From the NCBI GenBank assembly GCA_002269645.1, contig NIVC01003018.1, forward strand, positions 1 through 62,388: DNA of 62,388 bases. The letters run 5' to 3'. This document shows positions 1-62,388 of the stretch, piece by piece. Positions within the stretch are counted from its first letter, which is position 1, and each line of letters opens with the position of its first letter. The notes beneath the pieces were generated by a model. It did not search any database, was not told where the DNA came from, and saw nothing but the letters and a program-made list of their open reading frames with translations. The position numbers and the translations under genes are program-made. Origin of the DNA: Macrostomum lignano. Its lineage: Eukaryota.

Positions 1-365
1 TCCAGATAGGACAGCGCCAATAGCAAGGCCAGAGCTTGCGAGGGTGTCCAGGCCGCTGCCGCAAGCAGTCCTCGGCGCGCTCTAGCAGGCGCTCCAGGAC
101 GTCAAGCGTCGACTCAGGAGGCATGAGGCCACACAGTGTCCTCCAGGGGGCGTCCAATTGCACCCGACTTTTCTGGGTGGCCTGCAGATAGGCGTTGTTC
201 AGCGCTTCCTCCAAACGAATTCTGGCAGGACTCATGCCGTCCGCGGTAGCCGTGATAGCCCGAATTGTCGCAGCAGACTGCGCATCAAGCCACGGGGCCC
301 GGTTCAGGGCGGCCGCCAAGCTGGGCGTCACAGTGAGTGGCGTCTCGCTCGTCGACGTCTCTCAT
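1..365 (-). CDS. Candidate extra ORF (ORF3) downstream of pol, unknown product, partial
   Basis: Stop-free minus frame from 361 to the window edge (ETSTSETPLTVTPSLAAALNRAPWLDAQSAATIRAITATADGMSPARIRLEEALNNAYLQATQKSRVQLDAPWRTLCGLMPPESTLDVLERLLERA...). GC-rich and coding-like. The ATG at 365 is 1 nt out of frame; there is an in-frame ATG at 235. Confidence 0.5.
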
Positions 366-477
366 GATACGAACCAGCGGGTTTGAAGTTGTCGAGACGC
401 GCCAAAAATTACAATGATAAAATTGATAGCTATGAGAGAGCCGAAAATTGTTGCTATAAACGCGGAATAACAAACCG

Positions 478-514
478 ACTGATGACAATCACGAGAAAGG
501 GGGGGCCTTAAATA
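478..514 (-). promoter_or_regulatory. Putative internal core promoter (TATA-like TATTTAA plus TCAGT initiator) upstream of ORF3
   Basis: Minus strand TATTTAA at 514-508 and TCAGT at 482-478; CCAAT at about 721-725. Confidence 0.35.
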
Positions 515-1399
515 GTCAGGCTCAAAACCAACCGTTGAATAAAGGCGGAAAAGGCACCAACCGTGGGAGCGGGTCGGCGCTTCCCCATGTACTCTATGGC
601 GGTTTGCACAAAATGGGGTGGGCGCATAAAATCAAGGAGTAATAAAACAGATAAACCGCGCGGCAGGGGTCAGAACAAATGAATCAGATGGGGGCGCCTT
701 AAACGGCTCACATTAAACAGATTGGCGGTTGAACAGGCGAAATATCGCATAGCAAAGTTAGAATAGAATAATAGGATAGTAGATGGTTAGCGCTTGATAA
801 AACATAAACAGGTTTCATAAGAAGTTACAATACACAGGGCTGACCAAGGCACTGGAAGGAGGAGCCAAACAGACAGCCCTCACAAGTTCCCAGGCTCGAG
901 CAGAATTAAACAAAGAACAGGGGTCAAGTCCTCGGATGCCCTCCACTAGGGACAGGGCTGGATCCGGGCACAGACAGATTTGGCCCAAAACGGCGGGCTC
1001 ACAGAGCAGAAACGGGGCCTTGAGTTTAAAAGAAATAGAAGATTTTTACAATTTCGTGAGCTGCTTTTCTCCTGAAAGCATAAGGCGAAAATGGGATACT
1101 TCCGCACTTTGAGCGTGTGCAAGGAAGTTCACATGAAATGGGGAAACGCAACTAATGAAAGCATTTACACAATGATTTCTTACGGTACCGCATTGGCTAA
1201 GTAATTCGCATTGGTTAAATAATTGTCACGTTGAATAAAGATGATCGCATTGGTGCGAGCTTTTGCCAGAAAGCTTAAGGATAAATAGATAGCGCGTGAG
1301 TGCGGAATTAATGAAACGCATAGGATAAATAGCAAATCGCACACTTTACATGAGCACTGAAACTGTTCAGAATGTACACTGCTTTTAGCCGGAAAGCAT

Positions 1400-1810
1400 A
1401 AGGAACGGCAAAATTAATAGCTGCTTTTATCCTTCAAGCATAAGGAGAGTACAATGAAATTGAAACTGCTTTTATCCCTCAAGCATAAGGAAAGTACATT
1501 GAAATTGAAACTGCTTTTATCCCTCAAGCATAAGGAAAGTACATGAAATTGAAACTGCTTTTATCCCTCAAGCATAAGGAAAGTACATGAAATTGAAACT
1601 GCTTTTATCCCTCAAGCATAAGGAAAGTACATTGAAATTGAAACTGCTTTTATCCCTCAAGCATAAGGAAAGTACATGAAATTGAAACTGCTTTTATCCC
1701 TCAAGCATAAGGAAAGTACATTGAAATTGAAACATTGCTTTAGCCATCAAGCATAAGGAAACGGACAGAAAATTTGTTGCTTTTATCCCTCAAGCATAAG
1801 GAAAATAAAA
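1400..1810. repeat. 41/42-bp tandem repeat inside the retroelement, between pol and ORF3
   Basis: Unit GAAATTGAAACTGCTTTTATCCCTCAAGCATAAGGAAAGTACAT(T), about 7 near-perfect copies at 1456-1745, with degenerate copies near 1060, 1380, 1420 and 1780. Confidence 0.95.
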
Positions 1811-1981
1811 TTGAACTGGAAAAAAATTGAAATCTGCTTTCAGCACAGAACAGATGCAGAGAAAGCTTACCGCGAAATTAAAATCGGAACGCGTTCACAA
1901 ATTGGACTACTACTACGAGTAGTAATGCGCATCAAAAGTTAGCAACTTGGCGCAACAGAAAATTCATTGGTAAATACCTTT

Positions 1982-4900
1982 TCAGATCTCCGTCTCCATG
2001 CCGATGTCAGGCAGATCCGGGTCGCCTTCGGCGAGCACTTCCGGATGGCGGAGGCTCGGCTCGAACAGCTGACTGCCTCGCAGGTCTGGCTGAGCTGTGG
2101 CCGGCTGCTCTGGCGCGGGCTGATCGGCTGGGTCGACTTCGCTGTCTTCGCTCAACTCATAGGGCAGCATTGGCCGCTCTGTTTGGCGCGGTGGCTCCTG
2201 TGGTCGATCCGCCATCATCTGCGGCACCTTAATTATGTTGTTGCGATGTACCAACATTTCGGCGGGGCGTCCTCGTCGGGCAGTTGCTGGCTGGATCCAA
2301 TAGGCTACTTCGCCGACCTTTCTGTTGACCTTGTACATACTCTTGTACGGCCGGTGGAACTTGGGCAGCTCACCCAACTCGAGCTTCGGGTTGGCCAGGT
2401 AGACCAGATCTCCGGGCTGCAGTTCCACGGGCTTGGGTCGGTTCTCGTAGTATTCTTCGCGGCGTTGGATCTCGGCTCGCAATCGCTGTCGCACAATTCT
2501 CTCGGTCTCGGCCAGTCTGCGCTGATGCTTTGCGATGTACTCGGGGAGGTCCGGCGATACGTCCAGGCGGTCTAGGGTGTTATCGATCGGGTAGCGATAA
2601 GGCACTCCGTAAACGACGTAATGCGGCGAGAATCCCGTCGTACGATTGACAGCTGATCGCAGGGCTGTCAAAGCGGCTGGCAGCATCTTGTCCCACTGTT
2701 GATGATCTTCGAGAAGACAAGTGAGCACCTTCTTGATGTTTTTGTTGCACGATTCAGCTTGTCCATTGGCCCAGGGCGAATATGGCGGCGTCGTTGTCTG
2801 CCGGATGCCATAGACTTCGCAAAAATGTCGAAACTCGTGCCCAGTGAACTGTTTGCCTTGGTCCGAATGGATCCACGCGGGGATTCCGGTGATCGGGAAG
2901 ACTTGTTCCTGCAGCAGAGTTATGATCGTCTTGGCCCGCTGATTCTTCATGGCGAAGGCGAATGGATATTTCGACGTAGTGTCGACATAGGTGAGGATGT
3001 ACTTGTTGCCTCGGTCTGTCGGGTCGCCAGTGGGGCCCATGATGTCGATTGCGCATCGCCCATAGATTTCGCAAACCGGGAACGACTGTACATGCGCCGG
3101 AATTCGTCGCCGTCCTTTGCTTTGAGTGCAGGTCTGGCAGGAAGCGACATAGTCGGACACTGCCTTGGCCAGGGCAGGTCGCCAGAACCTTTCGCGCACC
3201 TTCGCGATGGTGAGGTCTCGGCCCATGTGTCCGCAGTAGGGCGAACCGTGCAGGTCGGCAAACACAGTGGTGTCGAGGCTCTTCGGCAGAACGATCCGCG
3301 CTTTCTCCTCTTCGCCAATATCGTCGAGATGAATAACTAATAGTCCATCGTCTCGGACTTCGAGCTGCTCGTAGAACGCTAGTAAGTTTCGTTCGTCTCG
3401 CGTCATATTCAATCGCTGATTTAGTGGCGGTTTTGGCTGTCGACTTTCGATTAAGTTAATCAGCATCGCGATAGCAGAGTCAGCTCGCTGATGGGTCTGG
3501 AGCTCCTCGCGAGTGACTGGCCTCGGAATGTGATCCGTTAAATTCAAAGTTTGGCGTCGGTTAGTCGGATTAGTCGGCGCGGCTTCGGCTGTGGCGGCGT
3601 GGTTCGGGGTCGGGAGCTCCCTCCGCACGATCGCTACTCTGGCCTGTTGCCGGGTCGTTGAAGAATTTGAAGGCCGATCCTCGTCGGTCGTTTCGGCGTC
3701 ATAATCAGCAGAATTGGATTCGTCAGCAGATGAGAGCGAGTCAGCGGAACTGTCGGTATCAAGGCTGAATCTCACTTTCTTGGACATAGGACGGCGAGCG
3801 GGTTGGCAGCGGTCTTCGCTGGCTGCGCTGTGGTCGCTATCCTCGTCGCCTTCAGCTAGTAGCCGGCGGCTCCTTGACGGGCAACATGTCGTGCTGCTAA
3901 AGCTGGTGGGCGACCTCTGTGAGTCCCGATAACGACTGGCAGATGGCCTCGACTTCGTCGCCGGCGGATGCAGCTCTGTCAGCGGCTTGCTGTCGGCTGT
4001 CGGTGTTGCGGGCGGCGTAGTCTCGCCGTTGGACTCAGTTGATTTCGTCAGCGGCTTTCGTCGGTGACGGCGGGTCGGTCGCTCCTTGCTCGGTGGAGGA
4101 CTAGGGTGGCTGCTGTCGTGGACCTTCGGCGCCGCTGCGCCAGTTATCGCGGCTGGCTGCTTACTTTGGTCCCCGACTGCGGCCTCTCGCTGAGCCTCCT
4201 CCAAACATTCAGCGTCGTCCTCAGGCCGTCTTGAGAGGCCGTCGGCGTTCTGATGCTGACTTGATTTTCGATGCTGGATTCGGAACTCGAATTCACTTAG
4301 GCGCGGTAGCCATCGTCCAAAAATTCCTTCTTGCTGAGTTCGCCTTAAGATCCAGGTTAATGCGGCATGATCGGTTCGGCAGATAAACTTCTTGGCCAGC
4401 AGGTAGAATCTGAAGTGTCGCATTCCATCTACGACTGCCAAGAGTTCCTGTTTAGTGATCGGATACCGGGCTTCAGCTGGTTTGAGTCGCCGGGAGAAAT
4501 AGCCAATTGGTCGCTCAACTCCATCAGCTTGGCGTTGGCTCAGGCAGGCTCCGATTCTGGTCGCAGAAGCATCCGTGTCCAGGATAAACATTACATCCGG
4601 ATTTTCACTGAACTGCGGATACGCGAGCACTGTCGTCGAAGTCATTGCGGCCTTGAGCTGATCAAACGCATCTTGCTGGGCTTTTCCCCATAGACAATTG
4701 AAGTTTCTAATCCTCTTCTCCTTAATCAGATCGTGGAGCGGAGCAGCAAGTTCTGCATAGCTAGGTACAAATTTTGCATAGTAAGCGCACGTGCAGACGA
4801 AACTTTTAAGTTGTCGGGCTGTTCTTGGTCTTGGCCAGGTTTGAATTGCCTCAATCTTCGCCGGATCAGTCTTGATTCCGTCCTTCGTTACCACATGTCC

Positions 4901-6568
4901 CAGATAGTTTAGACTTTCCCGAAATAGATGGCACTTTTTGCCTTTGAACTTTAGATTAGCTTCTTGAACTCGCTTGAATACTTCTTCCATATGCCGTAGG
5001 TGGTCATTAAATTCCTTGGAATAGACGATTACGTCATCCAGGTAGGCGATAGCACTTTTATAGGCAATCCCGTTGAGCACAGCGTTCATGAGGCGCATGA
5101 AGCTGGCTGGTGCTGAGCTGAGTCCCATTGGCATAACGTTGTAGGCGAATTGTCCGCGGTGCAGCGTGGCGAAGGCAGTCAGATCTTGATCCTCTGGGCG
5201 CAGCGGAATCTGATAATAGCCACTGTTCAGGTCGAATGTACTGAATAGTTGACTTCCTTCGAGGCTGGCGAATGCTTCTTGGATATTAGGAATCGGGTAC
5301 GGAAAGTACTCACACTTTTGGTTCAGACTCCTGAAATCTTGCACAATTCGTAGGCTGCCGTCCTTCTTCGGGATGATCACCAGCGGGGTGTTGTAGCTGG
5401 AGAAGCTCGGTCGAATCACGCCTTTGGCCAGCAGATCGTCGAGTAACTGGTCCACCTTGGGTAGCAGGTGCGGCGGGATCCTTCGCGTTGGGAGATGCAC
5501 CGGATCTTTGTCCTTCAGTACGATGTTGTGGGTGACCAGATGAGTTCGGCCGAGATCGTGTGGCCCCTGCGAGAAGATGGTCTTGTACTTTCTCAATAGC
5601 TCGATGACTTGAGCGCGCTGGTCTTTGGACAGATCCTCACTGATATCGATCTCCTTAATCCAGGCATCGGGATCCTCGTCTTGGATTTGATTGACAGAGT
5701 CTTCTGATTTCAGCAGCGGGAAGAAATGTAGCTCGGGCAGTCTGATTGGTCTAGCAATCCCGACTAGGGCATTCGCTCGCACTTTGATGGCTGTAGTGCC
5801 ACGGTTGATCATTTCGATAGCGCCTTCTCCATTAGCCATGGAAATCAGGGCAGGCGCGGCGTCCAGGTGCTGCACATCTTCTTCACGCCGAGCCGGTTTC
5901 AGCGGCTCGATCACTGCGGGTGTACCCTGATTTTCTTCTCGTCCTTTTGCTAATTTGATTTTGATTCGGGCCGATGATAATGGTGGCACGGTAGTGCTCT
6001 CGGTGGTGTAAATTCTGCACGTTGTAGCTTCAGTTCGCGTATAGCGAAGCGGTGCGGCAGTGCCGTCCTTGAAAAACAGCATTCCGGCGGCGAGGTCCAG
6101 TGATGTGCTGTACTTCTCCAGGAACTCGAAACCCAGAATGTTGTCATGCGATCCTTTCGCTAGCAGAAACTTGACTGTAGGCTCGAAATTACCAATTTTC
6201 ACTTTAATAGATAGCTGGCCTGCCATTTGAATAGGCTCTCCATTGTAGGTCACGATACGTTGAAGGCAGGGCTCGATTTGGCCACGCAGGGTCGGGTCGT
6301 CAGTACATAGGCGGTGCCAGGTGCTGAATCCTAGGACTTCGCACTTGGACTCAGTATCAAGCAAGAAAGCAAAATAGCGGCCCTGAATCTCACCAGTTAG
6401 AAACGGGTCTCTCCGAGGTCGCTTGGGTGCTAATGGCTGTACAGGTGCGGCGGAGGCGGTCTCAGCAGTGGCCTGCTGAGCGACTAAAGTCCGCGGCGGG
6501 GACTTCAGTGCTGGCTCGGCTGCTGGATGGCGCTGCCCCCGATGGCGCGTCCAGCCGTCCCGTTTCCC
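1982..6568 (-). CDS. pol: Pol polyprotein (aspartic protease, RT, RNase H, integrase), expressed as Gag-Pol by -1 frameshift
   Basis: ORF 1982-6937. PR LLDTES (6350-6358); RT LRIVQDFRSLN, FDLNSGYYQI, YLDD (5033-5044); RH FILDTDAS...IGACLSQ, TDHAAL, NADGLSR; IN H-x6-H...CQTC, IDIMGP, HSDQGKQF, NGQAES; GPY/F-like C-terminus; no chromodomain. Confidence 0.95.
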   Translation of the reverse strand, partial: GKRDGWTRHRGQRHPAAEPALKSPPRTLVAQQATAETASAAPVQPLAPKRPRRDPFLTGEIQGRYFAFLLDTESKCEVLGFSTWHRLCTDDPTLRGQIEPCLQRIVTYNGEPIQMAGQLSIKVKIGNFEPTVKFLLAKGSHDNILGFEFLEKYSTSLDLAAGMLFFKDGTAAPLRYTRTEATTCRIYTTESTTVPPLSSARIKIKLAKGREENQGTPAVIEPLKPARREEDVQHLDAAPALISMANGEGAIEMINRGTTAIKVRANALVGIARPIRLPELHFFPLLKSEDSVNQIQDEDPDAWIKEIDISEDLSKDQRAQVIELLRKYKTIFSQGPHDLGRTHLVTHNIVLKDKDPVHLPTRRIPPHLLPKVDQLLDDLLAKGVIRPSFSSYNTPLVIIPKKDGSLRIVQDFRSLNQKCEYFPYPIPNIQEAFASLEGSQLFSTFDLNSGYYQIPLRPEDQDLTAFATLHRGQFAYNVMPMGLSSAPASFMRLMNAVLNGIAYKSAIAYLDDVIVYSKEFNDHLRHMEEVFKRVQEANLKFKGKKCHLFRESLNYLGHVVTKDGIKTDPAKIEAIQTWPRPRTARQLKSFVCTCAYYAKFVPSYAELAAPLHDLIKEKRIRNFNCLWGKAQQDAFDQLKAAMTSTTVLAYPQFSENPDVMFILDTDASATRIGACLSQRQADGVERPIGYFSRRLKPAEARYPITKQELLAVVDGMRHFRFYLLAKKFICRTDHAALTWILRRTQQEGIFGRWLPRLSEFEFRIQHRKSSQHQNADGLSRRPEDDAECLEEAQREAAVGDQSKQPAAITGAAAPKVHDSSHPSPPPSKERPTRRHRRKPLTKSTESNGETTPPATPTADSKPLTELHPPATKSRPSASRYRDSQRSPTSFSSTTCCPSRSRRLLAEGDEDSDHSAASEDRCQPARRPMSKKVRFSLDTDSSADSLSSADESNSADYDAETTDEDRPSNSSTTRQQARVAIVRRELPTPNHAATAEAAPTNPTNRRQTLNLTDHIPRPVTREELQTHQRADSAIAMLINLIESRQPKPPLNQRLNMTRDERNLLAFYEQLEVRDDGLLVIHLDDIGEEEKARIVLPKSLDTTVFADLHGSPYCGHMGRDLTIAKVRERFWRPALAKAVSDYVASCQTCTQSKGRRRIPAHVQSFPVCEIYGRCAIDIMGPTGDPTDRGNKYILTYVDTTSKYPFAFAMKNQRAKTIITLLQEQVFPITGIPAWIHSDQGKQFTGHEFRHFCEVYGIRQTTTPPYSPWANGQAESCNKNIKKVLTCLLEDHQQWDKMLPAALTALRSAVNRTTGFSPHYVVYGVPYRYPIDNTLDRLDVSPDLPEYIAKHQRRLAETERIVRQRLRAEIQRREEYYENRPKPVELQPGDLVYLANPKLELGELPKFHRPYKSMYKVNRKVGEVAYWIQPATARRGRPAEMLVHRNNIIKVPQMMADRPQEPPRQTERPMLPYELSEDSEVDPADQPAPEQPATAQPDLRGSQLFEPSLRHPEVLAEGDPDLPDIGMETEI

Positions 6569-7895
6569 GAGCTGCTGTTGCGCTGGGATGCGGTGCTGGC
6601 CGACCGTCGGTGCGGGCACTCCTCGGCGCGGTGCTCGCGATTGCACCTGTAACACATGGCATTCTGCCGCCGCAGCTGATAGGGCGGCGGCCTCGAACTC
6701 GACCGTTGCTGCAGCTGCTGCTGCTGCTGACGTTGACCTCCTGCTGGCGGCGTTCTCGGCGGCGGGTTGCTGCCGTCTCGTGGTTGCTGAAGTCGATGGA
6801 ACGGTTGCTGCGGCACCATATGCGTGCCAGGTGTCGTAAATTGGGCGCTTCCGTCGGCGCTGCGGCGAGGAGTCGAGGGTACCAGACATCTGGAGCGTTG
6901 GCCCCACGAGTCCCGCGGCTGGTGGCGAGGTTCCCATGGCTCCGGGGCGTCGTTATCGCGCGATCCCTGAGAGTAGAACTCTCGCATCTCGTTACTCAAA
7001 GTTTCAAGTAGGCGTCGCTGCTCTTGCAATGTCTCGGCTTGTTGTTCCATGACTTCCCGCAACCAGTTCTCCTCGGGCCGAGATGACTTGGCGTCGTGTT
7101 GCACCGCAGTGGGCGTCTGACTGTCGTCATCTTCCAGGACCCGGACATGTCTCGCTGCTGGCGGCGGTGCTACACGCTGAGCCAGACTAGCTGCTGTCTC
7201 CAGGCGTAGCACGGCCCTCCTCGCTGCGGTCAGATTCGGCGGTCGCACCAGGATGAGCTGTTCTCGGGCCGACTGAGCAATCCGCACTCCCACAGTGAAT
7301 TGATCCACCAGTTCAGCCTGCTTCTGAACCGGGGTAAAATGCGGGAACGCTCGATCGGCCAGAGCAATTAGTCGGTCGCCGTAGTCGTCAACATTCTCGT
7401 TCTTGCCCTGCTGGCAGCTTCGGAACTGCTCCCGGTACTCCAGCGTGTCGGCAACATGTGTAAATCGTTCAGATAATCGCTGTTTGAACTCACCAAACGT
7501 CAGATTATCCGGCAGCTCCATTCTGACGACTGCGGGTAGGTGGTGGCGATGTCCAAATTCACGAGGACCTCCGCCTTCTTTCGTCTGTCGTCAACGATTC
7601 CGTTGAGCTCGCATCGCTCTTCGAGAGCCTTGATCCAGACGTCGAATTCCTGGTTGGGCGTGTACCGCTGAATCTTGACCGGTTTCGGCGCTGGAGCTCG
7701 ATCCTGCTGCTGGGGCTGCTGGTACACATGATGATGGTGTTGCGGCTGGCCCAGGCTGGTCTGCTCCAGTCGCCGGCGCACCTCTTCGGTCACCGCGTGA
7801 ATCATCTCGTCGTAGGTCGGTCTTGTATTTGAGTTATCGGGGCCCGCGGCGTCGTTTGTCGCGTCCGCGGCCGTTGAATTAGTAGTTGAAGCCAT
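6505..7895 (-). CDS. gag: Gag with C-terminal CX2CX3HX4C zinc knuckle, split by a 1-nt deletion at about 7535
   Basis: ORFs 7500-7895 and 6505-7521 join into one ~463-aa frame if one base is added in the CCC run at 7534-7536 (...LDIATTY-x-AVVRMELPDNL...). Knuckle CYRCNREHRAEEC at 6616-6654. Confidence 0.88.
6522..6568 (-). promoter_or_regulatory. -1 programmed ribosomal frameshift signal (G_GGA_AAC, 6-nt spacer, hairpin)
   Basis: The heptamer at 6568-6562 is in the gag frame (S-G-N) and pol is in the -1 frame. Stem GCTGGA-CGCGCC / GGC(A)GCG-(CCA)-TCCAGC at 6555-6522. Confidence 0.8.
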
Positions 7896-7940
7896 AACGT
7901 AGATTCTGAACGACTCGTCGAATGGGTTTTGGCGTCTCGT

Positions 7941-7961
7941 AATCCCACTTAGCTGACACCA
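7941..7961 (-). promoter_or_regulatory. Primer binding site for tRNA-Leu, with a 2-nt insertion
   Basis: Minus strand TGGTGTCAG-CT-AAGTGGGATT, 1 nt after the LTR-terminal CA. Complementary to the conserved tRNA-Leu(CAA) 3' end AATCCCACTTCTGACACCA apart from the extra CT. Confidence 0.85.
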
Positions 7962-7962
7962 A

Positions 7963-8981
7963 TGAGGTGGGGGTGGAGAAGTTTTAACAAGGTTTGAAAT
8001 TTGGAGGTCGGCCGGTAATTCTTTGAAAACCGGTAGCGTTGCGTTCGCACGAATAAAACCGGAAAATCGCGCAGACGAATCACAACGAATTTCTTCTCCT
8101 TTTTACTCCGACAGCCGGGGTCCTCAAATTCCGGGGGGAGGGTAGTCGTAATCGTAGCAGAGCGGTCGTTAGAGCGGCACGGTCGTTCAGATGGTAGACA
8201 CCGGAGATTGACACCGTAAAGTAATGTGTCGATTTGCCGAGCTGATTACTGTCAGTAGGGTAGTTGCTGCCACCACCGTAATTTACGTATTACGGAACGT
8301 TTAGTGATCTCAGAGCTTTCTTTGAGATGAGATTTCGGTTATTTTACGCCCCACGGGCAAAGGATTCAAGATAGGCTATGGCTTAAGTCAACGGAATAAA
8401 TATTAAGCGTTAATTTGCTGTTACTTATTAAAGTAATTTGGTTATTAATTTTAAAGCAGGTTGTTTATTGATTAGTGAGTATTATAATGACGATGATGAT
8501 TACACGGGCGCCGGTGCGCTAATAAACTAATAAATTAATGAACTGTAGAAATAAACAGGCAAGATAGTGAGGGAGCGATCGCGCAAGAAGAAAAGGGAGT
8601 GGGAGGGGAGGAGAGGCTTGAAAAAATTGGCAACTGAGCATGAGTAGTTTATATAAGCAAAAGTAGGGCAACGTCCAAAGCATGGGGAAAGATTAGCCAA
8701 CAAGGGGGCCACACCATGGTTAAAGGAAAAATCACACAGAAAAAATATAATGTACCGCTTGATTCCAACTAATGAAAAGGCTGTTAGCCAACGATGGGAA
8801 ACTGATTAGCAACGGTGGGTCCACACACGGGGCCAACAGGAGGAGGGGGGGGGGTGATGTCATAAACAATGGTTGGACGCACGGGTTGGTATTCACGAAG
8901 AAAGAAAATACGGGCGCGCATTCAAAATGGAAGAAAAAATTAAAATTAAAATTATTAAATGGTGGCAACCCCACTGCCACA
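7963..8981 (-). repeat. 5' LTR (about 1.0 kb; outer boundary inferred)
   Basis: The inner end ...CCTCA abuts the PBS. Candidate outer end TGTGG at 8981, after which the sequence turns AT-rich. TATATAAA at about 8655-8648 and AATAAA at 8469-8464 on the minus strand are in U3-R-U5 order. Confidence 0.65.
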
Positions 8982-9916
8982 AAAGACATTTTTGACGTTA
9001 AATTTCCGATGCTGATTCTAGAAACAGAATCAGTTCAATCTTTCAAGAAAAAATCGGAATTTAACTTTGAATATTTGACTGCCCAAGCAGCCTCACTTTG
9101 CAGGATTTTTCACTTTCTTCTTGGCTATTCCATTCAATAGTTACAACTTTAAAGCATAGCACGTATATCCATCCCTCTAGCCTCTAGGCCTACTAAAATC
9201 TAGTTAATAGGTAGGAGACAAGAGTTTTAAAACTTAGATATAATAGGTAAATATGATATAGATCACAATATTAGATATAATTTGACGCATCATGCAATAG
9301 ATTTTAGTGCAATGTTCTAGGTTACCAATTAACCTAAGCTTCTGACAATAAAGGCAATCCTATAGGCCTAGTTTCGCACGTTTTATTATTTTTTGAAAAT
9401 TTTACGAATTTTGAACAAAGTTTGACAAGTTTAACAAGGCCTGCTGCAGGTAAAAAATTCGCGGGTACCAGACTATTCATCTGCCAGCTATTTGTCTGCA
9501 GGCAGACAAACAGTCCAAATTGAAAGTTTTTTAATTTTCAAGAGGTGCTGCACTAATATGCAATAAGATTCTAAAATGTTTTTCATCTATGTTTTACAAA
9601 CAATTATATTCCAGAATTTTTAAAAACAAAGGAAAGGTTGGCTTTGTTAATTAAAAGTTTAAAGTTTCTTAAAATTTTTGGTGCGCACTATTAGCATACC
9701 ATGATTTCATTGCAATGTTGCATTGGCACAGTGTTTTTGATAGCAGGATACTTTCATTTGTGTAGATTATAATACAATGGCTTTAATTTTTTACTGCAGA
9801 ATGGTTTAGAAAAGTAGATAAGACAGCACTACTGCCTTAGTCTAGATTGTATAGTGATGCATTAAAATGACTATAACAAAGTTAGGAACTCTAGCTACTA
9901 AGCTACTATCCTATAA

Positions 9917-10610
9917 GCCATAGTCAGGAAGGTGGCCTTTTTTGTCAAAAATTCTAGCATGCATCGGCATAGCCAAAGATATTTGGCTTACATTCAGCAT
10001 ACATTTGGTCTGCCTTGCAACAGTTGGCATACATTCAACATATGCCATGTACGCCACAAATATGTGACATGATGTGTAAAGATGTTCCGAAAGCAAATTT
10101 TCTGTCAAAATCAAAATCGAAATCGAAATTCGCTATTTTCCAAAATCAAATATTGAAATTTTCCGAAATCAAAATTTAGAAAAACAAAGTTTAGTATAAC
10201 TGATACTCACTTTTCTACTTTTGATTTACTGCTCATGCAAAACAAAATACATGTATGTTTAGCAAAAGTTCATTTATTTTTAGCCACTAAATGAATAGAA
10301 TCTCTCATTGCCACTTTTAAATGTAAAAAAAATTTTCAACGCGAAAACCATATACTAAGTTGTACATATATAAAATGTACAGTTAAAATGTACATGTATC
10401 ATTGCATGACTAGCAATAACTGAGATTGTTTAAATAATAATGCATGTACATGTATGGTAAATGTACATCCATGTACTAAAATGCGAAAAATATGCAATAT
10501 TCAGCATGCATTATAGTATATTTGGCGTACATATGGTTATATTTGGCATATATAGGTAGCCCTGCCTGAATTTCATTCCAGCGTACACATGCCACTTTCC
10601 TGACTATGGC
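9917..10610. mobile_element. Non-autonomous TIR element (MITE), 694 bp, 6-bp flanking duplication
   Basis: 20-bp TIR GCCATAGTCAGGAARGTGGC (19/20 match) at 9917-9936 and 10591-10610; CTATAA directly flanks both ends. Confidence 0.75.
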
Positions 10611-11049
10611 CTATAAGTTACCACAATGTCTGTTGCCAATATGAATTGTTGCTGAAAAATCTGTTGCCAAAGTGTCTTGTCACCAAAGTTTCTAGAAACC
10701 TATGTTAGTTACCATATCTACTAGCTATTTAGTACTGGCAGACAAATAGTCCACTGGCCATTTCCCTAGGGCAGACAAATAGAAATGCAATTGGAATTAG
10801 GCCTATGTTAGTGGGTGGGGTGCTGCAGGGTGTCTAGTGATGATCAAGAAGAGTTGTTGCTCAAGATTGCTTAGGAAAGCAAGCAAAACAAGAAATCTCT
10901 CAGTATCCCAGTCCCTCCCACCTTAGTCCCTTTTTAAAGACAGGAGACAGACATAAAATTGATATACTGCAGCTATTACCATGTCTTATACTCACACAAG
11001 TTCAAATATTTATTTGTAGAAACTAAGGAAGTTGTTAGGCCCCTTTGGG

Positions 11050-11413
11050 GGCTGTAGCCTAGCAGTCTAGCGCAGGCTCTGGTATGCCAGCAACCCAGGC
11101 TCGATTCCAAGTGCAGTCACATTAATTTGGGGCTGAATTGGAATCTCGGCTTGGCTCTGCTCGTGCAATTAACAGCCTTGAGAGCCAACCCCCAAGGCAC
11201 AATGAAGTGTACATGCCTAATGATAATTATAAAAATAAAAGTTAGGGCCACTATATACCTGTGTGAGTGTGTGCCTGTGTACACCTATCTGTGCGCTTGT
11301 ATGCTTGCTCAGGGGTGTTGGTGGAATGGGCAGTAATGCCTCTCACTAGTTGTGTGCCTATGTCGCTTAAAGTGCGCCAGGATGCACACAACCCCCCTGT
11401 CTCTAATAAAAAA
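11050..11413 (+). mobile_element. tRNA-derived SINE, copy 1
   Basis: tRNA-like head 11050-11119 with acceptor stem GGCTGTA/TGCAGTC, A box TAGCCTAGCAG and B box GGCTCGATTCC. Body is homologous to the copies at 14.1 and 33.0 kb. A-rich end and degenerate TSD AGGCCCCTTTGGGG / AGGCCCATTGGGG. Confidence 0.85.
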
Positions 11414-12489
11414 GGCCCATTGGGGCCTATTTTCCAAAAAATGAACATGCAAAAGTAGAGAATTGCTGGCCTATATACTATATATCAATATCAATCAATA
11501 TGTCTATTTTCATGTCTATCTCTATCTATCTCTATCATTTTTCAATATCTCATCTATTATGCCTATATATAAATAGGCTTTTTATTGATTGTCTATAATA
11601 TCTATATACTATTAGGCCTATGCCTAACTGAATTTTTATTTCAAATTGAATTGCATCATAGTTCAATTAGTTGATTAGGCTATGCCTGAAAACATTGCAG
11701 AAGCATATCTGATAGCACTAGACTTGATTTAGATTTTATAATTAACCATATTTTTTACTTTAATTGAGACTAATATTGACTACCTAAGAAATTGCTTATG
11801 TCATAATTGTTTTGTGACTTTTATTATTTCTGTTTTAATATGAGTATAGAATCTAAATTGTAGCCAATGGCCAATATTATGGATAGCATCTAAGATAAAT
11901 TGATTCCAAACTATATAAGCAGGTTCCTAGGCCTAGTCATTTCATAATTTGCCATTTCATCATCTGGGGTATCTGGGGTGCTCACTTTGACTAGGGTTAC
12001 TTTGTCATCTTAATTAGTATACATATACACTACCTGAATAGTCATTTCATCATCTACCAATTATATTAGTTCTAACTTCCAAGTGAATTAATGTGGCAAT
12101 TAAACATATTTACTTGGAATCCTAATGATCCCATCACTTTGTCATTTTATTTTTCAAGCTACTTTGCTTCTGGTCACTTTGTTATCCAATATGACAAAAT
12201 GGAATATGATGATCTGACTAGTGACCATATAGGCATAGCCTGGTATGGTCTGACACATTAAAAAAAATTGTCTAATTTAGTTTGAACCTGAGCTAAAGTA
12301 GGCCTATTAAATTTATAAGTATTGCAATTTGTTCTATAAATTCAATAAAAGCTAGAACTAGCTTTGGATATAAATAAACAAAACTACTAATGCAATGACC
12401 TAGGTTTCAATCATGATAGTATAAATATTTTTTATTAAAAGTTTTTTAAAATGTTAAACATATTTAAGCTAAGATATAATTGCACTGGC

Positions 12490-12650
12490 TGAAAATAAAT
12501 TATTGCATTAGCTAAGATGCATTAGCTAGAATTATTAGCTGAGAAATGGATTATTGCTTTAGCTAAAAGGGGGATTATTGCATTAGCTAGAAAAAAGGAT
12601 TATTTTACTAGCCAAGAAAAAGATTATTGCACTAGCTACAAAAATGATTA
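12490..12650. repeat. Degenerate ~24-bp tandem repeat (GATTATTGCATTAGCTA core)
   Basis: About 7 imperfect copies are visible. Confidence 0.6.
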
Positions 12651-12691
12651 CATTAAAAAAAACAATAACAAAGTTGCATCATATTAAATGT

Positions 12692-13160
12692 GTCAAATGC
12701 TAAGGCTTATTGGGTAATTGCTGGATGTCAAGGCTTACTGAGGGAATTGCTGAGATGTCAAGGCTTACTGGGGGAATTGCTGATGTCAAGGCTTACTGAG
12801 GGAATTGCTAAGATGTCAAGGCTTACTGGGGGAATTGCTGATGTCAAGGCTTACTGAGGGAATCGCTAGGATGCCAAGTCTTACTGAGGGAATTGCTAAG
12901 ATGTCAAGGCTTATTGGGGGAATTGCTAAGATGTCAAGGCTTATTTGGAGAATTGCTGAGATGTCAAGGCTTATTGGGGGAATTGCTAAGATGTCAAGGC
13001 TTATTGGGAGAATTGCTGAGATGTCAAGGCTTATTGGGAGAATTGCTGAGATGTCAAGGCTTATTGGGAGAATTGCTGAGATGTCAATGCTTATTGGGAG
13101 AATTGCTGAGATGTCAATGCTTATTGGGAGAATTGCTGAGATGTCAATGCTTATAGGGGT
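12692..13160. repeat. 30-bp minisatellite GAGATGTCAAGGCTTATTGGGAGAATTGCT
   Basis: About 15 copies; related to the 29-bp array at 41.1-41.9 kb. Confidence 0.95.
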
Positions 13161-13460
13161 AATCACATAGGTGTCAAGGAAAATAGGATTCACAAATAAT
13201 TTTGTTGCTTGCTTATTGGACACCCCAGAGGGGGCACTAGTTTGCTAGATAAAGACTATACTCTTCATTTTTGCTTTTTTTACAAAGCAATTATAATTTG
13301 TTTTAGTTTAAAAGTCTATTTCATAAAATATATATTAATGGAAAGTTTAATTTAGTAAATCTGGCACATTTTGCGGATTTCATTTAAATAATAATACACC
13401 TATTTTTTATGCCTATTAGAAGTGTCAGCATTACTTTATTGAAACATAGCTATTTGCAAA

Positions 13461-14946
13461 ATGCCAATGAAATGCTGCATACCTTATTGCAAGAGTAATT
13501 ACAGTACAGTCACTGAGAGAACTACAATATTTGGTTTTCCTAAGCTGCAATCAGACTTTGAAGCATGGCTCAAGGTATTACCATCAACTATAAAGGTAAG
13601 TAAACAGTGGTCTGTTTCAGTAGAAAGTTTATTTTCCATGATATAGCTCCAGCTCCATGGTTATCCGAATAAGATTCAGTTATAATTAGATTACTACATA
13701 CCTACTAGATCAAGCCACTTATCAGCCATACCACCGGCCTTTGTTTTCATAAAGCAAATGGCCCATCTAGTCAAGTGTCGGGGGTATATCTGATTGAATT
13801 TCATGTGTCTAAACTGAATGAGTTCAGTATTATTAGGTACAGATGTTCGTTGCTCCACAACATTATTTGCATGCTTTGTACTGTAACATTTCAGAAAATC
13901 ACCAAATTCATGGGTGTCTGCGCCAAGCATTGGCCAGCGGACGCGGAAATGGTTAAAATCAAGCGCTTCCTGCGGCCAGTCCATCCTCCCAGTCTATTTC
14001 TGTCGGCTATTCTGCCGGCTATTCCAAAACGATACACCACAGTTGCCAGTAAGTTTGTGCAATCGCGGCTTTTTAGCTCGGAAATTAACGAAATATTTGA
14101 TTAAGAATTCGCAAGAGTCGAAATTTCATGCGAGAGGCATTACTGCCCATTCCACCGACTCCCCTGAGCAGGCACACAAGCGCGCGAATACGAACGCAGT
14201 CATACGCACAGGCACTCACACAAGACTGTACAGCGGCCCTAACTTTATTTATCGTTATGCATGTGCACTTCACTGTGCCTTGGGGTGACTCTCAATGGCG
14301 TTGATTACACGAGCAGAGCCAAGCCGAGATTCCAGTTTAGCCCCAAATTAATGTGACTGCACTTGGAATCGAGCCTGGGCCGCTGGCACATCAGAGCGCC
14401 GCAACAGACCCCCCCACTCAAACTTGACAAGCATGAAACACTAAACTTGTTAAAAAGTTCAACTATTTGGATTAAATTGAAGTTTAACAATTCCATTCGC
14501 TGTTGCTTTTAATTGTAATTTTCACATTTTTAGGGAAACAAACAAAGACCATCCGCCGTCGCAAGATCCGGAAGCAGTCCACCCCAGCTGCGCCAGTTCC
14601 AGATTTCATTCTGCAGGCAGATGAAGCCAGTTCAAACTGTGACATGGATTTAATAAGCTCGTGGCAAAATTTCAGACAGCAAATCCAGCAGCTGGACTGC
14701 ATCAAACGGGACAGTTGGTTATTGCAAACCGGTCCAAATACCGAACTGACCTTGTTAATTGTGATTCAGCAGTCTGTGGAATGCGCAGTCTGCATCTCTG
14801 GCGACTTCACGGCAAACGCCTACCGTCAGCACACTCCGGTGTACATTGCCGATTTAATTGGTTGCGATAATCGTATCGAAAGAATTAGCCAATTAGAAGC
14901 AGTGCTGAATCGACTTGTCAAACTGTGCGAACTGGATTCAATGTAA
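13461..14946 (+). CDS. THAP zinc-finger domain protein, 3 exons, ~233 aa; resembles the N-terminal part of P-element/THAP9-type transposases
   Basis: Exons 13461-13595, 13895-14048 and 14534-14946 with GT-AG and consistent phases (0, 1). THAP C2CH signature MPMKCCIPYC...FGFP...W...VCAKHW...P. Confidence 0.82.
14128..14415 (-). mobile_element. tRNA-derived SINE, copy 2 (3'-truncated), antisense in THAP gene intron 2
   Basis: Minus strand GCCAGCGGCCCAGGCTCGATTCCAAGTGCAGTCACATTAATTTGGGGCT...CTTGGCTCTGCTCG matches copy 1. Confidence 0.85.
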
Positions 14947-15119
14947 TTGATTTATTAGTGACGGGCTAGCCAACCAATAGGTTGACTGTGTGCAGCGGCT
15001 AAATATCCTCAACATCTTTCCACTTTATTGTTTTTTGTCAGCCAAAAAAAGTTGAGAATTCTCATTTACCAACAGTGTAGATTTAGTCTCACTAGTGACT
15101 CTAGCGACTCTAGGTAGAC

Positions 15120-15810
15120 GGGTACCTCTCATTTCGCCGATTCTCGTTTCGCCGAGTCTCATTTTGCCGATTCTCGTTTCGCCGACATTCTCATTTCGCC
15201 GATTCTTGTTTCACCGAAATTAATTTCATAACCATCTGGACATTGGACCATGGACAACTACACTAATACAAATGTAATTTATATGTCTATGGCTTGAAAA
15301 ACAAAGTATTGTATTAGTAATATTGCGCGAGTATTTACCTACCATAGCCTTTTTACAGCTTAATTTCGTTAGCTTACCAGCATTACGAGTGTAGTTTTAA
15401 CTCATTCAATTCAGAAGTCAATGCAATAAAACCACTTATTTATTTCACCAGAAAAGCCACCAGAAACGATTTAAATCGGCATTTTTGTATTTCACAACCT
15501 CCATATATCCATTCATTCATCCAAAACATATATCCATTCATACCTCCATCCATTGTATTTCACAACCATACATATATACCACTGGCTATAGACTTTTTAC
15601 CATAGACCATGCAAAAGGAAGAATTCTTAGTTCTAATTTTATTTTTCAAGCCATCAAGACATCTAAATCACATTTGCATTAGTGTAGTTGTCTATGGTCT
15701 AATGTCCAGGTGGTTATGAAATTAATTTCGGCGAAATAAGAATGTCGGCGAAACGAGAATCGGCAAAATGAGAATCGTCGAAACAAGAATCGGCGAAATG
15801 AGAGGTGCCC
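15120..15810. mobile_element. Mutator-like (MULE) non-autonomous element, 691 bp
   Basis: TIRs of about 135-150 bp starting GGG(T/C)ACCTCTCATTTCGCCGA with internal ~15-bp subrepeats. Perfect 9-bp TSD TAGGTAGAC at 15111-15119 and 15811-15819. Confidence 0.92.
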
Positions 15811-16367
15811 TAGGTAGACTTGTGACTTTTTAACGACTCGTCAGGACAGAATGCGAATACATTTTTTGGCTCCAATTGTTGCCGTCAAGAGAGAGAGAGA
15901 GAGAGAGATTATTGCGTACATCCTTCTTTGTGCAGATGTCTATGGCCGAATTCTGAACTTGCTTGCCTTTCTGTCGATGTCTATGGTCAAGACGGATTCT
16001 ACTGCTGCCAAATGGGAATTCTCCACTTGGCTGACAGCAAAAGCTAAAAACTAGTTAGAAAACCGAATCCTAAGTTGAAAGCCCATAGGAACACAGACAC
16101 ACCGGGCCACTCGCCATTTGTCTATGGCCCGACCTATCTATAATTTTTTGAACTTTCAACCTTTATTGTCTGTTTTCTAAGAAAATCTATCTAGTGATTA
16201 TAAAGTAGGCATGTGTGGTTTCATATGGTGATTTGGATTTTTGCATTTTTACTGCTCGCATAGGGTTGATTCATTTGTGTAACTTTTAGCTAGCTGTCTA
16301 TTTTTTTATTGATAATAAAAATTTTACCATATGTTTGTCCGTGTTTGTAAATATTGTAAAATGTACA

Positions 16368-16497
16368 TCTAGAGGTAAGGTATAAAATAGAAAAATGGTC
16401 TAGAGACAAAGTACAAAGTATAATAAGGATCTAGAGGTAAGGTATAAAATAGAAAAATGGTCTAGAGACAAAGTACAAAGTATAATAAAGATCTAGA
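16368..16497. repeat. 62-bp direct duplication
   Basis: TCTAGAGGTAAGGTATAAAATAGAAAAATGGTCTAGAGACAAAGTACAAAGTATAATAA repeated at 16368 and 16430. Confidence 0.85.
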
Positions 16498-17139
16498 GAT
16501 ACGTACAAAACACAATGAGATTCCCAATGTAAAGGTAAATTTCAAAGCAATAATATCATACGAAAAAAGTGTTGCATTTGCTGAAAACCTAATTAGATGA
16601 CGAGGCATTGACCTATAACAATGCGGTAACTCTTACTCACGCCTTTCACCCCGTAAAGTCAAAGTAAATTCTTTATTTTTTGCATCATTAGAAATGCTCG
16701 TAATATAAGTGAAATTTCGCATCGTTATATGTAGTTGGCCATCTGTAATAATATGTTCGTATGTATCTCTGAGTTGATATTTGCAACAAGACATTTCCAC
16801 ATTAAGTATATTGTTTGCGTATCTAAACATTAGAAATATTTTTTGATAAAATTGCCTTTTGTGCCTACTCTTTTGTGTGCGTTTTATTTCCTTATATTGA
16901 TGCGTGATTTCTCCCTTTAGTGTCTATAATCACGGTATATGAACCTGTATCTTGTTTCATTTCCTGGTTTTTCTGTGGCTCTTTTGCTATTCTTCAATTC
17001 CGCATTTTCCTGCTTGAAATCAAACACCTGCTCCCTGCCTTGATTCTCTCAGATCTCTGCTTCCTTGAGACTCGAATTAATTCGTTCAGCTTGTTTTTGC
17101 CTTGCAATCCCAAACTGATTCGAATTAGTCTCCGAAATT

Positions 17140-17780
17140 CCTAGAAGTCTCTAATTCTTAGAAATCCTAATGTATTTCCTAGAAATGTAATTCTTCAAAA
17201 TCTTACTGTAGTCCTAGAAGTCTCTAATTCTTAAAAATCCTAATGTATTTCCTAGAAATGTAATTCTTCAAAATCTTACTGTAGTCCTAGAAGTCTCTAA
17301 TTCTTAAAAATCCTAATGTATTTCCTAGAAATGTAATTCTTCAAAATCTTACTGTAGTCCTAGAAGTCTCCAATTCTTAGAAATCCTAATGTATATCCTA
17401 GAAATGTAATTCTTCAAAATCTTACTGTAGTCCTAGAAGTCTCTCTAATGTATTTCCTAGAAATCTAATTCTTAGAGATCACATTGTATTCCTAGAAGTC
17501 TCACTAGATTCCAGGAAATTTCACTATATTCCTAGAAAACTTACTGCATTCCTAGAAATCTCACTGTATTCCTAGAAATTTTACTGCATTCCTAGAAATC
17601 TCACTGTATTCCTAGAAATCTCACTGTATTCCTAGAAATCTTACTGCATTCCTAGAAATCTCACTGTATTCCTAGAAATCTTACTGCATTCCTAGAAATC
17701 TCAGTGTGTTCCTAAAAATCTTACTGCATTCCTAGAAATCTCAGTGTGTTCCTAGAAATCTCACCTCACTGTATTTCTAG
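17140..17780. repeat. Compound array: 73-bp higher-order unit (about 4 copies) followed by 20-bp TTCCTAGAAATCTCACTGTA units
   Basis: GTCCTAGAAG recurs at 17211, 17284 and 17357; 20-bp period from about 17490. Confidence 0.9.
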
Positions 17781-17865
17781 AAGTCCCATATATTTCTCAA
17801 AATCCCACCCCAGAAATACCAGCGCCTTTATCTAAACATTCACTGATAAAAATACGAGGACCATA

Positions 17866-20800
17866 ATGTTAGAGACGAATGTCTGCAAGACTCGAATCCA
17901 ATTGATCCATTCGGCAATTCCAGGCCGAGTCACTGGCGGCTGTACGCGAGCAGGTGACGAGCAGCCTGCATCATATTTACACCCGCGATCAGCCCAGTCA
18001 GCAGCAGCTGACGCCTCAACAATCCGAGGAGCTGGACCGCCTAGCCGATGCCAAAGTGTTCTGCTGTCGAGCGCCCCTGGCCGAGCTTGTCGCTCTTGAC
18101 TGCGTCTGCGCCTGTCTGGCCGCCTGTCCGGAGCCGAAGCGACTGTTCGACCGGCTGTTTCATTCCGCCGGAGCCGGCTGGCCGGTGCAGCGGGAGAAGC
18201 GCCGGGCCACCCAGCTGAGCCGCCTGCTGTCTCTGTGCCTGTGCACCGGCACCGGCGGACCCGTGCTGGAATGCGCGGCCTCTTGGCTTCGCCGCCACGA
18301 AGGCCGTCCGGCTGTCCGACTGGTGGCCAGAGCTCTGGCCGAGGACGCGACCGCGATGCCGCCTGAGCAGCTGCGCCGGCTGGGACAGCTTGGCAGGTGA
18401 GTGCGAGAGTGGATGAGAATGGGTACTCTGTCTGTCTATTTCTGATTGGTTCCCTGCTTAAATGGCACTTTAAAGTTATTGGTTTCTAATCTTTCTAAGA
18501 ATCACTTCGTTAAAATGTAGTGAGAATCGCCCTATTAAGTTGCCATGAGAATCACCCTTTTAAATCGCCATGAGAATCGCCTTTTCAAATCGCCATGAGT
18601 ATCGCCCATTTAAATCGCCATGAGAATCGCCTTTTCAAATCGCCATGAGAATCGCCCATTAAATCGCCATGAGAATCGCCCATTAAATCGCCATGAGAAT
18701 AACCCATTGAATCTTCTCTAATATTCGAAAATATGAAGTCAATCCCAATGCCCTTTGTAGAACTTCGCCACAGGCTGCTGAAGCACTTTTATTGGCTTTC
18801 GGAGACACATACGGCTGGGAGACTGCAGGCAGTCAGCAGCAGCAAAAACAGCAGCAGCAGCAGGAACAGCACACTCTGGAGCCGCCGCCCCTAGCTGTGT
18901 TGCAGCTGGCCTGCGATTGGCTGCAATCTTGCGGCGGCAGCAGCGGTGGAAAGCAGCAATCCATGCAGCAGCAGCAGCAGCAGCAGCAGCAACTGGCTAC
19001 TCTGCTGCGCGGCGCCGGGGCACAGCGGCATGCCGAGCATTCGGCTCTATACTGCATGCTCAGGTGGGCCTTGCTATGCATTCACAGTACCTGTGCGCAT
19101 CTTATCCTGTCTCTTCTGAGATAATCCCCCTCCAATCCACCCAGAGAATCGCCCCTCCAATCCACCCAGAGAATCGCCCCTCCAATCCACCCAGAGAATC
19201 GCCCCTTAATCCACCTAGAGAATCGCCCCTCTAATCCAGTCAGAGAATCGCCCCTTAATCCACCTAGAGAATCGCCCCTCCAATCCACCCAGAGAATCGC
19301 CCCTTAATCCACCTAGAGAATCGCCCCTCTAATCCAGTCAGAGAATCGCCCCTTAATCCACCTAGAGAATCGCCCCTCTAATCCACCTAGAGAATCACCC
19401 CTCTAATCCACCCAGAGAATCGCCCCTTAATCCACCTAGAGAATCGCCCCTCTAATCCAGTCAGAGAATCGCCCCTTAATCCACCTAGAGAATCGCCCCT
19501 CTAATCCAGTCAGAGAATCGCCCCTTAATCCACCCAGAGAATCGCCCCTCTAATCCACCCAGAGAATCGCCCCTCTAATCCACCTAGAGAATCGCCCCTC
19601 TAATCCAGTCAGAGAATCGCTCTCTAATCCACCCAGAGAATCGCCCCTTAATCCACCCAGAGAATCGCCCCTCTAATCCACCTAGAGAATCGCCCCTCTA
19701 ATCCAGTAAGAGAATCGACCCCTAAATCCACCCAGAGAATCGCCCCTCTAATCCACCCAGAGAATCGCCCCTCTAATCCACCTAGAGAATCGCCCCTCTA
19801 ATCCACCTAGAGAATCGCCCCTCTAATCCACCTAGAGAATCGCTCTCTAATCCACCCAGAGAATCGCCCCTCTAATCCACCTAGAGAATCACCCCTCTAA
19901 TCCACTAAGAGAATCGCCCCTCTAATCCACTAAGAGAATCGCCCCTCTAATCCACCTAGAGAATCGCCTTCTAATCCACCTAGAGAATCACCCCTCTAAT
20001 CCACTAAGAGAATCGCCCCTCTAATCCAGTCAGAGAATCGCTCTCTAATCCACCCAGAGAATCGCCCCTTAATCCACCTAGAGAATCGCCTTCTAATCCA
20101 CCTAGAGAATCACCCCTCTAATCCACTAAGAGAATCGCCCCTCTAATCCACTTAGAGAATCGCCCCTCTAATCCAGTCAGAGAATCGCCCCTCTAATCCA
20201 CCTAGAGAATCGCCCCTCCAATCCACCTAGAGAATCGCCCCTCTAATCCACCTAGAGAATCGCCCCTCTAATCCACCTAGAGAATCGCCTCTCTAATCCA
20301 CCTAGAGAATCGCCCCTCTAATCCACCTAGAGAATCGCCCCTCCAATCCACCTAGAGAATCGCCCCACTAATCCACCTAGAGAATCGCCCCTCCAATCCA
20401 CCTAGAGAATCGCCCCTCTAATCCACCTAGAGAATCGCCCTTCCAATCCACCCAGAGAATCGCCTTTGCAATCTCATGGAGATAGTTAATCAAGTGACTA
20501 TAGTTGAAACTCGCAATAATAAAAATAAAAGTGCAAACTTAAAGTTCATATGTACTTTTATTTCACTCAATCTACAGATGGCTCGCCGCGTCGCCTCTGC
20601 CGTCCATGCCGCCGCTTGGCTCAGCCGATGCCGCCATCGCCCGATTACTTGACGACCTCTTTGCCGCTCTAGTCGACTCCTGTGTCCGCTGTCCGGCCGA
20701 CTCAGCTGTGTCCGGCGGCGGCGGCGGCAATTCTTCGTCCACTAATAGCAATCCTAATCACTTGTCCGCCGCGCCATTGCGAGGCTCCGAAGCGGCCGAA

Positions 20801-21019
20801 TTGCTCGACATAGCGGCCAGATCCGCCTGTCCGGAATCCGCGCTTACCCGCCTCGCCCACCTACTTCCACTGGCCATGTCCGCCGGACTGTTGGCCGGCC
20901 GGCCGGCTCAACTTGGCCGCCTGTTAGCCGGACACGCCAAAGTTTGTCAGTTTGCCGGGGTGGCCGGCCGAGCTTTGATGGCGTCGTCGGGCTCCGAAAT
21001 TGGAGTGTCCAGGAATTAA
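17866..21019 (+). CDS. INTS15: Integrator complex subunit 15 (C7orf26 homologue); start codon uncertain
   Basis: Exons 17924-18396, 18761-19063 and 20578-21019 (phases 2, 2). PVLECAASWLRR...VRLVARALAED, PPLAVLQLACDW, LRWLAASPL and LTRLAHLLPLAMSAGLL match recalled human C7orf26 motifs PVLECAASWLQR, VRLAKALVDD, LIRWCVKAPL and LDRLAQALQVAMASGALL. Poly-Q inserts in exon 2. Confidence 0.88.
18522..18712. repeat. ~24-bp minisatellite (GAGAATCGCC...AAATCGCCAT) in INTS15 intron
   Basis: About 8 copies. Confidence 0.9.
19125..20465 (+). repeat. 25-bp minisatellite AGAGAATCGCCCCTCTAATCCACCT in INTS15 intron
   Basis: More than 50 copies, period 24-25. Confidence 0.97.
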
Positions 21020-21490
21020 AAGTGTCCACAAATTCATTGTGGTGTCCGGGAATCTTGTAGTGTCCAGGAGTCTACTAAAATGTCCGGTAGTCTATTTAAC
21101 TGTCCGGGAGGCTATTGTAGTGTCTGGGAGTCTATTGTATTGTCCGAGAGGCTATTGTAGTGTCCGGGATCCTATTGTTGTGTCTGGGAGGCTATTTTTG
21201 TGTCCGGTAGTCTGTTTAACTGTCCGGTAGTCTATTTAACTGTCCGGGAGTCTATTGTAGTGTCCGGGAGTCTATTGTAGTGTCCGGGAGTCTATTGTAG
21301 TGTCCGGGAGTCTATTGTAGTGTCCGGGAGTCTATTGTAGTGTTCGGGAGTCTATTGTAGTGTTCGGGAGTCTATTGTAGTGTCCGGGAGTCTATTGTAT
21401 TGTCCGAGAGGCTATTGTAGTGTCTGGGAGGCTATTTTAGTGTCTGGGAGGCTATTGTAGTGTCCGGGAGGCTATTGTAGTGTCCGGGAT
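21005..21490. repeat. 20-bp minisatellite GGGAGTCTATTGTAGTGTCC beginning at the INTS15 stop codon
   Basis: GTGTCC recurs every 20 nt from within the last codons; degenerate on the 5' side and homogeneous at 21245-21400. Confidence 0.92.
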
Positions 21491-22004
21491 GTGTGCTCAT
21501 TAATGATTCTCAAGCATCCAGCTGCTCTGTACAATAACGAATGCTGGCGTTAATAAATTTAATTTGATGTAAGATAATTTATTTAGTTAAGTCAACTTCA
21601 CGACTGGACAGTTAGACCTTGTAATTAACCTTAATAGTCCCGAATTGTTACCTGTTGTCACCAGGTAATTAAACAATTGCCAATTTTGATCAGTTTGATT
21701 GACCGTCAATCCAGTTCTGTTTAAGGCTGTGTTTGTTAGCCGTCTTCTGTTTCTGTTATTTAATTGTGTCTTTGTAACTGTCTACGCGCTTCTTTATTTA
21801 ATACAGCATTCGCTTTGCCGCCATAATCAATATGTAAATCATTCACAACTGAATGTAGTTTTATTTTATTCAAATAAATAGGTTCTGCTGAGTGCATTTT
21901 CTATAGGGCGATTCTCGCTTTTGTTGGAATAAATGTTTAAACAATAAATTGTTTAACAGCTTATGCGTGTGTCATCTTTCTGCCTGCTCTACTTTGTCTA
22001 AGGT

Positions 22005-22895
22005 TGAAGGGGCGATTCTCTCGGTGGATTGGAGGGGCGATTCTCTGGGTAGATTGGAGGGGCGATTCTCTTTGGTGGATTGGAGGGGCGATTCTCTCTT
22101 GGTGGATTGGAGGGGTGATTCTCTTTGGTAGATTAGAGGGGCGATTCTCTTTGGTGGATTGGAGGGGCGATTCTCTCTTGGTGGATTGGAGGGGTGATTC
22201 TCTTTGGTAGATTAGAGGGGCGATTCTCTTTGGTGGATTAGAGGGGCGATTCTCTTTGGTGGATTGGAGGGGCGATTCTCTCTTGGTGGATTGGAGGGGT
22301 GATTCTCTTTGGTAGATTAGAGGGGCGATTCTCTTTGGTGGATTGGAGGGGTGATTCTCTTTGGTAGATTAGAGGAGCGATTCTCTTTGGTGGATTGGAG
22401 GGGTGATTCTCTTTGGTAGATTAGAGGGGCGATTCTCTTTGGTGGATTGGAGGGGCGATTCTCTTTGGTGGATTGGAGGGGCGATTCTCTTTGGTGGATT
22501 AGAGGGGCGATTCTCTTTGGTGGATTGGAGGGGCGATTCTCTCGGTGGATTGGAGGGGCGATTCTCTTTGGTGGATTGGAGGGGCGATTCTCTTTGGTGG
22601 ATTGGAGGGGCGATTCTCTTTGGTGGATTAGAGGGGCGATTCTCTCGGTGGATTGGAGGGGCGATTCTCTGGGTGGATTGGAGAGGCGATTCTCTGGGTG
22701 AATTAGAGGGGCGATTCTCTGGGTGGATTAGAGGGGCGATTCTCTAGGTAGATTAGAGGGGCGATTCTCTCGGTGGATTGGAGGGGCGATTCTCTAGGTA
22801 GATTAGAGGGGCGATTCTCTCGGTGGATTAGAGGGGCGATTCTCTGGGTGAATTAGAGGGGCGATTCTCTGGGTGGATTGGAGAGGCGATTCTCT
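22005..22895 (-). repeat. 25-27-bp minisatellite, reverse complement of the 19.1-20.5 kb array
   Basis: Unit GGTGGATTGGAGGGGCGATTCTCTTT, about 35 copies. Confidence 0.97.
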
Positions 22896-23499
22896 GAGTG
22901 GATTAGGTTTATCTGCGGTGGATTATACTGTCAGGCTGGTGTCCAGTGCAAACGCTGTGCCATATGGCAGAAGCTTTCTTGTGTAACTCCTGTGTGCTTG
23001 CATAGAAATATCGGAACTCGCAGACAGATTTATGCATCTGTCGCCAATACAGCAATGGGGGGATCGAGCGATCACTGACAAGCGGCTACATGTGTCCGGG
23101 AACTGTGCGCATCAGTCAGAGGAAATGCGCTCATACTTTTGTCAGTAGTATTGCGAAGTTGTTTATTGGAGGAAGTCTGGGCGCTTGTGCAATGTCAGGG
23201 TATCCAAGTGGCCCTGTCCAATGGGCACTCTTGCCGTGATGAATGCGTTTAGCGCAGTCCAATCATCTCATTTTGGCTGCTAGTTGGCGTATAAAACTTG
23301 GGAAGCGCTTTGAGGCTCAACTCTAGTGCTTAGTTCTCCATTTTCTGGTTTCTTGTGCTTGCACTCGATTTTCGGAAGGAACTCTGTTTTTTTTGTTCTG
23401 GTGAGTTGATTGATTTTATTATATTCATTTTTTACGCATGCGGATTTGTCTAGGTTTACGACTCCATACACCGAGTTTGGCGCCCCTTATTCTGACTCT

Positions 23500-23523
23500 T
23501 TCTATCTATCTATCTATCTATCC

Positions 23524-23610
<87 letters not shown>

Positions 23611-23611
23611 C

Positions 23612-23661
<50 letters not shown>

Positions 23662-23664
23662 TTT

Positions 23665-23714
<50 letters not shown>

Positions 23715-23715
23715 C

Positions 23716-23806
<91 letters not shown>

Positions 23807-23827
23807 CATCTATCTATCTATCTATCC

Positions 23828-23874
<47 letters not shown>

Positions 23875-23875
23875 C

Positions 23876-23966
<91 letters not shown>

Positions 23967-23967
23967 C

Positions 23968-24005
<38 letters not shown>

Positions 24006-24008
24006 TTT

Positions 24009-24042
<34 letters not shown>

Positions 24043-24043
24043 C

Positions 24044-24085
<42 letters not shown>

Positions 24086-24127
24086 TTTTCTATCTATCTA
24101 TCTATCTATCTATCCATCTATCTATCC

Positions 24128-24161
<34 letters not shown>

Positions 24162-24193
24162 TTTTCTATCTATCTATCTATCTATCTATCTAA

Positions 24194-24250
<57 letters not shown>

Positions 24251-24251
24251 C

Positions 24252-24305
<54 letters not shown>

Positions 24306-24308
24306 TTT

Positions 24309-24358
<50 letters not shown>

Positions 24359-24359
24359 C

Positions 24360-24434
<75 letters not shown>

Positions 24435-24507
24435 CATCTATCTATCTATCTATCTATCTATCTATTTTTCTATCTATCTATCTATCTATCTATCCATCTA
24501 TCTATCC

Positions 24508-24545
<38 letters not shown>

Positions 24546-24605
24546 TTTTCTATCTATCTATCTATCTATCTATCTAACTATCTATCTATCTATCTATCTA
24601 TCTAA

Positions 24606-24670
<65 letters not shown>

Positions 24671-24671
24671 C

Positions 24672-24762
<91 letters not shown>

Positions 24763-24763
24763 C

Positions 24764-24818
<55 letters not shown>

Positions 24819-24819
24819 C

Positions 24820-24862
<43 letters not shown>

Positions 24863-24878
24863 CATCTATCTATCTATC

Positions 24879-24933
<55 letters not shown>

Positions 24934-24985
24934 CTATCTATCAATCTATCAATCTATCTATCTATCTATCTATCTATCTATTTAT
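23500..24985. repeat. (TCTA)n / GATA microsatellite, about 1.5 kb
   Basis: Directly visible, with TCCA and TTTT interruptions. Confidence 0.99.
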
Positions 24986-25319
24986 ACTTTTCCGCTCCTG
25001 ACAGCCACTTTCCCGTCCCTGACAGACAACCTGACTGGCACTCAAGTCTGGCACCTCCATAGGCCCAGTACCCATTTGAAACCTTGTAATAATATTTCAA
25101 GATGCCTACAAAATGTATACGCGTATATAAGTAATATTTTGGAGCTTATAGTCAGTCTAACCTAATTACCGCGCGTGCCAAAACTTGAGTGAGTGTGTGC
25201 AGCTAGCGGCATCTTGCAAAATATGTTTGCTCTGATCAGATTAGGTGCAGGAGCAAAACCCCTGCAGTGTTCACTTGCATCAACAGCATCAACAGTTTTT
25301 TGTGTCAGTTCTGCTTCTT

Positions 25320-26000
25320 ATGTCCTGTCTCACCGTGTGTTTCTTGTGCGTTTCTGAGTTTCTCGTGTGTTTGTCATGTCTCACCGTGTGTTTCTTGTGC
25401 GTTTCTGAGTTTCTCGTGTGTTTGTCATGTCTCACCGTGTGTTTCTTGTGCGTTTCTGAGTTTCTCGTGTGTTTGTCATGTCTCACCGTGTGTTTCTTGT
25501 GCGTTTCTGAGTTTCTCGTGTGTTTGTCATGTCTCACCGTGTGTTTCTTGTGCGTTTCTGAGTTTCTCGTGTGTTTGTCATGTCTCACCGTGTGTTTCTT
25601 GTGCGTTTCTGAGTTTCTCGTGTGTTTGTCATGTCTCACCGTGTGTTTCTCATTTGTTTCTCGTGTCTCATCGTGTGTTTCTCATTTGTTTCTCATGTCT
25701 CATCGTGTGTTTCTCATTTGTTTCTCATGTCTCATCGTGTATTTCTCATTTGTTTCTTGTGTCTCATCGTGTGTTTCTCATTTGTTTCTTGTGTCTCACC
25801 GTGTGTTTCTCATTTGTTTCTCATGTCTCACCGTGTGTTTCTCATTTGTTTCTCATGTCTCACCGTGTGTTTCTCATTTGTTTCTTGTGTCTCACCGTGT
25901 GTTTCTCATTTGTTTCTCGTGTCTTATCGTGTGTTTCTCATTTGTTTCTCATGTCTCATGGTGTGTTTCTCATTTGTTTCTCATGTCTCATCGTGTGTTT
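25320..26000. repeat. Bipartite array: 51-bp units (about 6) switching to 32-bp units (about 11)
   Basis: Both units share CATGTCTCACCGTGTGTTTC; switch at about 25635. Confidence 0.95.
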
Positions 26001-26467
26001 CTTGCATTTCAACATGTCTCCCCCGCCTTTTTCGTGTTGGCGCCAGGTGTTTCTTAAATCTTGTCAGCTTTTTCTATTGCTAATATCTTATCATATATTT
26101 TTCCTGATCTAGTCCTCAGCTTTTCGTGCCCCTTCGATAAAATTATGGCACTGACCTTTCTTTGCTCATACGCGGCATCGAATTCTGAATTCTGTGCAGC
26201 CTCCTCATTTTAACCCTCAGCCGCTACAAATTGTCAGCTCCACCCCCACCCAGTTGCGCAGCCTGGTAGCAACAGATGCATCGCGAAAATGACGATCAGG
26301 CAACAAATTCGATATCAGAGTCGTGGCGAAAATTGTCTCCTGAAATTGAATCGGTCTAGGTAGCCTTGCCGCTGCCGTGCCGAGCGTGTCGAGTTTCCTA
26401 GAAAATTGAGAGGAAGAGAGGCCCGGGCTGCAGTTCGCTTGAGAAATCCTATATGGGATTCCTAAGT

Positions 26468-26766
26468 GGGGGGAGCAGCTCAGCGGTGAACGCGACCCCT
26501 GGTTCGATTCCTGTTTTGTGCACAAGAATTAGCCGGTGGGTTGTCAGGCGATTCACAGCCATGAGGGCCAGGCCCCGAGGCACAGAGAGTGTACATGCCT
26601 GACGGTTAGACAGTCAGGGCGGATGTACACCCTGAGTGAGCGTGCGTGTGAGTGCGTGCCTGCGTACAGAATTGGCGCTCTTGCGTGTGCTGAGGGGTCA
26701 ACGGAATGGGCTGAATTGCCGTCAGCGCTGGGTGCGAGATCAGGCGCGTCGCCACCGGGGGGGGGG
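26468..26766 (+). mobile_element. Related tRNA-derived SINE with a different, shortened head and a shared core
   Basis: A box AGCTCAGCGG and B box GGTTCGATTCC separated by only ~14 nt. Core CCCCGAGGCACAGAGAGTGTACATGCCTGAC...GTCAGGGC...TGTACAC and GCTGAGGGG...GGAATGGGC align to SINE copies 1-3. Confidence 0.7.
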
Positions 26767-26814
26767 ACAGTAAAAGCTTGTGACTCGTTGTGGTAATCAA
26801 TCATTTTTCTTCAG

Positions 26815-27590
26815 GGCGCCGAAATGAGTGCCTGCGGCGCCAAAATGAGTGCCTGCGGCGCCAAAATGAGTGCCTGCGGCACCAAAATGAGTGCCTGCGG
26901 CGCCAAAATGAGTGCCTGCGGCGCTAAAATGAGTGCCTGCGGCGCCAAAATGAGTGCTTGCGGCGCTTAAATGAGTGCCTGCGGCGCCAAAATGAGTGCT
27001 TGCGGCGCTTAAATGAGTGCCTGCGGCGCCAAAATGAGTGCTTGCGGCGCTTAAATGAGTGCCTGCGGCGCCAAAATGAGTGCCTGCGGCGCCAAAATGA
27101 GTGCCTGCGGCACCAAAATGAGTGCCTGCGGCGCCAAAATGAGTGCCTGCGGCGCTAAAATGAGTGCCTGCGGCGCCAAAATGAGTGCCTGCGGCGCCAA
27201 AATGAGTGCCTGCGGCGCCAAAATGAGTGCCTGCGGCACCAAAATGAGTGCCTGCGGCGCCAAAATGAGTGCCTGCGGCGCTAAAATGAGTGCCTGCGGC
27301 GCCAAAATGAGTGCCTGCGGCGCTAAAATGAGTGCCTGCGGCGCTAAAATGAGTGCCTGCGGCGCTAAAATGAGTGCCTGCGGCGCCAAAATGAGTGCCT
27401 GCGGCGCCAAAATGATTGCCTGCGGCGCCAAAATAAGTGCCTGCGGCGCTAAAATGAGTGCCTGCGGCGCCAAAATGAGTGCCTGCGGCGCCAAAATGAG
27501 TGCCTGCGGCGCCAAAATGAGTGCCTGCGGCGCCAAAATGATTGCCTGCGGCGCCAAAATGAGTGCCTGCGGCGCTAAAATGAGTGCTGA
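26815..27590. repeat. 21-bp minisatellite GAGTGCCTGCGGCGCCAAAAT
   Basis: About 37 copies. Confidence 0.98.
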
Positions 27591-28178
27591 CAACACGATT
27601 CTCACAAAGTAATGGAAATGCAGGAATTTAGTCATGTACATGTTGAATGCTTGGCTTTGTCCCCCCCCCCCACCATAAATCCATGGCGACGCCTCTGTGC
27701 GAGATGATGTGGATGAAGGCGTTGCGCACAGGGTGCCCGCAGCCTCCCTCCATGTTTTGAAGGCCAAAAAACTAAAACTAAAGCCAATGCTTAATAATCA
27801 GCACTCAACAAGTGAAGCTAAAGTATCTTCGTGTCTTGCCCTCGCATGCCTCTTCACTTGATTTCTTTAGCCAGAAAAAATGAGGCCATGAAATATTTTC
27901 GGTCCATCCTGTCCATTCCGTGCCCCAATCTGCTCACTGAATGCCTGTTGTGAGCAGAGCAACAATGAGCAGGAAGTGAGCAGAGCCCTCTCTATACCTG
28001 GCTCCATAGCTCAGCCAACTGAGAGCAGTGAGGGGCATATTGGGCATTTGCAGAAAATACTTTTATTATACTATTACTTAATCGAGAAGGAAATTTTCGC
28101 TCAAAATGGTTTGCCTAGTTTTACTCGTTCATGGCGCCGCACTGAGGCCTCGGGCCTTGCATAGAATGCGGGCCCAGT

Positions 28179-28217
<39 letters not shown>

Positions 28218-28774
28218 CGGAAGTCAGGAAGCCGAGAGAGGCTTTTTGATGACTGCCAGTTCCTTTTTTCTCCCTCACACTCTCAATGGTGCTGGCGCTT
28301 CAAGCAGAAAAAAAAGATGAGCTGCGCGCGACCTTTCGGGAGGAAGCCGGGGCTGACTGCAAAGAAAGGAACAATGGGGGAGCAGGGATGGGAAAGGAAA
28401 TGAGATTCAACCGGGGTGACGAAGCAGAGGGGAGCTCTGAAGCAACCTGTGCGCTACCTTTGCTGGGCTGTGTCTTCTACCGTTTGAATCCAGAAGTAAA
28501 GTAGAAAATCTTCTCAATGCAGCCAAGTGAATAGAGACCAACCTGGGCTGCGTGAGTTCGGGTGTGTGAAAATAATAGAAGAAAGAGATGCTTTCTAATG
28601 GATGGTTTGGCTGATTTTTAGAAACTGCCAAGAATTCATGAGGCTGGCAATTTTCAGACTGGGTGAGTCAGTAAAGAAAAAATGATCTGTTTTTCATGGA
28701 AACAGCAGAGTGAGTATCTTGCGGAGTGCCGTGATGGCTGAGCGAGTGAGAAATGGAGTCCCGTGATAGAGAGA

Positions 28775-29810
28775 TGAGTGTGTCCCGGTGTCCCGTGACA
28801 AAGTGATTAGAGTGGGTGCCGTGACGGAGTGATTAGAGTGAGTCCCGTGACGGAGTAGTTAGAGTGGGTCCCGTGACGGAGTGATTAGAGTGAGTCCCGT
28901 GACGGAGTGATTAGAGTGAGTCCCGTGACGGAGTGATTTGAGTGGGTCCCGTGACGGAGTGATTAGAGTGGGTCCCGTGACGGAGTGATTTGAGTGAATC
29001 CCGTGACGGAGTGATTTAAGTGAGTCCCGTGACGGAGTGATTTGAGTGAGTCCCGTGACGGAGTGATTAGAGTGAGTCCCGTGACGGAGTGATTTGAGTG
29101 AATCCCGTGACGGAGTGATTTGAGTGAGTCCCGTGACGGAGTGATTTGAGTGAGTCCCGTGACGGAGTGATTAGAGTGAGTCCCGTGACGGAGTGATTTG
29201 AGTGAATCCCGTGACGGAGTGATTTGAGTGAGTCCCGTGACGGAGTGATTTGAGTGAGTCCCGTGACGGAGTGATTAGAGTGAGTCCCGTGACGGAGTGA
29301 TTTAAGTGAGTCCCGTGACGGAGTGATTTGAGTGAGTCCCGTGACGGAGTGATTAGAGTGAGTCCCGTGACGGAGTGATTTGAGTGAATCCCGTGACGGA
29401 GTGATTTGAGTGAGTCCCGTGACGGAGTGATTTGAGTGAGTCCCGTGACGGAGTGATTAGAGTGAGTCCCGTGACGGAGTGATTTGAGTGAATCTCGTGA
29501 CGGAGTGATTTGAGTGAGTCCCGTGACGGAGTGATTTGAGTGAGTCCCGTGACGGAGTGATTTGAGTGAATCCCGTGACGGAGTGATTAGAGTGAGTCCC
29601 GTGACGGAGTGATTAGAGCGGGTCCCGTGATGGAATGCTGAGAGCGGGAGTGATGGAGTGCTGAGAGCGGGTCCCGTGATGGAATGCTGAGAGCGGGAGT
29701 GATGGAGTGCTGAGAGCGGGTCCCGTGATGGAATGCTGAGAGCGGGAGTGATGGAGTGCTGAGAGCGGGTCCCGTGATGGAGTGCTGAGAGTGGGAGTGA
29801 TGGAGTGAGT
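28775..29810. repeat. 26-bp minisatellite GACGGAGTGATT(A/T)GAGTGAGTCCCGT, ending in a 26+23-bp composite variant
   Basis: About 32 copies to 29615, then GAGAGCGGG-based composite units. Confidence 0.97.
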
Positions 29811-30519
29811 GAGTGCCGTGAAGAGAGAGGAGAGGTGATTCAGGCTAATCAACATGGCCATCTGTCAGGCAGGCGGCAGAGTAATTCTGCACTGCTGAGA
29901 GACAAAGCCATCAGTTGGCCGCAGTCGTGATTGTGCAAGTTTCTGCTCCCCAAATTCCCAATATGCTTTTCCTTTTCCCCTACCCAGCATGGACCCCCCC
30001 CCGTTGTCATCTCAGCGCGTGCAGGGAATCGCCAGGATTGAATGCTATTAAGCAGTCTGTGAGTCTACAATGGGGTAGGGAGGGGGTACAGAATCTGAGT
30101 GCATTAATTATTAATCCATGCAAGCTAAATGCAAGTCTCAGGTTCACCCGATACCCCCCGTGTCACTGATCGGGCCCATTGATTCCCTATTTATTCCTCC
30201 CTGCAGCTCAAGATGATTTAGTGAAAAGTGGAAATGTGAGGAATGTGTTGGTGCTAGAGGCCTCAGGGAGCCACTTGAACAGCTCACGGCTAGGGAGTGA
30301 AGGTTGCACTCAGAAATTCAGCTCCTACCCTATCTTTGTCATGGGAGCAGGTTCTCATTGTTTCAGTTCATTCAAGCATCCGGCAGGCAAGGACTTGTTC
30401 TGTCCTGACGCTTCCATCGTGCCTGCATCTTCTGCAGTCTTCTGCTTCTTCCTGCTCGTCTCGTCCTTTGCCAGAGGCGACTGTGAGGGACTACTGTAGT
30501 GAAGAAAGAGGGCAAAGTG

Positions 30520-31490
<971 letters not shown>

Positions 31491-32989
31491 GACACAGGGG
31501 GCACCTGGCAGGTGGGAGGGGAGGCACAGCGGATAAAAAAGCCTCCAGAACCAGACCAGGCCGCCCAGCTTGCATGTCAAAATCGATGCGCCCGCCAAGA
31601 GAATGGAATTAAGGATTCATTCCCGGGGGGTCGGTCTGAAAAAAAACACAACAGATGACGCGCCGCTCTGGTAGAGGAAGGTTTGCATGGGAGGCTGAGC
31701 GGTTGGGATAGGTGGAGACCCCCTTCTCCTCCTACCCCTGTGATTTCGGCGTGGATCTCCCGAGACACCTGAGGGGGGCTGCGGAGAAGACAGAAGCGTA
31801 TAACAGCGGTGAGCGAAGGCCAGCTGATTAAAGTTTCAGCAGGCCTAGGGGATGAGTAGCAGGGGCTAAGGCGTAGGCCGTATGCTCCTACTAGGCCAGT
31901 GTTGTGGAGCAGTGCAGTGTTTACAAGCTTGCATGCCCACGCACCGCCCGCCCTTCGGCCGCTGACTCCTTTCTCTTAATGAAATCTCAGACTCCTACTA
32001 CTAGTGTGCAGTGGGATGACGAAGATTGAATCTGCCGCGAGTGCTGACGCTGCCGAAGCGGCCGGTGCTACGGTAGGCTAATCCAGGATTATAGCGGAGA
32101 AGAGAATGAGGTGAAACATTCGGGAGCTCCTTTTCTCAATATGCTACTGCTGAGTTCGAGATCAATGGAGAGTGACATTTATCAAGGAGTTCGGTTGCGT
32201 AATCCGAGTCCGAGAAGATAAAAAGAGATTGTTAGGCACGTAGAGGCTCGGTGACTCAGCTATAGTCCGAACTGATGAGCTGGAGACTGACTTCAGTAAG
32301 TCTAACAGTCAGGAGAAACCTTCCAGCTATTACTATAAAAATTTCAAAACCCAGAAATCGGCTTTAGCAACCACTATCACAAAGCAGAAACTTCTCCAGA
32401 TGAAATAAAATTCACTCTGTAGAAAACTTGCGACCTAAGATATGTAAAAAAATCTACCCTATTTTCAATGAAGTCATGCAACAACCTGAATGTCTGGGCA
32501 AGGTGTCTTGAAGCTTGGTGTCATCATCACCGCCCAGCCCTGCTCGGGGCGATCTCGTATTTCCTGATTGCAGAACTGCATAGGGGCGAGTCAGTTACTC
32601 TCTGCTTGCAGCACGCAGAAGAACCGTGACGGGAGCTCATGCAGCTAGAAATACAGGAAGGAGACCCAAAAAACAATACGCTTCCTTTTCTCTTGTTCCC
32701 TCCTCCTCCCCCCCCCACGCTGGGCCTTGAGTCCTGTTCGTTCTCAAAACATTGAGCTGCTAAGACAGACAGACGGAGTTGCGAGGACCATGGCTTAACT
32801 GCTCGACAGGAAGTGAATCGCGCTCGAGTGCTGAGCTGGTCTTTGCCTTGCCCCCCCCATTCTCCCCCCCCCTCCTATACTCAGTCAGGGAGGTCTGGAA
32901 CCAGAACCTGGAGTTACAACTTGAGTAGGCTGACTGCCGGTTTCACTTGCACACAGCAGTGCATCGGCGAGTTGTTGCAGAAGTCATGT

Positions 32990-33320
32990 TTTACTAGTGC
33001 GCACTTTAAGCGACATTGTCACACAACCGGCGAGAGGCATTGCTGCCCATTCCGCCGACTCCCCTGAGCGGGCACACAAGCGCGCGGATACGTACGCAGT
33101 CATACACACAGGCACTCACACAGGAGTGTACAGTGGCCCTAACTTTATTTATCGTTAGGCATGTACACTTCACTGTGCCTTGGGGGTTGGCCATCAAGGC
33201 CGCCAATTGCACGAGCAGAGCCAAGCCGAGATTCCAATTAACCCCAAGTTAATGTGACTGCAGTTGGAATCGAGCCTGGGCCGCTGGCACATCGGGCTAC
33301 GGCCCCACTACAACCAGCCT
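32990..33320 (-). mobile_element. tRNA-derived SINE, copy 3
   Basis: Minus strand TGGTTGTAGTGG (A box), GGCTCGATTCC (B box), full core, and 3' part GTCGCTTAAAGTGCGC shared with copy 1. Confidence 0.85.
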
Positions 33321-34369
33321 ACTCGTGTCCAAGAATGGGAATTTAGGGAAGATTGTTACTCATCGGCTCTGCCTGTAGGCCTCCTTGACTCCAGTTCATT
33401 CATTCTTCCCCTGGGTCCTTGCGCCCCCGCTCCTGCTTCCTCGATCAGGAAAGAAGATTGAAAGAGTAAAGTTTCTGTCTGCTCGTAGCGCACGCAGACA
33501 GTTAAACGGGAAATTAAGGAAGCTCATGTTAGAATATTTCCAGCCATATGGGCGCGTTTGTTACGAGTAATTGTCTGCTTTTATTGGCGCCCAGCTGAAT
33601 TCCTGCCAGCCAGCAAAACTGCGGACGAATTCAAAAACTGTCAAACGACTCCCGGGAGAGTGTTAAAATCTCTCTAGCCATAAATTAGACTCTCATGGCT
33701 CATCGAACTTCGAGCCAGCAAGAGAGGGGGGCGGAGCTGCTCACAGAGGTAAACTCGTCTAGACTTTCGCGCCGCGATCCCTGGTTCGGTCCGTGTGAGG
33801 GGCAACATTCGTTTGGGGCTTTTGGAGCACAAAAATGGCCTTGGGGTTATCGGGCCATTTACACTTCTAGAAGCAGCTTCTAGAAGAAAATTATTAAGCC
33901 AAGAGAAACAGATAAAGCGAGAGATAAACTATTTCTACTCCGGAAGAAGAAAGCTCTTCCCCCCGGGGATTTGTGGATTTTCCCTGCATGCAGTGGCGGT
34001 TCTTTCTTACGTGACTTGGAATCAAATGAGGCCGCAGATCCTGCCCAACGCACACGCAGCCCCAGTTCGTTTGCATTGTTTGCAGGCGACAGAAACTCCA
34101 CTCGGCCAGGGAGGCCAAGAGCCAGGACCTGGAGTGGCCCGGTCAGCTGTAGGCTGACCTGTAGGTTCTGGATTCTATAAGCTTAGCTAAAACTATCACA
34201 TGCGATTTCTGATTGGTTTAATTTTTAAGCTGAATAATTTGAATAAAAAATTCCGAGCTATAGGCAATAAAAATCTTCAAATAGACCAGTTTATGCTAGA
34301 GGGATAAAACTTTGTTACCACAAGAGCCAGATAGAGAGCTTAGAGACGGCTGTGGGCCAGTAAGAAGAG

Positions 34370-34850
34370 GGACTACAGAAGAGAGATAGGAGGAAGCAGA
34401 GGCCAGGGAAAAAAGGAGACGAGAGAAGAAGAGAGATGTAATAGGAGAGGAGAAAGAAGAGAAGGGAGAGAAGGGAGAGAAAAAAAAGAGAGAAGGGAGG
34501 GAGAGGAGAGGAGAGGAGAGAGAGAGAGGAGAGAGGAGAGGAAGGAGAGAGAGGAGAGAGAGGGAGAGAGAGGAGAGGAGAGGAGAGGAGAGGAGAGAAA
34601 GGAGAGGAGAGGAGAGGAGAGGAGAGGAGAGGAGAGGAGAGGAGAAAAGGGAGAGAAGAGAAGAGAGAGGAGAGGATAGAGAAGGGAGAGAAGGGAGGGA
34701 AGGTAGATGAGAGGAGAGAATAGAGAAGGGAGGGAAGGTAGATGAGAGGAGAGAATAGAGAAGGGAGAGAAGGAAGGGAAGGTAGAGGAGAGGAGAGAAT
34801 AGAGAAGGGAGAGAAGGAAGGGAAGGTAGAGGAGAGGAGAGAAGAGAGCT
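34370..34850. repeat. Polypurine (GA/GGAGA) tract
   Basis: About 480 bp almost purely A/G on the + strand. Confidence 0.95.
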
Positions 34851-35561
34851 GCGAAGAGACACAAACCCTGAGCGGGCCGGATTGCTATTGTGAAATATCA
34901 AAGGACCCGAGGGCCGGAGAGAGGCTCGCAGGCCGCCTGTGGCCCACGGGCCGGGGTTTGCTGACCCCATGAAATAGACTGTTGGCCCATAGCTGTCTGA
35001 ACATGGGAGTTTGGCACCCCAGACTCTGCTTCTGGGTCTCCTTGCATCAGTCCCCCTTTTTTAGCTCCGATTCCGTGTCCACCCCAGGAGGGATCTCTGC
35101 GTAGCGCAGGCGGTCACCAGCCACCAAAACACGCAGCAGCATCGGAGACTCAAGAGAGAGGCTGACTGCTGAACATTTTCGAGGATTTGAATTCATTAAG
35201 CACGAACTCAAAGAATTTTTAACGCGCGCGTCGAGTCCCCCCTCCCCTGATGTAGAAGATTGGGGGAAAAAGCTGTTCGCAAATTATCCTCTTTCTTTAA
35301 TTTCCATCTTTGCTGGGCCCTCAGACAGACCCACACATGAATGCTTTGCTTCTTTGTTCGCGTTAGATAGACAATTAGCACGAACCGCTAAGGGTGAATT
35401 CGAATTCCTGGCTTGTTCGTGCTTTAAATTTGCTTTTATCATTTACCTGAGACATGGCGTGTAAGAATTTACAATTTTTAGGGTGATCGCTTTCTTTGGA
35501 ACTCAGCTTTATACCATGGTTGGTGCCCGAGGTGTTATATTTGGCAAGCGCACAATATTCG

Positions 35562-35685
35562 GGCTACCAGACACAATATTCGGGCTACCAGACACAATAT
35601 TCGGGCTACCAGACACAATATTCGGGCTACCAGACACAATATTCGGGCTACCAGACACAATATTGGGGCTCCCAGACACAATATC
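35562..35685. repeat. 21-bp minisatellite CACAATATTCGGGCTACCAGA
   Basis: About 6 copies just upstream of protocadherin exon 1. Confidence 0.95.
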
Positions 35686-35786
35686 AGATACTCGTACGTC
35701 TGTCGTACAAAATTTGGAAATTCCAAGTGACAACTAAATTTCTCCCTCATCCCTAACACAGGTGGCCGCTCCAAGCAAGCTCCCAG

Positions 35787-38344
35787 ATGAAGCTCAACCA
35801 GGAGCGGCTGGCTTTAGTTTCTCTATCGCTGCTGCTGGCCACCAGCAGTGCAGCGCAGGCAACCGCGCCAATCAGCATCAACGACGACACACCCGCCGGA
35901 TCGACCATAGTCGACCTTCGCTCCGTCCTGACCAACAATCAAATTGCGGATTCGGCAGACTTGAAAATCCTTAACCATCAAGATCCCATTGTCAACTGTC
36001 TGGCAATTAACGGCACTGTTCTGTACGCCACTCGCTTAGTGGACCGGGACAGCCTCTGTCGAGAGCCGCTGATCCAGCGATACGTCAAGCCGTGCTGTCT
36101 GGACTCGGAGCCGTGCGAGCTGTGGCTACAGCTGTCGCACAAGGCTGCTCAATCGAACGTGCTAATCCCAAGCTCAGGCTGAGACTGCTGGATTCGAACG
36201 ATAATGCCCCGACTTTCCGGCGGGCCAGCCTGCAGGTGGAAGTGCAGGAGGGCGAGCGGGGCAGGCGAATTTCCAGTCCGGACTTTCTGGCCGCCGACCC
36301 GGATCAGGGAGACAACAGCAGGCTGACCTACCGTCTGGAGTCAGACGATGACGAGTTTTCGTTCGCGCTGGAGAACAGCAACAGGAGGCCGGTGGTGCTG
36401 AAGACCAACAGAGCTCTGGACAGGGAGAAAACGGACAGGTGAGAGAGCGATATAGAAATAGAGTAGTCAAGCTAGGGTCACTCAATGAAGGGCCGGCCCT
36501 CAAAAGTGCGGTATCAAACAGTAGCTTAGCTCGAAAGACCCTGCTGCGAAGCAGCTCAACCTGAGACTCTGAGGACCAGTTGGGAAGTGAGCTGCAGCTC
36601 AACCTGAGACTCTGAGGACCAGTTGGGAAGTGAGCTGCAGCTCAACCTGAGACTCTGAGGACCAGTTGGGAAGTGAGCTGCAGCTCAACCTGAGACTCTG
36701 AGGACCAGTTGGGAAGTGAGCTGCAGCTCAACCTGAGACTCTGAGGACCAGTTGGGAAGTGAGCTGCAGCTCAACCTGAGACTCTGAGGACCAGTTGGGA
36801 AGTGAGCTGCAGCTCAACCTGAGACTCTGAGGACCAGTTGGGAAGTGAGCTGCAGCTCAACCTGAGACTCTGAGGACCAGTTGGGAAGTGAGCCGCAGCT
36901 CAACCTGAGACTCTGAGGACCAGTTGGGAAGTGAGCCGCAGCTCAACCTGAGACTCTGAGGACCAGTTGGGAAGTGAGCCGCAGCTCAACCTGAGACTCT
37001 GAGGACCAGTTGGGAAGTGAGCCGCAGCTCAACCTGAGACTCTGAGGACCAGTTGGGAAGTGAGCCGCAGCTCAACCTGAGACTCTGAGGACCAGTTGGG
37101 AAGTGAGCCGCAGCTCAACCTGATACTCTGAGGACCAGTTGGGAAGTGAGCTGCAGCTCAACCTGAGACTCTGAGGACCAGTTGGGAAGTGAGCTGCAGC
37201 TCAACCTGAGACTCTGAGGACCAGTTGGGAAGTGAGCCGCAGCTCAACCTGAGACTCTGAGGACCAGTTGGGAAGTGAGCCGCAGCTCAACCTGAGACTC
37301 TGAGGACCAGTTGGGAAGTGAGCCGCAGCTCAACCTGAGACTCTGAGGACCAGTTGGGAAGTGAGCCGCAGCTCAACCTGAGACTCTGAGGACCAGTTGG
37401 GAAGTGAGCCGCAGCTCAACCTGATACTCTGAGGACCAGTTGGGAAGTGAGCTGCAGCTCAACCTGAGACTCTGAGGACCAGTTGGGAAGTGAGCCGCAG
37501 CTCAACCTGAGACTCTGAGGACCAGTTGGGAAGTGAGCTGCAGCTCAACCTGAGACTCTGAGGACCAGTTGGGAAGTGAGCCGCAGCTCAACCTGAGACT
37601 CTGAGGACCAGTTGGGAAGTGAGCCGCAGCTCAACCTGAGACTCTGAGGACCAGTTGGGAAGTGAGCTGCAGCTCAACCTGAGACTCTGAGGACCAGTTG
37701 GGAAGTGAGCCGCAGCTCAACCTGATACTCTGAGGACCAGTTGGGAAGTGAGCCGCAGCTCAACCTGAGACTCTGAGGACCAGTTGGGAAGTGAGCTGCA
37801 GCTCAACCTGAGACTCTGAGGACCAGTTGGGAAGTGAGCCGCAGCTCAACCTGAGACGTCGGTTTGGAAAAAATGTCGCATCCCAACTGACCCACCGTCC
37901 AGTTACTCGCTCCGCCTCCTGGCAGTGGACAACGGCCGGCCGCAGCGCACGGGCACCCTGTCCATCACGGTACTCGTGTTGGACATCAACGACGAGACGC
38001 CGGTCTTTGAGAAGTCGCTTTATGTGGCCAGTGTGCCGGAAAATGCGCCCAAAAACACCCCGGTGGTGACTGTACGCGCCGTTGATGGGGACCAGGGAGC
38101 CAATGGCCGCGTGTCCTACCGGATCAGCCCGGGAGAGTATGCCAACCATTTTGATGTTTCCAATCAGCCGGACGGGTCCGGTTTGGTGAAGCTGAAGTAC
38201 CAGCTGGATGCCGACCAGCTGGTGCACCGGGGCGGCAAGATCGATCTGTATGTTGGCGCCATGGACCACGGTAGCCCGCAACGGAGCGCCGAGGAGGCCC
38301 GAATCGAGGTCACCGTCAGTAACGTCAACGACGAGAGGCCAGAG

Positions 38345-38386
<42 letters not shown>

Positions 38387-38435
38387 CAGTTAGTTAGTTA
38401 GTCAGTTAGTTAGTTAGCTAGTCAGTTAGTTAGTC

Positions 38436-38498
<63 letters not shown>

Positions 38499-38571
38499 CA
38501 GTTAGTGAGTTAATTAGTTAGTTAGTTAGATAGTCAGTTAGTTAGTTAGTCAGTTAGTTAGTTAGCTAGTC

Positions 38572-38606
<35 letters not shown>

Positions 38607-41600
38607 CAGTTAGTTAGTCAGTTAGTTAGTCAGTTAGTTAGTTAGCTAGTCAGTTAGTTAGTTAGTTAGTTAGCTTTGTGCTCCGCTCCGAGCGACCGCT
38701 CAACCGGGAGCTGCGGTCGACCGTCCAGCTGATCATCGTCTGCCTGGATGGCGGCGGCCTCAACGGTACGGCCGTGGTTCGATTCCGCGTCTCCGACCGG
38801 AACGACAATCCGCCGCGCTTCCAGAAGCCGGTGTTCCAGTTCCACCTGCCCGAGAACACGCCGCCGCCAGAGAACTATCGGATCGGCATAATCAAAGCTA
38901 ACGACAAGGACGAGGGCGAGAACGCGCGCATCGCCTACTCGCTGGAGCCGTCGGCTGATGCGGACGCCTTTCATCTGGACGCTCAGACTGGCCAGCTGTT
39001 CGCCCGGCGGCCATGGGACCGCGAGGAGCTGCTGCGCAGGTCGGCGTCGGGATCGGCCGGCCAACGAAGGCTGGCTCAGGTGAGCCGCGGCAAACGGAGA
39101 AACTAGGGGAAAGAGGGTTCGGTTTTTCAGGTTCGGCTTCGGCTTAGGGGTCCGTGGTTGGCGCTTAGGACTCGGCTTAGCGTTCTCCTTGATTTTATCC
39201 CGGTCGGCAATTCTCATTTTTCTAGTGAGGCAACTTCAAAGTCGCGAACTTAAAACACCGATTTCAAGGTGACCCTGACCGTGACGGCCACGGACTCGAA
39301 CCCGGACCACCGGGACTCAGCCACCGTGCTCGTCACAATCGACAATTTGAACGACAATCGACCGCAGTTTGAGCAGACGGACTACAGCTTCCGGGTGATG
39401 GAGAATGCGCTGATTGGTCGCGAGGTTGGCGCCGTGCGAGCATTCGACGCCGACGACGAGGGCAGTTTGTCGCCCGGACCCATCGATTACGTAATCATCT
39501 CGGCCGGCGACGAGCCGCTGGAGCCGCAGCGGAGCTTCCAGCTCAACCGCAGGACGGGCCAGCTCAGCCTAGCTCGCAAACTCGACCGCGAGACGCGGCC
39601 AAGCTACGTCTTCCGCGTGGCTGCCATCGACAGCGGCGTCTCGGGCGACTCCGGCCGAGGCCGGCTGACCGGCACGGCGACCATCACCGTTGAAGTGGAG
39701 GACGAAAACGACTGCGACCCGCAGATAATAGAGGTGGGCGCCGCTAGGCGCAGCTTGACGCTGTGAACACTTGGGGATAGAGGTGCACAGATTAATGTAT
39801 ACAGTGACTAAACATGTACACTGATGACGGATGTACACTGATTAAGGATGTACACTGATGACGGATGCACACTGATGACGGATGTATACTGATGACGAAT
39901 GTATACTGATGACGGATGTACACTGATAAAGGATGTACACTGATAAAGGATGTACACTGATGACGGATGCACACTGATGACGGATGTACACTGATAAAGG
40001 ATGTACACTGATAAAGGATGTACGCTGATAAAAGATGTAACACTGATGAGGGATGTAAACAGATGAAGAATTTACACTAATGAATTTGCTCTTAACGAAT
40101 CATGTGCGATACTAAGGGCACACAAGCTGACTGCATCCGAAAGCATCAGCCATCTGCACAGTCATTCTCCCACTGCCCCACAGCCGCGAGCAGACCAAGT
40201 CTTCAAAGTGCCGTCATCGACGAAGCCCGGCCGGACTCTGCTGCAGATCCAGGCGGTGGACAACGACGTCGGGCAGAACGCCCAGATTGTCTACAGCTTG
40301 ACTTCCCTGGCCGCCAATGCCATCGGCGTTGACCGCGGCAGCGGCACGGTGATCGTCACGGGGCCGCTCGGACCGCCCGGCGCCAGCTTCGAGGCCACCC
40401 TGGAGGCCAGGGACTGCGGCAGCCCGGCCCGGTTCAGCCGAGTCCGAGTTTTCTTTCGCGTATCGGCGCCAGACGGAGACGACGACAACGTCGACGCCGC
40501 AGCTGCTGGGGAGAATGGCGCCGATCGGGGGAGAATCGGCGGCGGCGGCGGCCTCATCTCCGGCCGGAGCGCATCGACGCGAGCAGTTCTACTGCTGGGC
40601 CTGCTGTTCCTCCTGCTGCTGCTGCTGGCCGCGGCGGCCGCGGTGGCGCTGGTGCTGCTCAGGCCCTGCCGTCGGCGACCAGCAGGTGGCGGCGTCGACG
40701 GAGCCAACGACGTAGCTGGCCGTCAGCGTCGGCGGCACCGGAGGATGCTGGGATCCGAGGCCACCGCGGCAGCGGCGATCACGGAAGCTGCCTCTTCCGG
40801 GAAATGCGGCGGCTTCGAGACGGTGAAGTTCGCGCCGGAGCGAGGTGAGCACACCAGAGCTCAAGGGGGGGGGGAGTTGCCGAGATGCCAAGGCTCAAGG
40901 AAGAGATCCTGAGATGCCAAGGCTCAAGGAAGAGATTCTGAGATGCCAAGGCTCAAGGAAGAGATCCTGAGATGCCAAGGCTCAAGGAAGAGATCCTGAG
41001 ATGCCAAGGCTCAAGGAAGAGATCCTGAGATGCCAAGGCTCAAGGAAGAGATCCTGAGATGCCAAGGCTCAAGGAAGAGATCCTGAGATGCCAAGGCTCA
41101 AGGAAGAGATCCTGAGATGCCATGGCTCAATGGGTTGCTGAGAAGCCATGGCTCAATGGCGAATTGCTGAGAAGCCATGGCTCAATGGGGAGTTGCTGAG
41201 ATGCCATGGCTCAATGGGGAGTTGCTGAGAAGCCATGGCTCCAGTGGGAGTTGCTGAGATGCCATGGCTCAATGGGGAGTTGCTGAGATGCCATGGCTCA
41301 ATGGGGAGTTGCTGAGATGCCATGGCTCAATGGGGAGTTGCTGAGATGCCATGGCTCAATGGGGAGTTGCTGAGATGCCATGGCTCAATGGGGAGTTGCT
41401 GAGATGCCATGGCTCAATGGGGAGGTGCTGAGATGCCATGGCTCCAGTGGGAGTTGCTGAAAAGCCATGGCTCCAGTGGGAGTTGCTGAGATGCCATGGC
41501 TCAATGGGGAGTTGCTGAGATGCCATGGCTCAATGGGGAGTTGCTGAGATGCCATGGCTCAATGGGGAGGTGCTGAGATGCCATGGCTCAATGGGGAGTT

Positions 41601-44464
41601 GCTGAGATGCCATGGCTCAATGGGGAGTTGCTGAGATGCCATGGCTCAATGGGGAGTTGCTGAGATGCCATGGCTCAATGGGGAGTTGCTGAGAAGCCAT
41701 GGCTCCAGTGGGAGTTGCTGAGATGCCATGGCTCAATGGGGAGTTGCTGAGATGCCATGGCTCAATGGGGAGTTGCTGAGATGCCATGGCTCAATGGGGA
41801 GTTGCTGAGATGCCATGGCTCAATGGGGAGGTGCTGAGATGCCATGGCTCAATGGGGAGTTGCTGAGATGCCATGGCTCAATGGGGAGTTGCTGAGATGC
41901 CATGGCTCAATGGGGAGTTGCTGAGATGCCATGGCTCAATCCAACACGTGTGGCCCAGCAAAAATTCTCAGAGCAAGAACAGAGAAGCAACCAGCTGAAC
42001 TGATGAAGTGAAGTGTTGAAGCGAGCACACAAAAAGAGAGTAATTTCTTATTTTCTGAAGGCAACGGTCGAATGGCAAGCACAAGATGAGCAAGCAATCA
42101 ATCCAAACTCAATCATGCTTGGGCAGCACCTTGTCAGTCAATCAGCCCAGCCAATGCACCGTACCGCGCAATGCTTTTCTCAATATATCGATTTTCATCT
42201 AGCAGAGCTATATTTATTGGCCTTTATATTCCAGATCAGATCGGCATGTTTGACGAGTTCGGTCAGGCGGAGGTGAGTGGGGCGCTGAGCACTCAGTTTT
42301 AAGGCTGAATCAAGAAATTCTCGCATACTCCAAGCTGCGATAAGACACAAACTTTAGTCTCATTACGCTCGTTTATATCTGCTGGCAGCAAATAAGCTTA
42401 TGGGCGCATTGAGAATGCTAAATAATGCTAATTCATCCACTTGGACTCGGACGTACACACGCGGTCTTTATGCGCTTATTCCACTCAGACACACACAGTA
42501 ATTATGCGCTTATTCCACTCAGACACACACAGTCATTATGCGCTTATTCCACTCAGACACACACAGTCATTATGCGCTTATTCCACTCAGACACACACAG
42601 TCATTATGCGCTTATTCCACTCAGACACACAGTCATTATGCGCTTATTCCACTCAGACACATACAGTAAGTATGCGCTTATTCCACTCAGACACATACAG
42701 TCATTGTGCGCTTATTCCACTCAGACACACAGTCATTATGCGCTTATATCACTCAGACACACGGTCATTATGCGCTTATTCCACTCAGACACACAGTCAT
42801 TATGCGCTTATATCACTCAGACACACGGTCATTATGCGCTTATTCCACTCAGACACACACAGTCATTATGCGCTTATTCCACTCAGACACACAGTCATTA
42901 TGCGCTTATTCCACTCAGACACACAATCGTTTCGCGCTTATTCCCATTCGGAAATATAGTATACTTTGTGAGTATGACTCTACGAGTAAAACGCACTTTC
43001 CCCACCATCGCACTTCAGCAGCACTACAACCTGATCCAGGCCACACTGCGACAGCCGCCGGGCGCTAACGATGGAGACGAGAGTGAGTTGCTATCGCGTT
43101 CAGAACAAGACTGGCTGTTGCAACTGAACTCCTTGTTCGCTAATTGCTATCGATTTCCAATCCGTGCCAACAATTTGGCCCTTCTAATCCGCCTGTCTCT
43201 TCTCTTCCCATCCCCATCTGATCCCATCTTCGATCTCCATAGGGAGAGGGGGTAGGTTAATTACCCTGTGCTGCAATTTGAGAGCAGAGAGAGGATTGGA
43301 GCAAGCAGTACTCGAAAGCGGGATATTTTTATTGAGAATTATGAATTAGGAAATAGCACCTATGGTTTCTTTCAGTTTGTTCTGAACTTATTGAAACATT
43401 TTGGCTTCGGGTTCACGGATTGAAGAAGGCAGTCCTGTCAGTGCACTTTCTCGTGCAACATGCCAGTTTAGCCGATTGGGGTCATCTCATCTGCAGATCC
43501 CCGACTCGGTGCAGGGTGTGGCCGAATTAGTTATCGGGGTGAACATCTTACATGTAACTTAGTAATTGCTTGTCCAGACTATTAGGGTCTGAGAGAGATA
43601 GCAAGATGTTTGGACGAAGAGGGAGGGCAATGAGAATTGTGGAACTGTGTATGGCGAGACAGAGAGATGCGAGCTACGCTTCTGAAGGTGACATGAAGAG
43701 ATAGAGAGGGGATAAAAGAGAAGAAAATAGAGAAGAAGCATGGGAGTGCGACGGAGGGGAGATGAGAGAAAGAAGAGGCAGGAGAGAAGAGGGAGGAGAG
43801 GAGAGGGGTGAGACAGGAGAGAGTAGAGAGGACAGGACAGACAGGACAGGACAGGACAGGACAGGACAGGGCAGGACAGGACAGGACAGACAGGACAGGA
43901 CAGGACAGGACAGAACAGGACAGGACAGAACAGGACAGACAGGACAGGGCAGGACAGGACAGGACAGACAGGACAGGACAGGACAGAACAGGACAGAAAG
44001 GACAGAAAGGAGAGAGGCGGCAGCAAAGTTGGGAAACCGGATGCCCCTGACCCTCCACTTACCCCCAGGTAGAGTGTGGCTTCCGCTTACCCCCCTCAGT
44101 CCACCAGATGGCTCTGATCGGCAGCGCAGCGGAGCCCTATCAGAGTCTGCGCCAGCCGCCGGGCCGCCTGCAGCACGCGCACACCTACTACCAGATCGCT
44201 TCAAACTCGAACTCCTCGGCCGCTGCCGCTGCTGCCACCGCCACGCTCGACCTGCAGTCGAGGCCAGGGCGCAGAGGCGAAGCGGACGGCGTCAGCTCAG
44301 CCGCAACTGGCGGAGACGGTGGCTCCGTCGTCCAGCAGCAGCAGCAGCATCCGCCGTTTTCCAGCGTCGACGGTGGCCGCTGGGAGATGGCGGGGGGCTC
44401 GGCAACGACCTCCAGGCGGAAGTTCGCCCAGTTCAACCCGTACGCGGATGCCAGCTTTGTTTGA
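35787..44464 (+). CDS. Protocadherin-like protein: signal peptide, 7 cadherin repeats, TM helix, cytoplasmic tail ending -ASFV; 1-nt frameshift and partial EC4 loss in this sequence
   Basis: Exons 35787-36438, 37903-38344, ~38666/38674-39079, 39269-39733, 40184-40844, 42235-42272, 43019-43082 and 44100-44464. DXNDNXP, DRE and AXDXD motifs in each repeat; Cys-containing EC1 (DRDSLC...CC...C); TM AVLLLGLLFLLLLLLAAAAAVALVLL. Confidence 0.9.
36551..37857. repeat. 43-bp minisatellite filling protocadherin intron 1
   Basis: GCAGCTCAACCTGAGACTCTGAGGACCAGTTGGGAAGTGAGC(T/C), about 30 near-identical copies. Confidence 0.98.
38345..38673. repeat. (GTTA)n microsatellite forming the whole apparent intron 2 of the protocadherin
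   Basis: Starts exactly at the donor GTTAGT and ends at the acceptor TTAG. Confidence 0.97.
39795..40080. repeat. 17-bp minisatellite GGATGTACACTGAT(GAC/AAA) in intron 4
   Basis: About 15 copies. Confidence 0.93.
40875..41940. repeat. 29-bp bipartite minisatellite in intron 5
   Basis: GAGATGCCAAGGCTCAAGGAAGAGATCCT (about 8 copies), then GAGATGCCATGGCTCAATGGGGAGTTGCT (about 28 copies). Confidence 0.97.
42465..42930. repeat. 31/33-bp minisatellite TATGCGCTTATTCCACTCAGACAC(AC)ACAGTCAT in intron 6
   Basis: About 14 copies. Confidence 0.95.
43740..44010. repeat. Purine-rich tract and (GGACA)n in intron 7
   Basis: Directly visible. Confidence 0.93.
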
Positions 44465-45189
44465 ATGCACTGACAGCCAAGGACCGCTAATGAGGGGGGG
44501 TTTCATTTCTCTGGCGGTCCAGTTGAGCAACCTGAAGTTTTTTCAGTTGCAGCCATACTGCAGTTTTCAGTCTACACGTAACTAAGAAACCATTTTTGGG
44601 GTCATGTTAAAGTTAGCGCAACTTCGGTTTTGGAATCAGTAAAAACTCCCGGAATTCTGACGAGCTGATGAGCTACTGTTGACCGGTGTGCGATTCACCC
44701 GATTCATGCGTACTTGTCTGAAGTTGTGACAACTCTAGTAAATCTGATGCGGGCGAGTTGTGAACCTGGTTCTGCTGGCTCAAAAGACCAATTTTTCTAC
44801 TGTTTACCAAATTTGGTTCTGCTCTCAAACAATAAACGTAATAGTGTAATATTTTTTACCTGCTCGGAGGAAATAAGCCTCATTTTGTAAATACACTTTG
44901 GCCTGCTGATCTGCTGTTTGCGATTGGAATTATTCGTATTATACTCTATATTGTAGCCGTGTACAAAGTAACTGATGAATTGTCTTGGCCTTTGATAACT
45001 TCAGGACATCCGACTCTCAAACCAGAGGAAGATGTCGGTGTAACTAAAAGTTCACCAAATAAAAAGCAATTCGCTGCATTGAAACCGCGAGTTGGAATTC
45101 GAATAAGGGGGAGAATTAGAGAGTAACAGTTGGAGTGACAGAGGAGTGACCGATAAAGAGAGGAGTGATAGATACTTCAACTAGCTTAC

Positions 45190-46735
45190 AGTAGACAGAC
45201 TCCAGAGTGACAGAGACGCAGATGAACTCCAAAGTGACAGATAGACAGCCAGACAAACTTCATAGCGACAGTAGAAAGGTGACAGACACGTGGACAGGCT
45301 CCAGAATGAAAGTAGAAAGGTGACAGACACGTGGACAGGCTCCAGAATGAAAGTAGAAGGGTGACAGACACGCGGATAGGCTCCGGAGGGACAGTAGAAA
45401 GGTGACAGATACGCGGATAGGCTCCGGAGTGACAGTAGAAAGGTGACAGACACGCGGATAGGCTCCAGAGTGATATAAGAAAGGTGACAGATACGCGGAT
45501 AGGCTCCGGAGTGACAGTAGAAAGGTGACAGACACGCGGATAGGCTCCAGAGTGATATAAGAAAGGTGACAGACACGCGGATAGGCTCCGGAGTGACAGT
45601 AGAAAGGTGACAGACACGTGGACAGGCTCCAGAGTGACAGTAGAAAGGTGACAGACACGCGGATAGGCTCCGGAGTGACAGTAGAAAGGTGACAGATACG
45701 CGGATAGGCTCCGGAGTGACAGTAGAAAGGTGACAGATACGCGGATAGGCTCCGGAGTGACAGTAGAAAGGTGACAGACACGCGGATAGGCTCCAGAGTG
45801 ATATAAGAAAGGTGACAGACAGCCAGACAAACTTCATAGCGACAGTAGAAAGGTGACAGACACGTGGACAGGCTCCAGAATGAAAGTAGAAAGGTGACAG
45901 ACACGTGGACAGGCTCCAGAATGAAAGTAGAAGGGTGACAGACACGCGGATAGGCTCCGGAGGGACAGTAGAAAGGTGACAGATACGCGGATAGGCTCCG
46001 GAGTGACAGTAGAAAGGTGACAGACACGCGGATAGGCTCCAGAGTGATATAAGAAAGGTGACAGACACGCGGATAGGCTCCAGAGTGATATAAGAAAGGT
46101 GACAGACACGCGGATAGGCTCCAGAGTGATATAAGAAAGGTGACAGACACGCGGATAGGCTCCGGAGTGACAGTAGAAAGGTGACAGACACGTGGACAGG
46201 CTCCAGAGTGACAGTAGAAAGGTGACAGACACGCGGATAGGCTCCGGAGTGACAGTAGAAAGGTGACAGATACGCGGATAGGCTCCGGAGTGACAGTAGA
46301 AAGGTGACAGATACGCGGATAGGCTCCGGAGTGACAGTAGAAAGGTGACAGACACGCGGATAGGCTCCAGAGTGATATAAGAAAGGTGACAGACACGCGG
46401 ATAGGCTCCGGAGTGACAGTAGAAAGGTGACAGACACGTGGACAGGCTCCAGAGTGACAGTAGAAAGGTGACAGACACGCGGATAGGCTCCGGAGTGACA
46501 GTAGAAAGGTGACAGACACGCGGATAGGCTCCAGAGTGATATAAGAAAGGTGACAGACACGCGGATAGGCTCCGGAGTGACAGTAGAAAGGTGACAGACA
46601 CGTGGACAGGCTCCAGAGTGACAGTAGAAAGGTGACAGACACGTGGACAGGCTCCAGAGTGACAGTACAAAGGTGACAGACACGTGGACAGGCTCCAGAG
46701 TGACAGTACAAAGGTGACAGACACGTGGACAGGCG
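45190..46735. repeat. 41-bp minisatellite with higher-order block structure
   Basis: GACAGACACGCGGATAGGCTCCGGAGTGACAGTAGAAAGGT, about 36 copies. The variant unit ...CCAGACAAACTTCATAGC... recurs at about 45245 and 45820. Confidence 0.97.
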
Positions 46736-47544
46736 GATAGACAGTTTTAAGAAGCATCGCGCAATCCAGAGTGCCAATCAAACTGAAGTCTTCACTCTCC
46801 ACTCGATGGAAATATTAATAACTAATTTTCTACGTTGTACATTGGCATGTTAAAAACAAAACGCATATACAATGATCATCTCCTACACCCAGGTGTTCGG
46901 TTGCAATTAGCCTGGCTTGGCTTCCTTGCCTACTTCTATAGGCAATGAGAATAAGAAGATTCACAATACTGGTTGAATAATAATGCACTACGGGTTTCCA
47001 TGCTGCCCCCCCCCCACACACACGCCTAAATCTGATTGGGGATTCATCAATACACAAAACCACTGAGTTGTCGCAAAGAGCAGAGCGTTCGCAGCATTTA
47101 CATCTATAGATAAGTTTAATTCTGGAAATTTTGCCTAAACTGACGCGGCTGCAGCTTCCAAGGCCTGGGAGAGCGATTTGGCATTGCCTCATCAATATGC
47201 TGCATTTGTCGCCTCAGAGCTCTCAGTCCTACATATTTCTTGTATAGCTATTTCCATTTTATCTATCTGTATAACTGACCCAAATCTCTAGTGAGCATGA
47301 TCGCGAGCAAGGAACACATTGCCACACAGACTTCTGTATAGCAAGTGAAATAATGCGTTCATTCAGTTTTGAGACAGACATTCAGTATTCGAGCGTTGTA
47401 GAGATGTAATTAAACAAAATATATACACAAAGGATTGCTGTTACACAATAATAAACGTATTTAAGTTAAAAACATAATAAAGCATAATAATTTTTTATAA
47501 TAATAGTTATTTCTAGTAATAAAAATTGGGTGTTTGTGACACCA

Positions 47545-48445
47545 GCGCTGATTGGCTAGTCCAAAAAACAGCTGATTGTGCTAGGCCAGCGCTGATTGGT
47601 TAATCCAAAAAACTGCTGATTATGGTAGTTCATCGCTGATTGGCTGATCCAAAAAAACAGCTGATTGTGCTAGGCCATCGCTGATTGGTTAATCCAAAAA
47701 CAGCTGATTGTGCTAGGCCAGCGCTGATTGGCTAATAATTCAAAAACAGCTGATTGCGGTAGGTCATCGCTGCTTGACTTATCGGAGGCATAAGGGAGAT
47801 TCCATCCTTTTTATTAGTAAAAAAGAGGATACAAAGATTTGATGCTCCAATTTGCTAATAAAAAGAGCTGCTGGCTGCTGCTTTACAGATCTACACAGTC
47901 AATTAATAAAGATAATTTATTGTTCATTTATAAGACTACTACCAGTAGCAATACAAGATATTAACGATACGAGCTGGTACAAAACGATCGAAAACTTGTA
48001 GAAATAGATACTGCAAAAAGCATGATGCATTTTTTTCATATTTTTGAATGAACGTAGAGATCTCTAAGAATCTTCGAGAGCTATTGGCGATAAGAATTAA
48101 AGTAAAAAAAGATAAAAAAAGCTGTCAAATATCCTTTCGTACTGCGTGCGGCCTTGAATTGTCTAAGCTGAGGTCCAACTGAAGGCAAGTCCACCAAGAA
48201 AATCCGTCCTGAACTTCCACTTTGTCTACACCAAGCTGATAGTCATTACGCTGCTGGATTTGAGCAGGCTCGGGCGATCGATGACGCTTCTGGCCTCGGT
48301 TGCTGATTGGCTGTCGCATATCGGTCGATTGGACTAGGCCAATGCTGATTGGCTGGCGCATATCGGTCGATTGGACTAGGCCAACGCTGATTGGCTGGCG
48401 CATATCGGTCGATTGGACTAGGCCAACGCTGATTGGCTGGCGCAT
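47545..48445. repeat. Two short CCAAT-rich tandem arrays (about 43-bp units at 47545-47770; 42-bp units at 48300-48445)
   Basis: Repeated GCTGATTGG(C/T)T motifs. Confidence 0.85.
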
Positions 48446-48996
48446 ATCACGCGGTTCTTTTAGGCCAGAGCTCATTGGCATGAAGGTTTATTGCATTCGC
48501 AAAAGGCAATTATACTGAAATATTTCTGGTAGTCTATTTCATTTTTACTTTAATAAAAACCTCTAACCATTTGATAAAGTCAATCATAATGATAAAGTCT
48601 CAATAATTTCTGCCAAATAATGTTTTCAAGATGTATTCAATGCGTTCACGCGTCATCAATGTAGTATATTTTCTAGCTGGTCAAACAATATAAAGTTAAA
48701 CCTCACTGAAAAACTGCTGCATCCCACTAGCAGCATAAAATCAAAGATTATAGCAAAGCAGCAATGGAAAATTTGTCATAGATCAAAGTGTAAGAAGTCA
48801 CAATTGTAAAAACTTGGAATTACGAGTATAATCGTATACAGTGATGGGAGAGATAAATATAGTTTTTCATCGTGTATAAAATCATTGTAAAAATTGCACC
48901 ACTTCGTTAAAAAGCAATCGAACTTACATTACACATTGTTGTCAAATTGGTAAGTTTGACTGACTGAAAGTGGGCACTAAGGCTCCGCCAAGAGGG

Positions 48997-62388: not shown

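What the first reader, a model, noticed from the sequence alone, without database searches (positions are those of the whole stretch)
1..740. Candidate extra gene with its own internal promoter inside the gypsy element
Seen: about 1.6 kb downstream of the pol stop, before any 3' LTR, the element's sense strand has TATTTAA (514-508), a TCAGT initiator (482-478) and a CCAAT box (~721-725). Several CAACCG/CAACGG Myb-type hexamers lie at 529, 558 and 726. The first ATG is at 365, 1 nt out of frame with a stop-free frame of about 120 codons that runs off the window. The peptide looks helical, with no signal peptide and no family I recognise; a hydrophobic stretch (WTPSQALALLLALSYL) appears in another frame at the edge. 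Known: some gypsy elements carry env or other accessory ORFs, including the giant Burro elements of planarians. Inference: this is a separately transcribed, non-env accessory protein.
Basis: partly seen in the sequence, partly recalled or inferred. Interest (0 to 1): 0.75.

Follow-up and report, generated by a model that had tools for sequence, protein, structure and literature searches.

The report
Flatworm retrotransposon's orphan third gene
Behind the pol gene of a gypsy retrotransposon lies a broken copy of a gene with relatives found only in Macrostomum lignano, one listed as stem-cell-enriched; it is likely a non-envelope accessory gene of the element, probably read from its own promoter.

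Summary
The motifs and the 120-codon frame are at the stated coordinates. The frame is a real gene. It matches two M. lignano gene models of no known family, Mlig013834 (46% identity, E 2.7e-16) and Mlig017912 (44%). The 'hydrophobic stretch in another frame' is the same protein after a frame break, not a membrane anchor. Short-read contigs hold a second genomic variant, 88% identical over 1-363, whose match stops at the ATG. The intact relatives have no signal peptide or transmembrane segment and are predicted helical, with no Pfam or fold match, so this is not env-like. Published tables list Mlig017912 as one of 357 stringent stem-cell (neoblast) transcript clusters, a 1,242-nt mRNA. No LTR copy or polypurine tract lies between pol and the gene, but the 3' LTR is off the window and no genome was held, so placement inside the element is inferred (about 0.7). 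The TATA/initiator pair is modestly above chance (P 0.01-0.03); no start site was mapped. This copy's ATG is out of frame, so it may be defective. Verdict: likely a new, lineage-restricted kind of non-env ORF3; function untested.

The parts
2..361 (-). Main open frame of the third gene (120 codons); homologous to the relatives down to about 60, where the frame breaks
   Evidence: phmmer hits P0001 46% E 2.7e-16 and P0002 44% E 2.3e-09; tblastn
1..48 (-). Continuation of the same protein in the ATG frame (WTPSQALALLLALSYL); gene runs off the window
   Evidence: PSQALALLLALSY aligns to PRPALALFVTLAY (P0001) and PCPALALLMAIAY (P0002), shuffle P 0.005 and 0.002; the other two frames P 0.40-0.99
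363..365 (-). First ATG after the candidate start site; out of frame with the homologous frame in this copy (gives 26 aa). Next in-frame ATG is at 235, past the conserved RAPWL motif
   Evidence: the 88% variant's match ends at 362/363
478..514 (-). Candidate core promoter: TATTTAA 514-508 and overlapping TCATC/TCAGT initiator-like sites (A at 483 and 480, 31 and 34 nt from the box start)
   Evidence: P 0.009-0.032; activity untested
529..731 (.). Cluster of four CAAC[CG]G hexamers (529, 532, 558, 726); CCAAT at 725-721 is at chance level
   Evidence: the CAAC[CG] 5-mer is also enriched in the 5' part of the LTR (6 vs 1.8, P 0.0065), but the full hexamer is not (1 vs 0.45, P 0.36)
430..454 (-). 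Two acceptor-like TAG sites (ending 454 and 430; 10 and 12 of 14 pyrimidines) in the leader, the basis of the splicing rival
1062..1089 (-). Diverged single copy of the element's 44-nt repeat unit (24 of 28 identical)
   Evidence: joints to the array
1421..1804 (.). 44-nt tandem array (8.6 copies) between pol and the third gene
   Evidence: TRF
1982..6952 (-). pol frame, 1656 codons: protease, RT, RNase H, integrase
6505..7894 (-). gag, split over two frames near 7536-7540
   Evidence: Retrotrans_gag E 2e-4, below cut-off
7963..8981 (-). Candidate 5' LTR (TG...CA), followed by a primer-binding-like site starting TGG at 7961
   Evidence: read; no second copy in the window, so its bounds are unconfirmed

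Best explanation
The region holds the 5' part of a broken copy of a Macrostomum-restricted protein-coding gene that likely lies inside a Ty3/gypsy element as a non-envelope third gene, probably read as a short mRNA from an internal promoter near 480 and predicted to make a soluble helical protein that would act in dividing stem cells. Shown: the gene family, the two frame breaks, a second genomic variant, and the lack of signal or membrane segments in the intact relatives. Taken from published tables: one relative is a 1,242-nt neoblast-enriched transcript. Inferred: placement inside the element (about 0.7); own promoter rather than splicing (about 0.7 if inside). Most likely role (about 0.3, untested): an intracellular adaptor. 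Its helical bundle would bind a host protein and its Arg/Gly-rich tail would bind RNA or target the nucleus, helping the element's RNA escape silencing or leave the nucleus in neoblasts, by analogy with CERV of Cer1. This window's copy probably makes no full protein, because its ATG is out of frame.
For: Coding: P0001 (291 aa, 46%, E 2.7e-16) and P0002 (233 aa, 44%, E 2.3e-09) among 1.84 billion representatives, named Mlig013834g1 and Mlig017912g1/g3, with P0006 = g4; 28 invariant columns in 4 rows. Homology continues in the other frame. Copies: in 4 of 4 runs a contig matches 1-362/363 with 42 differences and 1 gap; in 3 of them it goes on 327-360 unaligned letters upstream. Same-copy contigs with 0 substitutions cover 1-701 (X1, X6), 1-300 (X11) and 672-1273 (X1), each at least one letter longer than the window, so the break near 55 is likely an assembly error. 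Inside the element: no LTR copy; the only purine run of 10 or more in 1-1981 is part of the repeat unit; diverged variants exist along the spacer (1044-1371, 671-1273, 826-1142); a repeat-unit copy at 1089-1062; sense-strand T excess in spacer (T 0.36, A 0.23) and LTR (0.32, 0.24) but not in the flank (0.32, 0.33), and a shared CAAC[CG] 5-mer in LTR and internal promoter. Own mRNA: Mlig017912.g1/.g4 are 'neoblast-strict', linked to RNA1509_45341 (PMC7336406 supplement): 1242 nt, 5UTR_CDS_3UTR, logFC 1.8-3.3 in G2/M vs G1 and -3.9 to -5.5 after irradiation (PMC5173321 supplement). TATA+Inr P 0.009-0.032; GC and CpG step at about 365. Non-env: no N-terminal hydrophobic stretch, no NxS/T, best 19-residue hydropathy 1.4-1.6, and 1.08 on the conserved helix; models helical with core pLDDT 70-90.
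Against: The 3' LTR was never seen, and no listed contig bridges the tandem array, so the pol-to-gene link rests on the window's assembly. Depth over the gene (29 in X1) is far below that over pol (460-1280), so most pol-related copies lack an 85%-like third gene; the LTR's 8479-8792 bin is also low (75) (the tool warns that depth is no copy number). The genomic context of both relatives is unknown. Mlig017912 has at least three near-identical models (g1, g3, g4), as an ordinary host gene would in this redundant assembly. The model P0005 joins P0001's sequence to a host CHMP2A gene with no gag or pol. No protein closer than 46-47% is on record, so this copy's own subtype is not an annotated gene. 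The expression data are for a 44% relative, through an annotation transfer that I did not verify. The ATG offset seems real in X1 (one gap only); X6 shows a second gap whose place is not listed. The full hexamer is not enriched in the LTR (P 0.36). No fold or family match backs any function.
Confidence: 0.5

Rival explanations
1. The gene is a host orphan gene family with neoblast expression, or part of a different mobile unit. The gypsy element here is 3'-truncated or interrupted and merely sits upstream; the promoter is that gene's own.
For: 3' LTR unseen; low depth over the gene relative to pol; Mlig017912 copy pattern and the P0005 join to CHMP2A; stringent neoblast listing, with no transposon term in that file (the file may carry no such tags at all).
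Against: Spacer continuous in short-read contigs from 1273 to 1 with diverged variants along it; repeat-unit copy at 1089-1062; LTR-like strand bias and shared 5-mer; no LTR end or junction seen in 366-1981; pol is intact over 1656 codons.
Confidence: 0.25
2. The gene is inside the element but is expressed from the LTR promoter through a spliced subgenomic RNA or by spliced-leader trans-splicing; the TATA/Inr match is incidental.
For: ORF3s are typically expressed from spliced messages (PMC5408684, passage); acceptor-like sites at 430 and 454 have no ATG between them and 365; about 30% of M. lignano genes are trans-spliced (PMC8629364, passages).
Against: The 430 and 454 sites end in TAG, not the enriched CAG or YTNCAG. 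The nearest YTNCAG, at 852, is followed by six ATGs before 365. My donor pattern printed no site in 7880-8700. TATA+Inr spacing is canonical.
Confidence: 0.2
3. The gene is an env-like membrane protein, or the frame is a chance product.
For: Position after pol; a hydrophobic 13-mer; open-frame P only 0.049; low Atlas recognition.
Against: Intact relatives are 233-291 aa with no signal peptide, no NxS/T, 2-5 Cys, and hydropathy 1.08 on the homologous helix; homology E 2.7e-16.
Confidence: 0.05

Closest known systems
Non-env ORF3s of bdelloid rotifer LTR retrotransposons (Vesta, Juno; PMC5408684, passages)
   Same: Family-specific third gene of about 200-300 aa after pol, in sense, not a true env
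   Different: Those are GDSL lipases, DEDDy exonucleases or transmembrane/coiled-coil proteins, said to be expressed typically from spliced messages. Here there is no Pfam match, no membrane segment, and a candidate internal promoter.
CERV of C. elegans Cer1 (PMC10309623, abstract and passages)
   Same: Lineage-restricted, non-env protein in the env position of a Ty3/gypsy element expressed in germ cells; model for an RNA-export role
   Different: CERV is 517 aa from a spliced 5-exon mRNA sharing gag exons. The relatives here begin with their own Met; no direct comparison with CERV was run.
Burro elements of planarians (PMC6431247, passages)
   Same: Flatworm gypsy elements with extra coding capacity
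   Different: Burro exceeds 30 kb with a 4,873-aa polyprotein bearing BIR, MATH, ankyrin, BCL2-like and env-like domains. Here gag-pol spans about 5.9 kb with only core domains, and the extra gene is separate and downstream.
Additional ORFs of plant LTR retrotransposons, e.g. Retand (PMC7264820 part 1 of 3; PMC11963269 abstract)
   Same: Long pol-to-3'LTR region with tandem repeats and an extra ORF of unknown role
   Different: Plant; Retand ORFs are antisense TRP28 proteins, and sense ones are env-like with membrane segments.
M. lignano gene models Mlig013834 and Mlig017912
   Same: 44-47% identical, same motif order
   Different: Intact and annotated as hypothetical proteins; element context unknown.

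Membership tests
Ty3/gypsy LTR retrotransposon (host element) | gag then PR-RT-RNase H-integrase order | tested here: met
Ty3/gypsy LTR retrotransposon (host element) | 5' LTR with TG...CA ends and primer-binding site | tested here: inconclusive
   ends and a TGG-starting site read at 8981, 7963, 7961; no second copy to confirm bounds
Element-borne ORF3 | lies between pol and PPT/3' LTR | not testable with these tools
   window ends inside the gene; no genome held; no LTR or PPT in 1-1981
Element-borne ORF3 | present and in frame in other copies | tested here: inconclusive
   one 88% variant in 4 of 4 runs with a single gap; its link to pol is not shown
Element-borne ORF3 | purifying selection among copies | not testable with these tools
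   variant positions within 1-365 were not listed
Internally promoted gene | capped 5' ends near 480 | not testable with these tools
   only contigs were served; motif statistics only
env-like ORF3 | N-terminal signal peptide | tested here: not met
   best 11-residue hydropathy in the first 30 aa is 0.1-0.37 in 3 of 3 relatives (simple scale, no SignalP)
env-like ORF3 | C-terminal transmembrane anchor and glycosylation sites | tested here: not met
   no NxS/T in 3 of 3; best 19-mer 1.4-1.6; C-termini polar and Arg/Gly-rich
Burro | giant polyprotein with BIR, MATH, ankyrin, BCL2-like domains | tested here: not met
   1656-codon pol with core domains only
Bcl-2-like proteins (my idea, motif spacing recalled) | Bcl-2 fold or Pfam match | tested here: inconclusive
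   not among listed rows; no Pfam family at E 10; models rest on 4 sequences
GDSL or DEDDy ORF3 | alpha/beta enzyme domain with catalytic motifs | tested here: not met
   0 Pfam families; models nearly all helical
CERV-like | spliced mRNA with gag exons; needed for RNA export | not tested
   analogy only

The most novel reading that the evidence does not exclude
M. lignano gypsy elements carry a previously undescribed accessory gene family with its own cell-cycle-responsive internal promoter, co-regulated with the LTR through shared CAAC[CG] sites. It fires in neoblasts as a short mRNA and encodes a new helical adaptor that counters stem-cell transposon silencing. At least one 'stringent neoblast' gene (Mlig017912) would then be a retrotransposon gene or a domesticated copy of one.
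Probability: 0.2. Interest if true: 0.8.

Novelty: new variant of a known kind. Interest (0 to 1): 0.52.

Why it matters
Non-env third genes are known in LTR retrotransposons, but this protein family has no match in Pfam, PHROGs, PDB sequences or the fold libraries searched, and no relative outside one species. If it is element-borne, it ties an uncharacterised stem-cell marker of a regeneration model to a retrotransposon. It would also give a directly testable case, in an animal with RNAi and transgenesis, of how a transposon works in PIWI-guarded somatic stem cells, and an internal promoter would depart from the usual spliced ORF3.

Tried and rejected
Own genome: none held. Pfam: 0 families for the window frame and 3 relatives; PHROGs 0 of 3; PDB sequences 0 at E 10; Rfam 0 in 1-9400. 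Atlas: best 0.83 to unnamed bacterial clusters for the window frame, no usable hit for P0001. Of 4 phmmer hits, P0003 (PPR repeats) and P0004 (SH3) were dropped as spurious repeat matches. Word-based searches: none among longer proteins (weak evidence); only P0001 and P0002 at near length. No relative in metagenome (598 pattern hits, 0 confirmed) or viral contigs (134, 0). Four distant integrase loci (30-34%) carry no such gene. Fold searches: Foldseek none at E 0.001; VIA best Z 7.9, 7.8 and 6.3, generic helical bundles; Bcl-2 not listed. No RNA holder listed; X11 and X12 are only guessed RNA and also cover the flank, so they were not used for expression. No nucleotide similarity between spacer and LTR beyond chance (P 0.18) and no canonical heat-shock element. 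Earlier scan findings: none. Gene ids absent from main texts and from the supplements of PMC12801592, PMC5730564, PMC5816591 and PMC7806878. Literature searches listed no description of such an ORF. Grohme 2018 and the earlier M. lignano LTR classification paper were not read; bioRxiv supplements and the 137 family consensus set were not seen.

Full report
Observation. On the minus strand pol ends at 1982 and the first ATG after 480 is at 365. TATTTAA (514-508), TCAGT (482-478), CCAAT (725-721) and four CAAC[CG]G hexamers (529, 532, 558, 726) are present. The ATG frame stops after 26 codons, and the neighbouring frame is open for 120 codons to the window edge. In 3000 dinucleotide shuffles the TATA-plus-initiator pair has P 0.009-0.032, CCAAT is chance (0.70), strict Myb YAACKG (recalled consensus) occurs once (0.55), and the looser hexamer is enriched (0.002, chosen post hoc). 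The open frame alone has P 0.049. GC and CpG rise sharply at about 365.

The host element. Pfam finds protease, RT, RNase H and integrase in order in a 1656-codon frame, and a weak gag match upstream. A candidate LTR runs 8981-7963 with TG...CA ends and a TGG-starting primer site. It has no second copy in the window. Between pol and the gene lie a 44-nt tandem array (1421-1804) and a diverged repeat unit at 1089-1062; there is no polypurine tract other than a run inside that unit. No whole genome is held. The species is inferred to be Macrostomum lignano or a close relative from the homologs only.

The gene is real. Against 1.84 billion representatives the frame gave 4 hits. Two are M. lignano gene models: P0001 (Mlig013834g1, 291 aa, 46%, E 2.7e-16) and P0002 (Mlig017912g1/g3, 233 aa, 44%, E 2.3e-09), with P0006 (g4) as a near-identical member. 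The other two are repeat proteins and were dropped. So the window's copy has two frame breaks: just after the ATG, and near 55.

Short-read contigs (4 of the 24 listed runs laid, 85% threshold). Contigs of the same copy, with 0 substitutions, cover 1-701 (X1, X6), 1-300 (X11) and 672-1273 (X1). Each is at least one letter longer than the window, one such gap lying in 1-300, so the break near 55 is likely an assembly error. The ATG offset appears real in X1; X6 has a second gap whose place is not listed. All 4 runs hold a second variant with 42 differences and 1 gap over 1-362/363. In 3 of them the contig continues 327-360 letters upstream without aligning in the listed piece, so the listed match begins at the start codon. 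Diverged variants also occur at 1044-1371, 671-1273, 826-1142 and around 628. Against this, depth over the gene (29 in X1) is far below that over pol (460-1280), and no listed contig bridges the array or shows a 3' LTR.

The protein. The relatives have no signal peptide, no NxS/T, and best hydropathy 1.4-1.6, with 1.08 on the conserved helix. Their tails are Arg/Gly-rich. Two AlphaFold2 models from 4-row alignments (mean pLDDT 58 and 59; core about 70-90) show five or six helices and a small hairpin. Pfam, PHROGs, PDB sequences, the Atlas and six fold searches gave no family; best Z 7.9 is within background for helical bundles. My Bcl-2 idea, from recalled motif spacing, found no support.

Expression of relatives. 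PMC7336406 (passages, supplement rows) lists Mlig017912.g1 and .g4 as 'neoblast-strict', linked to RNA1509_45341, and Mlig013834.g1 as lower in grouped than in isolated worms (OvI_down, my reading of the label). PMC5173321 (passages, supplement row) gives that transcript as 1242 nt, 5UTR_CDS_3UTR, one of 357 stringent neoblast clusters, logFC 1.8, 3.2 and 3.3 for G2/M over G1 and -3.9 to -5.5 after irradiation. I did not verify the id transfer. The Mlig_3_7 models are transcript-derived (PMC5730564, passages). No protein closer than 46-47% is on record, so the window's own subtype is not an annotated gene.

Promoter or splicing. The box-to-initiator distance is 31 or 34 nt. TATTTAA also occurs in the LTR copies of another M. 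lignano family shown in PMC12801592 supplement 5, part 1. The CAAC[CG] 5-mer is enriched in 480-760 (4 vs 1.2, P 0.028) and in the LTR's 5' part (6 vs 1.8, P 0.0065), but in none of 6 other regions; the full hexamer is not enriched in the LTR (P 0.36). Acceptor-like TAG sites at 454 and 430 keep splicing open, and ORF3s are typically spliced (PMC5408684, passages). The motifs enriched at M. lignano acceptors are CAG and YTNCAG (PMC8629364, passages); the nearest such site, at 852, is followed by six ATGs.

Mechanism. Most likely (0.5 overall) this is an element-borne, non-env accessory gene read as a short mRNA from an internal promoter in cycling stem cells. The role I favour (0.3, inference by analogy with CERV, PMC10309623 passages) is an intracellular adaptor that helps element RNA escape silencing or exit the nucleus. 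The main rival (0.25) is a host orphan gene or separate mobile unit next to a truncated element; it is fed by the Mlig017912 copy pattern and by model P0005, which joins P0001 to CHMP2A without gag or pol. Spliced expression takes 0.2; env or chance 0.05.

Comparison and novelty. Extra ORFs after pol are known in rotifers, nematodes and plants. Burro differs in size and architecture (PMC6431247, passages). PMC12801592 (part 1 of 6, passages, supplements 1 and 5 part 1) has no 'ORF' or 'envelope' term in its main text. Nine literature searches listed no description of this gene; subscription papers and the full family set were not seen. Verdict: new variant of a known kind, interest 0.52; placement inside the element and the start site remain to be shown.

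Noticed in passing
window 3300-4290 (-): pol has a roughly 330-residue stretch, largely Ser/Pro/Thr/Arg-rich, between RNase H (ends aa 888) and the integrase zinc domain (starts aa 1223).
   Followed up: no
window 7536-7540 (-): gag is split over two frames here; a share of short-read contigs differ by one letter at this place.
   Followed up: partly
window 7851-8478 and 8479-8792: The 3' part of the LTR is covered very deeply, while 8479-8792 is low, suggesting many subfamilies that share one LTR part and differ in the promoter part.
   Followed up: no
window 8982-9400: The flank outside the LTR is itself deeply covered, so the element probably sits in another repeat.
   Followed up: no
window 40067-40909 (+): Frame with a cadherin domain (E 8.5e-10), probably a host exon among satellites.
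   Followed up: no
window 12500-60800: Dense satellite arrays of many unit lengths (4-73 nt), including inverted 25-nt arrays at about 19.1-22.9 kb.
   Followed up: no
P0005: A 1217-aa gene model joins P0001's sequence to a CHMP2A-like host protein; likely a prediction artefact, but it places that copy near a host gene.
   Followed up: no
P0002, P0006: The two differ by one residue and one copy of a five-residue repeat in the tail; both end in Arg/Gly-rich motifs, as does P0001.
   Followed up: no

What the first reader, a model, noticed from the sequence alone, without database searches (positions are those of the whole stretch)
26468..26766. Two SINE families with different tRNA heads share a core with a covarying nested stem-loop: candidate new conserved SINE domain or structured RNA
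Seen: copies at 11050-11413 (+), 14128-14415 (-) and 32990-33320 (-) form one family. This element has a different, shortened A/B-box head but the same core. In all four, AGGCAC...GTGCCT encloses GTG(T/C)ACA...T(G/A)TA(C/T)A(C/G), which encloses CCT(A/G)AC...GT(T/C)AGG (perfect in copy 3 and here, 1-2 substitutions in copies 1 and 2). The inner pair changes from AAC/GTT (33126-33168) to GAC/GTC (26589-26630), a compensatory change, while the loop diverges completely. A second block GCT(C/G)AGGGG...GGAATGGGC-N6-GCC keeps a GGC/GCC stem with a variable loop. Known: CORE, V, Deu/Nin, Ceph and Meta are shared SINE central domains; from memory I see no match to them. Inference: a functional RNA fold retained across head swaps.
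Basis: partly seen in the sequence, partly recalled or inferred. Interest (0 to 1): 0.75.

Follow-up and report, generated by a model that had tools for sequence, protein, structure and literature searches.

The report
Flatworm SINE families sharing one body
Four copies of two short retroposon (SINE) families of the flatworm Macrostomum lignano share a 180-base middle section holding a three-tier hairpin. This is ordinary SINE architecture, and four copies are too few to show that the hairpin is a functional or new RNA fold.

Summary
The sequence facts hold. Three copies of one SINE-like family (11050-11413 +, 14128-14415 -, 32990-33320 -) and one copy of a second (26468-26775 +) share a core of about 180 nt (alignment z = 24 against shuffles). 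Outside the core only the Pol III B box is similar. The nested hairpin AGGCAC/GTGCCT > GTGTACA/TGTACAC > CCTRAC/GTYAGG is perfect (19 bp) in copy 3 and in the element at 26468. It carries one A-U to G-C double change and decays at the background rate in copies 1 and 2.

One double change is not significant covariation (131 of 500 shuffles reach it; RNAalifold covariation term +1.75). The fold is no better on the sense strand than on the antisense strand. Rfam has no match, including tRNA and hammerhead. No further copy could be obtained from any collection.

The arms are better conserved between the two lineages than the loops (36/38 against 22/30; Fisher p = 0.018). That suggests constraint in the master copies. 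A published zebrafish DANA (V-SINE) copy shows no significant similarity. The other described domains could not be tested.

A second hairpin that pairs the B-box strand with a downstream complement is present in all four copies and is strand-specific. The host is Macrostomum lignano or a close relative. Verdict: a new member of a known kind, of modest interest.

The parts
26468..26775 (+). c4: the single copy of the second SINE-like family. It has a short head, the shared core, a tail hairpin, a G10 run and the end ACAGTAAAA.
   Evidence: Sequence; nhmmer and CM hits; alignment. No clear target-site duplication.
26476..26511 (+). c4 Pol III promoter motifs. A-box-like CAGCTCAGCGG at 26476-26486 (7 of 9 specified consensus positions). 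Perfect B box GGTTCGATTCC at 26501-26511. Only 14 nt lie between the boxes.
   Evidence: 6 B-box matches in the window against 0.59 expected, 4 of them in the four copies. Sequence.
26493..26543 (+). c4 B-box hairpin: the B-box/T-arm strand pairs with a downstream complement.
   Evidence: -21.6 kcal/mol, z = -3.0 to -3.2 on the sense strand against -1.5 on the antisense strand.
26546..26728 (+). c4 shared core (pre-hairpin block, nested hairpin, GT-rich stretch, block 2). This is the only part with significant similarity to family 1.
   Evidence: 74% over 170 nt; 62-77% per segment; z = 24.
26578..26661 (+). c4 nested hairpin. Outer arms 26578-26583/26656-26661, middle arms 26589-26595/26624-26630, inner arms 26598-26603/26613-26618. 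19 of 19 Watson-Crick pairs.
   Evidence: Folding.
26689..26720 (+). c4 block 2: GCTGAGGGG ... GGAATGGGC TGAATT GCC.
   Evidence: Conserved in sequence; the stem is only 3 bp.
26731..26756 (+). c4 tail hairpin GGTGCGA ... TCGcCACC, followed by the G10 run and ACAGTAAAA.
   Evidence: Read directly from the sequence; also in the MFE fold.
11050..11413 (+). c1: the longest family-1 copy. It has the full head, a 9-bp tail hairpin GTTGTGTGC ... GCACACAAC, an A-rich end, and a flanking repeat AGGCCC(C/A)TT(T)GGGG.
   Evidence: B box at 11098-11108. A-box match at 11055-11065.
11195..11276 (+). c1 nested hairpin, decayed: 1 broken pair, 2 G.U pairs, and a 19-nt A/T-rich apical loop.
   Evidence: z about -0.5.
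11095..11154 (+). c1 B-box hairpin.
   Evidence: -27.8 kcal/mol, z = -3.5 to -3.7 on the sense strand, -1.6 on the antisense strand.
14128..14415 (-). c2: family-1 copy that lacks the tail and has an internal or 5' head deletion.
   Evidence: B box at 14365-14375.
14210..14280 (-). c2 nested hairpin, decayed: 3 broken pairs.
   Evidence: z about 0.
32990..33320 (-). c3: the family-1 copy closest to the family majority (10 differences in 254). It has a head deletion of about 20 nt and a shortened tail.
   Evidence: B box at 33266-33276.
33110..33180 (-). c3 nested hairpin, 19 of 19 Watson-Crick pairs.
   Evidence: z = -2.3 to -2.8 on the sense strand, -3.6 on the antisense strand.
33215..33284 (-). 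c3 B-box hairpin.
   Evidence: -25.3 kcal/mol, z = -2.7 to -2.8.

Best explanation
These are dispersed, dead copies of two related Pol III-type (tRNA-like, A/B-box) SINE families of Macrostomum lignano or a very close relative.

Both families have the same plan: a short head with a B box; a hairpin in which the B-box strand pairs with a downstream complement; a body of about 180 nt; a tail hairpin; and a short TA(A/G)TAAAA end. Only the body and the B box are alike in sequence. The body is therefore a module that the two lineages share, either by descent or by recombination between SINEs. That is the normal modular way in which SINEs evolve.

The body contains a 19-bp, three-tier palindrome. 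Its arms stayed intact in the source (master) copies of both lineages while its loops drifted. The most likely reading (inferred, not shown) is that it acts in cis in the SINE transcript. It could aid folding or stability, or help handling by the partner LINE's proteins, so that only source copies that keep it go on amplifying. Once inserted, copies lose it at the neutral rate.

It is not an independent structured-RNA gene or a ribozyme. It has not been shown to be a cross-species conserved domain.
For: - Host: the Gypsy pol ORF in the window is 83-95% identical, over the aligned fifth to quarter of its length, to UniRef proteins of M. lignano.
- Copies and families.
- B box: 4 of the 6 window matches lie in the four copies, against 0.59 expected.
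- c1 has a flanking direct repeat and an A-rich end, as expected for LINE-mediated insertion.
- Similarity is confined to the core: z = 24, against -0.4 to 0.5 for the head 5' parts, linkers and tails; per-segment identities.
- Arms against loops: 36/38 against 22/30 identical, with 19 gapped loop columns; Fisher p = 0.018. Under uniform neutral divergence of 20-26% all 19 Watson-Crick pairs survive with probability 3e-4 to 2e-5.
- The family-1 majority sequence equals the perfect c3 arms, and the deviations in c1 and c2 are private.
- Inserted copies are not protected: 6/114 stem positions changed against 48/753 overall.
- The B-box hairpin is present in all four copies at z = -2.7 to -3.7, stronger on the sense strand. 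All 12 aligned pairs are kept between the families through four one-sided changes and one two-sided change.
- No Rfam family matches.
- Precedent: a hairpin within a conserved SINE central domain, the Vhc subdomain (PMC4758252).
Against: - There are only two independent lineages, and one of them is known from a single copy. Constraint on the arms is therefore inferred from one comparison.
- Block-wise sequence conservation for some other reason, such as a protein-binding site or recent recombination, would give the same picture.
- The one compensatory pair is not significant.
- The palindrome is not strand-specific.
- The thermodynamic signal is weak in c4 (z = -1.5) and absent in c1 and c2.
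- No parent tRNA is recognisable.
- No partner LINE was seen in the window.
- Only c1 shows a target-site duplication.
Confidence: 0.6

Rival explanations
1. The hairpin has no function. The two families split recently enough, or exchanged the body by recombination recently enough, that the palindrome is inherited as it was. The pattern of conserved arms and diverged loops comes from alignment uncertainty, indel-prone A/T-rich and GT-rich loops, and the reader having selected for it.
For: - Covariation is not significant.
- The loops that 'diverge' are an A/T-rich apical loop and a GT-rich low-complexity stretch, where indels are common (19 gapped columns).
- With gaps ignored, the arm/loop contrast is only p = 0.018.
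- TGTACA is self-complementary, which inflates the apparent stem.
- Inserted copies decay freely.
- Single-sequence z-scores are modest.
Against: - The rest of the core is 62-77% identical, while the arms are 95% identical and the only two arm differences fall in one pair and compensate.
- Uniform neutral divergence keeps all 19 pairs with probability of 3e-3 or less even at 20% divergence with G.U pairs allowed.
Confidence: 0.25
2. The shared body is a piece of the partner LINE (5' or 3' UTR) or of a bipartite non-autonomous LINE. The hairpin is a LINE RNA element recognised by the LINE's own proteins, picked up separately by two tRNA-like heads.
For: - Kojima 2018 (PMC5786205) shows that LINE 5' parts contribute SINE middle bodies.
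- Heads and tails are dissimilar between the families while the body is shared.
- Both families have tail hairpins and the same short 3' end TA(A/G)TAAAA.
Against: - No LINE and no other copy of the body or hairpin exists in the 62-kb window.
- The six-frame peptide searches found nothing.
- This rival could not be tested against M. lignano LINEs.
Confidence: 0.1
3. The core is a diverged member of an already described SINE central domain (V/Vhc, CORE, Deu, Meta/Nin, MESC, Snail, Ceph). The hairpin would then correspond, for example, to the Vhc stem-loop.
For: - The motifs CACAGT..ACATGC, GAGTG..GTGTGTATG and GGAA(T)GGGCA occur in the same order in zebrafish DANA and in the core (alignment).
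- Vhc is a hairpin with an internal loop that is preserved in invertebrate SINEs (PMC4758252).
Against: - Smith-Waterman scores of the c1, c3 and c4 cores against a published DANA copy do not exceed dinucleotide shuffles under any of four scoring schemes (z of 0.9 or less on the sense strand). The same method gives z = 24 for c3 against c4.
Confidence: 0.07
4. The hairpin is an exapted or autonomous functional RNA: a miRNA precursor, a self-cleaving ribozyme as in the Schistosoma Sm-alpha SINEs, or another structured non-coding RNA.
For: The hairpin is about 75-90 nt long with 19 pairs. Flatworm SINE-like elements that carry hammerhead ribozymes are known (from memory: Ferbeyre et al. 1998).
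Against: - Rfam has no hit at gathering score in the whole window, and no hammerhead or credible miRNA hit at E up to 10 in c1, c3 or c4.
- The large asymmetric internal loops (6/10 nt, and up to 25 nt in c4) are unlike Drosha or Dicer substrates.
- Two of the four genomic copies have lost pairs.
Confidence: 0.03

Closest known systems
Vhc subdomain of the V-SINE central domain (Matetovici et al. 2016, PMC4758252)
   Same: A short hairpin with an internal loop sits inside a conserved SINE central domain. It is preserved in SINE families that otherwise differ in head, body and tail. Its function is unknown, and the authors also call for more sequences.
   Different: The core has no significant sequence similarity to a published V-SINE (DANA) copy. 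Vhc is documented across phyla, whereas this core is known from one window of one genome. This hairpin is longer: three tiers and 19 bp.
SINE superfamilies defined by a highly conserved central domain: CORE, V, Deu, Ceph, Meta/Nin-DC, MESC, Snail (PMC4824008, PMC4758252, PMC11481361)
   Same: The central block is shared by families whose heads and tails are not alike. What such domains do is still unknown.
   Different: Those domains are defined by conservation across species, classes or phyla. Here, sharing is shown only between two families within one genome.
LINE-derived middle bodies of SINEs (Kojima 2018, PMC5786205)
   Same: It offers an origin for a body module that is combined with different heads and tails.
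   Different: No LINE counterpart was found or could be searched for.
Stem-loops in SINE and LINE 3' tails recognised by LINE reverse transcriptase, with compensatory mutations (Nishihara et al. 2016, PMC4824008, fig. 5 as described in the text)
   Same: A conserved hairpin in a SINE with a compensatory change, explained by constraint on retrotransposition.
   Different: Those hairpins sit at the 3' end. This one lies about 110-150 nt upstream of the 3' end. The elements here have separate tail hairpins.
Schistosoma Sm-alpha SINE-like elements with a hammerhead ribozyme (from memory)
   Same: A flatworm Pol III-type short retroposon that carries a structured RNA motif.
   Different: No hammerhead or other ribozyme model matches.

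Membership tests
tRNA-type (Pol III A/B-box) SINE | Internal B box GGTTCGANNCC in the 5' head | tested here: met
   GGYTCGANNCC gives 6 matches in the window against 0.59 expected. Four of them lie in the four copies at the same relative position.
tRNA-type (Pol III A/B-box) SINE | A box at tRNA-like spacing upstream of the B box | tested here: inconclusive
   c1 matches TRGCNNAGYRG at 11055-11065, 43 nt before the B box. c4 has 7 of 9 specified positions and only 14 nt between the boxes. c2 and c3 have head deletions that remove part of it.
tRNA-type (Pol III A/B-box) SINE | Head recognisably derived from a tRNA | tested here: not met
   ARAGORN finds no tRNA in the window. The Rfam tRNA model gives no hit at E up to 10 in c1, c3 or c4. 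In the predicted folds the B-box strand is paired in a long hairpin rather than a cloverleaf.
tRNA-type (Pol III A/B-box) SINE | Short, non-coding, dispersed copies in both orientations with copy-specific decay | tested here: met
   Four copies of 290-365 nt, two on each strand. They differ from the family majority by 4-10.5%. The six-frame peptides have no protein relatives.
tRNA-type (Pol III A/B-box) SINE | Target-site duplications and a 3' end suited to LINE-mediated retroposition | tested here: inconclusive
   c1 is flanked by AGGCCC(C/A)TT(T)GGGG on both sides and has an A-rich end. No duplication was found for c2, c3 or c4. c1, c3 and c4 share the end TA(A/G)TAAAA. The partner LINE is unknown.
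SINE superfamily with a highly conserved central domain | Central domain shared by families with unrelated heads and tails | tested here: met
   Core against core z = 24. Head 5' parts z = -0.4, linkers z = -0.35, tails z = -0.4 to 0.5.
SINE superfamily with a highly conserved central domain | Conservation of the domain across species, classes or phyla | not testable with these tools
   No flatworm or other animal genome is searchable here. Pattern scans of viral, metagenome and prokaryote collections gave only chance hits. M. lignano DNA is not on record.
V-SINE (V / Vhc domain) | Sequence similarity of the core to the V domain | tested here: not met
   A published DANA copy (bioRxiv 10.1101/493155) was compared with the c1, c3 and c4 cores. 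Sense-strand z was 0.9 or less under four scoring schemes.
CORE, Deu, Ceph, Meta/Nin-DC, MESC, Snail, Inv, Pln domains | Sequence similarity of the core to the domain consensus | not testable with these tools
   SINEBase, Dfam and Repbase are not available, and the papers hold the sequences only in figures or in supplements that are not held. That is a lead, not a test.
Structured RNA family (Rfam-type) | Match to a curated covariance model | tested here: not met
   There are 0 matches at gathering score in the window. In E-value mode only sub-threshold hits appear; the best is sno_ZL1 at 17.4 bits against a gathering score of 64.
Structured RNA family (Rfam-type) | Statistically supported covariation | tested here: not met
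   One pair with a two-sided change, which 131 of 500 shuffles reach. The RNAalifold covariation term is +1.75 kcal/mol. There are only two independent lineages.
Self-cleaving SINE-like elements / retrozymes (hammerhead) | Hammerhead or other ribozyme core | tested here: not met
   No ribozyme model hits at E up to 10 in c1, c3 or c4.

The most novel reading that the evidence does not exclude
The body of about 180 nt, with its three-tier hairpin, is a previously undescribed highly conserved SINE domain. It would define a superfamily present in Macrostomum and other flatworms or spiralians. The hairpin, and the strand-specific B-box hairpin, would be RNA structures required for SINE amplification and would show real covariation once hundreds of subfamily consensus sequences are compared.
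Probability: 0.12. Interest if true: 0.55.

Novelty: new member of a known kind. Interest (0 to 1): 0.3.

Why it matters
What conserved SINE central domains do has been an open question since CORE-SINEs were described. A pair of families in a tractable, transgenic flatworm model that share a body with a clean palindrome would be a convenient test case. The hairpin could be mutated in a marked SINE and Pol III expression or retroposition followed.

As it stands, the finding adds two apparently undescribed SINE families to the M. lignano repeat catalogue. No Macrostomum SINE description was found in the searchable literature. It also flags two candidate RNA hairpins. It does not establish a new domain or a new structured RNA.

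Tried and rejected
1. More copies. These all failed:
- Translated SINE frames were searched against 5.8 billion proteins as an alignment and as a six-frame concatenate. Neither gave a hit.
- Exact look-up of the window's Gypsy pol and of its best UniRef relative found nothing on record.
- Core patterns were scanned in viral contigs, metagenome contigs and prokaryote genomes. Only chance matches came back. For the viral hits only the searched pattern aligns. The metagenome hit has no similarity beyond the pattern and looks like GC-rich bacterial sequence. The two prokaryote MAG hits were not inspected further.
- nhmmer and a covariance model with filters off found only the four known copies in the window.

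2. Rfam, at gathering score and in permissive mode. Nothing credible, no tRNA and no hammerhead.

3. The V-domain lead. Colinear motifs shared with zebrafish DANA were recalled from memory. A real DANA copy was then retrieved from a preprint. The similarity does not exceed shuffles, so the lead was rejected at this sensitivity.

4. MIR/CORE from memory. No match on the sense strand. One marginal antisense score for c4 (z = 2.9, 6/400) was ignored as one of many tests.

5. Searching paper texts and supplements for core motifs or SINE consensus sequences. Only primer coincidences turned up.

6. CpG decay as the source of the A-U to G-C change. Rejected, because the changed positions are not CpG products. 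CpG decay does explain the apparent C-G / U.G / U-A series at the base of block 2 in c3, c2 and c1 (GGCGG/CTCGC against GGTGG/CTCAC), so that series is not evidence for structure.

7. A coding origin for the core. Rejected, because the frames are not conserved between the families.

Full report
**What is there**

- blastn gives 81-90% identity among c1 (11050-11413, +), c2 (14128-14415, -) and c3 (32990-33320, -).
- The element of the finding, c4 (26468-26775, +), matches c3 at 74% over 170 nt.
- A profile HMM and a covariance model run without filters find no fifth copy or fragment in the 62,388-base window.

The window is animal DNA. It carries an intact Ty3/Gypsy element, cadherin exons and a very large number of minisatellites. 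The Gypsy pol ORF is 83-95% identical, over the aligned fifth to quarter of its length, to UniRef proteins of Macrostomum lignano. The host is therefore that flatworm or a very close relative.

**Are they SINEs?**

Evidence for:
- The B-box consensus GGYTCGANNCC occurs six times in the window against 0.59 expected. Four of those matches are in the four copies, at the same relative position.
- c1 also matches an A-box pattern 43 nt upstream of its B box.
- c1 ends in an A-rich run and is flanked on both sides by AGGCCC(C/A)TT(T)GGGG.
- The copies are short, lie on both strands, have no conserved reading frame, and differ from the family majority by 4-10%.

Evidence that is missing or negative:
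- ARAGORN finds no tRNA, and the Rfam tRNA model gives nothing even at E = 10. 'tRNA head' therefore rests on the promoter boxes alone.
- No target-site duplication was found for c2, c3 or c4.
- No LINE is present in the window.

c2 and c3 carry internal head deletions relative to c1. The short head of c4 could therefore be a property of that one copy.

**How far the two families are alike**

I used Smith-Waterman scores against dinucleotide shuffles.

| Region compared (c4 against family 1) | z |
|---|---|
| Core | 24 |
| 5' parts of the heads | -0.4 |
| Linkers after the B box | -0.35 |
| Tails | -0.4 to 0.5 |

Identity per segment is 71% in the block before the hairpin, 77% in the hairpin, 62% in the GT-rich stretch and 69% in block 2. 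It is 41-57% elsewhere, which is near the level of forced alignments.

**The nested hairpin**

The arms were located exactly.
- All 19 pairs are Watson-Crick in c3 and c4.
- c1 has one broken pair and two G.U pairs. c2 has three broken pairs.
- The family-1 majority sequence equals the perfect c3 arms, and the deviations in c1 and c2 are private.
- Across c1, c2 and c3, stem positions changed at 6/114 against 48/753 for the region as a whole. Inserted copies are therefore not under constraint.

Between the two lineages the arms differ at only 2 of 38 positions. Those two positions form one pair and compensate (A-U to G-C). Unpaired positions score 22 same, 8 different and 19 gapped. Fisher p is 0.018 with gaps ignored. 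Under uniform neutral divergence of 20-26%, all 19 Watson-Crick pairs would survive with probability 3e-4 to 2e-5. This is suggestive of constraint on the arms in the source copies.

The formal tests for covariation fail.
- One pair in one sequence shows a two-sided change, and 131 of 500 shuffles reach that value.
- RNAalifold gives a covariation term of +1.75 kcal/mol.

Further cautions:
- TGTACA in the middle arm is its own reverse complement.
- The 3' outer arm lies in GT-rich, low-complexity sequence and is not in register between copies.
- Single-sequence z-scores are -2.3 to -2.8 for c3, -1.5 for c4 and about 0 for c1 and c2.
- The palindrome folds as well or better on the antisense strand: -3.6 for c3 and -3.5 for c4. 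Nothing marks it as a sense-strand RNA structure rather than a plain inverted repeat.
- The 'stem' of block 2 is 3 bp. The apparent C-G / U.G / U-A series at the base of block 2 in c3, c2 and c1 sits on CpG dinucleotides and is explained by CpG decay in individual copies.

**A second, better-behaved hairpin**

In all four copies the B-box strand pairs with a complement 15-35 nt downstream.
- Energies are -21.6 to -27.8 kcal/mol.
- The z-score is -2.7 to -3.7 on the sense strand and only -1.5 to -2.1 on the antisense strand, because of G.U pairs.
- Anchored on the B box, all 12 aligned pairs are kept between family 1 and c4. Four changes are one-sided and wobble-compatible, and one is two-sided.
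- The linker that supplies the 3' arm has no detectable sequence similarity between the families.

It also means the heads are not wholly independent of each other.

**Comparison with known elements**

- Rfam has no match at gathering score and nothing credible in permissive mode, including hammerhead ribozymes.
- The literature searchable here describes no Macrostomum SINE.
- The closest precedent is the Vhc subdomain of V-SINEs. It is a 37-39-bp block that forms a hairpin with an internal loop and is preserved in otherwise unrelated invertebrate SINEs (PMC4758252).
- I noticed colinear motifs between the core and zebrafish DANA and retrieved a real DANA copy from a preprint. Its similarity to the cores does not exceed shuffles (z of 0.9 or less).
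- Deu, Ceph, Meta/Nin, MESC, Snail and the other domains could not be tested.

**Attempts to get more copies**

All attempts failed.
- Translated SINE frames have no relatives among 5.8 billion proteins.
- M. lignano DNA is not on record for exact look-ups.
- Pattern scans of viral, metagenome and prokaryote collections returned only chance matches.

**Conclusion**

These are copies of two related Pol III-type SINE families of M. lignano that share a body module of about 180 nt. That is ordinary modular SINE architecture. The body holds a 19-bp three-tier palindrome whose arms were kept in both source lineages.

My best reading (inferred) is a cis-acting role in the SINE transcript during amplification. 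The main rivals are neutral inheritance and a LINE-derived origin.

The claim of a covarying, functional fold and the claim of a new conserved SINE domain are both unproven with four copies from one window. The finding's own refutation criteria, a large alignment and a library search, remain to be run.

Noticed in passing
11095-11154 (+), 14314-14383 (-), 33215-33284 (-), 26493-26543 (+): In all four SINE copies the B-box/T-arm strand pairs with a downstream complement to form a long hairpin. The z-score is -2.7 to -3.7 on the sense strand and -1.5 to -2.1 on the antisense strand. All 12 aligned pairs are kept between the two families through wobble-compatible changes, although the linker sequences are not alignable.
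   Followed up: partly
26815-27587 (+): A minisatellite of 36.8 copies of a 21-bp unit (GGCGCCAAAATGAGTGCCTGC) starts about 40 nt after c4. Its unit contains TGAGTGCCTG. In the window this 10-mer otherwise occurs only at the 3' outer arm of the hairpin in c2 and c3 (32 matches against 0.13 expected). The array may derive from a SINE fragment.
   Followed up: partly
11409-11450 (-) and 11034-11050 (+): The repeat flanking c1 is itself a small hairpin (AGGCCC-ATT-GGGGCCT). On the minus strand the downstream copy is preceded by CAUUUUUUGG and followed by a T run, and it gives a weak partial match to the 3' end of SmY snRNA (15.8 bits, E = 0.49). This is probably chance. No spliced-leader-like donor site was seen.
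   Followed up: partly
1982-7521 (-): An apparently intact Ty3/Gypsy retrotransposon. It has a gag ORF (6505-7521) and a 1651-aa pol ORF (1982-6937) with RT, RNase H and integrase domains. The pol ORF is 83-95% identical, over the aligned fifth to quarter of its length, to M. lignano UniRef proteins.
   Followed up: partly
38690-40912 (+): Cadherin-repeat coding exons (Pfam Cadherin, E = 1e-18 and 7e-9), interrupted by a 17-bp minisatellite at 39814-40084 and followed by a 29-bp minisatellite at 40871-41940. Two B-box-like matches here (38776 and 39292) are coding sequence, not SINEs.
   Followed up: partly
19119-20464 and 22004-22895: Two long arrays with 25-26-bp units that are reverse complements of each other (they share GAGGGGCGATTCTCT). 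They form a large inverted pair around a third array at 21036-21489.
   Followed up: no
whole window, e.g. 23497-24985, 57540-59177, 36551-37857, 45267-46734: Tandem-repeat density is very high: 68 TRF rows. It includes (TCTA)n and (CTAT)n arrays of 1.5-1.6 kb and many minisatellites of 15-45 bp. Several units share motifs, for example TTGCTGAGATG in 12702-13163 and 40871-41940.
   Followed up: no
14128 (3' end of c2) and the heads of c2 and c3: c2 ends abruptly after block 2 with no tail. c3 lacks about 20 nt and c2 about 14 nt inside the head relative to c1. c3 also lacks about 25 nt of the c1 tail. Copies of family 1 are structurally heterogeneous.
   Followed up: partly
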